From positions 1 to 44,244 of the forward strand of contig CABMEP010000051.1 of the NCBI GenBank assembly GCA_902385155.1: DNA of 44,244 nucleotides, in the 5' to 3' direction. Numbering within the stretch: the stretch's first letter is position 1; each line of letters starts with the position of its first letter. Below the pieces are notes generated by a model. That model was given only the letters and a program-made list of their open reading frames with translations, ran no database searches and had not been told where the DNA came from. The translations under genes and the position numbers were made by a program. This stretch comes from an uncultured archaeon (GTDB lineage Archaea > Micrarchaeota > Micrarchaeia > CABMEP01). This document shows, piece after piece, positions 1-44,244 of this stretch.

Positions 1-348
1 ATCGGGTTCAGCGCGGCATTCGGCGCGCCGTTCCTGTACACGGTGTCGATCAAGCTGATCGACCTGTTCTCGAAGATGTGGGCGTTCCAGCCGTACTCCG
101 GGGCCACGACGCAGTTCGTGCAGCTCAAGCCCGTGTCGCCGGGCCTGACGACCGCGGAGTTCTCGCTGTTCGCCCTCTCCCTCGTGATAGTGACCGGATT
201 CATAGCATCCATGATCATCGCGGTGATCCAGACCGGAAGGAAGTCGAACTTCATCAAGTACATACTCCCGTTCCTCGCGGCGTCGCTGTTCGTCTTCTAT
301 GCCGGGCGCCTCGTGATCGACAGCCTCTTCGGCAGCGTGTCCCTCTGA
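1..348 (+). CDS. membrane protein, 5'-truncated by window edge
   Basis: Frame 1 is open from nt 1 (IGFSAAFGAPFLYTVSIKLIDLF...) to TGA 346-348. Hydrophobic helices are present (LFALSLVIVTGFIASMIIAVI, ILPFLAASLFVFYAG). No family recognised. Confidence 0.5.
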   Translation: MGFSAAFGAPFLYTVSIKLIDLFSKMWAFQPYSGATTQFVQLKPVSPGLTTAEFSLFALSLVIVTGFIASMIIAVIQTGRKSNFIKYILPFLAASLFVFYAGRLVIDSLFGSVSL

Positions 349-401
349 TGGCTCTGACAGTAGAGCAGAATCTTGTTGGCTTCTATTCTATCAAAAAAGA
401 G

Positions 402-980
402 TCACTGTTGGTCCTGTTTCTGGGTTTCTGAAGGCGCGGCCTCAGTCGCAATAGACGTTTCCTGATTGGCGTTGCCGCCGACCGGGATCTCGCCGAAATA
501 GTTCCTGAACTTCTGGGTGAGCTTGAGCACCTTGGAGTGGCCCTTGATCTCGGTGTGGAGGTATCCCTTCTGCACCAGCTCCGGCACGGCGTCGTAGACG
601 ATCGCGCCGAGCATCCTCGACACTTTCGACTGCAGTATCCCGTCGCGCTGGGCGACGATGGCGAGCACGCGCAGGGCGCGCTTGCTGAGCTCCGTCTCCT
701 GGACGAACGAGCTGACGGTGTCCGTGCGTTCCGGCTTCAGCCTCATGAGGAAGCTCTTGTCCACGCGGATGAACTCTATCCAGCTCCCGCGCTGGGAGTA
801 GATTTCCTGGAGGTTCTTGATTGCGAGCTTTATCGACGCGGCGTCGGCGCCTGTCGCCTTCTCGAGCTCGATGATGGACATCGACTTGGAGGACATGAAT
901 AATACTGCTTCTATTTTCTGCTCGAGGTCCTTCTGCTCTGGGGCGAGCGTGAGCTGGTCACTCTCGGTCATCTTCCTCAC
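402..980 (-). CDS. scpB: segregation and condensation protein B (ScpB)
   Basis: ScpB-like tandem winged-helix pattern: IEAVLFMSSKSMSIIELEKATG... and ELSKRALRVLAIVAQRDGILQSKVSRMLG...LVQKGYL. The start overlaps the scpA 3' end by 23 nt (958-980). Confidence 0.85.
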   Translation of the reverse strand: MRKMTESDQLTLAPEQKDLEQKIEAVLFMSSKSMSIIELEKATGADAASIKLAIKNLQEIYSQRGSWIEFIRVDKSFLMRLKPERTDTVSSFVQETELSKRALRVLAIVAQRDGILQSKVSRMLGAIVYDAVPELVQKGYLHTEIKGHSKVLKLTQKFRNYFGEIPVGGNANQETSIATEAAPSETQKQDQQ

Positions 981-1203
981 CCTGCTTCATCTCGGCCGCG
1001 CTGAGCCTGTGGATCAGTATCTCCGAGAAGATGTCGTCCTGCATTATGGAGATCTTGCCTTCCTGGCAGAGATGCAGCAACGGCAGCAGGGTGAGCACCA
1101 GGCTCCTCGCGCCAGCGCGCTTCATCTCGGACAATAAGTATGAGAATGTCAGCCAGCCTTCCTTGTCGGAGAGGTTGGTGATCTGCGATAATACTTCTTT
1201 CAT
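958..1203 (-). CDS. scpA: ScpA (kleisin) C-terminal winged-helix part, downstream of an in-frame TAA
   Basis: GWLTFSYLLSEMKRAGARSLVLTLLPLLHLCQEGKISIMQDDIFSEILI resembles the ScpA C-terminal WHD. It is in the same frame as ORF 1237..1749 and separated from it only by TAA 1237-1239 plus 11 sense codons. Confidence 0.75.
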   Translation of the reverse strand: MKEVLSQITNLSDKEGWLTFSYLLSEMKRAGARSLVLTLLPLLHLCQEGKISIMQDDIFSEILIHRLSAAEMKQGEEDDRE

Positions 1204-1236
1204 CTCCTTCTCTATATCGTATTCCGGGAGCTTGAA

Positions 1237-1749
1237 TTAAAACATCTTCGGGATGGCGACGCGCTTTACCTCGCGCTTGGTCTCGATCGTGATGGCCTCG
1301 TCCAATGCGACGAGCAAGTCGCTGAGGGTGACTGCCCGTTTTGGCTGCATCCTCATCTTCAGCTGGAGGAGCTGCATCTCGGCGGACTCGCCCGGCATGC
1401 CCTCAAAGACAGTGACGTCTTCATGCGCAGGCTCGGGCTCCTCAAACCTGAAAGACTGAGCCTTGAACCTGAGAAGTATCGATGCCGCGAGTATTACATT
1501 GGCAGGCACGTGGAGGTCCTGGATCTTCATCTTCCTGACCTTGTCTATGTAGCTGTTGGTGATCACGCCGATGTCGATGTTCCACGGGTCCATGCTGTTG
1601 GCTGTGACGATATCGAGCAGCAGCTCGCGCCAAGTCGCCTTGTTGACAAGCTGCTCTATCTGGTCAATGGAAGAGACGTCTACCTGGACATCTGCCTGAG
1701 CATGGCTGATGCCGCCCTCTAGGTCCTCTCTCACTTGCTCTGCCTGCAT
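1237..1749 (-). CDS. scpA: ScpA (kleisin) N-terminal part, ending at an in-frame TAA
   Basis: LLLDIVTANSMDPWNIDIGVITNSYIDKVRKMKIQDLHVPANVILAASILLRFKAQ is a typical ScpA N-terminal domain. At 170 aa it is too short for a full ScpA, and it lies next to scpB. Confidence 0.8.
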   Translation of the reverse strand: MQAEQVREDLEGGISHAQADVQVDVSSIDQIEQLVNKATWRELLLDIVTANSMDPWNIDIGVITNSYIDKVRKMKIQDLHVPANVILAASILLRFKAQSFRFEEPEPAHEDVTVFEGMPGESAEMQLLQLKMRMQPKRAVTLSDLLVALDEAITIETKREVKRVAIPKMF

Positions 1750-1874
1750 GCCATCACTTGGTCGTGTGTTGTCTGTTGCTTATTTGGTCGCTTTCCGCAC
1801 TGTCCTTAGGATACGATTCGGGTTTAAATATCTATCTTTTCCACGTCGGAAAAAGGCTGGAATAAGAAGAGCGA

Positions 1875-2897
1875 TTATTTCAGGTCCGAGTCCTTGCCCG
1901 ACACTGCCAAATAAGCGAGCAGGGCCTCCAGCTGGATGCGCTCGCTCGCGCCCTCCACCATCCTGAACTCGTACTCGCCGATCCTGTCGACAAGGCGGAC
2001 CTTGTCGCGCATGGACAGCTTGTCCCTGCCTATGATGTCCTTGTGGACGGCGAGGAGTATGTCCTGGCCGCTGATGCCGTGGTCTATGAGCAGCTCGTCC
2101 AGCATCTTCCTGGCGTCCATGAACTTGCCCGCGAGCGCCTGATCCACCATCTTGCTGACCTCGATGGGCTTGGCCATGGAGACGATCTTGTAGACCGTGT
2201 CCTCCGTGATCTTCTTGGACGTCAACGACGCTGACTGCAGCGTGTTGATCGCCTTCCTCATGTCCCCTTCCGAAGTCTCTATGAGGGCGTCGCACGCCTT
2301 GCCTTCAACCGTGAGGCCTTCCGCCTTGGCGATCCTGTCCAGGGCCGTCTTGACCTCTTCCTTGGTGAGCGGCTTGAACCTGAATAATGCGCACCTGCTC
2401 TGTATCGGCTCGATTATCTTGCCGGACCAGTTGCAGCTGAGTATGAAACGCGTGCTGGACGAATACATCTCCATCGTCCTGCGGAGGGCCTGCTGCGCCT
2501 CCGGAGTCAGCGCGTCCGCCTCGTCCAGGAATATGATCTTGAACGGCGCGCCGGTCACCGGCGCTGCGCGGGCGAAGTCCTTGATCTTGCCCCTCACGGT
2601 GTCGATGCCGCGCTCGTCGCTCGCGTTGAGCTCGAGTATGTTGTGCTTGTAGTCCTCGCCGTATATGTCGCGCGCGAGGGATATCGCAGCCGTCGTCTTT
2701 CCTGTGCCGGCCGGTCCTGCGAAGAGAAGGTGCGGCATGTTGTACGTCTTCGCGTACTCCGACAGCCTGATGACCACCTCCGGCTGGCCTATGATGTCCT
2801 TGACGGATTTCGGCCTGTAGAGCTCGACCCAGGGAGTGAATTTGCTGTGAGAAACCATAACATGACCTGATGCCGGCAGTTTCCTGCCTGAGGACAA
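1875..2897 (-). CDS. rfcS: replication factor C small subunit
   Basis: PWVELYRP, Walker A GPAGTGKTT, Walker B IIFLDEADALT and the SRC motif QSRCALFRF. An alternative start is M14 (2858). Confidence 0.95.
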   Translation of the reverse strand: MSSGRKLPASGHVMVSHSKFTPWVELYRPKSVKDIIGQPEVVIRLSEYAKTYNMPHLLFAGPAGTGKTTAAISLARDIYGEDYKHNILELNASDERGIDTVRGKIKDFARAAPVTGAPFKIIFLDEADALTPEAQQALRRTMEMYSSSTRFILSCNWSGKIIEPIQSRCALFRFKPLTKEEVKTALDRIAKAEGLTVEGKACDALIETSEGDMRKAINTLQSASLTSKKITEDTVYKIVSMAKPIEVSKMVDQALAGKFMDARKMLDELLIDHGISGQDILLAVHKDIIGRDKLSMRDKVRLVDRIGEYEFRMVEGASERIQLEALLAYLAVSGKDSDLK

Positions 2898-2933
2898 TAG
2901 CGAGGTTTCAGGTTTAAAAACTGTTGGTGAGAT

Positions 2934-3266
2934 ATGGATACGATAATCATGAGATTCATCCTTCTAGGATTGAACGTGATAGTGCTGGTGCTGCTGGGCG
3001 CCTACCTGCTGGACTTCATGGGGATAAGCGCCCTCGGGATGAACACCCTGGGCGCGCTGTTCCTCGCGTCGGTGGCCGGGCTGCTGGTAGTTGACCAGAT
3101 GGTGGAGAAGCTGCAGATGACCAACCCATGGATGTATCTCGTTCCGGGAATCGTCGCAGTGGTCGCTCCGGTCATAATCGTGAGGCAGGTCTCTGTCATC
3201 ACGCTGCTCGGAGTGCTCTTCACCGTCCCGGGAATAGTGCTTTTCGTAAGGAAGACCATCAAATGA
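2934..3266 (+). CDS. small integral membrane protein
   Basis: 110 aa, almost entirely hydrophobic helices. A TTTAAAAA box lies at 2913-2920, so the true start may be ATG 2949 (MRFILLG). Confidence 0.5.
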   Translation: MDTIIMRFILLGLNVIVLVLLGAYLLDFMGISALGMNTLGALFLASVAGLLVVDQMVEKLQMTNPWMYLVPGIVAVVAPVIIVRQVSVITLLGVLFTVPGIVLFVRKTIK

Positions 3267-3267
3267 A

Positions 3268-6200
3268 GTGAACCAACACGCGTCGCCGGATAATGACGCG
3301 CTCGTTATGGTGCGGTATATGGAATCAGATCCCGAAGTGAAGATACTGGAGTTCTGGGAGAAGAACAAGATACAGCAGAAGGCCTACAAGATGAGAGCCA
3401 ACGGGCCGAAGTTCTACATGTGCGACGGACCGCCGTTCGCGACGGGCGGGATCCACGTGGGCACCGCCTGGAACAAGTCCCTCAAGGACGCGGTCTGCAA
3501 GTACAAGATGCTCCAGGGGCACAGCGTCCACATCAGGGCAGGATACGACACCCACGGCCTCCCGATAGAGACGCAGGTGGAGAAGGACCTCGGCGTGAAG
3601 GAGAAGAAGGACATCGAGAACAAGATCGGGATAGAGAAGTTCACCAAGCGCTGCAGGGAGCTCTGCGAGAAGTACATCAAGCTCATGAGCACGCAGTTCA
3701 TCCGCCTCGGGACGTGGATGGACTACGACGACCCGTACATCACTTACACCAACGACTTCATAGAGAGGTCCTGGGCCACGTTCAAGAAAGCCCACGAGAA
3801 AGGACTTCTCTACAACGACGTCTACGTCAACCCGCACTGCCCGAGATGCCAGACCACTCTCGCTAATTACGAATTGGAGTACCACGACATGGTGGACCCC
3901 GCGATATTCGTGAAGTTCAAGGTCGCGGACAAGGAGAAACTGTACCTCGTCGTCTGGACGACAACGCCATGGACGCTCGTCAGCAACGTGGCGGTCATGG
4001 CCCATCCGATCATGCGCTACGTGAAGGCGAAGGTCGGCGAGGAGGAATGGATATTCGCGAAGGAGCGCCTCGGCGCGGTACAGGACGCCGCGGGCGAGAG
4101 CCTAGTCATAGTCGAGGAATTCGCGGGCAAGGACCTCGCAAAGCACAAGTACCAGCACCCTCTCATGGAGGAGGTCAACCGCACGGCCCCGCAGACGGTC
4201 GTAATGTCCGACGAGTTCGTCACGGCGGAGGACGGAAGCGGACTCGTCCACTGCGCCCCGGGCCACGGCCCCGAGGACTACATCATAGGCAAGCGCTACG
4301 AGCTTGAGATATTCAACCCGGTGGCCCCGAATGGAAGGTATACGGAAGCGGCGGGCCAGTTCGCGGGAGAGAACGTGCTGGAAGTCAACGACAAGATCAT
4401 CAAGACACTGAAGGACAAGGGCCTCCTCATCAAGGCGGACAGGATAACACACAGCTATCCGGCGTGCTGGAGATGCAAGACAAAGCTGATCCATCTCTCA
4501 TCCAACCAGTGGTTCATCCGGATCACCAAGATCAAGGACAGGATGTCCTCCGAGGTAGCGAAGACCGTCTGGATACCGGACTTCGCCAACAAGTGGATGT
4601 CCAATTTCGTGGACAGCGCCAAGGACTGGTGCATATCCCGCCAGAGATACTGGGGGATCCCGCTGCCTATCTGGAAGTGCGAGAAGTGCGGCGAGCTCAA
4701 GGTCATAGGATCGGTGGAGGAGCTCGGCAAGAAGCTGCCGGACCTGCACAGGCCGCACATAGACGAGCTCACGTACGACTGCCCCAAGTGCCACGGCATA
4801 ATGAAGAGGGTGCCCGACGTCCTCGACGTCTGGTTCGACTCAGGCAACGCCGTCTGGGCAGGACTCAGGCCGGGCGAGGAGAAGCTCTACCCGACAGACA
4901 TGATCATAGAAGGAAAGGACCAGATCAGGGGATGGTTCTACTCGCTGCTCGGTTCGGGGGTGGTCCTGAACGACGAGATCCCCTACTCGTCGCTCCTCAT
5001 GCACGGCTATGTCGTTGACGAGAAGGGCATGGCGATGCACAAGTCCCTGGGTAATTTCGTGCCGTGGGAGGACGTGATCGCGAAGTATCCCGCCGACGCC
5101 ATCAGGCTGATGGCGCTCAGCAATGTCACCTGGGACGACCTCAGGTTCAACTGGAACGAGATGAACGAGGCCAAGAGCGAGCTCGTCACGGTCATCAACA
5201 TCGGCACCTACCTGGAGCGATTCTACGTTCCTGCCGCGAAGCAGGCGGAGTCGGTGGAGGACGAATGGCTCTCCTCCCGCCTCAACTCGCTGATAAAGAA
5301 CGCGACGGCGGACATGGACAAGGGAGAGACCTACGCCGCGCTCAGGAAGGTCAGGAAGTTCATAGTCGGCGACGTCAGCAGGTTCTACATGAAGCTCATC
5401 AAGAAGAGGACCGACATCAACGTCCTCCACGAGTCCGTGCTGAAGGCGCTCGTGCTCGCGTCGCCGTTCATACCGTTCACCACGGAAGGGCTCTACCGCA
5501 AAGTCTACGCCAAGGGCAAGGACATGCCGGAGAGCGTCTATCTCCACAGCTGGCCGAAGGCCGACGAGGGAGAGATAGACCTCCTGCTCGAGAAGCAGAT
5601 GAGCATGGCGCAGGAGATAGTCGACGCCAGCAACAGCGTCCGCGCCGAGAAGGCGGTGAAGCTCAGGTGGCCGCTCGAAGAGATAATCGTCGCCACGAAG
5701 ATGACGGAAGTGAAGGACGCGGTCCACAGGACGGACAACGTCATCAGGATGCTCGCCAACGTGAGGAAGGTGGTCACGGACTCGACGATCCAGATAGACC
5801 TCTCGGAGAAGGCGGCAAGCAAGCTCGGAGAGGATGTGGTCGCCAAGATAGACGCCGTGAGGAAGAAGAATGAGGCGGACTTCTTCAAGGGGGTCATCGT
5901 GATAGACGGCAAGGAGCACGATTACAGGGAATTCATAACGGTCGACAGGAAAGGATACTCGTGCAAGGCGATGCCATGGGGCGTCCTGCTGCTGAAGACG
6001 GAGATCAGCGAGGAGCTGAAGATGGAAGGCCTCCTCAGCGAGGTCCGCAGGCGCATACAGTCCATGAGGAAGGAGGCCGGCCTGGTGGAGAAGGACCAGA
6101 TCACAGTCCACATATCCGGAAGCAGGATCATCAAGGACATCGTGGCCAAGCACGGCGACGCCATAAAAGGCGAAGTCAACGCCAAGGAGATACTCACCGA

Positions 6201-6276
6201 GGCGGGCGGCAAGCACAAGAAGACCTGGGATGTCGACGACGAGAAGGTCACTGTCGGGATCACGCCTTTGAAGTGA
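3268..6276 (+). CDS. ileS: isoleucyl-tRNA synthetase
   Basis: HIGH-type PFATGGIHVGTAWN, KMSKS-type MHKSLGN and CP1 editing TTTPWTL. Cys pairs are CPRC, CWRC, CEKC and CPKC. The track start is GTG 3268; ATG 3307 or 3319 is more likely. Confidence 0.95.
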   Translation: MNQHASPDNDALVMVRYMESDPEVKILEFWEKNKIQQKAYKMRANGPKFYMCDGPPFATGGIHVGTAWNKSLKDAVCKYKMLQGHSVHIRAGYDTHGLPIETQVEKDLGVKEKKDIENKIGIEKFTKRCRELCEKYIKLMSTQFIRLGTWMDYDDPYITYTNDFIERSWATFKKAHEKGLLYNDVYVNPHCPRCQTTLANYELEYHDMVDPAIFVKFKVADKEKLYLVVWTTTPWTLVSNVAVMAHPIMRYVKAKVGEEEWIFAKERLGAVQDAAGESLVIVEEFAGKDLAKHKYQHPLMEEVNRTAPQTVVMSDEFVTAEDGSGLVHCAPGHGPEDYIIGKRYELEIFNPVAPNGRYTEAAGQFAGENVLEVNDKIIKTLKDKGLLIKADRITHSYPACWRCKTKLIHLSSNQWFIRITKIKDRMSSEVAKTVWIPDFANKWMSNFVDSAKDWCISRQRYWGIPLPIWKCEKCGELKVIGSVEELGKKLPDLHRPHIDELTYDCPKCHGIMKRVPDVLDVWFDSGNAVWAGLRPGEEKLYPTDMIIEGKDQIRGWFYSLLGSGVVLNDEIPYSSLLMHGYVVDEKGMAMHKSLGNFVPWEDVIAKYPADAIRLMALSNVTWDDLRFNWNEMNEAKSELVTVINIGTYLERFYVPAAKQAESVEDEWLSSRLNSLIKNATADMDKGETYAALRKVRKFIVGDVSRFYMKLIKKRTDINVLHESVLKALVLASPFIPFTTEGLYRKVYAKGKDMPESVYLHSWPKADEGEIDLLLEKQMSMAQEIVDASNSVRAEKAVKLRWPLEEIIVATKMTEVKDAVHRTDNVIRMLANVRKVVTDSTIQIDLSEKAASKLGEDVVAKIDAVRKKNEADFFKGVIVIDGKEHDYREFITVDRKGYSCKAMPWGVLLLKTEISEELKMEGLLSEVRRRIQSMRKEAGLVEKDQITVHISGSRIIKDIVAKHGDAIKGEVNAKEILTEAGGKHKKTWDVDDEKVTVGITPLK

Positions 6277-6280
6277 TGAT

Positions 6281-6589
6281 ATGGCGTTCGTGCTCGTATA
6301 CATCACGCACAAGAACAAAGCTGAGGCCAGGAAAGTGGTCTCCCGCCTCCTGAAGAGAAGGCTGGTCGCCTGCGCCAACATATTCCCCATTGAAAGCCAC
6401 TACCGGTGGAAAGGCAGGATAGAACAGGCCAAGGAGATCGTAACGGTCCTCAAGACCAAAAAGGAGAATTGGAACAAAGTGAGGGCGGAAGTGGAGAGGA
6501 TCCATCCGTACGAAGTGCCCTGCATCATGAGACTGGATGCCGAGGCGAACCCATCCTACGAATCCTGGATTAGAAAAGAAACTAGATGA
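6281..6589 (+). CDS. cutA: divalent-cation tolerance protein CutA
   Basis: 102 aa. RLVACANIFPIESHYRWKGRIE...HPYEVPCI is the CutA1 signature. Confidence 0.9.
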   Translation: MAFVLVYITHKNKAEARKVVSRLLKRRLVACANIFPIESHYRWKGRIEQAKEIVTVLKTKKENWNKVRAEVERIHPYEVPCIMRLDAEANPSYESWIRKETR

Positions 6590-6603
6590 ATATAGTTAAC
6601 AAT

Positions 6604-7329
6604 TCAAAGTAGCGTATCTTTTTGTATTCTCATTACAAAATCATATCGCTGATTGCGTTTAGAATCAATTTGAATTTCGAAGGTATAATCTTTAATCGTC
6701 TTAGCGATTTCAGATATAGCTTGAGACGCGATTGATTGTGGTTTTTGTCCTCGGCTAAATACAATTACAGCATTAGGGAGAGTTATCAGTCTTATCTCTA
6801 GCGCTTTTGATACTTCTTTAATGGTTGATTCAGACTTAACAAAAATAACATACCGATCTATATCAGTGAGCACAGTTTGGACTCCGTTTTCTAATTCTTT
6901 CTCATTCGAAGTGGTTCCCAATAAAAGATTGATATATCGAGTAAATGTTCCAGTTAAAACTAATTCTGCAACATGAAGACCAGATTTACCGAATTCACTT
7001 AGGATTACTTGTTTGAGATGATCCTGTTTCTTTCTGTTTCCTCTCTCTTCCAATCTCATTAGTGCAAATCCCATCTCAATCTGAAGGCGAATATTTCGGT
7101 TCTTAATGTATTTACGGAATAGTTCGAATTCTGGTTTTTGTCTCTCACTTTTGACAACGTTTATGGTTTCTTGATCTCCAATAAAGGCTAATTCTCCATT
7201 TTGAAATCGTTTGATTAGGTCTTTTATCTGAGTTGAACTTAAGACAGCTTCAGTAACGCCTTTAGCTACTCCTTTAGCTGCACTTTCAACTGGATCAGGT
7301 GAAAACGAGCCTTCAGAGGACATCTCCAT
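6604..7329 (-). CDS. hypothetical protein (241 aa) in AT-rich island
   Basis: Long ORF in ~33% GC DNA, Lys/Glu/Ile-rich. Its start overlaps the upstream 80-aa ORF by 17 nt. No motif recognised. Confidence 0.6.
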   Translation of the reverse strand: MEMSSEGSFSPDPVESAAKGVAKGVTEAVLSSTQIKDLIKRFQNGELAFIGDQETINVVKSERQKPEFELFRKYIKNRNIRLQIEMGFALMRLEERGNRKKQDHLKQVILSEFGKSGLHVAELVLTGTFTRYINLLLGTTSNEKELENGVQTVLTDIDRYVIFVKSESTIKEVSKALEIRLITLPNAVIVFSRGQKPQSIASQAISEIAKTIKDYTFEIQIDSKRNQRYDFVMRIQKDTLL

Positions 7330-7555
7330 ACTCCTCTAAATAAGAAGCGATACTTAGTTCATTATCATCAAGAATTAGTGTGCTTCCAGGAAGAATAAGC
7401 ATGTTTGAAATTTTAACTTCTACGTTGGCATATTTGTCCTTAACTCTGTTACCTAATGAATCAACAACATATTCGCCGTGAACACCGTAGCCCAATTGCT
7501 TAAGTAGCTCTACTTTAACGGGCTTAGGCAGACTTTTAATAGATATTTTTTCCAT
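7313..7555 (-). CDS. hypothetical small protein (80 aa) in AT-rich island
   Basis: First ORF of the overlapping pair, with the same composition as its partner. No motif recognised. Confidence 0.5.
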   Translation of the reverse strand: MEKISIKSLPKPVKVELLKQLGYGVHGEYVVDSLGNRVKDKYANVEVKISNMLILPGSTLILDDNELSIASYLEEYGDVL

Positions 7556-7613
7556 GGCTGTCGCCTAGATAACCTTACAACTGCGCCTTCCTTTTAAAGA
7601 TATCGGTTAGCAA

Positions 7614-7793
7614 TTACATCGACTTGTACTTGCTTCTCTTGTCCAGGTTGCTCCAGCAGTCCTTGCAGATGACGAGATGCTTCGTCTTCTCCGGCTTCTT
7701 GGAGGACTTGGTGCAGTTGACGCAGACATTCCTGTCGCAGAAGATGTCCTTCTCTAAGAAGTGGACTTCCTTCTTGCATCGTTCGCACATCAT
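7614..7793 (-). CDS. 59-aa zinc-ribbon protein (below the ORF-track length cutoff)
   Basis: Hand translation gives MMCERCKKEVHFLEKDIFCDRNVCVNCTKSSKKPEKTKHLVICKDCWSNLDKRSKYKSM*. It has CxxC, CxxC and CxxC pairs, an ATG start and a TAA stop. Confidence 0.55.
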   Translation of the reverse strand: MMCERCKKEVHFLEKDIFCDRNVCVNCTKSSKKPEKTKHLVICKDCWSNLDKRSKYKSM

Positions 7794-7959
7794 GAAATCA
7801 CCATAAACTGTCAGTCGCTGTCTCTGGCATAGACCAGAATAAGGATGACGCTACTAGAAGGTAGAGAAGGTATAAAAGCATATTCACGCAAGCTTATTTC
7901 ACTCATTCCTGACGCGACCAACGACAGGACCAGAACCATCACCAGCAAAGGCGACACAC

Positions 7960-8406
7960 ATGAAAGACGTATCAAATATCTCCAAGTCGTTCACCTGCGA
8001 GTGCGGAACGGTGAACAAGTTCGAGTTCGAGACTGATTTTGACGTGCATGACGTCACCATGGTGGTGCGCTGCCAGGAATGCAACCGGGAGAAGAATATC
8101 AGCATGCTCAGCTTCTTCAAGCGGAACGCCCCGGGAATGGACCAGCCGTTCAGCCCGCTCGCGAGCCCGGCCCAGCCCATGAGCCAGTCCATATTCAGCG
8201 ACGCGATCATACCGATGGGAGACATGATCGCGGGCATGGAACCGCAGCAGGAGCAGCAGGCTGCGCCGCAGGGAAGCGTCATAGACCTGCTCAGCCCACC
8301 GGTCGTGACGCAGCAGAAACCACAACAGGCCCGGGAATCCGACGAGGATGACGACCTGTCCTACGAGGAGAAGGAAGCGTTCTCCGATCTCTTCGGCAAG
8401 CTCTGA
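7960..8406 (+). CDS. zinc-ribbon protein with Q/P-rich linker and acidic C-terminus
   Basis: N-terminal CxC...CxxC (FTCECG...RCQECN) is followed by low-complexity PQQEQQAAPQ and the acidic tail ESDEDDDLSYEEKEAF. Confidence 0.6.
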   Translation: MKDVSNISKSFTCECGTVNKFEFETDFDVHDVTMVVRCQECNREKNISMLSFFKRNAPGMDQPFSPLASPAQPMSQSIFSDAIIPMGDMIAGMEPQQEQQAAPQGSVIDLLSPPVVTQQKPQQARESDEDDDLSYEEKEAFSDLFGKL

Positions 8407-8437
8407 TCCGCTCTCGTCCGCTTTTTGATCAAAAGGG

Positions 8438-9259
8438 CTAGATACGCTGCCAGACGCCGAACATCTGATAGTCGCAGCATGCCTGCCTGTCTAATCTGCG
8501 TCCGAGGCCGGCGCAGCCCGCCCGCCTGAACATCGAGCCGTTTTCTATCTCCCAGGTCCCGATATCGAAATGTGTCGGGTGGATCAGCAGGAACCCGCCC
8601 GGCGCCAGCACCCTGTGTATCTCCCTTAACGCGTCCGAGTCCCTTATTCCGTCGAGAGGGATCATCGCCAGGGCGTATGAGGAGACCACGGCGTCGAAGA
8701 ACCCGTCAGCGAATGGAAGCGAGTACCCATTGCCCTCTCCGCTCGGGACAACGAGGTTCCTCACCCCGAAGAACGTGCCGATGGATACCGCGAACTCGTC
8801 CGTGTCGGCGCCCCAGGAATCGAGCCCCAGGTCTTTCCTCATCCAGGCCGCAAGCCAGCCGACATTGCAGCAGAAGTCGAGAACCTTGCCCACTTTGCTG
8901 CCCAGAGGGCAACGGTGGAACCTGGCGATCCCGTCGAGCACGGGCGACTGGGTGTCCAAGAGCTCTCCGTGGGACAGCGCCGTGACCCCGCCGAACGCGG
9001 CCTCCCAGCAGCCGACGGGCCTCGCGACATCGAGGAAGGGCAGCCTGCGCCCTATGCTCTCCTCGAACGCGATCAGCTCTCCGATATCGGCGCAGCCGTA
9101 CTGCTCCCTGCTGAAGAAGAACGCTAGATCGGAGAACAGCTTGCGCCTCGCCTTCTCGTCAGCGATGTCGTTGATGCTCTCGAGCTTGGGCAACAGGCTG
9201 CGGGCGAGCCGCCTCTGCTCGCTCACGCCCGACATGGCGCGACCGCCCATCTTTTCCAT
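8438..9259 (-). CDS. class I SAM-dependent methyltransferase
   Basis: Motif I-like VLDFCCNVGW and post-motif FFDAVVSSYALAMIP...LAPGGFLLI. The start is set at ATG 9259 (MEKMGG) because a TATA box lies 22-29 nt upstream. The track extension to 9397 is unlikely. Confidence 0.8.
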   Translation of the reverse strand: MEKMGGRAMSGVSEQRRLARSLLPKLESINDIADEKARRKLFSDLAFFFSREQYGCADIGELIAFEESIGRRLPFLDVARPVGCWEAAFGGVTALSHGELLDTQSPVLDGIARFHRCPLGSKVGKVLDFCCNVGWLAAWMRKDLGLDSWGADTDEFAVSIGTFFGVRNLVVPSGEGNGYSLPFADGFFDAVVSSYALAMIPLDGIRDSDALREIHRVLAPGGFLLIHPTHFDIGTWEIENGSMFRRAGCAGLGRRLDRQACCDYQMFGVWQRI

Positions 9260-9280
9260 GTGATAGTGGGGCGTTTGGCG

Positions 9281-9288
9281 TATATAAC
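9281..9288 (-). promoter_or_regulatory. TATA box for the methyltransferase gene
   Basis: The minus strand reads GTTATATA, 22-29 nt upstream of ATG 9259. Confidence 0.5.
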
Positions 9289-9376
9289 CCTGCCGAGAAA
9301 GGAGGAAAACGGGACTCGTGCCCCTAGCCCGGGCCGATGCGAGCCAGGTCGGGAACGGGAGCCGAGGTCGCTCCAA

Positions 9377-9384
9377 TTTTAAAT
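9377..9384 (+). promoter_or_regulatory. TATA box for alaS
   Basis: TTTTAAAT begins 29 nt upstream of ATG 9406, a leaderless-type spacing. Confidence 0.55.
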
Positions 9385-9405
9385 CTTTAACTCCCATCTC
9401 ATACC

Positions 9406-11217
9406 ATGAAGCCTCTTACTTCAAGGCAGCTGAAGCAGCTGTACTTGAGGTTCTTCAAGGAGAAAGGCCATGCGATCATACCTTCAGCATCGCTCGTGCC
9501 CGAGAACGACCCGACTGTGCTGTTCACCACGGCAGGCATGCACCCTCTGGTGCCTTTCCTCCTGGGACAGCCCCATCCGTTGGGCAGGAGATTGGCGAAC
9601 GCCCAGAAATGCATAAGGACGCAGGACATCGACGAGGTCGGCGACGAGACGCATACGACCTTCTTCGAGATGATGGGCAACTGGAGCCTCGGGGATTACT
9701 TCAAGGACGAGGCGATAGGGATGAGCCACGAGTTCCTGCTGTCGAAGGATTGGCTGGACCTCGATCCCGAGAGACTGTCCGTGACATGCTTCGTCGGGGA
9801 TGGAGACGCCCCGAAGGACGAGGAGGCAGCGGGGATATGGATGAAACTTGGCGTGCCCAAGGAAAGGATAGCGTTCCTGCCCAAGAAGGACAACTGGTGG
9901 GGCCCCGCGGGCAGCACCGGACCATGCGGGCCGGATACTGAGATGTTCTACTGGACGCCGAATGACATTCCTGCGCCCAAAGTGTTCGACCCGAAAGACA
10001 AGAGATGGGTCGAGATATGGAACGACGTCTTCCTGCAGTACAACAAGAACAAGGAAGGCAGGTATGAGCCGCTGCGGATGAGGAACGTCGACACGGGACT
10101 GGGCCTGGAGAGGGTGACGATGATCCTCCAAGGCAAGACGAACATATTCGACATAGAATCGTTCAAGCCCGTGATCGAGAAGATCGTCTCTCTCTCAGGA
10201 CAGGGGATTACCGAAGGGAACAGGAGATCGTTCAGGATCATAGCCGACCACATGAGGGCCGCGACGTTCATACTCGGTGACGAGAAGGGGATCGCGCCGT
10301 CGAACGTGGACCAGGGGTACATCCTTAGGCGGTACATAAGGCGGTGCGTCAGGCACGGCAGGCTTCTCGGGATAGAGGAGGACTTCTGCAGGGATGTGGC
10401 AGGCATCGTCATAGACATCCACAAGGGAGACTACCCTGAACTGGAGAAGAACAAGCAGTTCGTGCTCACGGAGCTGGATAAGGAAGAGAACCGGTTCAAG
10501 GAGACATTGGACGCAGGGATCGGGTTCTTCAACAAGATCGCGGACGGGAAGAGGGCGGTCTCCGGCAAGGACGCCTTCCTGCTGTTCCAATCGCACGGCT
10601 TCCCTGTGGAGATGACGAAGGAGCTGATGCAGGAGAAGGGTCTGCAGATCAGCGCGAGTTTCGACAAGGAATTCGACGAGGAATTCCAGAGGCATCAGGA
10701 GCTCTCCAGGCTGGCGACGGAGAAGAAGTTCAAGAGCGGACTCGCCGACACCCAGATGGAGACGATCAAGCTCCACACCGCCACCCACCTGCTGCATGCC
10801 GCGCTGAAGAAGGTGCTGGGGCCCGATGTCAACCAGAAAGGGAGCAACATCACGGTCGAGCGGCTCAGGTTCGACTTCTCGTACGACAAGAAGGTTACTC
10901 CGGAGCAGCTGAAGCAAGTGGAAGACATGGTCAACGAGGCCATAAGGAAGAAGATGACGGTTATCAGGGAAGAGATGACGATCGAAGAGGCGAAGGCCGA
11001 AGGGGCCACCGCTTTGTTCGCAGGCAAATACGGCGAGAAGGTGTCCGTCTATTCCGCCGGGGATTTCTCGAAGGAGGTGTGCACCGGTCCGCACGTGGGC
11101 AACACCGGCGAGCTGGGGCATTTCAGGATCCTGAAGGAGGAATCGGTCGCCGCGGGGATAAGAAGGATAAAGGCGATCGTCGCCCCCGAACCGGAACAGA
11201 AATACATGAGCCATTGA
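9406..11217 (+). CDS. alaS: alanyl-tRNA synthetase, short form (603 aa, no C-Ala domain)
   Basis: FFKEKGHAIIPSASLVPENDPTVLFTTAGM and FFEMMGNWSLGDYFK are present. Editing-domain ligands are HTATHLLH and CTGPHV. The ORF ends ~35 aa after the editing domain. Confidence 0.9.
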   Translation: MKPLTSRQLKQLYLRFFKEKGHAIIPSASLVPENDPTVLFTTAGMHPLVPFLLGQPHPLGRRLANAQKCIRTQDIDEVGDETHTTFFEMMGNWSLGDYFKDEAIGMSHEFLLSKDWLDLDPERLSVTCFVGDGDAPKDEEAAGIWMKLGVPKERIAFLPKKDNWWGPAGSTGPCGPDTEMFYWTPNDIPAPKVFDPKDKRWVEIWNDVFLQYNKNKEGRYEPLRMRNVDTGLGLERVTMILQGKTNIFDIESFKPVIEKIVSLSGQGITEGNRRSFRIIADHMRAATFILGDEKGIAPSNVDQGYILRRYIRRCVRHGRLLGIEEDFCRDVAGIVIDIHKGDYPELEKNKQFVLTELDKEENRFKETLDAGIGFFNKIADGKRAVSGKDAFLLFQSHGFPVEMTKELMQEKGLQISASFDKEFDEEFQRHQELSRLATEKKFKSGLADTQMETIKLHTATHLLHAALKKVLGPDVNQKGSNITVERLRFDFSYDKKVTPEQLKQVEDMVNEAIRKKMTVIREEMTIEEAKAEGATALFAGKYGEKVSVYSAGDFSKEVCTGPHVGNTGELGHFRILKEESVAAGIRRIKAIVAPEPEQKYMSH

Positions 11218-11285
11218 ACTGCGGGTTCTCGGTGGGATTAAGCATTTAAAAGATGTCTGACGTTAGTATTCCAGTCTTAAGGGAG

Positions 11286-11358
11286 GGCCCTATAGTCGAA
11301 TGGTTAAGACGCCACTCTCACACAGTGGAGACTGGGAGTTCGATCCTCCCTGGGGCCA
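11286..11358 (+). tRNA. tRNA-Val(CAC)
   Basis: Hand-folded cloverleaf. The acceptor GGCCCUA/UGGGGCC has 7 bp, the anticodon stem is CCACU/AGUGG, the loop is CUCACAC and the T arm is GGGAG-UUCGAUC-CUCCC. The discriminator is A and no CCA is encoded. Confidence 0.9.
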
Positions 11359-11394
11359 CTCATCCTCCTCGAGGATAACAAGCAAGGTGCAAAC

Positions 11395-11754
11395 ATGCCG
11401 TTATACCATCCAGGCAAGATCATCGCAGTGTACAGCCCGACATCCAAGGACGTCGCCGGCTCGGACAGCGGGACGCAGGCGCTCGTGGAGATGTGGGACG
11501 AGAACGTGTTCACGTGCGACGTCGAGAAGGCGATCGCCCCGAAGCTGAAGGAAGGGGATGTCGTGCTCATAGACTACAGCCCGGTGTCGCCGAAGATGAT
11601 GATACCGAAGCAGTCGGTGGTGAAGATACTGCGCGGCCCCATAGCGAAGAAGACTATGGAGAAGTACGCAGAGATCCACAGGAAACGAAAGGCGCATGAG
11701 ACGTCTTCCCAGAGGATGCCCCCGCAGCAGCCGCCATCGCAGCTGTACGGGTAA
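11395..11754 (+). CDS. hypothetical protein (119 aa)
   Basis: ORF with host-like composition between two tRNA genes. It has a basic/Q-P-rich C-terminus. No motif recognised. Confidence 0.5.
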   Translation: MPLYHPGKIIAVYSPTSKDVAGSDSGTQALVEMWDENVFTCDVEKAIAPKLKEGDVVLIDYSPVSPKMMIPKQSVVKILRGPIAKKTMEKYAEIHRKRKAHETSSQRMPPQQPPSQLYG

Positions 11755-11767
11755 CGCTGACACAGAG

Positions 11768-11873
11768 GCCCCGATCGTCTAGTCCGGTCAAGGACGTAGC
11801 CCTCTCAGAAATCTCCTCGGAAGGGGAGGTCCGGAGAAAGGCTAAAACCCGGGTTCAAATCCCGGTCGGAGCA
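11768..11873 (+). tRNA. tRNA-Glu(CUC) with 31-nt intron at 37/38
   Basis: The D arm is GUCU-AGUCCGGUCA-GGAC and the anticodon stem is UAGCC/GGCUA. The loop CUCUCA|intron|A gives anticodon CUC. The T arm is CCGGG-UUCAAAU-CCCGG. The acceptor GCCCCGA/UCGGAGC has one C3.A70 mismatch. Confidence 0.85.
11808..11838 (+). other. tRNA-Glu intron (canonical position)
   Basis: The intron is GAAAUCUCCUCGGAAGGGGAGGUCCGGAGAA, with an internal hairpin CUCCUC/GGGGAG. Its 3' GGAGA is complementary to the anticodon region. Confidence 0.75.
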
Positions 11874-12692
11874 TTTAAGTGGCTTAGCGAAGCGATCACC
11901 CGAAATTTACTGTCTCTTTCTCTTCTTATATCAACAATCGTTGAATTAAACATGCTCGAGCAAACGCCTGAGATGGCTGAGGTCTGCGGTGCATTCATAG
12001 GCGATGGCTGGATAGAATCCAGACAGACATCAATGTACATAACGGGCAATCTAACCGAAGATAGACGGTACTATGATGGACACCTCTCCAAAATATTTTC
12101 GCACAATATAGGCGAAGTAACCCCGAAGGAGTTCCCATACTGGCATGTGTATGGGATAGGTTTCCATAAAAAGAATGTCATTAGGCAATTATCAGAATTT
12201 GGCTTTGTTTCTGGAAGAAAGAATAGAATAACAAGAATACCTGAATGGATAATGAACTCAAAAGATGAACGTATCCAATATTCAGCGCTAAGAGGCATTT
12301 TCGACACGGACGGTTCGTTTTATTGTAAACGAAATTATAGTAAAACCAGCAACACCTGGCGTTTAAGATATCATTGGCAACCGAGAATTCGCATAGGCGT
12401 CGTTTCACCTGGGCTTATTGAAGATATCAAAACAATCGTAGATCGATTTGGAATCAGCTACTCTAATCCGAGTCCACGACCGCCTAGAAAGAGCAATGAA
12501 CAGCCCGCTTATCTGTTTGAGATAAACTCGGTTGAAAATATCAAACGATGGTTCAACGAGATAAAACCAGCTAATTCTAGACAAACCACCAGATATGGGG
12601 TATGGAGAAAGTTTGGGTTCTTACCGCCAAATACAACCCTTGAAGAAAGGAATAAGATAATAGCTGATGAAATAGATGTATACAGTTATTAC
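11874..12692. mobile_element. AT-rich insertion carrying a LAGLIDADG homing endonuclease gene
   Basis: GC is 18/60 at 12181-12240. It lies exactly between two complete tRNA genes. TCTCTTTCT occurs at 11913-11921 and 12800-12808, and a degenerate tRNA-Leu 5'-like stretch lies at 11881-11903. Confidence 0.45.
11925..11932 (+). promoter_or_regulatory. TATA-like box for the endonuclease gene
   Basis: CTTATATC is centred ~24 nt upstream of ATG 11952. Confidence 0.45.
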
Positions 12693-12764
12693 GCAGGGGT
12701 ATCGAAGCGGTCAAACGAGGCAGTCGTTAAAAAAACGGCCTTTACTCAAGATCTGCTCCCTTAG
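11952..12764 (+). CDS. LAGLIDADG-family homing endonuclease (two-motif, monomeric type)
   Basis: The two motifs are VCGAFIGDGW and LRGIFDTDGSFY, about 100 aa apart. The last ~24 codons are read from the tRNA-Leu gene sequence (12693-12764). Confidence 0.8.
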   Translation: MLEQTPEMAEVCGAFIGDGWIESRQTSMYITGNLTEDRRYYDGHLSKIFSHNIGEVTPKEFPYWHVYGIGFHKKNVIRQLSEFGFVSGRKNRITRIPEWIMNSKDERIQYSALRGIFDTDGSFYCKRNYSKTSNTWRLRYHWQPRIRIGVVSPGLIEDIKTIVDRFGISYSNPSPRPPRKSNEQPAYLFEINSVENIKRWFNEIKPANSRQTTRYGVWRKFGFLPPNTTLEERNKIIADEIDVYSYYAGVSKRSNEAVVKKTAFTQDLLP

Positions 12765-12796
12765 TGGGTTCGAGAGTTCGAATCTCTCCCCCTGCA
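12693..12796 (+). tRNA. tRNA-Leu(CAA), type II, with 20-nt intron in the anticodon stem (30/31)
   Basis: The acceptor is GCAGGGG/CCCCUGC and the D arm is UCG-...GG...-CGA. The anticodon stem GCAG[intron]A pairs with UCUGC, and the loop is CUCAAGA. The long variable arm is UCCCUUAGUGGGUUC, the T arm is GAGAG-UUCGAAU-CUCUC and the discriminator is A. Confidence 0.8.
12724..12743 (+). other. non-canonical tRNA-Leu intron
   Basis: The intron is UCGUUAAAAAAACGGCCUUU. Removing it is the only way to restore a 5-bp anticodon stem and a 7-nt loop with U33. Confidence 0.7.
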
Positions 12797-12807
12797 CTCT
12801 CTCTTTC

Positions 12808-15339
12808 TTAATGGAATATCCGCTTCCACGTCTCTGAAACCAGGAAAGGGATCATCGATAGGAGAAGAGCGATGAGCACGTCGTTCTGGGTCAGCGGAAT
12901 GATGCTGAAGACCGTCTGCGCTACGGAGGAACTGCCTAGGATCGTCCAGCCCACCAATGTGACCAGCATCGCGACGAGCAGGCTGTTGTTGGACGCGAGC
13001 TTCGACAACGATGCCCTCCCCTTGCCTGCGAGCTCGCCGGCGACCAGGAACGCCTCTCCGAAGATCAGCAGGGTGAACGCGAGGCTCCTCGCATGGGTCT
13101 CCCCTTTCGCCATCCCGGACGAATACGCCAGCAGGCAGAGCAGGAACAGGAGCGTGCCCTCGACCACCAGGCGAAGGACTGATTTGGTCTCTATGAACGG
13201 CGCATCGCGCTTGCGCGGAGGCCTGAGCATGACATCCGCCTCGGCCGGCTCGCGCTGGAACACGATCGATATCACGGGATGCAGGAACAGCTCGAGGAAT
13301 ATGATGTGTATCGGCATCAGCAGCAGGGGCATGCCCAGCAGAGGTATGACGAATGCGGACAGGAATATCGGCACATGGAAAGCGACGAGGTAGCTGAACG
13401 CCTTCTTCAGGTTGTCGTAGATCACCCTTCCCTGGCGTATCGCCTTGACTATGGTGACGAAATTGTCGTCGAGCAGCACGATCGCGGCCGCTTCCCTGGC
13501 GACTTCCGTGCCTCTCTTGCCCATGGCGACGCCTATGTCTGCGCGCTTGAGCGCCGGGGCGTCGTTCACCCCGTCTCCCGTGACCGCGACCGTGTCTCCC
13601 TGCTCCTGCAGGCTCGAGACGATAGTCAGTTTTTGCTCGGGAAGCACGCGCGAGAACACGTTGTGACTAGCGATGGACCGCGCCAGCCCGTCCTTCGGCA
13701 CCGCGGCCAGTTCCGATCCCTCCATGTGATCGATCCTGCTGAAACCGATGGAATGCGCTATTGCCCTCGCGGTCGCCTTGTGGTCGCCGGTCAGCATCAT
13801 CACGCGTATGCCTGCGGCGTCGCAGTCCTTGATCGATTCCGGAACGCCTTGGCGGACCGGATCGGAGAACGCGAGCAGCGCCAGGAACCCCATCCCTTCC
13901 TCGTCCCTCTTCCTTCCCTGTATCGAATCCAGCGGCTTGCAGGCGAGAGCGAGCATGCGCATTCCCTGCTTCGCCATCCTGTCGTGCGCCTTCTCGATCT
14001 CCTGCCTGGCCTCGTCGCTGATGTCGCACTGGCGGAGGATGCCCTCGATCGATCCTTTCGCATACAGCTTGAACTTCCCGCCGTATCTCCATACGTTGGA
14101 GACGAAGCGGTTCTTGCTGTCGAACGAGTATTCCACTTCCAATGCGCGCTTGAACTGCATGTCCTCGGGGGCGCGGAAGCGCCCGGCGTATTCGAATATA
14201 GATTTCTCCATGGGGTCGGAAGGCTTCCTCTCGCACGCGAGCACCGCCGCCTCGAGCACCTCTCTCGTGCGCGAATGGGCCAGGAACTCGTCCGCGGAAT
14301 TGACGTAACCATCATAATAGACGTTGGTGAGCGTCATCCGTCCCGTCGTCAGCGTGCCTGTCTTGTCCGAGCATATCACGCTCACGCTGCCGAGCGTCTC
14401 CACCGCGGCCATCCGCTTCACGAGCGCGTTGACATAGGCGAGGGACCACGCGCCCAGGCTGAGGAACAGGGCGAACGTGACCGGGAACTCCTCCGGTATC
14501 ACCGCGATCGCCAGGCTGACCGCGTCGAGGAGCGCAGCGGGCCACTGCTTGCCCGCCACGACGATCTGGATAGAGAAGAGGAACAGGAAGAGGAAAGCGG
14601 CGATGATCCCTATGAACGTGATTATCTGGTCTATGTTCTTCTGGAGCGGCGTCTTGGCGGTCTCTATCCTGGAGAGCATCCCGCCGATGTGGCCGTATTG
14701 AGTCTCCAATCCCGTCTTGAACGTGACGCATCGGGCGTGGCCCCCCAGGACTGTCGTGCCCGCGAAGACGACGTTGCGGTTGTTGAACACCTCTTCGGAG
14801 AAGCTGTCCGCGCGCTCCTTCTCCACCAGCATCGATTCCCCTGAAAGCGCGGACTCGTCGACTTTCAGGTAAGAGGATTCCAGCACCACCGCATCGGCGG
14901 GGATCACCTCTCCCTCATGGACGATGAACACGTCTCCCCGGACGATCTCCGCGCTGTCTGCCTCGAATTCCATCCCCCCGCGCACCACCCTCGCGCGAGG
15001 AGAGGCGATCTGTCGGAGCTTCTCCAGCGCGTTCTCGGTCTGGTACGCGATGACAGCATCGATCGCGGCGATGGGGATTGCCGCGAGCAGCATGAGCCAG
15101 GCGTCGAACTGGTCGCCGAGCATGAAGTAGATCGCCGCCGCCCCGACGAGAAGCCAGAGCATCGGCTCCTTGAAGAACGCGAGCAATGAGGAAAAGGCGC
15201 TGGATGTCTTCTTTGGCGTGATCTCGTTCCTTCCATCGCGCTCGAGCCGTTGTATGGCTTCCGCTTGCGATATTCCGTTCTTCTCGTCGGTCTCAAGCTC
15301 GCGCAGCAGGTCGCTCACCACGCGCATTTCGTTGCCCAT
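12808..15339 (-). CDS. cation-transporting P-type ATPase (type IIA, Ca2+-ATPase-like)
   Basis: Motifs ICSDKTGTLTTG, TGDHKATA and VTGDGVNDAPALKRADIGVAMG. It has an N-terminal cation-ATPase-N-like segment and multiple TM helices. Confidence 0.85.
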   Translation of the reverse strand: MGNEMRVVSDLLRELETDEKNGISQAEAIQRLERDGRNEITPKKTSSAFSSLLAFFKEPMLWLLVGAAAIYFMLGDQFDAWLMLLAAIPIAAIDAVIAYQTENALEKLRQIASPRARVVRGGMEFEADSAEIVRGDVFIVHEGEVIPADAVVLESSYLKVDESALSGESMLVEKERADSFSEEVFNNRNVVFAGTTVLGGHARCVTFKTGLETQYGHIGGMLSRIETAKTPLQKNIDQIITFIGIIAAFLFLFLFSIQIVVAGKQWPAALLDAVSLAIAVIPEEFPVTFALFLSLGAWSLAYVNALVKRMAAVETLGSVSVICSDKTGTLTTGRMTLTNVYYDGYVNSADEFLAHSRTREVLEAAVLACERKPSDPMEKSIFEYAGRFRAPEDMQFKRALEVEYSFDSKNRFVSNVWRYGGKFKLYAKGSIEGILRQCDISDEARQEIEKAHDRMAKQGMRMLALACKPLDSIQGRKRDEEGMGFLALLAFSDPVRQGVPESIKDCDAAGIRVMMLTGDHKATARAIAHSIGFSRIDHMEGSELAAVPKDGLARSIASHNVFSRVLPEQKLTIVSSLQEQGDTVAVTGDGVNDAPALKRADIGVAMGKRGTEVAREAAAIVLLDDNFVTIVKAIRQGRVIYDNLKKAFSYLVAFHVPIFLSAFVIPLLGMPLLLMPIHIIFLELFLHPVISIVFQREPAEADVMLRPPRKRDAPFIETKSVLRLVVEGTLLFLLCLLAYSSGMAKGETHARSLAFTLLIFGEAFLVAGELAGKGRASLSKLASNNSLLVAMLVTLVGWTILGSSSVAQTVFSIIPLTQNDVLIALLLSMIPFLVSETWKRIFH

Positions 15340-15374
15340 ACGGCATCAATATCTCTATGGCTGGATTAGAGCAA

Positions 15375-16586
15375 TCAGGCCTGCTCCTTGATCTTCTGAT
15401 AGATGAACACCACGACGAGGATGAACACGAACACCCCGATCAGGTGCAGCGGGGAGATATGCAGCGACGGCTTCTCCTCCACTTCGACCACCGCTGAGCC
15501 GCTGAACGAATACGTGCCTTCGTACCGGTTGACATTGCTCTGCTTGTCGCTGGCGATTATGGAGAACGATACGTTCTGCCCGCCGGCGGGCACCGTCGCC
15601 TCGAATGTGTTCGCCGAGGCGGGATACATCTTGACCTCTGTGTACCCCCCGTCCGCCACGGCGTACCCCAGCGTCGGATTGGAGGCGAGGCCTGACGCGT
15701 ACGTGCCGTCATCAGCCACGGCCGCAGTCACCTGCACGCTGTCCCTGCCATAAGGCGCCGTCCTCACGTCGCGTATCGAAGGGGCGGCGAAATCGAAATA
15801 GATGTCAAGAGTGTCGGATGTTATCGTGGTGTTGATGATCTTCTGCTTGCCGGAGGCGATGACGGAGAATCCCGCCGACTCCTCCGCGAAGCGCGGGAAC
15901 AGCGCGGGAGCGGTCGAGGTCGAGGGCTGCGAATCCCCTCCGAACTCCACCGTGCCGTTTATCCTCCTGCCGAACTCGTCGAACAGCCTCACCTGCAGGT
16001 CGTAGATGGGCAATGTCACGGTTATGGAAGCGGAATCGGACGGATTGACCTTGAGCGCACGGACGATCCCCCTGTAGCTGACCGCCATGTCGGATGCGGT
16101 GCCCGAAGGGAGGGAAAGGTATATCGTGCCGCTGGCGTCCGAAGAGAACATCGTCCCAGCGAACGCGGCGGATGCGCCGCTCACAGGCCGGCTGGAACTG
16201 TCGACAACGGTGATCACTTCCTGCAGGAGCGGGAGCCGGATGAAATACTTCTTGTCGGAATTGTTGAGGAATCCGATCGTGGAGTTGGAGAATCCGACGA
16301 GGGACGCGGTCATGGTGTACGAATGCTCCACGCAGGCGGGATTGAACGTCTCGTCGACCGTGTTCACGAACTCGAAATGCGCCACCCCAAGCCCGTCGGT
16401 CTGCTTGCTGATGCCCACATGGTCTCCGCACTTGGTGGACTGGTACACCACATCGACAGTGGCGTTCTTCAGCGCCTTCCCGTCGCTGCCGATCGCATAT
16501 ACATCGATCTTCTCGGACCAGTAGGCGAACGCCACGCTGGCAAGGAGCATGAAAACGAATGCCGCACCCATTCCTACCCGCGCCAT
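15375..16586 (-). CDS. secreted/surface-anchored protein with beta-rich repeats
   Basis: The N-terminal signal/TM is GAAFVFMLLASVAFAYW and the C-terminal TM anchor is LIGVFVFILVVVFIYQKIKEQA. The middle is Ser/Thr/Val-rich. No enzymatic motif. Confidence 0.55.
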   Translation of the reverse strand: MARVGMGAAFVFMLLASVAFAYWSEKIDVYAIGSDGKALKNATVDVVYQSTKCGDHVGISKQTDGLGVAHFEFVNTVDETFNPACVEHSYTMTASLVGFSNSTIGFLNNSDKKYFIRLPLLQEVITVVDSSSRPVSGASAAFAGTMFSSDASGTIYLSLPSGTASDMAVSYRGIVRALKVNPSDSASITVTLPIYDLQVRLFDEFGRRINGTVEFGGDSQPSTSTAPALFPRFAEESAGFSVIASGKQKIINTTITSDTLDIYFDFAAPSIRDVRTAPYGRDSVQVTAAVADDGTYASGLASNPTLGYAVADGGYTEVKMYPASANTFEATVPAGGQNVSFSIIASDKQSNVNRYEGTYSFSGSAVVEVEEKPSLHISPLHLIGVFVFILVVVFIYQKIKEQA

Positions 16587-16608
16587 GAATCATAGACGTA
16601 GATACAGG

Positions 16609-16616
16609 TTTTAAAC
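16609..16616 (-). promoter_or_regulatory. TATA box for surface protein gene
   Basis: The minus strand reads GTTTAAAA, 23-30 nt upstream of ATG 16586. Confidence 0.5.
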
Positions 16617-16644
16617 CTTGATTCCTGGCGGCAATCCCGGAACG

Positions 16645-17352
16645 TCAGTGCACGAGGCCGCCCGTCACAAATCCGACGCCGTACCCTATGGCCGCCGCAA
16701 GGGCTCCGACGACCAGCATCTCGAGGCCGCTGCGCTTCCAGTCCATCGCCACGAAACGGCCCTTCAGCGCGCCGGTGAGGAACAGGGCAGCCAGGGTCAA
16801 TGCGACGGAAACTGCTACGCTATTGGCTGGGGGCAGCAACACGAATGGGAGCAAGGGAACCAGGCCGGCCGCTATCGATGTCAGGAACATCGCGGCCCCA
16901 TCCCGCGCCGGATCGATGCTTGATGGGAAGATGTGGAGCTCCTCCTCCATCATCATCTTAAGCCACAGGCGCTTGTCCGATGTGATCCTAGACACTATGC
17001 CGTCCAGCATCCTGCCCTTGAATCCCCTCTTCCGATAGATGTCGCGTATCTCCTGCCGCTCGGCCGCAGGAATGTGGTTGATCTCCCATCTCTCGCGCTC
17101 CATCTTGGACTGGTAGAACTGCTTCTCCGCCTTGGAGGAGAGGTAGGTGCCCGCGGCCATGGAGAACGCCTCGGCGATCACGTAGACCGCGCCCGCGATG
17201 ATGACGACCTTGCTGTCGTTGGTCGCGCTGGCCATCCCGAGGACGAGTCCCAGCGTCGAGACGAAGCCGTCCTCGGCCCCGAATATGATCTCGCGTATGT
17301 TGCTCTCCTTCTCGATCGACTCGCCCGGATGGGGCTTCGGTCTGCGCGGCAT
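16645..17352 (-). CDS. VIT1/CCC1-family iron/manganese transporter
   Basis: IFGAEDGFVSTLGLVLGMA is the VIT-family signature. It is followed by a cytoplasmic helical region and C-terminal TM helices. Confidence 0.85.
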   Translation of the reverse strand: MPRRPKPHPGESIEKESNIREIIFGAEDGFVSTLGLVLGMASATNDSKVVIIAGAVYVIAEAFSMAAGTYLSSKAEKQFYQSKMERERWEINHIPAAERQEIRDIYRKRGFKGRMLDGIVSRITSDKRLWLKMMMEEELHIFPSSIDPARDGAAMFLTSIAAGLVPLLPFVLLPPANSVAVSVALTLAALFLTGALKGRFVAMDWKRSGLEMLVVGALAAAIGYGVGFVTGGLVH

Positions 17353-17371
17353 GGGAGCAATTTGGCAACGC

Positions 17372-17381
17372 TTTTTAAAAA
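17372..17381. promoter_or_regulatory. palindromic TATA element shared by divergent genes
   Basis: TTTTTAAAAA is centred ~24 nt from both ATG 17352 (minus strand) and ATG 17400 (plus strand). Confidence 0.55.
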
Positions 17382-17399
17382 TGCATCCGAAGGTGTGAC

Positions 17400-17975
17400 A
17401 TGGGCAAGAAACTGCTGCTATTGTCGCTGTTCTGCTCCGCGCCAGCCACCGCTGTGATGCTGTCGTTCCTGTTCAGCTTCTATTCTCCGATAGGCACCGG
17501 AACGGTCGGGGGGATGCAGTCGTTCCTTCTCGGGGCGCTGTTCCTGACCGTGATACCGACAATGACCATACTGTACTTCTATCGCAAGGGCATAATCGAC
17601 ATCGAATTGTCCGAGCGGAGATTGAGGACGCCATTCTACGCGGTCGGCATGATGAGCCAGATGATGGCCGCCATCGTCTTCTACTCGATCCATGACAGCA
17701 TCATGTTCGTGACATCCATGGCGTACGCGATAGTCACCGTCCTCATGATGTTCATCAACCTGAAATGGAAGATCAGCGCCCACGCGAGCGGAGTGGCCGG
17801 CCCGGTGACGGCGATATACGCTGTGTACGGAAGCCAGACCCTCCCGCTCTATCTCCTCCTGCTGCCGATATTCGCGCTGAGGCTGAAGCTGAAGGCGCAC
17901 AACATCTGGCAGCTGATCGGCGGGACATTGCTCGCGACCATCGTGACGTATGTGGTCTACAGCATGATGCTCTGA
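17400..17975 (+). CDS. polytopic membrane protein, possibly PAP2-like
   Basis: About six hydrophobic helices. SAHASG and LKLKAHNIWQLIGG weakly resemble PAP2 motifs C2 and C3. The assignment is tentative. Confidence 0.4.
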   Translation: MGKKLLLLSLFCSAPATAVMLSFLFSFYSPIGTGTVGGMQSFLLGALFLTVIPTMTILYFYRKGIIDIELSERRLRTPFYAVGMMSQMMAAIVFYSIHDSIMFVTSMAYAIVTVLMMFINLKWKISAHASGVAGPVTAIYAVYGSQTLPLYLLLLPIFALRLKLKAHNIWQLIGGTLLATIVTYVVYSMML

Positions 17976-17994
17976 CGGCCAAACGCCCCAAGAA

Positions 17995-18198
17995 TCAGAT
18001 GATGTCCACTACCTTGTTCCTGCTTGCTGCGCCGGAGACAAGGGCCGCTTTCTTCCCGTAATGGTCCGACAGCAATTCGAGGACGCGCTTGTTCGCCTTG
18101 CCCTTCTCAGGCTGGACTGTCACCTTCACTATGACCGGGTCGCCTTCCCTCACTTCCTCTTTCCTGGCGCCGGCAGTCACTCTGATATTGATCCTCAT
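17995..18198 (-). CDS. DUF167/YggU-family protein
   Basis: 67 aa. INIRVTAGARKEEV...VKVTVQPEKGKANKRVLELLSDHYG matches the YggU pattern. Confidence 0.8.
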   Translation of the reverse strand: MRINIRVTAGARKEEVREGDPVIVKVTVQPEKGKANKRVLELLSDHYGKKAALVSGAASRNKVVDII

Positions 18199-18229
18199 GG
18201 TATCGACCTGAAACCGCCTGACATGGAAG

Positions 18230-18424
18230 TCAAAGCTTCCTGTCCTTGGCGAAGTTCTCGAATGACCTGTCGTAGCCGCGCTCCGCCTCCTTGGAGAAAC
18301 AGCACGCCGGAAGCTCCTTGCTCTTGAGGTGATGTCTCAGGCACTCGCAGCAGACGCCCTTGCGAGGGCATCCCTCGTATGTGCATGGGCAATCCCTCTT
18401 GTTCTGGTCTCTCTTGCACTCCAT
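18230..18424 (-). CDS. small cysteine-rich protein
   Basis: The sequence CPCTYEGCPRKGVCCECLRHHLKSKELPACCF carries 9 Cys and resembles a conserved small Cys-rich family (DUF6485-like, from memory). Confidence 0.6.
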   Translation of the reverse strand: MECKRDQNKRDCPCTYEGCPRKGVCCECLRHHLKSKELPACCFSKEAERGYDRSFENFAKDRKL

Positions 18425-18436
18425 GCGTCGGCCACC

Positions 18437-18715
18437 TCAGCGGGTGATGTAGCCGGTCAGGGCCTTCAGGACGGTGACCGCGCCGATTATGATGATTATC
18501 CCGGGACAGACGAGCTCTGGCATGATCAATCCGATGGTGCTCGCGTACCACAGGCCACCGATGGCAAGGAGGAACAGGCCGAACCACAGCATGCCCGTCC
18601 TCTGCCTGTGCTGCCAGTTCTTCTCCCAGTTCTTGCCCCAGCTCTCCCACTTGGTGTAGCCGAACTCCGGTGGAACATTGACCTCTATCCTGCTTGACTT
18701 CCCCTTCTTCGCCAT
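18437..18715 (-). CDS. small membrane protein
   Basis: Basic, Trp-rich N-terminus followed by two TM helices (MLWFGLFLLAIGGLWYA, VCPGIIIIIGAVTVL). Confidence 0.5.
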   Translation of the reverse strand: MAKKGKSSRIEVNVPPEFGYTKWESWGKNWEKNWQHRQRTGMLWFGLFLLAIGGLWYASTIGLIMPELVCPGIIIIIGAVTVLKALTGYITR

Positions 18716-18745
18716 AGTATCACTGTATGTGTTTTGGTGGTCGGA

Positions 18746-18753
18746 TTTTAAAC
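18746..18753. promoter_or_regulatory. TATA box between divergent genes
   Basis: TTTTAAAC is centred ~26-28 nt upstream of ATG 18775 (dus) and ~35 nt from ATG 18715 on the other strand. Confidence 0.5.
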
Positions 18754-18774
18754 CTTAGTCCGGATGCTAATCCC

Positions 18775-19659
18775 ATGCTCCCGAAAGCGTTCCTCGCCCC
18801 CACGTTCGAATACGGCAATGCGCCGTTCAGGCTGATGTGCCAGCGATACGGAGCGGAAGCGACGGTCGTCCCGCTCGTCAATGTGTCGGCGGTGGTGCGC
18901 CACGCGGACGTGATAGACGCTTTGCCGGAGGAGAAGAACCTCGGCCTGCAGTTCTCCGGGCCGAAACCGGACGAGTTCGCGGAAGCGGTGAGGCTGTCCC
19001 TCAAGCAGTTCCCGTTCATCAGGAGGCTTGACCTGAATTCCGGATGCCCTTCGACAGTGACGATGCGGGACGGGAGCGGAAGCGCGCTGATGAGACGGCC
19101 GGAGACGATCGCCGCCATAGTCAAGGCGATGAAGAGCGAGACCGATCTCCCGGTATCGGTAAAGATACGCATATTCACCGACAAGGAGAAGACGATCGAA
19201 CTCGCATCTGCCATCGAACGGGCGGGAGCGGATTTCATCATAGTCCACGGCAGGACCGCGAGACAGGGGTATTCCAGCACAGCCGACTGGGAGATGATCA
19301 GGGATGTGAAGGGCTCCTTGTCGATACCGCTGGTGGGCAACGGAGACATCAAATCAGCGGAAGAGGGCCGTTCCAAGATGAAGGATGGGTTCTGCGACGC
19401 GTTCATGATCGGCAGGGCCGCCATGTCCAACCCGATGGTCTTCAGGGATAAGACATACCTGACATACGAGCAGAGGCGGAAGATGTTCCTCGAGTACATA
19501 GGCATCTGCAGGGAGCACGGCGGCATCGCGCTGAAAGACCTGAAGCTGAAATCGGTGCAGTTCTACCGGGGCGTGAGCGGAGTGGCTGCGATAAGGCAGA
19601 GGATGATGCTGTGCAAGACTGTCGACGAATTGATCTCTAGGATAGAATCGGAGAGATAG
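18775..19659 (+). CDS. tRNA-dihydrouridine synthase
   Basis: LAPTFEYGNAPFR, LDLNSGCP (catalytic Cys), VSVKIR and IIVHGRTARQ. ATG 18775 was chosen over the track start 18727 because of the TATA position. Confidence 0.85.
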   Translation: MLPKAFLAPTFEYGNAPFRLMCQRYGAEATVVPLVNVSAVVRHADVIDALPEEKNLGLQFSGPKPDEFAEAVRLSLKQFPFIRRLDLNSGCPSTVTMRDGSGSALMRRPETIAAIVKAMKSETDLPVSVKIRIFTDKEKTIELASAIERAGADFIIVHGRTARQGYSSTADWEMIRDVKGSLSIPLVGNGDIKSAEEGRSKMKDGFCDAFMIGRAAMSNPMVFRDKTYLTYEQRRKMFLEYIGICREHGGIALKDLKLKSVQFYRGVSGVAAIRQRMMLCKTVDELISRIESER

Positions 19660-19674
19660 GAACACGGGGATATC

Positions 19675-20415
19675 ATGAAAGAGCTGATCATCTTCGATCT
19701 GGACGGAACGCTCGCGGAGAGCAAGATGCCGATGGACCGGGAGATGTCAGACCTCCTGCGGAAGCTGCTGCGGAGGAAGAAGGTCGCCGTGATATCGGGG
19801 GGCGCGTACGCCCAGTTCGAGAAGCAGTTCCTGGAAAGCCTCGACTGCCCGCCCGATCTGCTGAAGAACCTGTACCTGTTCCCGACGTGCGCCACCAGTT
19901 TCTATCGTCATGAGGACGGCTGGAAAAACGTGTATGAAGAAAGATTATCCCCCGAGGAGAGAGACAGGATACTCGCCGCGTTCGATGAAGCGTTGAAGGA
20001 GACGGGATTCGTCCCCCTTGACAGGCCATTCGGAGAGGTCATAGAGAACAGGGGCACCCAGATAACATTCTCCGCGCTGGGGCAGAACGCGCCCATAGAG
20101 CTGAAGAGGGGGTGGGACCCAGATTTCAGCAGACGCAAGAGGATAAAGAGCGCGTTGGAGAAGAGGGTGCCTGAATTCGAGATCAGGATGGGCGGCTCGA
20201 CATCCATTGACGTGACCAGGAAAGGGATAGACAAGGCGTACGCGATATCCAAGATAGAGGAGCAGACCGGCATAAGCCGGGCAGGCATGCTCTTCATAGG
20301 CGACGCACTCTTCGAAGGCGGGAACGACTATCCGGTGAAAGCCACAGGAGTGGAATGCATCCAGGTGTCGGGGCCGGCCAAGACAAAAGAAGTGATCAGA
20401 TCCTTGCTCGCATGA
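19675..20415 (+). CDS. HAD-IIB hydrolase, phosphomannomutase-like
   Basis: Motif I is IIFDLDGTL, motif II is VISGG and motif IV is FIGDALFEGGNDY. MGGSTSIDVTRKGIDKAY resembles eukaryotic-type PMM. Confidence 0.75.
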   Translation: MKELIIFDLDGTLAESKMPMDREMSDLLRKLLRRKKVAVISGGAYAQFEKQFLESLDCPPDLLKNLYLFPTCATSFYRHEDGWKNVYEERLSPEERDRILAAFDEALKETGFVPLDRPFGEVIENRGTQITFSALGQNAPIELKRGWDPDFSRRKRIKSALEKRVPEFEIRMGGSTSIDVTRKGIDKAYAISKIEEQTGISRAGMLFIGDALFEGGNDYPVKATGVECIQVSGPAKTKEVIRSLLA

Positions 20416-20448
20416 GCGAAGACATGGAGGCCGATCAGACCGGCCATG

Positions 20449-20967
20449 TCACCCATTCTTTTTGCTGAATAATCTCTCCGCGGGACAGCCCAATTCCCTC
20501 TGCTTGCAATGATTGCAAGCGAGCTGGCCCCTGACGAATGCCGTGCCGACAAATCCCAGCAAGAGCAGAGATATCAAGAGCGCCAGCATCAGCCAACTGA
20601 AATTCATCACGAGGAGCCCGATGGCGACTATCATAGGTATGAGAGACACCAGGAAATCCGGGAGGACGTCTTTCCATGTTATCTGCCGGTCAGAGAATTT
20701 CGCGCTGCCTTTCCTGGAAAGGGCCGGAGCCAGCCTTCCCTTCCCGAACGCGCAGGTCTTGCCGAAGTAATAGCAATCAGGGCAGCTCTTCTGCAATACC
20801 CGTATCTCCAAGAACAGGGCATACGCCAGATAGAGCACGAGCCAGACAAGGCCCAGCTGGTAGAGGATATACGCCCCGATGAGATAGATGGAGAAGGTCA
20901 GAAGGTTGGATACGAGAACGATCCACAATGGATAATCCTCGTAGCATTTCGTGGAATCCATATTCAT
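20449..20967 (-). CDS. membrane protein with Cys clusters
   Basis: Four TM helices. Cys clusters are CPDCYYFGKTCAFG and a C-terminal CNHCKQRELGCP. The start is set at ATG 20967 because the track extension overlaps tRNA-Trp. Confidence 0.5.
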   Translation of the reverse strand: MNMDSTKCYEDYPLWIVLVSNLLTFSIYLIGAYILYQLGLVWLVLYLAYALFLEIRVLQKSCPDCYYFGKTCAFGKGRLAPALSRKGSAKFSDRQITWKDVLPDFLVSLIPMIVAIGLLVMNFSWLMLALLISLLLLGFVGTAFVRGQLACNHCKQRELGCPAERLFSKKNG

Positions 20968-20978
20968 CCTCGTATAAA

Positions 20979-21084
20979 TGGGGACACGGGGATTTGAACC
21001 CCGACTTGCAGGTTTCTTCTGCGGCATCCGTTTGGCTTTCGCCGGTCTGGAGCCTGCCGCGCTGCCAAGTTACGCAATATCCCC
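20979..21084 (-). tRNA. tRNA-Trp(CCA) with ~33-nt intron next to the anticodon
   Basis: The acceptor is GGGGAUA/UGUCCCC and the D arm is GCGU-AACUUGGCA-GCGC. The anticodon stem is GCAGG/CCUGC and the loop is CUCCAG|intron|A. The T arm is CGGGG-UUCAAAU-CCCCG and the discriminator is A. Confidence 0.85.
21014..21046 (-). other. tRNA-Trp intron
   Basis: The intron is ACCGGCGAAAGCCAAACGGAUGCCGCAGAAGAA and contains a GGC-GAAA-GCC hairpin. No C/D boxes were seen. The boundary is ambiguous by 1 nt. Confidence 0.7.
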
Positions 21085-21127
21085 GATGATAGTAATAAGT
21101 AGGCAGGACAGTTTTTATCCCTTCACT

Positions 21128-22510
21128 TTACGCCTTGCGCTGGGAAGCGATCTCCTTGATTATCGCATCCACGACCTTGCGTGCCTGCCCTACCTTGACG
21201 CGCATGGCGGCGGAGATCGGATGGCCCCCACCGGCCTCGATGTCTTCAGGCATCCTCTCCTTCATCACCTTGATGGCGGCTGAGATATCCAATCCAACCG
21301 CGAGAGCCGGTTTGTTCATCCTGAACGAGAGACCCCGCCCGCCCCAGCTGATGAGCACCGCCGGCTCTTTGAGCGGGGCAGCCAGGTGATCGGTCGCTAT
21401 GTTCGCAATCGCCGCTTTGGAAGGATACTGCCCTTTAGATATGAGCTTGGATGCATCCACGATGAAGAAGGTGATTCCGTTGGCTGTCTTCCTCTTGGTG
21501 CATGAAGGCAGCTTCTCGATGACTGTCTGTATCCTCTCATCCGCCTGGGCATAAGCGAAGTCCATGGCCTCCTCATCCTTCACGAGACGGAGGAAGCTGT
21601 CCAGGTCCTGTTTGTATTTCGCTGTGGATAACGCGAACATCAGCGCTTCCGAGTACCTCCATTCCTTCGCAGTCGGAGTGATGAGCCTGCTCCTGTCCGA
21701 TGTCATCGCCACTCTCGCCATCCAATCGGTATCCAGTTGCCTTATCCGCTTTGCGACTTCTGATGCGAGCAGTCCGCTCGTGTAGTGTATCGCAGTATCC
21801 GCAGGGACCACGCTGACCGCGGACACAAGGATATCGATGAGCTTTCCTATCGATGGGTCGTGCATCGGATGATGATCGATCACAATGATGGAGAAACCTG
21901 CTTCCTTGACTGCCTCGTAGCCTTCCTTGCTCTCCGGGTTCGCTCCGAAATCAACATTGATCAATAGTGGAGGGAGATGCTCGGCTTCTAGCGAATGGAA
22001 ATACCGCATATCGTCATCCGCGTCGAGTATCTTATAATAAGGGAATTGCGCGGGGACCGCTTTCAGGTTGTAACTGTCTATGAGGGCCTCATAGATCGCA
22101 AGTCCCGCGCAGAGACCATCGGGATCGGTGTCATGCCTGATGATGATCGGCCTTTGCAGGAAAGCGGCTTCCTTGATCGCTGCAGCGGCCTTCGTCACTG
22201 TGTTAGCGATCCCTCTCATCGCTTCGTCATCGATCAGCATCTTCGCTTCGACGGGCGCGCAGTTCTTTTTGATGAAAGCGTCTATCTTGGTCTTCTCCTT
22301 CTTCACGGTCTTTTCCGAAGTCTCTTTGACTGACTCAGCATCGACTTCGACCGTGTCCTCATCGATCCGTTTCTCCTTGCCTTTGAAGTCTATGATCGAA
22401 CCTGGCGTGAACTTGTCATTGCAGAGGACGATATACCTCCCGTCCGCTGTCATTGTCGTGTGCATGAAACGATTGTCCACAGCGCGCACTGAAGTGACAT
22501 ATCCGAACAT
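21128..22510 (-). CDS. DHH-family phosphoesterase, RecJ/GAN-like, with N-terminal OB-like domain
   Basis: Motifs IIRHDTDPDGLCAG and IIVIDHHP (DHH), plus a DHHA1-like C-terminus GGGHPISAA. Confidence 0.8.
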   Translation of the reverse strand: MFGYVTSVRAVDNRFMHTTMTADGRYIVLCNDKFTPGSIIDFKGKEKRIDEDTVEVDAESVKETSEKTVKKEKTKIDAFIKKNCAPVEAKMLIDDEAMRGIANTVTKAAAAIKEAAFLQRPIIIRHDTDPDGLCAGLAIYEALIDSYNLKAVPAQFPYYKILDADDDMRYFHSLEAEHLPPLLINVDFGANPESKEGYEAVKEAGFSIIVIDHHPMHDPSIGKLIDILVSAVSVVPADTAIHYTSGLLASEVAKRIRQLDTDWMARVAMTSDRSRLITPTAKEWRYSEALMFALSTAKYKQDLDSFLRLVKDEEAMDFAYAQADERIQTVIEKLPSCTKRKTANGITFFIVDASKLISKGQYPSKAAIANIATDHLAAPLKEPAVLISWGGRGLSFRMNKPALAVGLDISAAIKVMKERMPEDIEAGGGHPISAAMRVKVGQARKVVDAIIKEIASQRKA

Positions 22511-22537
22511 GATATCGATCTGATTTGACCCGCTGGG

Positions 22538-22546
22538 TTAAAAATA
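22538..22546 (+). promoter_or_regulatory. TATA box for ogg
   Basis: TTAAAAATA begins ~29 nt upstream of ATG 22567. Confidence 0.5.
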
Positions 22547-22566
22547 CCCATCAGAGCCAAGAGTGC

Positions 22567-23436
22567 ATGATTGGGCGCGGAAGGATCAAGACAGCTGATT
22601 TTGACCTCCAGACCACGCTAGCTAGCGGACAGGTGTTCGGCTGGAAGCGCGAAGGCGACTGGTACTATGGCGAGATTGCCAGCAATCCAGTAAGAGTGAG
22701 CCAGAGTGGAACGACGCTCATCTACGAAGGCTCGAACAAGAAGGCGATTATAGACTATTTCGCTCTTGATGAAAACGTCCGAGGGATCTACACTCGGATC
22801 TCACGGAAGGATCCGATCCTTCGCAAGGCTGTGAAGGAATTCCACGGCCTCCGGCTGCTGAGGCAGGATCCGTGGATGTGCACGGTCAGCTTCGTGTGCA
22901 GCGCGTTCTCCAACATCCCCCGCATAGAGAAGAAACTGCAGAAACTGAGGGCTCGGTACGGAAAGCGCGCTGAAATCGCAGGCCATATCGTCAATCTGTT
23001 CCCGACTCCAAAAGCGCTCGGCTCCGCATCGATGCGCGATCTCCGCGCATGCGGGCTGGGATTCAGGGACAAGTACGTGAAAGGGCTTGGGAAGAGGATG
23101 AAGCAGTTCGATGTCGCGGCCCTGAAGAGGGAGAGATACAAGGACGCGAAAGCCTCGCTGATGGAGAGCGCGGGCATCGGGGAGAAAGTGGCCGACTGCA
23201 TCTGCCTGTTCTCATTGGAGAATCTCGAGTCGTTCCCGATCGATGTGTGGATCGCCCGTGTGATTGCGAAGCTCTATGGAAAGGAGATCCGCGCCATGTT
23301 CCCGAAGACCAAATTCTCCTACAAGGATGTTCAGGCGTTCGCCGGGGCCAGATGGGGCGATGACGCCGGGTATGCGCAGGCATGCCTCTACATGTACGGG
23401 AGGAAGCACAGGCTGGGCGCTGAAAGGAAAGAATGA
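22567..23436 (+). CDS. ogg: 8-oxoguanine DNA glycosylase/AP lyase (OGG1-type, HhH-GPD)
   Basis: The N-domain has SGQVFGW. The HhH is GIGEKVADCICLFSL with the catalytic Lys, and the Asp lies in FPIDVWI. The start is set at ATG 22567 from the TATA spacing. Confidence 0.85.
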   Translation: MIGRGRIKTADFDLQTTLASGQVFGWKREGDWYYGEIASNPVRVSQSGTTLIYEGSNKKAIIDYFALDENVRGIYTRISRKDPILRKAVKEFHGLRLLRQDPWMCTVSFVCSAFSNIPRIEKKLQKLRARYGKRAEIAGHIVNLFPTPKALGSASMRDLRACGLGFRDKYVKGLGKRMKQFDVAALKRERYKDAKASLMESAGIGEKVADCICLFSLENLESFPIDVWIARVIAKLYGKEIRAMFPKTKFSYKDVQAFAGARWGDDAGYAQACLYMYGRKHRLGAERKE

Positions 23437-23447
23437 TCGGTCCGCAC

Positions 23448-24302
23448 CTACAGCACGTGCGCGTCGAGCCATTCCCTTATCGTCTTCAGCAGCTTCCTGT
23501 CCTTGAACATCTCTGTGCCGTGGCCCAGCCCTTCATGGACATCGAGCCGCGTGTCTTCCGATCCGGACAGCCTGTCGATCTGCAATGCGCTCTTGTAGGA
23601 ATAGTCGTCCTCCTTGCTGACAATGATGAGGAACGGCCGCCTCATCTCCTGGGCCGTGAGGTTGGTCTTCACCCCGCGGTAGTCCAATCCCGGGGAAAGC
23701 ATGACCACGGTCCTGACTTCCGAGTCGGTGACCGCGTAGTTGAGGGCGAGGTTGGCGCCGATGCTCGCGCCGATGATCGACACCTTCTTGGATCCGTGGG
23801 CGGACAGGTAGTCCTTCGCGGCCCTGATGTCGTTTGCGGTGTTGTTGAGATCGTGGGAAGTGAACGACTGCCAATTCATCTGGCTCCTGCCGTGGCCGCG
23901 CGGGTCGAGGGCGAGGCACTTGTATCCGGCCGGGTGGAGGGACGACGCGAGATCGGACAGGGTGTCCTTGGTCCTTCCCAGCATCGGAAGCAGTATGACC
24001 CCTTTCTCCGTCTTCATGTCGTCGTAGAAATCCGCCTTTATGTGGACCCCGTCGGAAGTGAAGAGATCTATCTCCTTTCTCGGCACCTGGGGTATCGGTT
24101 CTGGTCCTTTCTCCATATTCATCACCTTGGTCTTGATGGCCTCCGTTATCTTCTGGATGCGTTCTGCCTTCTTCCGCGGCGTCTTAGCGGCAGGCCTCCG
24201 GGCGGCCGGTTTCCCGGCCCTCTTCGCCGGCTTAGCCTTCCTCGCTGCCGGTCTCTTCTTCGCTGGTCTCTTCTTGGTCATCGTGATCACCATGAATGTC
24301 AT
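23448..24302 (-). CDS. alpha/beta hydrolase with basic K/R/P/A-rich N-terminal tail
   Basis: DPRGHGRS and the nucleophile elbow IIGASIGAN. The N-terminal tail is KKRPAKKRPAARKAKPAKRAGKPAARRPAAKTPRKK. ATG 24302 overlaps the upstream TGA as ATGA. Confidence 0.75.
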   Translation of the reverse strand: MTFMVITMTKKRPAKKRPAARKAKPAKRAGKPAARRPAAKTPRKKAERIQKITEAIKTKVMNMEKGPEPIPQVPRKEIDLFTSDGVHIKADFYDDMKTEKGVILLPMLGRTKDTLSDLASSLHPAGYKCLALDPRGHGRSQMNWQSFTSHDLNNTANDIRAAKDYLSAHGSKKVSIIGASIGANLALNYAVTDSEVRTVVMLSPGLDYRGVKTNLTAQEMRRPFLIIVSKEDDYSYKSALQIDRLSGSEDTRLDVHEGLGHGTEMFKDRKLLKTIREWLDAHVL

Positions 24303-25480
24303 TTCTTGCCGAGGAGCTTCTCTAACCTGTCCATCGCAGACGCGATCGATTTCATGTCGGTCGCGTAGCTGAGGCGGAGGAACCCTTCGCCCATCTGGCC
24401 GAATTCGCTCCCGGGTATCGTGACTACCTTCGCTTCCTTCAGCAGCCATAGGGAGAACTGCTCGGAGTTCATCTTCCCGAACGAGTGTATCCTCGGGAAG
24501 ACGTAGAACGCGCCTTCCGGCTTGACCTTGACCTCAAGGCAGCTGATCTCGTTGAGGCGCTTCAGCATGAAGTCCCTCCTCCTCTCGTACTCGCGCGCCA
24601 TGCCCTCCACGCACGCATGCGGCCCTGTGACCGCGGCGATGGCGGCGCGCTGGGACAGGGCGGGGGAGGCGATGGACGTGTAGAGGTGGTCCTTGGACAT
24701 CGTCTCTATGAAAGAGGAAGGGCCGACCGCGTAGCCTACGCGCCACCCCGCCATGGCATAGGACTTGGAGAACGAGAAGTTCGTCACCACGTAGTCCTCC
24801 ATGCCATTGAACGAGCCGATGGAGGTGTGCTCCGCCCCCCCGAACGTGAAGTCCTCGTAGGCCTCGTCGCTGATGATCATGAGGTTGTTGTCCACCGCTA
24901 TGTCCGCGATCTCCTCGAGGACGCTGCGCTTCAGCACGGTGCCGGTCGGATTGGACGGGTTGTTGAGTATGATGCCTACCGTCTTGGGCTTGATCCTCTT
25001 CTTCATGGCATCGGTGTCTATCTGGAAGCCGTCGTCGTCGTGGAGCTCATAGGTCACAGGCTCCGCGTCCACCATCTCGATCATGGGGCCGTACGCCATG
25101 TATCCGGGATCCGGCACGAGCACGGCTTCGGTCGGGTCGACCGCGGTGAACATCGACAGGAGCAGGGACTCGGTGGACCCGCATGTGACGCAGATCTGCG
25201 TCTGGGGATCGTCCGCCCTGATCCCGTTCTTCGCCTTCAGCTTCTTGCCGAGCGCCTCCAACAGGTCGGGATAGCCGGTCGTTGGCGGGTAGTGGGTGTA
25301 TCCCTCGTCCAGCGCCTTCTTGGCGGCGTTGCATATGTGCTTTGGGGTGGCGAAATCAGGCTCGCCGGGGCCCAGGGAGATCACTCCCTTGCCGACGAGA
25401 TTGGCGAGCCTCGCGAATATAGAATGAGGGAGCTCGGACACCCGTTCCGACACCAGGTGGCTCTTGCGCTTTTCCGCCAT
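24299..25480 (-). CDS. class I/II PLP-dependent aminotransferase (aspartate/aromatic type)
   Basis: SFSKSYAMAGWRVGY carries the PLP lysine. NPSNPTG and the overall AspC-like pattern are present. Confidence 0.9.
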   Translation of the reverse strand: MAEKRKSHLVSERVSELPHSIFARLANLVGKGVISLGPGEPDFATPKHICNAAKKALDEGYTHYPPTTGYPDLLEALGKKLKAKNGIRADDPQTQICVTCGSTESLLLSMFTAVDPTEAVLVPDPGYMAYGPMIEMVDAEPVTYELHDDDGFQIDTDAMKKRIKPKTVGIILNNPSNPTGTVLKRSVLEEIADIAVDNNLMIISDEAYEDFTFGGAEHTSIGSFNGMEDYVVTNFSFSKSYAMAGWRVGYAVGPSSFIETMSKDHLYTSIASPALSQRAAIAAVTGPHACVEGMAREYERRRDFMLKRLNEISCLEVKVKPEGAFYVFPRIHSFGKMNSEQFSLWLLKEAKVVTIPGSEFGQMGEGFLRLSYATDMKSIASAMDRLEKLLGKK

Positions 25481-25500
25481 ATGATGATTTGGTGCAAACC

Positions 25501-25508
25501 TTTTTATT
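25501..25508. promoter_or_regulatory. A/T box between divergent aminotransferase and dodecin genes
   Basis: TTTTTATT lies ~25 nt from ATG 25480 (minus strand) and ~33 nt from ATG 25538 (plus strand). Confidence 0.45.
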
Positions 25509-25537
25509 CGGCTTCCCGAAGGCCGATTGGTGATGCG

Positions 25538-25741
25538 ATGGCGGTGCTGAAGGTTGTGGAGCTGATAGGGACTTCCGATAGATCATTTGATGACGCGTTG
25601 AAGCAGCTTGCCAAGAGGGCGTGCAGGACCGTCCGTGGCATAACTGGGATCCATATCGTCGACCAGAAGGTCCACTGCGACGGGAAGGGGAACATCGTGG
25701 AATACAGGGTCGTCTGCAAGATGGCGTTCAAGGTAGAATAA
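25538..25741 (+). CDS. dodecin-family flavin-binding protein
   Basis: 67 aa: KVVELIGTSDRSFDDALKQ...VRGITGIHIVDQKV...IVEYRVVCKMAFKV. Only the last 68 codons of the 418-aa track ORF are real. Confidence 0.85.
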   Translation: MAVLKVVELIGTSDRSFDDALKQLAKRACRTVRGITGIHIVDQKVHCDGKGNIVEYRVVCKMAFKVE

Positions 25742-25754
25742 ACGCGTCAGAAGA

Positions 25755-27512
25755 CTATTTTCTGGTCAGCCTGGTTATGAGATCGAGCAGGTCCAGCTCC
25801 TGCCCTGTGAGCATGCTCTTGTACTTCTGCTGGAGCGTCAGCGCGTGCTTGAATGGGACGGCAGTGTAGAATATGTCGCCTTCGAATATGTGCCTGCCGA
25901 TGATCGGCTCGTCGACGGATATGGCGACTTCGTCCCCTTGCTTCGCCTCGGTCTTGCTCTGCTTCTCGGCCTGGATGCTCTTGATCCTGCCCACCGGCGT
26001 GCCGTCCTCCTTGATGAGCTCATCGCCCTGTTTTATCCTGCCGATGAGCACCTCTATCCCGAAGACAGCGGGCTTGTTCGCCCTGAACGCATAGCCGGGC
26101 ATGAACCTGATCTTGGCGGGGAACACGTAGGCCGCGAGGGCCTCTTCCTTCTCTCTCTGCTGCTCCGCCGCCTTCCATTCCTTGTACTGGTCGAACAGCG
26201 CGTAGATGATCTTGGAGGATATGACCGGGACTCCCTTGGACTTCGCTTCGTCCGCCAGCTCCGCCGGCACGTTGACGTTGAACGCCATGATGCCGCCGGC
26301 GTACCTGTCCTGGGCGCGGATGGAGACCGCTTCCATGACGTCGGTCTTCATGACCGGTCCGACGTCCGCCCTGCGGAGCCTGATGCCTTCCGCCTCTAGA
26401 AGCCGGGTGATCGCCTCCACCGAGCCGAGCGTGTCGGCGCGGAGGATGATGCCCGCGTTCTCGGTCTTGACGAGGATCTCCTTCATCTCCGAGTTCAGCT
26501 TGTCCTTCAGCTGCGTCTCCTCTGTCTCGTTTCTCGCCACGAGGAGCTCCGATCCCGGAAGCGCCTCCTCCAGGTCGGGAGTGAATATCTTGACGCCGGA
26601 CGCTGCCACGATCTCGTCCACGAAATTGAACCTGTCGCCAACGTCCCTCATCTCCACGAGCGGCTTCGGCTTGAGGAGGCCGCGTATCTTGGCGGACTTC
26701 GCGCCCGCCTTGGTCATGAAGACAACGGCGTCGCCCTTCCGGATGACCCCGTCATAGAGTATGACGTCGGCCGTGACCCCGAGCCCCTTCTCGAACTTGA
26801 TCTCGAGGATGCTGCCTTTCCCAGGGCCGGCCTCCTCGGTCTGGAGCTGCTTCTCCAGGAACTTCTGCGCGAGCCCCGCGAGGAACATGAGCAGTTCCGG
26901 GATTCCCTCGCGCGTCTTGGCGCTGACAGGAATGATCGCTATGTTCTTTGTGAAATCGCTGACGCGGTCGAATCGTTCGGCATTCAGGCCGTACTTCGAC
27001 AGCTCGCCGATGAGCGTGTATATCTTGTTGTCGAGCTCCGTCTGGACGTCCGGCCGCTGGGTCGGGAACGACTCGGTGAAGGAGGAATTCGGCCTCTTCC
27101 CCCAGCCCGGAACCAGATCGATCTTGTTGGCCGCGATCACGAACGGGGTCTTGTACTCCTTGAGGATCTCTATCGCCTCTATGGTCTGCGGTTGGAATCC
27201 CTGCGCCACGTCCACGACGAGGATCGCGAGGTCTGCTATGCTCCCTCCGCGCTTGCGGAGGTTGGTGAACGCGGCGTGCCCTGGCGTGTCCACCATGAGC
27301 AGCCCCGGGATGGTGAGATTGATAGGAATGAGCTTGGCGACGGGCCTGCACGTCTCCTTGATGACTGACAGGGGGACTTCGCTGGCGCCGATATGCTGCG
27401 TGATCGCCCCGGCCTCGCGGGATGCGACCGTGGTCTGGCGTATGCTATCGAGAATGGATGTCTTGCCGTGGTCGACGTGACCCATCACCACTACTATAGG
27501 CTGGCGCAGCAT
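25755..27512 (-). CDS. infB: translation initiation factor aIF5B (IF-2)
   Basis: G1 is GHVDHGKTS, G3 is DTPGH and G4 is NKID. The 585-aa length is typical of archaeal aIF5B. Confidence 0.95.
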   Translation of the reverse strand: MLRQPIVVVMGHVDHGKTSILDSIRQTTVASREAGAITQHIGASEVPLSVIKETCRPVAKLIPINLTIPGLLMVDTPGHAAFTNLRKRGGSIADLAILVVDVAQGFQPQTIEAIEILKEYKTPFVIAANKIDLVPGWGKRPNSSFTESFPTQRPDVQTELDNKIYTLIGELSKYGLNAERFDRVSDFTKNIAIIPVSAKTREGIPELLMFLAGLAQKFLEKQLQTEEAGPGKGSILEIKFEKGLGVTADVILYDGVIRKGDAVVFMTKAGAKSAKIRGLLKPKPLVEMRDVGDRFNFVDEIVAASGVKIFTPDLEEALPGSELLVARNETEETQLKDKLNSEMKEILVKTENAGIILRADTLGSVEAITRLLEAEGIRLRRADVGPVMKTDVMEAVSIRAQDRYAGGIMAFNVNVPAELADEAKSKGVPVISSKIIYALFDQYKEWKAAEQQREKEEALAAYVFPAKIRFMPGYAFRANKPAVFGIEVLIGRIKQGDELIKEDGTPVGRIKSIQAEKQSKTEAKQGDEVAISVDEPIIGRHIFEGDIFYTAVPFKHALTLQQKYKSMLTGQELDLLDLITRLTRK

Positions 27513-27567
27513 ATTCCATCACATTTACCGCAGTGGGCGTCATCTGCATGGCTCTCTCGTCGCCAGG

Positions 27568-27575
27568 TTAAAAAC
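27568..27575 (+). promoter_or_regulatory. TATA box for epimerase gene
   Basis: TTAAAAAC begins ~29 nt upstream of ATG 27597. Confidence 0.5.
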
Positions 27576-27596
27576 CCTTGCCGTCCTATAGGTAAT

Positions 27597-28679
27597 ATGC
27601 GCTGTTTTGTGACAGGTGCTACCGGCCGACTGGGAAGCGTCCTCGTGAAGGCGCTCCTGGACAGGCATCATTTCGTCACCGCTCTGGTGACGGATGAGAA
27701 CGAGAGGATGAAGCTGCCGAAGGGAGCGGAAGCCATAGTCGGAGACATCACCGACCGCGCCGCAGTGGAGAAGGGAGTGGGCGAGTGCCAGGTGGTGTTC
27801 CATCTCGCGGCCCTGGTCAGCTACACCGCCAGCTGGGAGCAACTGGAAAGAGTCAACATCAAGGGCACCAGGACGGTGGCGGACGCATGCTCGAAACACA
27901 AGACGAGGCTCATCTACGTGAGCACCACCGGAGTATACGGGAAGAGGCTCGCCGAGATGCCCGCGAACGAGAAGACACCGACGAACCCTACCGACCTCTA
28001 CGGGAAGTCTAAGCTGGAGGCGGAGCGCATAGTCGGCTCCTATTTCGGGACGTTCCCCTACATGATATTCAGGCCTGCGGTCATATACGGCCCGCCGTTC
28101 TTCGACGTCTACGCGAGGGTGCTGAAGAAGATAGAGAACGGCAGCATGCAGGTGCTGGGAGACGGGAAGAACGTGATACCGTTCGTGCACTCTGATGATG
28201 TGGTGGAAGCGCTCATGCTCGGGGCGCGTTCGGAGCTGCCCGCAGGGACGTTCGTCCTGGCGGGGAATTCCACCATGACCCAGGAAGCGATCTACAGGTT
28301 CGCGGCCGAGGCGCTCGGAGTGGAGTTCAAGCCGGGGCACACTAGCCCAGGCGTGGCGAAGGCTTTAATTAGCTTAACCTCATTGGTGAAGAAGAGCGGC
28401 ATCAGCGATGAGGACGTCAACGTGCTCTCCTCGCACAGGATTTTCGACACCAACCGCGCGGAGAAGATCCTCGGATGGAAACCGGGGACCAACCTCATGG
28501 AAGGCATCCGCCAGATGGTGGAGATGTACAACGAGAGGAAGAGCAGGATAGCGAAGATACAGGAGATGAGGAAGCTGAAGGAGCAAGGACAGAAACCTCA
28601 GCGCCCCGTGGCCTCCGGCAAACCCGGGGAATCTGACGATCATATGGGTGAGATCAATGGCAATGTCAAACAAGATTGA
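27597..28679 (+). CDS. NAD-dependent epimerase/dehydratase (extended SDR) with K/E-rich C-terminal tail
   Basis: The Rossmann motif is VTGATGRLGS and the catalytic YxxxK is YGKSK. The start is set at ATG 27597; the upstream part of the track ORF is antisense to infB. Confidence 0.85.
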   Translation: MRCFVTGATGRLGSVLVKALLDRHHFVTALVTDENERMKLPKGAEAIVGDITDRAAVEKGVGECQVVFHLAALVSYTASWEQLERVNIKGTRTVADACSKHKTRLIYVSTTGVYGKRLAEMPANEKTPTNPTDLYGKSKLEAERIVGSYFGTFPYMIFRPAVIYGPPFFDVYARVLKKIENGSMQVLGDGKNVIPFVHSDDVVEALMLGARSELPAGTFVLAGNSTMTQEAIYRFAAEALGVEFKPGHTSPGVAKALISLTSLVKKSGISDEDVNVLSSHRIFDTNRAEKILGWKPGTNLMEGIRQMVEMYNERKSRIAKIQEMRKLKEQGQKPQRPVASGKPGESDDHMGEINGNVKQD

Positions 28680-29415
28680 GAAGTACATCAATGACAGGAT
28701 GAAGAAGGAGAAGCTCCTGTTCGCGCTCATAGACCCGCTCGACTACAAGGACCTCAAGCACGCCACCGACTCCGCGGTCGCGGCCGCCGAGGGCGGCGCC
28801 GCGGTCATTCTCATCGGAGGATCGATCGGGGTGCAGGGAGAGATCCTGGACACTGTGGTCAAGGCGGTGAAGGCCCGCACCAAGGTGCCGGTCGTGCTCT
28901 TCCCGGGCAACATCGCGACGCTCACGAAATACGCTGACGCGGTCTACTTCATGTCGCTCCTCAACTCAAGGAATGCGTACTGGATCAGCCAGGCGCAGAT
29001 GCTCGGCGCACCCGTAGTCAAGGATCTCGGCATAGAGCCGCTGCCCATCGGCTACATCGTAGTGGAGCCAGGAGGATCGGTAGGATGGGTCGGCGACGCC
29101 AACCTCGTGCCGAGGGACAGGCCGAAGATCGCTGTAGCCCTCGCGCTCGCGGGACAGTACATGGGATCGCGCTTCATACTGATGGACGTCGGATCGGCGT
29201 CCAAGATAGGCCATGTGCCGCTCGAGATGGTCGGCGCGGTCAAGAGGTACATCGATGTCCCGCTCATCGTCGCGGGAGGGATCAAGACCCCTGAAGAGGC
29301 CAAGGCGGTCGCGAAGGCGGGCGCCGACATCATCCAGATAGGCACCATGATAGAGAAGAGCGCGGATGTCAAGTCCCTCTGCCAGAGGATCGTGAAGGAG
29401 ATCAACTCCCCGTGA
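28648..29415 (+). CDS. geranylgeranylglyceryl phosphate synthase (PcrB/GGGPS family)
   Basis: LFALIDP, VLFPGN, YIVVEPGGSVGWVG and PLIVAGGIKTPEEA. The start may be ATG 28657 or 28663. It overlaps the upstream gene by up to 32 nt. Confidence 0.9.
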   Translation: MRSMAMSNKIEKYINDRMKKEKLLFALIDPLDYKDLKHATDSAVAAAEGGAAVILIGGSIGVQGEILDTVVKAVKARTKVPVVLFPGNIATLTKYADAVYFMSLLNSRNAYWISQAQMLGAPVVKDLGIEPLPIGYIVVEPGGSVGWVGDANLVPRDRPKIAVALALAGQYMGSRFILMDVGSASKIGHVPLEMVGAVKRYIDVPLIVAGGIKTPEEAKAVAKAGADIIQIGTMIEKSADVKSLCQRIVKEINSP

Positions 29416-29464
29416 TCCCGGCGCCAGGCTAATCCTTTAAGAGACTGCCGTCAAATGGGTAGCG

Positions 29465-30688
29465 ATGGCAATCGGAACGATGGACATCGTGCTGCGGATT
29501 CTTGCGGCCACAGCCCTGGGCGGGCTTGTCGGCTCCGAGCGCGAGAGGATGCTCAAGCAGCACACCGCCGGCCTGAGGACGTTCGCATTCGTCACCATGC
29601 TCGGCGGTCTGGCGGGCGTCGCCATCGAACTGGGGATACCGTTCGCCGAGCTGTTCCCGATAATCGGATTCGCGGCGATAGTCGCCTATTCCTACTTCAT
29701 ATACAGGGAGAAGGGCATCGAGGCGCTCGGCATGACCACGCTGTCCGTGATGCCCATCATGTACCTGATCGGACTCATGTCCGGGATAGGCATGCTGGGA
29801 GAGGCGGCCGCGATAGAATTCATGGTGCTCGCCGTGCTGCTGGCGGGAAGGTCGCTGCACAAGGCGGTCGACACCCTCGACGAGAAGGAGATCAACGAAG
29901 TCATACAGTTCGGGCTCATACTGTTCGTCGTCTTCCCGCTGCTGCCGTCGACCCCGGTGGTGATAGACGGGATATCCATAGACTTCATGCTGCTGTTCGG
30001 GTTCGTCCTCCTCGTCTCCATGCTGAACCTCCTCGCGTTCCTCGTGCACAGGGTATTCAGGACCGAGACGAGCACCCTCACCGGTTTCATAGGCGGAGTG
30101 ATCAACTCCAGCATCACCATCCACGACATCGCGAGGAGCAAGGAGGAGAAGAGCGCCGGGCGGGCGAGCGGCGCCACCGCGGCCATGCTCGGGAGCATAG
30201 CGAGGAACACGCTGCTCGCCGCGGTCGTGATGCCGGACATATTCACGGTCCTGCTGCCCCTGTTCGCGATCATCGGTTCGGTCATGATCATCCTCATGTA
30301 CATAGAGAGGAGAGAGTCGAAATCGCTCCTGGAAGTGGAGCACAACTTCACGGTGATCAACGGACTGAAGCTGGCCGGCATGCTCCTGGTGATACTCGCC
30401 GCGTTCCAGCTGATGGCCAATAACTTCCCGGACTACGTGCCCCTCCTCGCGCTCGTGAGCGGGGCGGTGAGCAGCGGATACACCATGCTGTCGCTGGGGA
30501 CGGTATACGCGACGATAGGGGTGAAGGAGACGATCATGTCCGTCGCGCTGACAGTCATAGGCAGTTTCGCCACGTCCACCGCGGTGGCGTACATGTACGG
30601 AACGAGGAGGTTCGGCACCACGGTGCTGAAGCAGTCCCTCGTCGCCGCGGTGCTGCTGCTCGGGTACGTATTGCTGATAGCCGCATAA
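29465..30688 (+). CDS. MgtC/SapB-family membrane protein with DUF4010-like extension
   Basis: ILAATALGGLVGSERE...HTAGLRTF is the MgtC N-terminal signature. About 10 TM helices follow. Confidence 0.8.
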   Translation: MAIGTMDIVLRILAATALGGLVGSERERMLKQHTAGLRTFAFVTMLGGLAGVAIELGIPFAELFPIIGFAAIVAYSYFIYREKGIEALGMTTLSVMPIMYLIGLMSGIGMLGEAAAIEFMVLAVLLAGRSLHKAVDTLDEKEINEVIQFGLILFVVFPLLPSTPVVIDGISIDFMLLFGFVLLVSMLNLLAFLVHRVFRTETSTLTGFIGGVINSSITIHDIARSKEEKSAGRASGATAAMLGSIARNTLLAAVVMPDIFTVLLPLFAIIGSVMIILMYIERRESKSLLEVEHNFTVINGLKLAGMLLVILAAFQLMANNFPDYVPLLALVSGAVSSGYTMLSLGTVYATIGVKETIMSVALTVIGSFATSTAVAYMYGTRRFGTTVLKQSLVAAVLLLGYVLLIAA

Positions 30689-30701
30689 CGAGTGCTGATT
30701 C

Positions 30702-31448
30702 TCAATCCGACGCGACAGGCAGCGGCTGCTGCGCGGACTCGCTCCTGCGTGTGGCGAGGACATCCCGGATGAGGCCGTTCGCCTTCTTTGAGACGCTCTC
30801 CACGTAGTCCTCGTCCGCCAGGAAATCGACGTTGGCGTCTATCCATATCGTGGGCGTGTGCGCGGAGATGGAGTGGAACTCCTTCCTGTACTCGTCGATG
30901 AGCCTGCCCCAGTAGTCGTAATCGAGGGCTTCTCCTGTCTTCCTCTTCTTCAGCCGGTCGTTGATGCAGGTGTCCACGCTGATGTCGAGGAATATGATGC
31001 CGTCCGGCCCGTTCAGGCCGTATGTCCGCATCATCGCGTCGCGGTAGTCGCAATAGGTGCCGAACGCGCCGTGGCTGAGCTTGCCGATGTCGTGGAGGTT
31101 CTTGGCGAACACGTAGTCGCCGAATATCGACCTGTCCTCGAGCGCGAGGCCGTTGAACCGCTGTATGTTGGCGCCCATGACGATCCTCGCGTTGAGGTAG
31201 TACATCTGCGACGCCATCGCGTAGACCTCCTTCATGCCGCCCTCGTAGAAGTCCTTCAGGAAGGGGTTCTGGTTCACGCGCTCCTCGAAGAACCGCACCG
31301 GCATGCTCGGGAGGCCGCGCTTGAGGCTGAAGACGAGTGGGGGCTTCTCGAAGAGGGCGCCCAGGTCGGACTTGCCGCTGCCGGAGATGCCCTCTATGGC
31401 GATATGCACCCGTCTCCCGGTCTCTTCTGCTACGTCCATTGTAATCAA
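30702..31448 (-). CDS. deoxynucleoside kinase-like P-loop kinase, paralogue 1
   Basis: The P-loop is IEGISGSGKS. LEDRSIFGDYVF is ERS-like and INDRLKKRKTGE is a LID-like basic segment. Confidence 0.7.
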   Translation of the reverse strand: MITMDVAEETGRRVHIAIEGISGSGKSDLGALFEKPPLVFSLKRGLPSMPVRFFEERVNQNPFLKDFYEGGMKEVYAMASQMYYLNARIVMGANIQRFNGLALEDRSIFGDYVFAKNLHDIGKLSHGAFGTYCDYRDAMMRTYGLNGPDGIIFLDISVDTCINDRLKKRKTGEALDYDYWGRLIDEYRKEFHSISAHTPTIWIDANVDFLADEDYVESVSKKANGLIRDVLATRRSESAQQPLPVASD

Positions 31449-31455
31449 TCCGGTC

Positions 31456-32232
31456 TCAATACTCGGTCAGCTTAGATTTCTTGGTCTCGCCGCTGCCCCA
31501 TCCCTGCCTGCGCAGCGCCTGCACGATGCGCTCCTCGATCTGCAGGTGGAAGCGCCTCAGGTCCGTCTTGCTGAGGTCGTTGTTCGCGTCTATCCTCACC
31601 AGCTTGTCCCCGAACCTCGGGATGTCGTTGGGCAGGATGTCCTCTATGAGCTCCCTGTAGAGCGTGTGCGTGTTTGTGAGGTAGTCGAGGCTCATCGCGC
31701 TCTCCGACTTCCTCCCCCGCTCCATCACGCGCCTGTACGCCACGCCCGGCTCGACGTCGATGTAGACGAAGACGTCGGGAGTCGGCGTCCTGTTGCGCAG
31801 CTTGGCGTATGTCGCGCAGTAGCTGTCGTAGAAATACTTGGCGATCCCGTCGCCCCCGGGGTCGCCGAAGAGGCCGGAGCGGAAGTCGTTCTCGAAGAAG
31901 ACGTACCTGTTCTCCTCCGGTATGCGCTCCACGATCGCGATCCCGTTGTCCCGGGAGGCCTCGGCCATCTGGTCCGCCCTGGCAGCCAGCATGGCCACCT
32001 CCGCGCCGAAGCACCCGTACCTGTCGCCGCGCTGGAAGGCGGGATAGAACACGGAGGCGGCGATGTCCTTCACGCGCTTCGACTCCTCGTAGACCTTGAG
32101 CTCGCCCGGCGTGATGAGCACGGAGGGCAGCTTGGAGCCGAGGCGCAGCGACTTCATCGACTTGATGAACTCGGATTTGCCTATTCCGATGCCGCCGAGG
32201 ACAGCTACGATCACTTCTGCCATGAGAATCAC
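31456..32232 (-). CDS. deoxynucleoside kinase-like P-loop kinase, paralogue 2
   Basis: The P-loop is LGGIGIGKSE, VERIPEENRYVF is the ERS-like segment and the LID is AYRRVMERGRKSE. The start overlaps the paralogue 3 stop by 4 nt. Confidence 0.7.
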   Translation of the reverse strand: MILMAEVIVAVLGGIGIGKSEFIKSMKSLRLGSKLPSVLITPGELKVYEESKRVKDIAASVFYPAFQRGDRYGCFGAEVAMLAARADQMAEASRDNGIAIVERIPEENRYVFFENDFRSGLFGDPGGDGIAKYFYDSYCATYAKLRNRTPTPDVFVYIDVEPGVAYRRVMERGRKSESAMSLDYLTNTHTLYRELIEDILPNDIPRFGDKLVRIDANNDLSKTDLRRFHLQIEERIVQALRRQGWGSGETKKSKLTEY

Positions 32233-33053
32233 TCTGGGCCTGGTTCAGGCTCTTCCTTGGCTCGGCCGGCACTGCCGTTGATCCCGCGCTGCAGCAGTAT
32301 CTTCTTCGCTCTCTGCTCTATGTAGAGGTGGAATTTCTCGAGTTCTTCGGAACTGAAATCCTTGTTCGCGTCTATTATCAGGCACCTGTCCTTGAAATCC
32401 GGGATGATGCTGGGTAGTATCACATCCACTAGCCGCTCGTATAATCCGTGGATCTCGGTAACGTACGCTTCGGTCAGGCCCTGCTCGGATGCGAGCCCGC
32501 CCCCCTTCTTCAGCTCCGCCATCCTCCGGTTGAAGGCAGTCGTCGGCGATGTGGAAAGGTAGATGAACAGGTCCGGCGGCGTCAGCGACTTGACTAGGCT
32601 GTCGAATATCGTGCAGTAATCGTCGAATTGCTCCGGGCTGAGCAGTCCGCCCTTGACCAGGTTCTTGACGAACACGTACCGCATGTCGTACACGCAGCGC
32701 TCCCTGAAGATTATCCCGCCCTGCCTCATGTCCTCCCGCTCTTCCTGGACGGTGCTGCGTAGGATCGCGACCTCGCTCATGAAGAGAAGATCCGATTTAG
32801 TCGTCTGGATGGTCGGGAACTTCTGATTCCCGGTCTGAAACGTCACGTTGTCCTGCTGCAGATATAAAGTCGGATAAAAGAACTTGTCCACGATGTGAAG
32901 CGACCGCGGGGACTCTCTCCTCACGTTCAATTCCCCGGGCATGCTCAACAATGGGAGAAGGTCCAACCCGGTCTTTTTCGTCTCCACGCTATTGAGCAGC
33001 GTGGATTTCCCCCCTCCGATATTGCTCAAGAGCACGATCTTGATCTCAGCCAC
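32229..33053 (-). CDS. deoxynucleoside kinase-like P-loop kinase, paralogue 3 (most divergent)
   Basis: The P-loop is LSNIGGGKST, FRERCVYDMRYVF is the ERS-like segment and AFNRRMAELKKGG is a degenerate LID. Confidence 0.65.
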   Translation of the reverse strand: MAEIKIVLLSNIGGGKSTLLNSVETKKTGLDLLPLLSMPGELNVRRESPRSLHIVDKFFYPTLYLQQDNVTFQTGNQKFPTIQTTKSDLLFMSEVAILRSTVQEEREDMRQGGIIFRERCVYDMRYVFVKNLVKGGLLSPEQFDDYCTIFDSLVKSLTPPDLFIYLSTSPTTAFNRRMAELKKGGGLASEQGLTEAYVTEIHGLYERLVDVILPSIIPDFKDRCLIIDANKDFSSEELEKFHLYIEQRAKKILLQRGINGSAGRAKEEPEPGPE

Positions 33054-33403
33054 AGAATCATCCCACGCGCGCGTCCGAGGCCGTACTATGGCATCGACGT
33101 GCGAAACGAAAGCCCTCCCACAGGCCGATAGTATCTGCCCGTTCGGATTTATATTCCTTGTTCATTTTTCGCTGTGGAATGCCGTTTGGATGGGACGGAA
33201 GTGAAAGTTTAAATGCGGAAGCCGCGCGGACAGCCCCGGGACGGATAGCGTTTAATAGATGCGCGGCCAAATCTGGCTGGTGTGGGAACGTGGGTCTTCT
33301 AGCGAGAGTGCCTAAGGGTTCGCCGGCAAAGCGCACGGCGGATGGTTTCGATTTCAGTTCTGTCCCCCAGCTCACGCCCTGGAACGACCGGGCGTTCCGA
33401 AGG

Positions 33404-34441
33404 ATGATCCCGAAGGAAGGGTTCCTGCATGATGACGCCGCGCGGGGAGGGATGACATACGCGCGGACGCACAGGCTGAAGCACAGGATCGTCAGGATGC
33501 CGCTGAAATGGATATACGACGACGACAATCAGATGAGGAAGACCTACGACTGGGAGTACATCCGCCACCTCGCGGACACGGTAGGCGTCATAGGCCTGCT
33601 CCACCCCATCTCGCTATTAGAGGAGATTCCGCACCAGAGATACACGATCATCGCAGGCCACTGCAGGACCAGGGCGGCCTGGCTGCTCGGATGGAACAGG
33701 ATACCCTCGATCGTGTTCAAGGCGCTCAACGAGGAGACGCGCATAGAGATACAGATATCCGAGAACACCTACCAGCCTGTCCCGCCATGGGAAGCGGCGG
33801 AGAAGTACGTGGAGCTGCATGACGGACTGGTCAGGAAATACGGGAAGTTCCCGCTGGCGGAGCTCGCCAGGATCATAGGCAGGAGCCCGAGCGCGCTCAG
33901 CGACGCCCGCGAATTCGTCACGATCAGCCCTTTCGTGAAGGACTGCGTCAGGGACGGCCACTTCCCGTACGGGGGGGCGGTCTGCCTCGCGAAGATAAAG
34001 GCGAACGGAGCCCAGGACGAGATCGCCGTGAACGCCATGAACTCCTGCGGATTCAAGACGTACGGGGACATCCAGAACGAATTCGCCGTGAACGCCATGG
34101 TCAACCATACGCGCGTGCTCGTCAGGCACGTGAAGGCGCTCGTGGAAAGCTACATCATGGCGAAGAACCAGACCTCGATGGAGGAACTCATGTACAAGTC
34201 GAGGGAAGAGGCGGAGAAGGAGATGGCGAACGCGCGGAGATTCCATGTCGAACAGGTGGCCCACCGCTCGATGATGGAGATGCGCGGCTACTGGGAACGT
34301 ATACTGTACCTGCATCGGAAGAACCAAGGGACGCAGTACGACCCCCTGCTCAACGAATCGGTGCGCGAGCGCTTCGGCGAGCTGGAGCAGACGGTCGCTA
34401 AGATACGCGCTGAACTGGACGGGCGCAAGAAAAAGGAATAA
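33404..34441 (+). CDS. ParB/Srx-fold N-terminal domain protein with long helical C-terminal region
   Basis: WEYIRHLADTVGVIGLLHPISLL...YTIIAGHCRTRAAWLLGWNRIPSIV matches the ParB N-domain, with GHCR in place of GERR. The start is uncertain: in-frame GTG 33290, ATG 33404 or ATG 33452. The track ORF begins at 33158. Confidence 0.65.
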   Translation: MIPKEGFLHDDAARGGMTYARTHRLKHRIVRMPLKWIYDDDNQMRKTYDWEYIRHLADTVGVIGLLHPISLLEEIPHQRYTIIAGHCRTRAAWLLGWNRIPSIVFKALNEETRIEIQISENTYQPVPPWEAAEKYVELHDGLVRKYGKFPLAELARIIGRSPSALSDAREFVTISPFVKDCVRDGHFPYGGAVCLAKIKANGAQDEIAVNAMNSCGFKTYGDIQNEFAVNAMVNHTRVLVRHVKALVESYIMAKNQTSMEELMYKSREEAEKEMANARRFHVEQVAHRSMMEMRGYWERILYLHRKNQGTQYDPLLNESVRERFGELEQTVAKIRAELDGRKKKE

Positions 34442-34462
34442 AAAAGAAAGAGAGGGCGCGCG

Positions 34463-34555
34463 TTACTCTTCCGTCACTCTTATCATCATCCCTTCCCTAG
34501 CGGCGACGGTGTTCGGGAACTCCCTCTGCGCAGCCTCCTCTATCTTCCTCACCTT
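34463..34555 (-). other. in-frame continuation of the MBL gene beyond TAG 34556-34558
   Basis: Hand translation after the TAG gives KVRKIEEAAQREFPNTVAAREGMMIRVTEE*, with TAA at 34463-34465. This resembles the usual C-terminus of this MBL subfamily (...F P N ..A.EGM.I.). Confidence 0.6.
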
Positions 34556-35386
34556 CTAGTCGCTGGAGGTCGGGTCGTGATGGAAGAGCACCAGAAGGCC
34601 TGCCTTTGCCCTCTTCGCGATCTTCACTCCTTCCAGCCACGTGGAGTGGCCCCATCCGATCTTGGACGGATACTCTTCCGGAGTGTACTGCGCGTCGTAG
34701 ATCAGTATGTCCGACCCCTTGGCCTGGCCGAGCACAGCGACGTCCATCTCGTTCAGGTGCTCGGTGTCCGACGCGTATGTCGTCACGAAGCCGTTGTGAG
34801 CGATCCTGTAGTTGAAGCAGTCGGACCTCGGGTGCCGGTTGATGTCCGCCCTCACGCTGATGCCGTTGAGCCTGTACGTGGTCGGCTGCAGCTCCTTCAT
34901 CCTGATCCTCGCGCCGAGCTCCGACAGATTGACTGGGAAGTTCGGCGGTTCCATCTGCCCGCGGAGAGTCTCGTTCAGCTTGTATCTCACGCTCTTCGGG
35001 CCGCAGATCAGGAACTGGTTCGCGGGTACGTACGCCGGGACAAAGAACGGGAATCCCTGGATGTGATCCCAGTGCACGTGCGAGAGGAGGATCGTGCCCC
35101 TGTTTCCGAACGTCTGCATCCTCTTCATGAGGTCGAGGCCGAGTTCGCGCAGCCCGCTGCCCGCATCGATGATCATCAGCTGGCGATCGCACTCGAGGCT
35201 GATGCAGGAGGTGTTCCCACCCATTTCCAATGTCTTCTCTCCTGGCGACGGCAGGGACCCCCTCGTGCCCCAGAAACGCAGCGACAGCGAATTCGCGGGC
35301 CCTTCCGCGAGTCCCTCCTTTACGTAGAACACATTTCCGACGGACTTCTCTTGCATGTATTTGGACTGTACAACGATTTTCCTCAT
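34556..35386 (-). CDS. MBL-fold metallo-hydrolase (PhnP/TaR3-like subfamily), interrupted by in-frame TAG
   Basis: Motifs FWGTRGSLPSPG, GGNTSC, IIDAGSGLR, SHVHWDHIQGFPFF (HxHxDH) and a final LFHHDP. The ORF stops 8 codons after HHDP. Confidence 0.8.
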   Translation of the reverse strand: MRKIVVQSKYMQEKSVGNVFYVKEGLAEGPANSLSLRFWGTRGSLPSPGEKTLEMGGNTSCISLECDRQLMIIDAGSGLRELGLDLMKRMQTFGNRGTILLSHVHWDHIQGFPFFVPAYVPANQFLICGPKSVRYKLNETLRGQMEPPNFPVNLSELGARIRMKELQPTTYRLNGISVRADINRHPRSDCFNYRIAHNGFVTTYASDTEHLNEMDVAVLGQAKGSDILIYDAQYTPEEYPSKIGWGHSTWLEGVKIAKRAKAGLLVLFHHDPTSSD

Positions 35387-35474
35387 ACCATCATCCTCCT
35401 TTCGGTTGACTGAGCAGATAACGGAATCGGCTCATATTAAACTTGTTCAGGATTTTTTGCAGAATATCCGGATG

Positions 35475-35484
35475 TTTTAATAAT
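35475..35484 (+). promoter_or_regulatory. TATA box for Lrp-type regulator gene
   Basis: TTTTAATAAT is centred ~26 nt upstream of ATG 35505. Confidence 0.5.
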
Positions 35485-35504
35485 TACTGCGGTTATATCG
35501 GAAT

Positions 35505-36545
35505 ATGTCAGAAAAGAGGGAAGAAACAGCGGAATCGGCCGGATCCAAGCTCCAGCACATAGCGGCAGAGATGAGGCTCAACGCAAAGGACAGGAAGATA
35601 CTGAAGGAGCTGGAACAGAACGCACGGCTCCCTGCCTCGCAGATCGCGAGGAGGACCGGCCTGTCCGTCGAGTCCGCCAATTACAGGCTGAGGAACCTGA
35701 TGGAGCGCGGCATCGTCAGGAGGAACTACGCGATGTACGACCTCCCCAGGATGGGATACAACATCTACCGCATCCTCCTCCAGCTCGAGAACATGCCTGC
35801 GAGGGAGGAGGCGGAGCTGCTGGAACATCTCAGGAACGTCCCCTCCGCGCTGTGGGTCGGCACCGCGAACGGCGCCTGGGACATGCTTACGACCGTCCTC
35901 GCCAGGGACGTGACCGAGTTCAATGGAATAATCGAGGAGATACTCGCGAAGCACGGAAAGCATATCAGGAACAAGGATATCACGATGACGGTGCTCCAGA
36001 CATCAGAGCCGCCGGGGCACATTACGGGGAAGGAGACGAGGATAGGATACCGGACTCCTCCGAAAGAGGCGGCGGACCTCGATGAGACCGACTACAGGAT
36101 AATGACTCTCCTCTACAGGGACGCGCGGATGCCAACCACGGATATCGCAAAGAGCATCGGAGTATCGAGCGATACGGTCCAATACAGGATCAAGAAGTTG
36201 ACGGAAGACAAGATGATCAAGCGGTTCATGTGCTGGATGGACAGGAAGCTCCTCGGATACCAGCACTACAAGGTGCTGATCCGGCTGCAGTTCGCCGCGA
36301 ACGAGCAGAAGAAGCGGCTGATCGCGTACTGCAACAACCACCCGAACATCATATTCTTCGCGTCAATCATAGGATCGTGGGACATGGAGATAGACATGGA
36401 CGCCAAGAGCGCCGCAGACTTCCACGCCATGATGAGGGACCTGAGGAACGAATTCTCAGACATCATCCGGAACTACGAGAGCGTCATCATAATCGACGAC
36501 TACCTCTGCATGCCGGAATTCAGGCCGCCGGCGCAGGGCCGTTGA
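35505..36545 (+). CDS. tandem-fused Lrp/AsnC-family transcriptional regulator (two HTH+RAM units)
   Basis: There are two HTH_AsnC-like segments: DRKILKELEQNARLPASQIARRTGLSVESANYRLRNLMERGIV and DYRIMTLLYRDARMPTTDIAKSIGVSSDTVQYRIKKLTEDKMI. Each is followed by a RAM-like domain. Confidence 0.85.
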   Translation: MSEKREETAESAGSKLQHIAAEMRLNAKDRKILKELEQNARLPASQIARRTGLSVESANYRLRNLMERGIVRRNYAMYDLPRMGYNIYRILLQLENMPAREEAELLEHLRNVPSALWVGTANGAWDMLTTVLARDVTEFNGIIEEILAKHGKHIRNKDITMTVLQTSEPPGHITGKETRIGYRTPPKEAADLDETDYRIMTLLYRDARMPTTDIAKSIGVSSDTVQYRIKKLTEDKMIKRFMCWMDRKLLGYQHYKVLIRLQFAANEQKKRLIAYCNNHPNIIFFASIIGSWDMEIDMDAKSAADFHAMMRDLRNEFSDIIRNYESVIIIDDYLCMPEFRPPAQGR

Positions 36546-36557
36546 ATGGGCCGAATC

Positions 36558-39134
36558 TCAGAATCCCGGATGCTCCCTGTAGAACCTCGCCTTGAAGAAC
36601 TCCACGAGGCCGAGGTACACGACAACGAATCCCGCCAGCACCAGCAGGAAGTCCATCGGCGGCGGGGTGAATCCGAAATACGCGCCCAGCGGAGTGTACG
36701 GCAGCGCCATGGCGGCCGCGACGACGAGCAGCGAACTGACAGCGAGCAGGAGGCCCGGTCTGCTCTGGTAGAACGGCCTCCTCGTCCTTATGATGAATAT
36801 GATCATGGTCTGGGTGCAGAGCGATTCCATGAACCAGGCGGTCTGGAACAGCGACGCCGACGCGTTGAAGACGAATATCATGACCCCGAACGTGAGAAAA
36901 TCAAACAGCGAGCTGAACGGCCCGAAGAACACCATGAAATCCTTGATGAACTTGACATCCATCCTCTTCGGCTTCTCCACGTACTCCTTGTCCACATTAT
37001 CGGTGGAGATCGTCATCTCCGAGAAGTCGTACAACAGGTTGTTGAGCAGGATTTGTATAGGCAGCATGGGCAAGAAGTTCATGAACAGCGACGCCCCCGC
37101 CGCGCTGAACATGTTGCCGAAATTGGAACTGATGCCCATCTGTATGTACTTCATCGTGTTCCCGAACGTCTTCCGCCCCTCCAGGACGCCGTCATAGAGG
37201 ACGTGCAGCGACTTGTGCAGCAGGATGAGGTCCGCGGACTCCTTCGCGACGTCCACCGCGTTGTTGACGGAGATGCTGACATCCGCCTTCCTCATCGGCG
37301 GCGCGTCGTTGATCCCGTCGCCCAGGAATCCGACAACATGGCCGTTGCGCTTCAGCGCCTCGATGATCCTCTCCTTCTGTATGGGGGTGACGCGCGCGAA
37401 TATGTTCGCCTTCTCCACGGCCTTGGTGAGCGCCTCGTCCGGCAGCCCGGCGATCTCGGATCCGGTGAGTATGCCTTTGATCTTGAACCCGAGCTGCCCG
37501 CAGATGTTCCAGGTGACGAGCTCGTTGTCCCCGGTGAGGACCTTCAATTCGATGCCTGACTTGCTGAGAAGCTGCAGCGACTCCTTCGAAGTCTTCTTCG
37601 GGGGGTCTATGAACGCCACGAACCCGAGGAACACCAGGTCCTTCTCGTCATGGATGGAGTATTCGGTCCTGCCGTCGCTGGGACGGCCATAGGATATCGC
37701 GAGCACGCGGAATCCCTTCTCGCTGAGGTCCTCGTATCTCTTCTCCATCCTCTTCCTGGCGCGGCTGTCGATCTCCACTGCCTTGCCGCTGGACTCGTAT
37801 CTCGAGCATATCCTGAATACGTCCTCCGGAGCGCCCTTCGTCAGTAATATCTTCTCCCTCCCCTTCCTCACCACGACGGAAGAGCGCCTGCGCGCGAAAT
37901 CGAACGGTATCTCGTCCACCTTCAAATGGCCTTTGATGTCCGCCTTCTCATGGGAGATTATCGCCTCGTCAAGGGGGGTACGCAGGCCCGTCTGGTAATA
38001 GCTGTTGAGGAACGAGTAGAGGAACACCTTCTCGCTCTCCTTGCCGTCCATGTCGACGTGGAGGAGCAGGGTGACCTTGTTCTCCGTGAGCGTGCCCGTC
38101 TTGTCGGTGCACAGCGTGTCCATGCTGCCGAAGTTCTGTATCGACGCCAGGCGCTTGACGATGACTCCCTTGTCCGCCATCGCCATCGCGCCCTTCGAGA
38201 GGTTGATCGATAGTATCATCGGCAGGAGCTCCGGCGTGAGACCGACCGCAAGCGCGATCGCGAACAGCAGCGACTCGAGCGGGTTCTGCTTCAATATCGC
38301 CTGTGAGATGAACGCGAACAGCACGAGAAGCATCGTCACCTTCGTGATCATCGCGCCGAACTCCCTCAGCCCCTTGTCGAACTCGGTCTCGGGCCTCCGC
38401 TCCACGGATTCCTTGATGATCGCGCCGTACTCCGTGGAGACGCCGGTCCTCATGACAAGCGCTGTCGCAGTGCCGCTGATGATCGATGTGCCCATGAAGA
38501 GGTAGTTATCCCATCCCGTCACGTCCTGGATCGTGTTCGGCTTCAGCGCGGCCGCGAACTTCTCCGCGGGGAACGACTCGCCCGTGAGCGCGGACTGGTC
38601 CACGAAGAAATCCTTGGCGGAGATGATCCTCGCGTCCGCGGGCACGATGTCCCCGGCAGACAGCATGACGATGTCGCCCGGCACGAGGTCGGAGAGATGC
38701 ACCTCCTCCTTCCTGCCGTCGCGGAATACCTCCGCCATGGTCGCGACACGCTTCTTGAGGGACTCGGCCGCGCGCTCGGCCCTGTATTTCTGCACGAAAT
38801 CCAGGACGACGCTGATGAGCACCATGACGTAGATGATCACCGCGTTGACCACCTCGCCGAGGGCGCCTGATATCGCGCCGGCGATGAGCAGTATGAGGAT
38901 GAGGGGATTGGCGAAATGCGAGAGGAAATCGACCAGCAGCGGGGCCTTCTTCCTCTTGGCCAGCTCGTTGTGGCCGTACAGGGCCTGGCGGCGGTGGATG
39001 TCCTTCTGGCTGAGCCCTGTCCGGGGGTCGGAGCCCAGATCGGACAGGAGCTGCTCTATGGGAGAGCAGAGCATCCTCTTCTTGTCCATCTCCTGCGACT
39101 TGGCCTGCAGTACGGTATCGTTTGGTGCGCCCAT
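36558..39134 (-). CDS. mgtA: Mg2+-transporting P-type ATPase (MgtA type)
   Basis: Motifs CTDKTGTLT, TGDN and LGDGINDAPPMRKADVSISV, plus the MgtA-type NLLYDFSEMTISTDNVD. The start is set at ATG 39134 (MGAPNDT) because the track extension overlaps tRNA-Val. Confidence 0.9.
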   Translation of the reverse strand: MGAPNDTVLQAKSQEMDKKRMLCSPIEQLLSDLGSDPRTGLSQKDIHRRQALYGHNELAKRKKAPLLVDFLSHFANPLILILLIAGAISGALGEVVNAVIIYVMVLISVVLDFVQKYRAERAAESLKKRVATMAEVFRDGRKEEVHLSDLVPGDIVMLSAGDIVPADARIISAKDFFVDQSALTGESFPAEKFAAALKPNTIQDVTGWDNYLFMGTSIISGTATALVMRTGVSTEYGAIIKESVERRPETEFDKGLREFGAMITKVTMLLVLFAFISQAILKQNPLESLLFAIALAVGLTPELLPMILSINLSKGAMAMADKGVIVKRLASIQNFGSMDTLCTDKTGTLTENKVTLLLHVDMDGKESEKVFLYSFLNSYYQTGLRTPLDEAIISHEKADIKGHLKVDEIPFDFARRRSSVVVRKGREKILLTKGAPEDVFRICSRYESSGKAVEIDSRARKRMEKRYEDLSEKGFRVLAISYGRPSDGRTEYSIHDEKDLVFLGFVAFIDPPKKTSKESLQLLSKSGIELKVLTGDNELVTWNICGQLGFKIKGILTGSEIAGLPDEALTKAVEKANIFARVTPIQKERIIEALKRNGHVVGFLGDGINDAPPMRKADVSISVNNAVDVAKESADLILLHKSLHVLYDGVLEGRKTFGNTMKYIQMGISSNFGNMFSAAGASLFMNFLPMLPIQILLNNLLYDFSEMTISTDNVDKEYVEKPKRMDVKFIKDFMVFFGPFSSLFDFLTFGVMIFVFNASASLFQTAWFMESLCTQTMIIFIIRTRRPFYQSRPGLLLAVSSLLVVAAAMALPYTPLGAYFGFTPPPMDFLLVLAGFVVVYLGLVEFFKARFYREHPGF

Positions 39135-39201
39135 GCGTTCAACGGTCGCCGGCCGGGTTGAAAAACATTTTGATATGGCGGAATGCCGGAAGAAAGAGCA
39201 G

Positions 39202-39274
39202 TGGGCCCGGGGAGGATCGAACTCCCAATCTCTACCTTGTAAGGGTAGCGTCTTAGCCATTCGACTACAGGCCC
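39202..39274 (-). tRNA. tRNA-Val(UAC)
   Basis: Hand-folded. The acceptor is GGGCCUG/CGGGCCC, the anticodon stem is CUACC/GGUAG and the loop is CUUACAA. The T arm GGGAG-UUCGAUC-CUCCC is identical to that of tRNA-Val(CAC). Confidence 0.9.
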
Positions 39275-39410
39275 GCGCACGGATTACGTACGACGGGCAT
39301 ATAAAGATTTATATATCCTGACCGCCCAAAGGGAGATACAGGCGACAAGTTCTAGGCAATCGGAATCAGGCGACTGTACAACCGCGACGCATAGTCATGC
39401 GCGTCCGGAC

Positions 39411-39968
39411 ATGAATAAGGTGTTAACGATGACAACAGGTGCTACAATGACAAAGACTAGAGAAACTCATCTTCCGCACGGAACGCACGATCACGCGACC
39501 CGGGCGCCAAGGGGCCACAACAAGATGGAGCGGGTGTTCACCCACCTCCGCGAGGCGTACAAGGCCCTTGAGTCTAGGGAAGCGATGAAGCCGACATACC
39601 GCGTTTATGACGGCAAGGTGCTGAAGATGCTCCACCAGAAGGTCTACGTCGCGAAGGCGGACGAATCCATCGCGGATGTGCTCGGGAAGATAGGCGACCA
39701 GAAGAAGCTGGCGGACGCCGTGGCGTTCTTCACGGATAAAGGCAGCCTGAGATTCGAATGCTTCGTGCTCAACGAGAAGGCGTTCAAGGACATGGCGAGG
39801 ACGGACGCGACTGGCGCCGAGTTCTTCAGCGCACTGCTGATGGAGATGTTCGATTCGAACAAGAAAGGGCTGACGCTGGAGGAGATCTCCGACCTCCACA
39901 GGTACAAGCCGGCCTATGTCAGGCAGATCATCGACACCACGATGGAGACCGTCCTGATCAAAGTGTAG
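39411..39968 (+). CDS. hypothetical protein with sigma70-region-4-like C-terminal HTH (paralogue A)
   Basis: The C-terminus LTLEEISDLHRYKPAYVRQIIDTTMETVL resembles a sigma70 r4 / LuxR-type HTH. ATG 39525 (MERVF) would match the length of the paralogue. Confidence 0.5.
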   Translation: MNKVLTMTTGATMTKTRETHLPHGTHDHATRAPRGHNKMERVFTHLREAYKALESREAMKPTYRVYDGKVLKMLHQKVYVAKADESIADVLGKIGDQKKLADAVAFFTDKGSLRFECFVLNEKAFKDMARTDATGAEFFSALLMEMFDSNKKGLTLEEISDLHRYKPAYVRQIIDTTMETVLIKV

Positions 39969-40000
39969 CCGGCCAACCGATACGGATTGAAGTGATATTT

Positions 40001-40420
40001 ATGGCAACCACGGTAGCGACGATCAATGAGAGGCAGAAAGCGGCGCGCATCCTCCCGCCATTCAGGAACCTCGTCATGGAGGAGGGGGTCCTGAAAGCGG
40101 ACGGGGCAGTCAGGAAGGACAAGGAGGAGGGCTACACCAGGTGCTATTACCCTGACAGCGACGTGATAGAGGAGATAGGCCCGACCGGCATCAAGGTGAG
40201 ATTCGCATTCGACAGGTCCGCGTTCAAGAGGCTCGAGAGGGAAGAGCCGAAGAAGGCGGCCGTATTCTACAGGTACAACGCAGAGATGTTCGGGTCGGTG
40301 TCATGCGACATCGCCTATCTCGTCAGGCTGTACGGGACGACTCCGTCGCAGGTCAAGGAAGAGCTGTGCGGGGCTGAACGGGAAGTCCTGAAGATAAAGG
40401 GGATAACCCAGCAGCGCTGA
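40001..40420 (+). CDS. hypothetical protein, paralogue B of the upstream gene
   Basis: VRFAFDRSAFKRLEREEPKKAAVFYRYNAEMF and YLVRLYGTTPSQVKEEL align by eye with LRFECFVLNEKAFKDMARTDATGAEFFSALLMEMF and ISDLHRYKPAYVRQII in paralogue A. Confidence 0.5.
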   Translation: MATTVATINERQKAARILPPFRNLVMEEGVLKADGAVRKDKEEGYTRCYYPDSDVIEEIGPTGIKVRFAFDRSAFKRLEREEPKKAAVFYRYNAEMFGSVSCDIAYLVRLYGTTPSQVKEELCGAEREVLKIKGITQQR

Positions 40421-40467
40421 TCCGGATCATGCTGCTGTTCAGCCATTCTACCGTCAGCTAGTAAGGA

Positions 40468-41874
40468 TCAGATCACGCTTTCCTCGGTCGGAGCCTTGAC
40501 GCCGTAGTCGCTCGTCGTGGTCCTCCACATCGAGCCGTACTTCTTCTGCATCTGCTGCTCCACCGGCTTGGCCTTCTCTATCGCCACGTCCACATGGCGC
40601 GCCTCGATCATCTCGGAGCTGTCCATCGTTGCTGAATCGCCAGCGAGCTTGATGATGCCCGCGAGATCCCTGAGTCGCAGCGTGAGCCCTTCCTTGCCGT
40701 CGAACTGCTTTGCCCTGCGCCTGGATTCGTCTATGATGCGCTGGATCGCGGACGAATCGGCCGGAGGTATCCTGCCGTCCTTCACGATCTCCTGCGCGAT
40801 GAACTGGATGACCTTCTTGACGTTCTTCGGATTGTCCGGCATGATGTTGTTCATGAGTATCTCGTAGCCGTTGCCCAGTATCCTGGAGCGCAGGGGCGCC
40901 AGTATGGTCTGCACGTCGTTGAAGTTCACTGCGGCCACAAGTATGAAGTCGGAAGGCACGCCGTCCACGCGCACGGACGAGCCGGTGGAGGACTGGTTCC
41001 TGCCGGTTATCGGGTATTTCTTCTCCTGCATTGCCGTCAGCAGGAACCGCTGCAGCTTGCCAAGCGAGGAAAGCTCGTCTATGAAAAGCACGCCCTCGTG
41101 CGCCTCGTGCACAGCCCCCGGCACAACCCTTGTGTAGGGAATCGAGCCTATCTGGGGGTGCGAGCCGTACGGGTCGTGCCTCACATCGCCAAGAAGCTCG
41201 GTCTCCGAAGCGCCGGTGGCCTGCACAAATGAGGGCCGGTCCAGAGGCAGCAGCACCTTGAACTGCATCTTCTGCCGCAGCTCCGCGATCTTGACAAGCT
41301 CCTTCTGCGTAAGCAGCGCCACCCTGGCGCCGCGCCTCTCGAACACCACAAGCTCCTCCTTGCCCTCGCGGACGCGCGTGGTCTGCACGCGGTCCTCGCG
41401 CTCCATGGAGCGGCCAACCAGCAGGTCCTCAAACGGCCCGCGCGCCTTGCGGTACTTGTCCGCGCCGCACGGGCATATCTGCGCGTCGGGGCTGGAAATC
41501 CTGGCGCAGCGCCTGCAGCGGAAGCCCAGCTTCTCCGAGACAAACGAGGGCACCTGCTCCGGGTCCAGAAGCTGCGCGGCCGGCTGCTTATCGCTTTTTT
41601 TGGATGTATGGGCGCGCACCTGCACGAGCGGCCGCTCGGGGTGCTCGGGATTGTGGAGCACAATCACTTCCTGGCGCGGCTTGGGAAGCGAGAATGAGAT
41701 TGCCTGCGCCAGCATGCTCTTGCCTGTCCCCGGCGGCCCCACAAGCAGCAGGTGGCGCCTCTGCCTTCCCACCAGCCTGCCTATCCTGACCGCCTCGTCC
41801 TGCCCTATTATCTGCAACAGCGGGTCTGAGGGTATGCGTATCTCCGATGTTGAGGAAATGTCTTCAATGCCCAT
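40468..41874 (-). CDS. LonB-like AAA+ ATPase without protease or transmembrane domains; zinc-ribbon insertion
   Basis: IIGQDEAV...LLLVGPPGTGKSMLAQA (Walker A), GASETELLGDVRHDPYG, GVLFIDEL (Walker B), VPSDFILVAAVN and LRSRI. A CRRC...CPC insertion is present. The ORF ends after the AAA lid. Confidence 0.8.
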   Translation of the reverse strand: MGIEDISSTSEIRIPSDPLLQIIGQDEAVRIGRLVGRQRRHLLLVGPPGTGKSMLAQAISFSLPKPRQEVIVLHNPEHPERPLVQVRAHTSKKSDKQPAAQLLDPEQVPSFVSEKLGFRCRRCARISSPDAQICPCGADKYRKARGPFEDLLVGRSMEREDRVQTTRVREGKEELVVFERRGARVALLTQKELVKIAELRQKMQFKVLLPLDRPSFVQATGASETELLGDVRHDPYGSHPQIGSIPYTRVVPGAVHEAHEGVLFIDELSSLGKLQRFLLTAMQEKKYPITGRNQSSTGSSVRVDGVPSDFILVAAVNFNDVQTILAPLRSRILGNGYEILMNNIMPDNPKNVKKVIQFIAQEIVKDGRIPPADSSAIQRIIDESRRRAKQFDGKEGLTLRLRDLAGIIKLAGDSATMDSSEMIEARHVDVAIEKAKPVEQQMQKKYGSMWRTTTSDYGVKAPTEESVI

Positions 41875-41925
41875 CCTTGCACCTGCCCACGATGGGAAAA
41901 TTAGCCAGGGAAATATATAATTCCA

Positions 41926-42459
41926 CTACTTGGTGTAAACGTAGACCTTCACGCTCATTGCCGTCCGCACGCCGCCGAAATACATCGTGCCGCCGCGGTT
42001 GGCCACCGCCACCTCGCGCGCGCCTGTGAAATTGCTGTCCCCTATGTAGAATGCGCCCGCGACCGAGCCGTTGGAGGGCTCCACCGTGATGTAGTAGCCC
42101 TGCACGCGCAGCAGGTTGCCTATCGCCGTGTAGTTGGCCGGGTTCAGGTCGCCGGTCTTGGTCGAGCCGACCATGTTGGCAAGCCTTTTCACCTTGGAGG
42201 AGTTCAGGCTGTTGGAAAAGCCGTTTGCAAAGCCGACCTGCCTGATGCCGCCCACCGGCACGCTGGTGTTGCCCCAGTTTTCCGGCTGGCCTGGCGAGAA
42301 AAGCGAGTCTGCCACGCGCAGCGCGTCGTCATACACCCCTCCGGTGCGCGCGTCTATGGTCGACTGCACGCCGTACCAGTAGGCCACCAGCGTGGTGAAC
42401 GCTATCACCATTATTACCGTCGCGATTATCGCGTCAAATGAAAAATACTGCCCTTTCAT
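41926..42459 (-). CDS. class III signal peptide (archaeal type IV pilin-like) protein
   Basis: The N-terminus is MKG|QYFSFDAIIATVIMVIAFTTLVAYW, followed by a Gly/Asn/Ser-rich extracellular part. Confidence 0.7.
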   Translation of the reverse strand: MKGQYFSFDAIIATVIMVIAFTTLVAYWYGVQSTIDARTGGVYDDALRVADSLFSPGQPENWGNTSVPVGGIRQVGFANGFSNSLNSSKVKRLANMVGSTKTGDLNPANYTAIGNLLRVQGYYITVEPSNGSVAGAFYIGDSNFTGAREVAVANRGGTMYFGGVRTAMSVKVYVYTK

Positions 42460-42463
42460 GGAA

Positions 42464-42982
42464 TCATCCTGGCTTGAACCTTATGGTCCCGTTCTCATTG
42501 GAAATGTTCAGTGCGAGGCCCTGCGAGGCGTTTATTGCTATCCTGTTGGCCGCGAAGCTTATGAAGCCCGACTGCGTCGTGGCGGTATAGTTGGTGGCTA
42601 TGGCAACCGCGGAATAGCTGGCCGGGCCGCTTGCGCCCTGCCACTCCACATACACAAAGCCGGTCTGCTGGCTCTGCGGGGTGGCGCCCGATGTCACTGA
42701 AAGCGTGTAGGGCCTGTTGAGCAGGCTCCTTGAAAGGAAGAACCTCTCCTCAAAGCCCGGGCCTGCCACGAACGCCGTGTGTATGCGGTCGGCAAGCCCG
42801 TTGGCTATCTCCTGCGCATTGGCGTATTCCGCGCGCGACATCTCCTGGCCTTGTATCTGGAAGAAAATCGCCACTGCCGCCATGAACACCAGGAAGAAGA
42901 ACGAGGCGTAGGATATCAGTTCAACCGAGGCCTGCCCCCCCTTCAATGCAACGCGGCTACTGCGCGTATGTGATATTGACAT
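42464..42982 (-). CDS. class III signal peptide (type IV pilin-like) protein
   Basis: ...RVALKG|GQASVELISYASFFFLVFMAAVAIFF carries the Class_III-signal type QxSxE motif. Start candidates are ATG 42997, 42991 and 42982, or TTG 42946. Confidence 0.65.
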   Translation of the reverse strand: MSISHTRSSRVALKGGQASVELISYASFFFLVFMAAVAIFFQIQGQEMSRAEYANAQEIANGLADRIHTAFVAGPGFEERFFLSRSLLNRPYTLSVTSGATPQSQQTGFVYVEWQGASGPASYSAVAIATNYTATTQSGFISFAANRIAINASQGLALNISNENGTIRFKPG

Positions 42983-43415
42983 AAGTACCATCCACATTGA
43001 CCAGGCTTATCCTCTGCAGGCCCGCGGTCCTCTTGCCTGCCAGATTGCCGGTCACATTGGCAAAAGTGCTGCCCACCATGTCCAGCTGCCTGCCGTCCGC
43101 GTTCATCCGCAGCACCACAAGGCCGTTGTCCACCGAGCCGTTGAGCACGCCGTCCGGGTAGTTGACGATTATGACCTTGCTGGCGTTTGCGCCCTGCAGG
43201 TATATCTCGCCAGCCTCGTCCGCGATTGTCCTGACGCTGGCCTTGGCCTGCAGCAGCGAGGCCTTGCCAAGCTCGGAGTTGGAGGAGGAGAGGAATACTA
43301 GCGCAAGGGGTATGATGAATATCACGGCAAAGCTGGCCATGACAAGCATTTCAGTCGCCGCTTGCCCGCGCAAGCGGCGAGCAGTCGATGTGCATTTTGC
43401 AGGGGCAAAATGCAT
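42957..43415 (-). CDS. class III signal peptide (type IV pilin-like) protein
   Basis: ...ARRLRG|QAATEMLVMASFAVIFIIPLALVFL. Start candidates are ATG 43415 (MHFAP...), TTG 43373 (giving MRGQAATE) and ATG 43478. The track start 43547 overlaps the upstream gene. Confidence 0.65.
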   Translation of the reverse strand: MHFAPAKCTSTARRLRGQAATEMLVMASFAVIFIIPLALVFLSSSNSELGKASLLQAKASVRTIADEAGEIYLQGANASKVIIVNYPDGVLNGSVDNGLVVLRMNADGRQLDMVGSTFANVTGNLAGKRTAGLQRISLVNVDGTYVNITYAQ

Positions 43416-43438
43416 CAGACATCGAGCAGAGCTCGATG
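43391..43438. repeat. two adjacent perfect inverted repeats (hairpins)
   Basis: The first is TGCATTTTGC-AGGG-GCAAAATGCA (43391-43414, 10-bp stem). The second is CATCGAGC-AGA-GCTCGATG (43420-43438, 8-bp stem). Confidence 0.8.
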
Positions 43439-43515
43439 CTGAGCCTGAGCTCGACTCAATGGCAGCCTGCCCGCGCATGCCTTGGTTTGCATTGTTCTTC
43501 ATCATCGCAATCACT

Positions 43516-44244
43516 TTATGGCGGCTCCACTCCGCACGAGGAGGCAATCACTCCGCTGGTGTCCTCCTTGCATATCAGCGGCCTCAGGCCGTAGCGGTCT
43601 ATGGAGTTTTGTATGGTGAGGCTGTAGAGGATCACGGGGTCATTGCCAGTCATCCTGAACCTGCCGGTGGCGTTCTGCGTCACGTTTGCGTTGGTCGAGC
43701 ACATCTGCATGTCCTTGCAGCCGGACATGCCCTTCACCCTCACGTTCTGCGGCGAGTTGGTGATGGCGTGCGGCGAAACCGTCTCGCCGTAGAACTCCCA
43801 GTCCAGCCTGGACATCTTCTTGTTGAGCGTGTCGTTGGCGCCGCCCGCCCATTTCCCTGTCAGTATGGTCTCAATGCCAAGCGCGCTGTTGGAATAGGCG
43901 TGCGAGCTGTTGAGCATCCTCTGGAAGAATGACGGCCCCGGGCCCTGCACGTAGAATCCGCACATGGCCATGTCGCGTATGGCGTGTATGTCCCAGAGCC
44001 TGTTGTAGCCCTGCCCTGGCAGCTTGTAGGCCCAGTCGCCCGCAGGGGCAGACGCGGCCGGCAGGTCGTTTTGGTTGTCGAACAGCACAAAAGGCAGGCC
44101 GCTTCCATCCCAGTCCGTGTAGTTGACATAGTTCACATTCGAGGGGCCGAGGCTTGGCGTGCCGTCCATCACCAGGAAGGGCTTGGATAGGTTGTTGCCG
44201 TAGCGCGCATTGGTGAAGTTGTAGCAGCCTATGCCTGAAACCAC
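43516..44244 (-). CDS. secreted Cys-containing protein, 5'-truncated by window edge
   Basis: The frame is open to the window end, and the apparent M is a GTG at the edge. It is Asn/Gly/Ser-rich with several Cys, and lies upstream of the pilin-like genes on the same strand. No family recognised. Confidence 0.5.
   Translation of the reverse strand: MVSGIGCYNFTNARYGNNLSKPFLVMDGTPSLGPSNVNYVNYTDWDGSGLPFVLFDNQNDLPAASAPAGDWAYKLPGQGYNRLWDIHAIRDMAMCGFYVQGPGPSFFQRMLNSSHAYSNSALGIETILTGKWAGGANDTLNKKMSRLDWEFYGETVSPHAITNSPQNVRVKGMSGCKDMQMCSTNANVTQNATGRFRMTGNDPVILYSLTIQNSIDRYGLRPLICKEDTSGVIASSCGVEPP

Follow-up and report, generated by a model that had tools for sequence, protein, structure and literature searches.

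An inserted gene pair of a Micrarchaeota genome belongs to a widespread, undescribed archaeal family and is tentatively read as a toxin-antitoxin-like conflict cassette

Type II toxin-antitoxin (TA) systems such as VapBC, RelBE, HicAB and HEPN-MNT are bicistronic operons of overlapping ORFs with their own promoter, which encode a small acidic and a larger basic protein and in which one partner occasionally decays. They are distributed patchily over chromosomes, integrated elements and proviruses and tend to be AT-richer than their hosts. Independently promoted and compositionally distinct genes are also found between the conserved head genes of viruses, at positions that vary in related viruses, in the form of the morons of phages and archaeal viruses and of two-gene abortive-infection (Abi) cassettes such as AbiE. 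Proteins of the Alba/Sac10b superfamily (Alba, SpoVS, Rpp20/Pop7, Rpp25/Pop6) are typically non-enzymatic nucleic-acid binders (PMC11621453). The defence and addiction systems of the archaea, especially of the DPANN lineages, remain poorly charted because most detection tools have been trained on bacterial systems. The gene pair described here shares features with all three groups and differs from each of them.

The window analysed, 44,244 nucleotides of contig CABMEP010000051.1, comes from a Micrarchaeota genome, in which two convergent host genes, cutA and a zinc-ribbon gene of 59 aa, flank an inserted AT-rich island of 1024 bp (6590..7613) that was delimited from blastn breakpoints, empty-site sequences and GC content. 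An initial annotation of the sequence had described a fall in GC content and a compositionally foreign island, and both were borne out, all of its counts being reproduced (18/60 at 6601-6660 and 23/60 at 7021-7080, against 37/60 at 5041-5100). The GC content of the island is 0.359, against a mean of 0.583 (sd 0.03) in the other 1024-nt windows of the contig, and with a z of -7.4 it is the lowest window of the whole contig. Codon usage, proposed in that annotation as a check, is strongly foreign as well, with GC3 values of 0.30 and 0.26 in the small and the large gene of the island against 0.87 in ileS, 0.72 in cutA, 0.87 in the zinc-ribbon gene and 0.81 in a 148-aa gene nearby. Three metagenome contigs (L027, L029 and L034), with IleS identities of 81-91%, have empty sites in which about 70 bp separate cutA from the zinc-ribbon gene; blastn homology to them ends at window positions 6579-6582 and restarts at 7613-7616. 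Since the relatives have only this short spacer in its place, the island is a true insertion relative to them, and the gene pair is missing in 6/6 closely related contigs that span the site. The junctions coincide with gene ends, and on either side of the island the contig is collinear with the relatives. The island is thus compositionally foreign, horizontally acquired and recent, and it is near certain that its gene pair is a mobile cassette.

Exactly two ORFs are contained in the island, both on the minus strand, and the lengths and the overlap given for them in the initial annotation were reproduced from the ORF list. The small gene (7313..7555; 80 aa) lies upstream of the large gene (6604..7329; 241 aa) and overlaps it by 17 nt (7313-7329). 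A GAGGAG motif resembling a Shine-Dalgarno sequence (7332..7337, minus strand) can be read inside the last codons of the small gene (Glu-Glu), 7 nt upstream of the second ATG of the large gene, and in the family alignment of the large protein a Met stands at position 3 in 76/117 members and at position 1 in 25/117. The placement of the motif and the frequency of Met at position 3 suggest that the real start of the large gene is this second ATG (7323), which would give a protein of 239 aa and an overlap of 11 nt; the motif also suggests translational coupling of the two genes. A TATA-like box, CTTTAAAAGG (7590..7599, minus strand), was read about 40 nt ahead of the ATG of the small gene and would be the cassette's own promoter. 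In the other loci, too, AT-rich TATA-like boxes precede the pair by similar distances, and no conserved operator or inverted repeat was found upstream of the pair across the loci compared. The same gene order and an overlap of 11-17 nt were observed in every locus examined, so that the pair shows the adjacent, co-directional and overlapping genes of a type II TA operon.

A 10-nt imperfect direct repeat at the island edges had also been put forward, with a single GTTARCAATT expected at empty sites. The two copies exist on the plus strand, GTTAACAATT at 6595..6604, overlapping the stop codon of the large gene, and GTTAGCAATT at 7606..7615, overlapping that of the zinc-ribbon gene. Empty sites were indeed found, but GTTARCAATT is absent from those of L027, L029 and L034, and a 9/10 match between the two 50-nt edge zones arose in 110/2000 shuffles (5.5%); a target-site duplication was therefore rejected and the repeat is a chance match. 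According to the ORF list and the tRNA scan, the island neither contains nor adjoins an integrase or a tRNA; Rfam and tRNA scans of it and of the cassette flanks returned nothing meaningful, and neither terminal repeats nor a target duplication were found at the island. An integrase-borne island would have the gene of an integrase or recombinase, a direct repeat as attachment site with one copy at empty sites and, often, a tRNA target, and these features are missing here.

Neither protein of the window matches a model of Pfam, NCBIfam, PADLOC or PHROGs, in agreement with the lack of a recognisable motif reported from the sequence, and the suggested profile and structure searches returned no housekeeping family, only an Alba/SpoVS-like fold for the large protein. 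When all the small and large family members were searched, only scattered sub-threshold matches were obtained and assignment to a known family was rejected. The whole large-protein family matched no toxin, antitoxin, Abi or defence model of PADLOC and PHROGs, neither partner showed homology to a known toxin or antitoxin family, and no defence-system model of PADLOC-DB 2.0 matched the pair. Searches with tblastn of annotated phage and plasmid collections gave no match to the pair, and the literature on Alba-domain toxins and antitoxins and on DPANN TA systems yielded nothing that describes this gene-pair family.

The small protein of the window is acidic (pI 5.0; family median 4.4), and its predicted structure places a small beta unit between an N-terminal and a C-terminal helix (AF2 pLDDT 83). 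A Foldseek comparison of this model with the PDB gave no match better than E = 0.7, a PDB sequence-profile search gave nothing, and none of the DNA-binding folds of antitoxins (RHH, HTH, AbrB, Phd) was found in the protein. A relationship to YqaI was rejected, as 8/38 members match it with a best E of 0.006, under the curated cut-off. The homologues of the small protein form 37 clusters with 48-73% identity and share the invariant polar residues D40, Y42, D63, N65, S68 and Y72, which are many for a protein of its size. Conservation is higher in the small than in the large protein in 55/55 comparisons, and part of this conservation may come from dual coding with the ribosome-binding site and start of the large gene.

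The large protein of the window is basic (pI 9.1; family median 8.9). The N-terminus of its AF2 model (pLDDT 87) is a disordered but conserved peptide, D-P-x-E-S-A-A-K-G; helices make up the next domain (about residues 32-155), and the C-terminal one (about residues 157-236; pLDDT >90) is predicted to have the beta-alpha-beta-alpha-beta-beta (IF3-C-like) fold of the Alba/Sac10b superfamily. Foldseek comparison with the PDB retrieved Alba, SpoVS and Pop6/7 chains with probabilities of 0.97-1.0 and target TM values of 0.45-0.81. The predicted Alba assignment holds at the fold level only, as Pfam Alba (PF01918) matches only 2/117 members of the family, with E of at least 0.015, and no sequence-profile similarity of the family to it is apparent; hhalign of the family profile with Sso10b Alba gave a probability of 0.2%, that is, no similarity, and a PDB sequence-profile search returned nothing, including no Alba entry. 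Further differences from the superfamily are the fusion of this domain of about 80 residues to an N-terminal part of about 150 residues (peptide plus helical domain), the obligatory small partner encoded with it, and the mobility and patchiness of the pair, which is not a core component of chromatin or RNase P. The loop that corresponds to the Lys16/17 loop of Alba holds a conserved Asp (D168) in the large-protein family. Against BFVD, Foldseek ranked an uncharacterised Siphoviridae protein of 346 aa first (E 6e-4) and a phage SpoVS-like protein next, and these matches give no functional information. No catalytic motif was identified from column conservation; the near-invariant His119 is replaced by Asn in P0149 and the near-invariant Arg91 by Met in the window copy. 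Fic/Doc-like and HEPN-like readings of the conserved G-L-H-I-A-Q-F-V-Q-N-G were rejected, its spacing being unlike the HxFx(D/E)GNGR motif of Fic/Doc and the Rx4-6H motif of HEPN proteins, and no such matches were obtained.

The island pair is no orphan and represents a widespread, undescribed archaeal two-gene family. Its small proteins measure 77-86 aa and its large proteins 223-244 aa; the latter comprise 472 representatives at 50% identity (at least 161 clusters by indexed search), every named member is archaeal and many are from DPANN genomes. The two proteins strictly co-occur, always travel together and co-diverge, their divergences being correlated with r = 0.78 over 55 locus pairs. 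A fused ORF of 318 aa (P0089) is a single case, and a Diapherotrites copy has an intact small gene and a disrupted large gene.

The pair was found in 12 different, unrelated neighbourhoods with no recurrent neighbour and has a lower GC content than the flanking DNA in 10/10 loci tested, which together with the empty sites amounts to the patchy, horizontally mobile distribution of type II TA systems. Integrases lie near the pair in L011 and L044. Further genes at L011 encode a type I restriction-modification system and a mad3-like ATPase, and L013 has a mad3/mad8-like ATPase; matches to defence models among the neighbours (mad3, mad8, a methyltransferase) are confined to these two loci, so that recognisable defence genes occur in only 2/12 contexts. 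Homology between the L011 and L013 cassettes stops exactly at the stop of the large gene, and no conserved target sequence was detected among the contexts examined. Two related archaeal head-tailed proviruses (L035 and L039) carry the pair in the head module, between portal and capsid genes and at different positions. Identity between the two is 37% for the large and 67% for the small protein, against 74-82% for the flanking virus proteins; the different positions and the far greater divergence of the pair point to independent acquisition by the two proviruses. These two family members sit as viral morons do, whereas the copy in the window is chromosomal and the window and most other contexts have no viral gene adjacent to the pair. 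In IMG/VR the pair is confined to 2 of 2.9 million contigs.

A new toxin-antitoxin-like or conflict cassette is the best explanation for the pair, although it is held tentatively and at rather less than an even chance. One transcript would start from the TATA box of the cassette, the small acidic 80-aa protein would be translated first and the basic protein of about 240 aa would follow in fixed proportion through translational coupling. The two proteins may form a complex, in which the large one would bind RNA or DNA via its predicted Alba-like C-terminal domain as the putative growth-arresting or effector component and would be neutralised by its small acidic partner. The whole would constitute an addiction or conflict module, type II TA-like or abortive-infection-like, that stabilises mobile elements or excludes competitors. 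The Diapherotrites copy, with its disrupted large gene beside an intact small one, shows the order of decay to be expected were the large protein the toxic partner. This locus, the opposite charges of the two proteins, their co-divergence and the one fused ORF are indirect hints that one partner may be toxic and be neutralised by the other through direct binding. An acidic small upstream protein and a basic larger downstream protein with a predicted Alba/SpoVS-like nucleic-acid-binding fold are TA-like traits. The contexts and the mobility thus fit the TA, Abi or defence-type module suggested in the initial annotation, while homology to a known family of these kinds is lacking. Unlike type II systems, the pair resembles no known toxin or antitoxin in sequence or fold, its putative toxin of about 230 aa carries a predicted Alba-like domain, and its small partner, which is better conserved than the large one, is without a known DNA-binding fold.

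The absence of toxin, antitoxin, Abi or defence similarity in the models searched is counted against the TA-like reading, as are the small protein without a known DNA-binding fold or PDB match and its conservation, the opposite of the usual fast-evolving antitoxin. The lack of a catalytic motif, with His119 and Arg91 each replaced in one copy, the Alba assignment at fold level only and the scarcity of defence genes in the contexts are counted likewise. Extended to the whole family, the TA-like reading would describe an undescribed archaea-wide conflict system (TA/Abi), with an effector of Alba fold plus new helical domain and a new small acidic controller, exchanged among DPANN, Bathyarchaeia, Nitrososphaerota and Marsarchaeota genomes and their head-tailed viruses, a proposal that is perhaps correct but should be held with reserve. 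If the TA or Abi role is true, the pair would bring a new effector architecture and a new neutraliser fold and could serve as a marker for gene flow among DPANN archaea, their hosts and viruses. About 470 clusters at 50% identity, conflict-cassette-like and common to cells and archaeal viruses, are without a Pfam, NCBIfam, PADLOC or PHROG model. Even if non-toxic, the island offers a clean, datable 1-kb insertion in a streamlined Micrarchaeota genome, with empty sites for comparison.

The location between portal and capsid genes in two proviruses, a probable promoter of its own and an AT-rich composition as in morons, the missing catalytic motif and the typically non-enzymatic nature of Alba-superfamily proteins would all suit a non-toxic accessory cassette of mobile elements. 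The proteins of such a moron would bind nucleic acid as regulators or help in packaging, for instance as a repressor, a translational regulator or a head protein associated with the genome, to the benefit of viruses and integrated elements, and its chromosomal copies would be leftovers or domesticated. This is rather unlikely, since the pair is mostly found in cellular genomes, without a viral gene beside it in most contexts, is rare in IMG/VR, varies in position among related viruses and has diverged far more than the structural genes of these viruses; from AbiE it further differs in matching neither AbiE nor any other PADLOC model. The roles of the two proteins could also be reversed, the small acidic protein acting as effector on a conserved host target and the large Alba-fold protein as neutraliser and autoregulator. 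The gene order would then be toxin first, as in hicAB, higBA and mqsRA, the higher conservation of the small protein and its invariant polar residues would find an explanation, and the only plausible DNA- or RNA-binding domain would lie, as often, on the antitoxin. However, a toxic small protein should kill a cell in which its gene is intact and the large one broken, as in Diapherotrites. The small protein is acidic and matches neither HicA, HigB nor another toxin fold, and its overlap with the ribosome-binding site and start of the large gene may account for part of its conservation; a reversed polarity is accordingly graded as improbable.

An ordinary housekeeping pair of DPANN archaea, for chromatin or RNA processing, would be compatible with the predicted Alba-like fold and with the many family members from DPANN genomes, but the absence of the pair from all six related contigs, its patchy distribution, variable context and strongly foreign codon usage argue against it. 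An assembly artefact is hard to reconcile with junctions exactly at gene ends and flanks collinear with relatives, which would be unexpected in a chimeric assembly, and both of these readings are very improbable. A slender chance is given to a self-mobile selfish element comparable to a free-standing homing endonuclease, in which one of the two proteins would cut or recombine DNA and insert the cassette between genes. Signatures of a nuclease, recombinase or transposase are absent from both proteins, and the element would also have to do without terminal repeats, a target duplication or a conserved target sequence. It would nevertheless fit the clean indel of about 1 kb at an intergenic site without an integrase near it in the window, the differing insertion points in related viruses and the exact end of homology between the L011 and L013 cassettes. 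Elements of this type are active in this genome, as a second AT-rich island of the same contig contains a LAGLIDADG gene that is free-standing.

The AT-rich island between cutA and the gene for a 59-aa zinc-ribbon protein is a self-contained bicistronic cassette, which was gained horizontally and whose products are inherited as a unit. The low GC content described in the initial annotation was borne out and all three of its hand counts were reproduced exactly. Positions 6590-7613, the lowest-GC kilobase of the whole contig, have a GC content of 0.359; the mean of the other 1024-nt windows of the contig is 0.583 (sd 0.03; z = -7.4). The contrast with the host is larger at the third codon positions than in overall GC, the GC3 of the small and large island genes being 0.30 and 0.26 and that of the flanking ileS, cutA, zinc-ribbon and 148-aa genes 0.87, 0.72, 0.87 and 0.81, respectively. 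A weak match to the Rfam snR78 C/D-box snoRNA model across the end of cutA and the island edge (6579-6654, plus strand) is sub-threshold (28 bits, with a gathering cut-off of 48; E 0.09) and is probably noise from AT-rich sequence.

The two overlapping ORFs claimed for the island are indeed present, both on the minus strand: a small gene (7313..7555; 80 aa) and a large gene (6604..7329; 241 aa) with a 17-nt overlap. A GAGGAG motif at 7332-7337, which codes for Glu-Glu in the C-terminal L-E-E-Y-G of the small protein, lies 7 nt upstream of the second ATG (7323) of the large gene. In the alignment of the large family, position 3 is Met in 76 of the 117 members, whereas only 25 have Met at position 1. 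Because this spacing and the Met positions favour the second ATG, the true overlap is probably 11 nt rather than 17 nt, and translation of the two genes appears to be coupled. The order small to large with an overlap of 11 or 17 nt holds in every locus read, and a small-gene tail also precedes the Marsarchaeota homologue of the large protein. A TATA-like box, CTTTAAAAGG (reverse complement of 7590-7599), precedes the small gene by ~40 nt, and AT-rich boxes of this kind are found ahead of the pair in other genomes as well.

IleS of the window shares 66-67% identity with Candidatus Micrarchaeum and Micrarchaeia MAGs, on account of which the contig was assigned to the Micrarchaeota, and a metagenome scan provided nearer relatives with IleS identities of 81-91%. 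In the closely related metagenome contigs L027, L029 and L034, cutA is followed by ~70 bp and then by the convergent 59-aa zinc-ribbon gene. Nucleotide homology of the relatives to the window ends at 6579-6582 and restarts at 7613-7616, which, together with the ~70-bp spacer, indicates that the island is an insertion in place of the short spacer; the window offers a clean example of a filled versus an empty site for the cassette. The imperfect direct repeat GTTARCAATT, proposed at the island edges (6595-6604 and 7606-7615), proved to be a chance match: the motif is present at none of the empty sites of the relatives, the very outcome that the initial annotation had named as evidence of chance, and the two 50-nt edge zones shared a 9/10 match in 110 of 2000 shuffles. 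No integrase or tRNA was found at the island.

The empty-site spacer carries a conserved hairpin, GGACGC-N11-GCGTCC, just 3' of the zinc-ribbon stop in all the relatives (L034 ~575-600, L026 ~3145-3170, L027 ~3270-3295, L029 ~6575-6600), with arms that vary in L027 and L028. A role as bidirectional terminator or small RNA element is conceivable for the hairpin, which is gone from the window, where the insertion took its place. The gene cutA (6281-6589) is itself variable, as ileS runs straight to the zinc-ribbon gene without it in contigs L026, L028 and L031 (IleS identity 85-91%); in more distant Micrarchaeia uvdE, fragmented in L016, occupies this slot. With cutA present in some contigs and absent from others, the ileS/zinc-ribbon junction is therefore a site at which genes are repeatedly gained and lost.

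Neither island protein matched Pfam, NCBIfam, PADLOC or PHROGs. Homologues of the small protein form 37 clusters (48-73% identity) from Diapherotrites, Nanoarchaeota and unnamed metagenome contigs. The large protein has one indexed homologue (Marsarchaeota, 39% identity), at least 161 clusters with a profile made from small-gene neighbours and 472 representatives at 50% identity in an exhaustive HMM search. Among the matches listed, members of the large family are ~220-245 aa long, barring shorter apparent fragments, and the named ones are all archaeal (Bathyarchaeia, Nitrososphaerota, Aenigmarchaeota, Marsarchaeota or 'archaeon'). Nor did Pfam, PHROGs or PADLOC yield consistent matches when all family members were scanned, and a literature search on DPANN and Alba-domain toxin-antitoxin (TA) themes found no paper that describes the family. 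Judged from these searches, the pair represents a large, archaea-wide, unannotated family, and is rated as a mobile two-gene accessory module built from new protein families.

The divergences of the two proteins are correlated (r = 0.78, 55 locus pairs), the small protein always being the more conserved partner (mean identity 60% versus 37%). A 318-aa ORF, P0089, joins the small and large proteins head to tail and could reflect a sequencing indel, its source contig being just 1.3 kb. The window copy groups in a divergent subfamily with family members P0002, P0100, P0104 and P0149 and differs from the consensus at 13 of the 37 best-conserved positions of the family (e.g. R91M, Q125L, A197P); it is intact, though activity is not to be assumed. 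In a Diapherotrites genome (L002/L003, 5230-5700), an intact small gene accompanies a large gene split into 50-aa and 74-aa ORFs in different frames, a probable pseudogene seen in an NCBI and a Logan assembly, possibly of one and the same sample.

The large protein was modelled confidently by AF2 (pLDDT 87) and has three parts: a disordered yet highly conserved N-terminal peptide (D-P-x-E-S-A-A-K-G-x-x-K-G), an all-helical part (~residues 32-155) holding the best motif of the family, G-L-H-I-A-Q-F-V-Q-N-G, and a C-terminal beta-alpha-beta-alpha-beta-beta unit (residues 157-236). In Foldseek searches against the PDB, the last unit matched dozens of Alba, SpoVS and Pop6/Pop7/Rpp20/25 chains (probability 0.97-1.0, target TM up to 0.81, E ~1e-2), SpoVS and Alba being accepted as a single superfamily (PMC11621453). 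Since the link to Alba is undetectable by sequence comparison, the modelled unit is called an Alba-like fold and not a proven family member. In the model of the small protein (pLDDT 83), which has no match in the PDB, two helices flank a small beta unit. The family median pI is 8.9 (basic) for the large and 4.4 (acidic) for the small protein.

The pair was found in twelve distinct neighbourhoods, and an all-against-all comparison of the flanking ORFs revealed no recurrent neighbour. Besides the ileS-cutA/zinc-ribbon site of the window, these include a pyruvate:ferredoxin oxidoreductase operon (L001), the gap separating LemA from an M48 peptidase (L041), a site next to RmuC and a tyrosine integrase (L044) and a site upstream of a mad3/mad8-like ATPase (L013). 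In L011 the pair is flanked by a type I restriction-modification system and, across from it, by an integrase, a methyltransferase fragment and a mad3-like ATPase. An odd location for an accessory cassette is that of a family member directly upstream of gvpN, where it heads the gas-vesicle operon of an uncultured archaeon (L046/L047, 7766-8705). Two related head-tailed proviruses, L035 and L039 (L036 being the same element as the latter), carry the pair between their portal and capsid genes, each on a different side of a conserved 108-aa gene. The large and small proteins of the two proviruses share only 37% and 67% identity, respectively, while the flanking portal, 391-417-aa, cement and capsid proteins are 74-82% identical; the different position and low identity point to independent acquisition, as with a viral moron. 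The near-identical cassettes of L011 and L013 (85%) lie in different genomic contexts and share DNA homology from ~400 bp upstream of the small gene to the exact stop codon of the large gene. This upstream stretch (L011 4601-5000, L013 4647-5000; 78-82% identity) looks non-coding and had no tRNA or Rfam match; the window has only 58 bp there. In each of the 10 loci tested, the AT content of the pair exceeded that of its flanks. Only two IMG/VR contigs carried the pair, as did none of the annotated phage and plasmid records. It is very probably a mobile accessory cassette; a housekeeping gene pair or an assembly artefact is hardly credible.

The function of the cassette remains hypothetical. 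The reading tentatively favoured is a TA or conflict mechanism, in which transcription from its own TATA box and coupled translation would yield a fixed ratio of the products, the acidic small and basic large proteins would form a complex, and the large protein might bind RNA or DNA through its Alba-like domain, acting as the effector of a type II TA-like or abortive-infection-like module with the small protein as neutraliser. It is favoured because of the operon format, charge pattern and promiscuous mobility, the integrase, restriction-modification and provirus contexts, and the locus with a broken large and an intact small gene. The cassette would work most like type II TA or abortive-infection cassettes or viral morons. 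Against the favoured TA or conflict reading, it has no homology to any known or catalogued TA or defence family, the small protein lacks a DNA-binding fold, no catalytic motif was found and only 2 of the 12 contexts are recognisably defence-related. The small protein is more conserved than is usual for an antitoxin; a TA module with its polarity reversed is nevertheless improbable, the large gene being the broken one in the Diapherotrites locus. A non-toxic nucleic-acid-binding accessory of mobile elements, compatible with the Alba-like fold and the provirus copies, is somewhat unlikely, and a self-mobile homing-type element, compatible with the clean insertion, is quite improbable.

Other variable elements occur on the contig. 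A second AT-rich island (11850-12800; GC 0.38-0.44 versus 0.58) is another mobile element, with a free-standing LAGLIDADG-type homing-endonuclease-like gene (11952..12764, plus strand, 270 aa; Pfam LAGLIDADG_3, E 7e-9) a few hundred bases downstream of tRNA-Val(CAC) (11286-11359). A class I SAM-methyltransferase gene of host-like GC (8438-9397, minus strand, 319 aa; Methyltransf_11, E 5e-12) is missing from the related contigs L029 and L031, the homology of L029 skipping from 8404 to 9368, and is a second presence/absence polymorphism near the island.

Follow-up and report, generated by a model that had tools for sequence, protein, structure and literature searches.

The gene that lies between tRNA-Glu(CUC) and tRNA-Leu(CAA) in the 44,244-nt stretch of DPANN archaeal DNA analyzed here (the window) probably codes for a LAGLIDADG homing endonuclease that is active, monomeric and free-standing, has two motifs and belongs to a large DPANN family living at tRNA-gene boundaries. 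In four related Micrarchaeia-like lineages the two tRNA genes are adjacent and an endonuclease gene is lacking; therefore, as originally predicted, the gene is a free-standing insert of about 0.8 kb and is neither intron- nor intein-borne. On the sequence evidence, the family is best read as homing endonucleases specialised on tRNA-gene boundaries. The features of the locus are listed in Table 1.

Table 1. Features of the tRNA-Glu/tRNA-Leu locus, with positions numbered as in the window.
Feature	Position	Strand	Remarks
tRNA-Glu(CUC)	11768-11873	+	Left conserved flank of insert; Rfam RF00005, 46.1 bits
Ancestral spacer remnant	11874-11894	+	10 nt followed by TTAGCGAAGCG; common to endonuclease-less alleles
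Insert-specific conserved left end ATCACCCGAAATTTACTGTCTCT	11895-11917	+	Near-identical in L001-L004 and L088
TATA-like box CTTATATC	11925-11932	+	19 nt before ATG; putative promoter
LAGLIDADG endonuclease ORF	11952-12764	+	270 codons; PF14528 LAGLIDADG_3 at 7e-9
LAGLIDADG motif 1, VCGAFIGDGW	11982-12011	+	aa 11-20; catalytic Asp18
LAGLIDADG motif 2, LRGIFDTDGSFY	12288-12323	+	aa 113-124; catalytic Asp120
A/T-rich box AATAAGATAATA	12651-12662	+	Inside ORF 3' end, 31-42 nt before tRNA-Leu +1
tRNA-Leu(CAA)	12693-12796	+	Right conserved flank; Rfam, 37.7 bits
ORF/tRNA-Leu overlap	12693-12764	+	23 sense codons and TAG inside tRNA gene

Occupied alleles were found in the window, L001-L003 and L004, and empty alleles in L089, L090/L093, L097 and L129, the last two being outgroups. 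L090/L093 showed the full synteny of the window (AlaRS, tRNA-Val, a 119-aa gene, tRNA-Glu, a 66-nt spacer, tRNA-Leu and a P-type ATPase), and the spacer between the two tRNA genes measured 72 nt in L089 and 5 nt in L097 and L129. The empty sites of L089 and L090 have a promoter of their own (GAGCTAAAAATAC) at the position of the cassette. No obvious common motif was found in the upstream flanks of the empty sites, which means that a left half-site, if there is one, has to be degenerate. The neighbouring 119-aa protein is 85-92% identical among the window and L001, which have the endonuclease gene, and L090 and L089, which lack it; the identity between L001 and L089 is 92%. Between the window and L001, dS was 1.95 for the endonuclease gene and 0.51 for its neighbour, a comparison that depends on a single neighbour of 119 codons and may be inflated by GC amelioration, and between L001 and L004 it was 1.53 and 1.55, respectively, again with one short flanking gene. 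The dS of the endonuclease gene is saturated among the three occupied lineages, and the gene appears to be old at the tRNA-Glu/tRNA-Leu locus.

Both tRNA genes called at this locus were confirmed, and ARAGORN identified the spliced sequences of 11768-11873 and 12693-12796 as Glu(CTC) and Leu(CAA). The tRNA-Glu intron (31 nt, 11808-11838) is at the canonical position 37/38, and the acceptor stem contains a C3:A70 mismatch. The tRNA-Leu intron (20 nt, 12724-12743) is at the non-canonical position 30/31, where hand analysis gave a BHB-like fit with a central helix AGGC/GCCU and bulges AG^U and UU^A; the L004 intron, also analyzed by hand, has the compensatory helix GGGC/GCCC. The endonuclease ORF does run into tRNA-Leu, as had been noticed: its last 23 codons and the stop are read from the acceptor, the D arm, the intron-containing anticodon arm and the first part of the variable arm, in which the TAG (12762-12764) lies. 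The family-conserved part of the ORF is flush with the first base of tRNA-Leu. The conserved protein ends at Tyr247 (nt 12692), where the family alignment stops at '...YSYY', and residues 248-270 are encoded by tRNA-Leu. In L001 and L004 the ORF likewise reads into tRNA-Leu and meets its stop in the intron and in the variable arm, respectively, and tRNA-derived tails of the 'AGVPKRSNG' type were present in P0004, P0005, P0007 and P0024 of the family alignment.

The prediction of one ORF with two LAGLIDADG-type motifs was borne out by the match to PF14528. In 25 family members D18 and G19 of motif 1 (IGDGW) and R114, G115, F117, D118 and D120 of motif 2 (FDTDG) are invariant. The protein is predicted with confidence to fold as a monomeric LAGLIDADG enzyme: the AF2 model (pLDDT 91.3, pTM 0.87) has the pseudo-dimeric alpha-beta-beta-alpha-beta-beta-alpha fold, and its best Foldseek match was I-Tsp061I (E 1e-9, TM 0.77 on the target). 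The other top structural matches were intein endonucleases (PI-PfuI), I-SceI, I-DmoI and WhiA structures, with a Foldseek probability of 1.00 for I-Tsp061I, PI-PfuI, I-SceI and I-DmoI. The family alignment and the model also revealed that residues 194-247, some 50 aa at the C-terminal end of the conserved protein, form an additional conserved helical region. The tRNA-encoded tail is modelled as disordered, with pLDDT below 50 for residues 256-270.

The insert (11895-12692) has a GC content of 40%, compared with 57.7% in the window and 58-60% in the flanks. It had been described as AT-rich with about 30% GC; this holds for 12181-12240 (18/60) but not for the insert as a whole. The endonuclease gene has 41%, 34% and 33% GC in the window, L001 and L004, against 58%, 53% and 47% in the respective hosts, and the related occupied alleles do not have normal composition (33-34% in L001-L004 against 47-53% for the host locus). 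The left end ATCACCCGAAATTTACTGTCTCT occurs once in the window, was found neither in the empty sites nor in the remaining 92 loci, and may serve as a regulatory site or mark where a gene-conversion tract ends. The gene has the TATA-like box of its own that had been proposed, and TATA-like boxes also lie 20-21 nt before the aligned ATG/GTG start in L001 (TTTATAAA) and L004 (TTTTATAT). Given the 19-nt gap between box and ATG in the window, a leaderless or near-leaderless endonuclease mRNA is predicted. The A/T-rich box near the 3' end of the ORF is a candidate internal promoter for tRNA-Leu, although a weak match here, the best internal TATA match of the window being only 6/8; the same codons (ILKN) spell CTTAAAAA at -35/-33 in the relatives. 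A T run of at least 5 was not found on the sense strand of the ORF, so that read-through into tRNA-Leu would be possible.

Two footprints of insertion had been suggested, and neither was upheld. The 9-nt direct repeat TCTCTTTCT (11913 and 12800) exists, but it was reached by 27 of 2000 flank shuffles and is missing from all related occupied sites. The 17/23 match between 11881 and the tRNA-Leu sequence at 12696 is also present, being reached in 2 of 1000 shuffles when ungapped and in 12-14 of 1000 as a local alignment, but it was not reproduced in L001 or L004. Its first part is YYAGCGRA, 10 nt after tRNA-Glu, which is ancestral spacer also found in endonuclease-less alleles; the alignment placed it at equal distance from tRNA-Glu in the window, L004, L089 and L090.

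The gene of the window belongs to a large DPANN family that lies systematically against tRNA genes. Of 80 DPANN loci encoding relatives, 44 have a tRNA starting at the ORF 3' end (conservatively 35/80, made up of 26 intron-less calls and 9 intron-bearing calls confirmed by Rfam), compared with 37 of the 432 other ORF ends that these loci provided as a control; at 36-45 of the 80 there is no tRNA at this end. The stop codon is usually 10-50 nt inside the abutting tRNA. The clades of the protein correspond to the identity of the tRNA (Leu(CAA), Leu(AAG), Gly(TCC), Thr(GGT), Ile(GAT), His, Gln and Tyr), and the tRNA of the Thr(GGT) and Ile(GAT) clades is found in either orientation, with the ORF end always flush with the end of the acceptor stem. 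In a sister clade (L012, L015 and L017) the gene lies 50-170 nt downstream of tRNA-Leu(CAA). Several copies were found beside different tRNAs in some MAGs (JAHWHY01 and PNOQ01). The 37 same-strand loci revealed near-consensus TATA boxes at -37 to -30 inside the ORFs, with a summed TATA fraction of 0.47 compared with 0.014 per position in the background; in about half of these loci the ORF contains such a box 30-37 nt ahead of the tRNA. No description of an endonuclease with this habit of abutting specific tRNA genes was found in the literature.

We infer a homing mechanism in which the endonuclease would cut the empty allele and the break would be repaired from the occupied one. The highly conserved tRNA-Glu and tRNA-Leu genes, which are kept across all alleles, could act as homology arms of the kind that intronless homing calls for, and the cassette of about 0.8 kb, in which the ORF is preceded by the conserved left end and a TATA box of its own, would be copied in. 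With the end of the ORF falling exactly at tRNA-Leu +1, insertion would split a target made up of flank plus tRNA and leave the essential tRNA intact. A difficulty for this mechanism is self-immunity: since the resident tRNA-Leu is intact, the host would cut its own copy of any target that lay entirely within the tRNA. The cassette would also replace the native tRNA-Leu promoter, so that tRNA-Leu would be expressed by read-through from the endonuclease promoter or from the A/T-rich box in the last codons of the ORF. The 23 tRNA-encoded C-terminal residues would be a non-functional tail, present because no stop codon precedes the tRNA.

The endonuclease is under strong purifying selection, with dN/dS of 0.05-0.09 against L001 and L004, and its position was kept in three lineages with saturated synonymous sites. 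To judge from these data, such age and selection would be unusual for a purely selfish endonuclease and would fit a host-beneficial role equally well. A domesticated LAGLIDADG protein might thus perform a host job at tRNA genes, as a DNA-binding regulator or a tRNA-expression factor, and be inherited vertically with occasional loss. The extra C-terminal region and the WhiA structures among the top fold matches point the same way, WhiA also having a LAGLIDADG scaffold with an added C-terminal helical domain, as does the ORF 3' end, which appears to give promoter-like sequence to the tRNA in many relatives. However, WhiA is a conserved single-copy bacterial regulator that has lost the catalytic acidic residues, whereas the protein of the window keeps both Asp residues, which are invariant in the family, and is patchily distributed. 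The gene is missing from hosts whose flanking gene is 85-92% identical, where a normal promoter is found instead; its composition is persistently foreign in three hosts, its divergence appears incongruent with that of the flank, and some MAGs carry several copies at different tRNAs. Domestication seems rather unlikely.

In cyanophage psbA, a free-standing endonuclease and an intron are known to home collaboratively, and here too a free-standing endonuclease gene lies beside a gene whose intron could interrupt the target. The target would then be the anticodon stem of intron-less tRNA-Leu(CAA), with the 30/31 intron protecting the host and both elements spreading together. All three occupied alleles of the clade of the window have this unusual intron (20, 19 and 14 nt), in the complete empty allele L090/L093 the anticodon stem-loop is uninterrupted and an insert lies in the D loop instead, and the non-homologous tract between the window and L093 (blastn homology stops at 11875 and resumes at 12744) reaches 12743, the end of the intron. 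Unlike in psbA, intron and endonuclease are inconsistently associated: the tRNA-Leu 5' part of the empty L089 is identical to that of the window, including the intron start (GGCAG followed by TCGAT), the occupied L011 and L014 have an intron-less tRNA-Leu(CAA), and about half of the abutting tRNAs across the family lack an intron. Strict coupling was rejected on the evidence of L089, L011 and L014, and we consider collaborative homing improbable. An intron-borne endonuclease (BHB or group I), or the remnant of an integrase-type element in tRNA-Leu, is very improbable, even though characterised archaeal LAGLIDADG enzymes such as the top match I-Tsp061I are intron- or intein-encoded, tRNA genes are classic integration sites and the left flank resembles the tRNA-Leu 5' part. 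The empty sites place the insert outside the RNA genes, in the spacer between two complete tRNA genes, which speaks strongly against a BHB-intron-encoded enzyme, and neither Intron_gpI in 11700-12900 nor any other Rfam family was matched at E<=10. An integrase-type element is contradicted by the single ORF in only about 0.8 kb, with no integrase, and by the lack of conservation of the repeat and the tRNA-like fragment in L001 or L004; an intein is ruled out by the ATG of the gene's own after a TATA-like box, the length of 247+23 aa and the lack of a Hint domain match.

The preferred reading, a free-standing homing endonuclease at a tRNA-gene boundary, can be compared with two known systems. 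Phage T4 SegB (PMC2330249) is the closest functional analogue for intronless homing via tRNA genes: segB is also a free-standing endonuclease gene among tRNA genes. The enzyme is reported to recognize a site containing a conserved tRNA motif (the TpsiC stem-loop), segB is reportedly missing from related phages, and preferential inheritance is reported for segB together with the tRNA markers flanking it. SegB, however, belongs to the GIY-YIG enzymes and to a bacteriophage, and is not known to show ORF/tRNA overlap or family-wide isoacceptor pairing; the endonuclease of the window has a LAGLIDADG fold, a cellular archaeal host and an insertion flush with the tRNA end. The best sequence match was the I-Tsp061I (PDB 2DCH)/I-DmoI group (E 5.8e-6), whose members likewise are monomeric, have archaeal hosts and carry the two LAGLIDADG motifs together with the two catalytic Asp residues. 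Those enzymes are encoded inside BHB introns of rRNA genes, whereas the gene of the window is intergenic, has its own TATA-like box and abuts a tRNA; its product shares only about 19% identity with them and has the additional conserved C-terminal region.

The tRNA-Glu(CUC) and tRNA-Leu(CAA) genes are separated by a LAGLIDADG endonuclease gene in three lineages, namely the window, L001-L003 and L004 (L-numbers designate related loci in other genomes). The gene is absent from four lineages (L090/L093, L089, L097 and L129), in which both tRNA genes are adjacent, supporting the original prediction of a free-standing insert at this position. The occupied alleles have the order tRNA-Val, gene for a 119-aa protein, tRNA-Glu, the conserved 23-mer ATCACCCGAAATYTACTGTCTCT, TATA box, LAGLIDADG ORF and tRNA-Leu(CAA), and in all three lineages the tRNA-Leu carries an intron at 30/31 and the ORF reads into it. 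Among the empty alleles, L090/L093 shows the complete synteny of the window, from AlaRS through a P-type ATPase, with a tRNA-Glu/tRNA-Leu spacer of 66 nt; the spacer of L089 is 72 nt, and that of the more distant L097 (an NCBI Micrarchaeia MAG) and L129 is 5 nt. A metagenome scan with the 119-aa neighbour protein gave only 5 loci, and further alleles were obtained from AlaRS homologues; L094-L096 and L127-L128, derived in this way, differed in synteny and the contig of L126 stopped too early. The host belongs to the DPANN archaea: its AlaRS (603 aa) is 77% identical to that of a 'Candidatus Micrarchaeia' MAG, and other AlaRS relatives are from Woesearchaeota. Among sequencing runs the sequence was found only in two low-coverage DNA runs, as 151-nt contigs, and in no RNA run.

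Features of the endonuclease locus (window coordinates)
Feature	Position	Strand	Remarks
tRNA-Glu(CUC)	11768-11873	+	Rfam RF00005, 46.1 bits; 31-nt intron at 11808-11838, canonical 37/38
TATA-like box CTTATATC	11925-11932	+	19 nt 5' of ATG
LAGLIDADG ORF	11952-12764	+	270 aa; PF14528 LAGLIDADG_3 match, 7e-9
tRNA-Leu(CAA)	12693-12796	+	Rfam RF00005, 37.7 bits; 20-nt intron at 12724-12743, non-canonical 30/31

ARAGORN with default settings found neither of the two intron-bearing tRNAs and in intron mode assigned the wrong anticodons, Ser(aga) and Leu(taa); after the introns were spliced out by hand it gave Glu(CTC) and Leu(CAA), both as normal cloverleaves. Infernal and this splicing together resolved the two genes. 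Hand analysis of the tRNA-Leu intron gave a bulge-helix-bulge-like fit, with the central helix AGGC/GCCU and the bulges AG^U and UU^A, and a compensatory GGGC/GCCC in the central helix of L004. Intron turnover was very fast among close relatives. The tRNA-Val(CAC) gene has no intron in the window (11286-11358), L089 and L090; in L001 (2523-2625) and L004 (3318-3419) an insert of some 29 nt follows its D loop. The tRNA-Glu intron is 31 nt long in the window, about 71 nt in L001 and about 39 nt in L129, and is lacking (0 nt) in L004 and L097. For tRNA-Leu(CAA), the window, L001 and L004 have the intron at 30/31 and L090 (1635-1735) has it in the D loop; its position is canonical in L097 and probably also in L129. 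A C3:A70 mismatch is present in the acceptor stem of tRNA-Glu(CUC) in the window (11768-11873), L001 (3041-3187) and L089 (927-1033); L004 (3827-3902) and L090 (1463-1568) have T3 (U3-A70), and L090 has an A7:C66 mismatch instead.

Homology between the window and L093 ended at 11875 and restarted at 12744 (blastn). About 20 nt of spacer past tRNA-Glu are common to occupied and empty alleles, which diverge thereafter (alignment A2): the occupied alleles continue with the 23-mer, found in these alleles only, and the empty L089 and L090 with GGCAAGAGCTAAAAATAC, a normal tRNA promoter whose end lies about 23 nt upstream of tRNA-Leu. This comparison indicates that a cassette of about 0.8 kb (~11895-12692) took the place of about 45 nt of spacer containing the native tRNA-Leu promoter. 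The insert is AT-rich as claimed, but the proposed value of 30% GC does not hold overall, since the tract 11895-12692 has 40.1% GC, against 57.7% in the window and 58-60% in the flanks, and 18/60 is a local minimum. Nor are the relatives of normal composition, the GC content of the gene being 33-34% in L001 and L004, whose loci have 53% and 47%, respectively.

The finding is real and the main interpretation in the original prediction is right, but its footprints are wrong, because neither of the two strings proposed is an insertion footprint. The exact 9-nt direct repeat TCTCTTTCT (11913 and 12800) is a real string, but it is not present in L001 or L004, and it was equalled in 27 of 2000 shuffles. 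The 17/23 match between the left flank (11881) and the 5' part of tRNA-Leu (12696) was likewise not reproduced in these two loci. It was equalled in 2/1000 shuffles ungapped and in 12-14/1000 by local alignment, which is nominally unusual in the window, and it straddles ancestral spacer that lies at the same distance from tRNA-Glu in the empty alleles.

The first stop of the ORF, TAG at 12762-12764, falls within the variable arm of tRNA-Leu, so that the last 23 codons come from the tRNA gene, as the predicted reading into tRNA-Leu implied. Both LAGLIDADG motifs are present as quoted, and the catalytic Asp residues D18 (IGDGW) and D120 (FDTDG) were invariant in a profile of family members (n=25). 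The AlphaFold2 model of residues 1-255 had a pLDDT of 91.3 and a pTM of 0.87, the tRNA-encoded tail (256-270) being disordered. The nearest solved structure by both sequence and fold was I-Tsp061I, an archaeal rRNA-intron endonuclease, followed among the structural matches by intein endonucleases, WhiA, I-SceI and I-DmoI. The family alignment placed the natural C-terminus, '...P.S(F/Y)Y', at Tyr247 of the window protein, and members running beyond it read 'AGV(P/S)(K/E)RSN...', the translated 5' end of tRNA-Leu. The dN/dS was 0.05-0.09 against the two closest relatives (75% and 73% amino acid identity). As judged from its sequence, the endonuclease is a functional protein and not a decaying pseudogene. 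Residues 194-247 (12531-12692) extend the LAGLIDADG core by about 50 aa of conserved helical structure, with W200, F201, N208, T213, Y215, W218, G222, PP225-226 and R233 conserved; family members of about 215 aa terminate inside this extension, which may serve as an additional DNA-binding module.

Scanning genomes with the family profile yielded 203 relatives, the best 80 of which were retained for analysis of tRNA context; the best match was only 40-49% identical. Most of the 80 are labelled DPANN (Woese-, Pace-, Nano-, Iain- and Micrarchaeota), and the labels Methanosarcinales, CPR bacteria and Gammaproteobacteria on some relatives are presumed to be binning or labelling errors. According to ARAGORN a tRNA gene starts at the 3' end of the ORF in 44 of the 80 loci, with the stop usually 10-50 nt into the tRNA. 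These calls comprise 26 intron-less and 18 intron-bearing tRNAs, and since Rfam with default filters confirmed only 9 of the 18, the count is given as 35-44 of 80. As a control, of 432 further ORF ends in these loci, 37 had a tRNA. In a sister clade (L012, L015 and L017) the gene lies 50-170 nt downstream of tRNA-Leu(CAA) instead. Two loci have a 5S rRNA gene just 5' of the family ORF (L008, 573-684; L034, 2663-2774), and some members may be associated with other small stable-RNA genes.

In a neighbour-joining tree the protein clades followed the tRNA that their members abut, namely Leu(CAA), Leu(AAG), Gly(TCC), Thr(GGT), Ile(GAT), His(GTG), Gln(CTG) and Tyr(GTA). Both orientations of the tRNA were seen in the Thr(GGT) and Ile(GAT) clades, where the conserved C-terminus always stops flush against an end of the acceptor stem (for example, GCCTCAG versus A-GCCTGTG from the junction). 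Such flush ends would be expected if the acceptor stem, which as DNA is an inverted repeat, were a recognised half-site. In the 37 same-strand loci near-consensus TATA boxes clustered at -37 to -30 from tRNA +1, inside the ORF (summed fraction 0.47 against a background of 0.014 per position), and in the Leu clades this internal TATA is spelled by the codons of ILKN (ATA-CTT-AAA-AAT). The window equivalent, AATAAGATAATA at 12651-12662, matches at only 6 of 8 positions. Since the ORF has no T run of at least 5, transcription from the endonuclease promoter could also read through.

The 119-aa proteins of the window and L001 (both occupied) and of L090 and L089 (both empty) formed a tight group with 85-92% identity, in which occupied L001 and empty L089 were the closest pair (92%); that of L004 (occupied) showed 70-75% identity and those of the outgroups L129 and L097 (both empty) 53-63%. 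Since this tight host group mixes both kinds of allele, gene presence is patchy among very close hosts; domestication of the endonuclease for a host role seems unlikely. The dS between the window and L001 was 1.95 for the endonuclease and 0.51 for their flanking gene, an incongruence measured against this one short gene, and between L001 and L004 the two values agreed (1.53 and 1.55). Collaborative homing with the 30/31 intron, although this intron is present in the three occupied lineages, is very unlikely: the start of the intron is present in the empty L089, and L011 and L014, although occupied, are intron-less, so that these loci contradict strict coupling of intron and endonuclease. An intron or integrase origin is scarcely credible. 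Against a group I or bulge-helix-bulge intron context, neither a group I intron nor any other Rfam RNA family was matched even at E<=10, and the empty sites put the insert in the spacer. An integrated element was rejected, with no second ORF, no integrase and a single LAGLIDADG copy in the window, as was a viral origin, the IMG/VR scan giving weak partial matches only (22-31% identity).

The LAGLIDADG gene is catalytically intact and functional, free-standing and intergenic, with an occupied/empty polymorphism, a flush tRNA-Leu junction and a family-wide tRNA association. In the homing model that we favour, the enzyme would cut empty alleles at, or close to, the 5' boundary of tRNA-Leu, the flanking tRNA genes would act as homology arms in break repair, the target would be split by the insertion, and tRNA-Leu transcription would be provided by the cassette. 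Archaeal intron-encoded LAGLIDADG enzymes are closest by ancestry and fold, whereas the closest by behaviour is phage T4 SegB, reported to be a free-standing GIY-YIG endonuclease encoded in a tRNA cluster, with a conserved tRNA motif as part of its site (PMC2330249). Taken alone, the window gene amounts to a known kind of enzyme in an unusual free-standing setting; with the family pattern, it amounts to a homing-endonuclease lifestyle of tRNA-boundary specialists. To our knowledge, the archaeal LAGLIDADG enzymes that have been characterised reside in introns or inteins. The literature, the coverage of which was incomplete, yielded no account of free-standing archaeal LAGLIDADG genes that abut tRNAs, so that novelty is unproven.

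Free-standing by empty-site comparison, the window gene represents a family paired clade by clade with particular tRNAs. If this family homes on tRNA-gene ends, a recurrent annotation oddity, ORFs running into tRNAs in DPANN MAGs, would be explained, the coding sequence would double as tRNA promoter, and a ready-made set of related nucleases that differ in their predictable targets would be available. The idea of 'tRNA genes in pieces as protection', in which tRNA introns and split tRNAs shield tRNA genes from mobile DNA, would also become testable. Tentatively, and at somewhat less than even odds, the family may constitute an unrecognised DPANN guild of free-standing LAGLIDADG homing endonucleases, each clade specialised on one tRNA isoacceptor gene boundary and inserting flush against the end of the acceptor stem and so leaving the tRNA whole, same-strand members donating a TATA from their last codons to drive the tRNA. 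For this reading tRNA context was looked at in 80 loci only, against 206 50%-identity clusters matching the family profile at E<=1e-30 and about 2100 (2104) at E<=1e-10, with 5905 at E<=1e-3 (1.84 billion representatives). If the guild exists, a major class of archaeal selfish DNA would use tRNA genes as targets and as homology arms alike, and the quick turnover of oddly placed tRNA introns in these lineages could be an arms race against such nucleases, as the protection idea has it.

Elsewhere in the window, tRNA-Trp(CCA) (20979-21084, minus strand) has an intron of about 35 nt and no adjoining LAGLIDADG gene, and tRNA-Val(TAC) (39201-39274) is not adjacent to one. The 119-aa protein (window 11395-11754), 53-92% identical over 7 lineages and without a Pfam match, is always encoded between tRNA-Val(CAC) and tRNA-Glu(CUC) in these Micrarchaeia-like genomes. 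A P-type cation ATPase of 843-845 aa lies between tRNA-Leu and a 403-aa gene in the window (12808-15339, minus strand) and in L090; it is missing from L001 (compare 4156-5376) and L004, which indicates that this tRNA locus has undergone another indel. A second P-type ATPase is encoded at 36558-39260 of the window. The short AlaRS (603 aa) is on the plus strand upstream of tRNA-Val in the window (9406-11217) and in L090; an AlaRS of 874-880 aa with DHHA1 occupies the equivalent place on the opposite strand in L002 (568-3192) and L004 (615-3257). In L097 a type I CRISPR-Cas set (Cas6, Cas7, Cas5 and Cas3; 6374-10812) is found immediately downstream of AlaRS.
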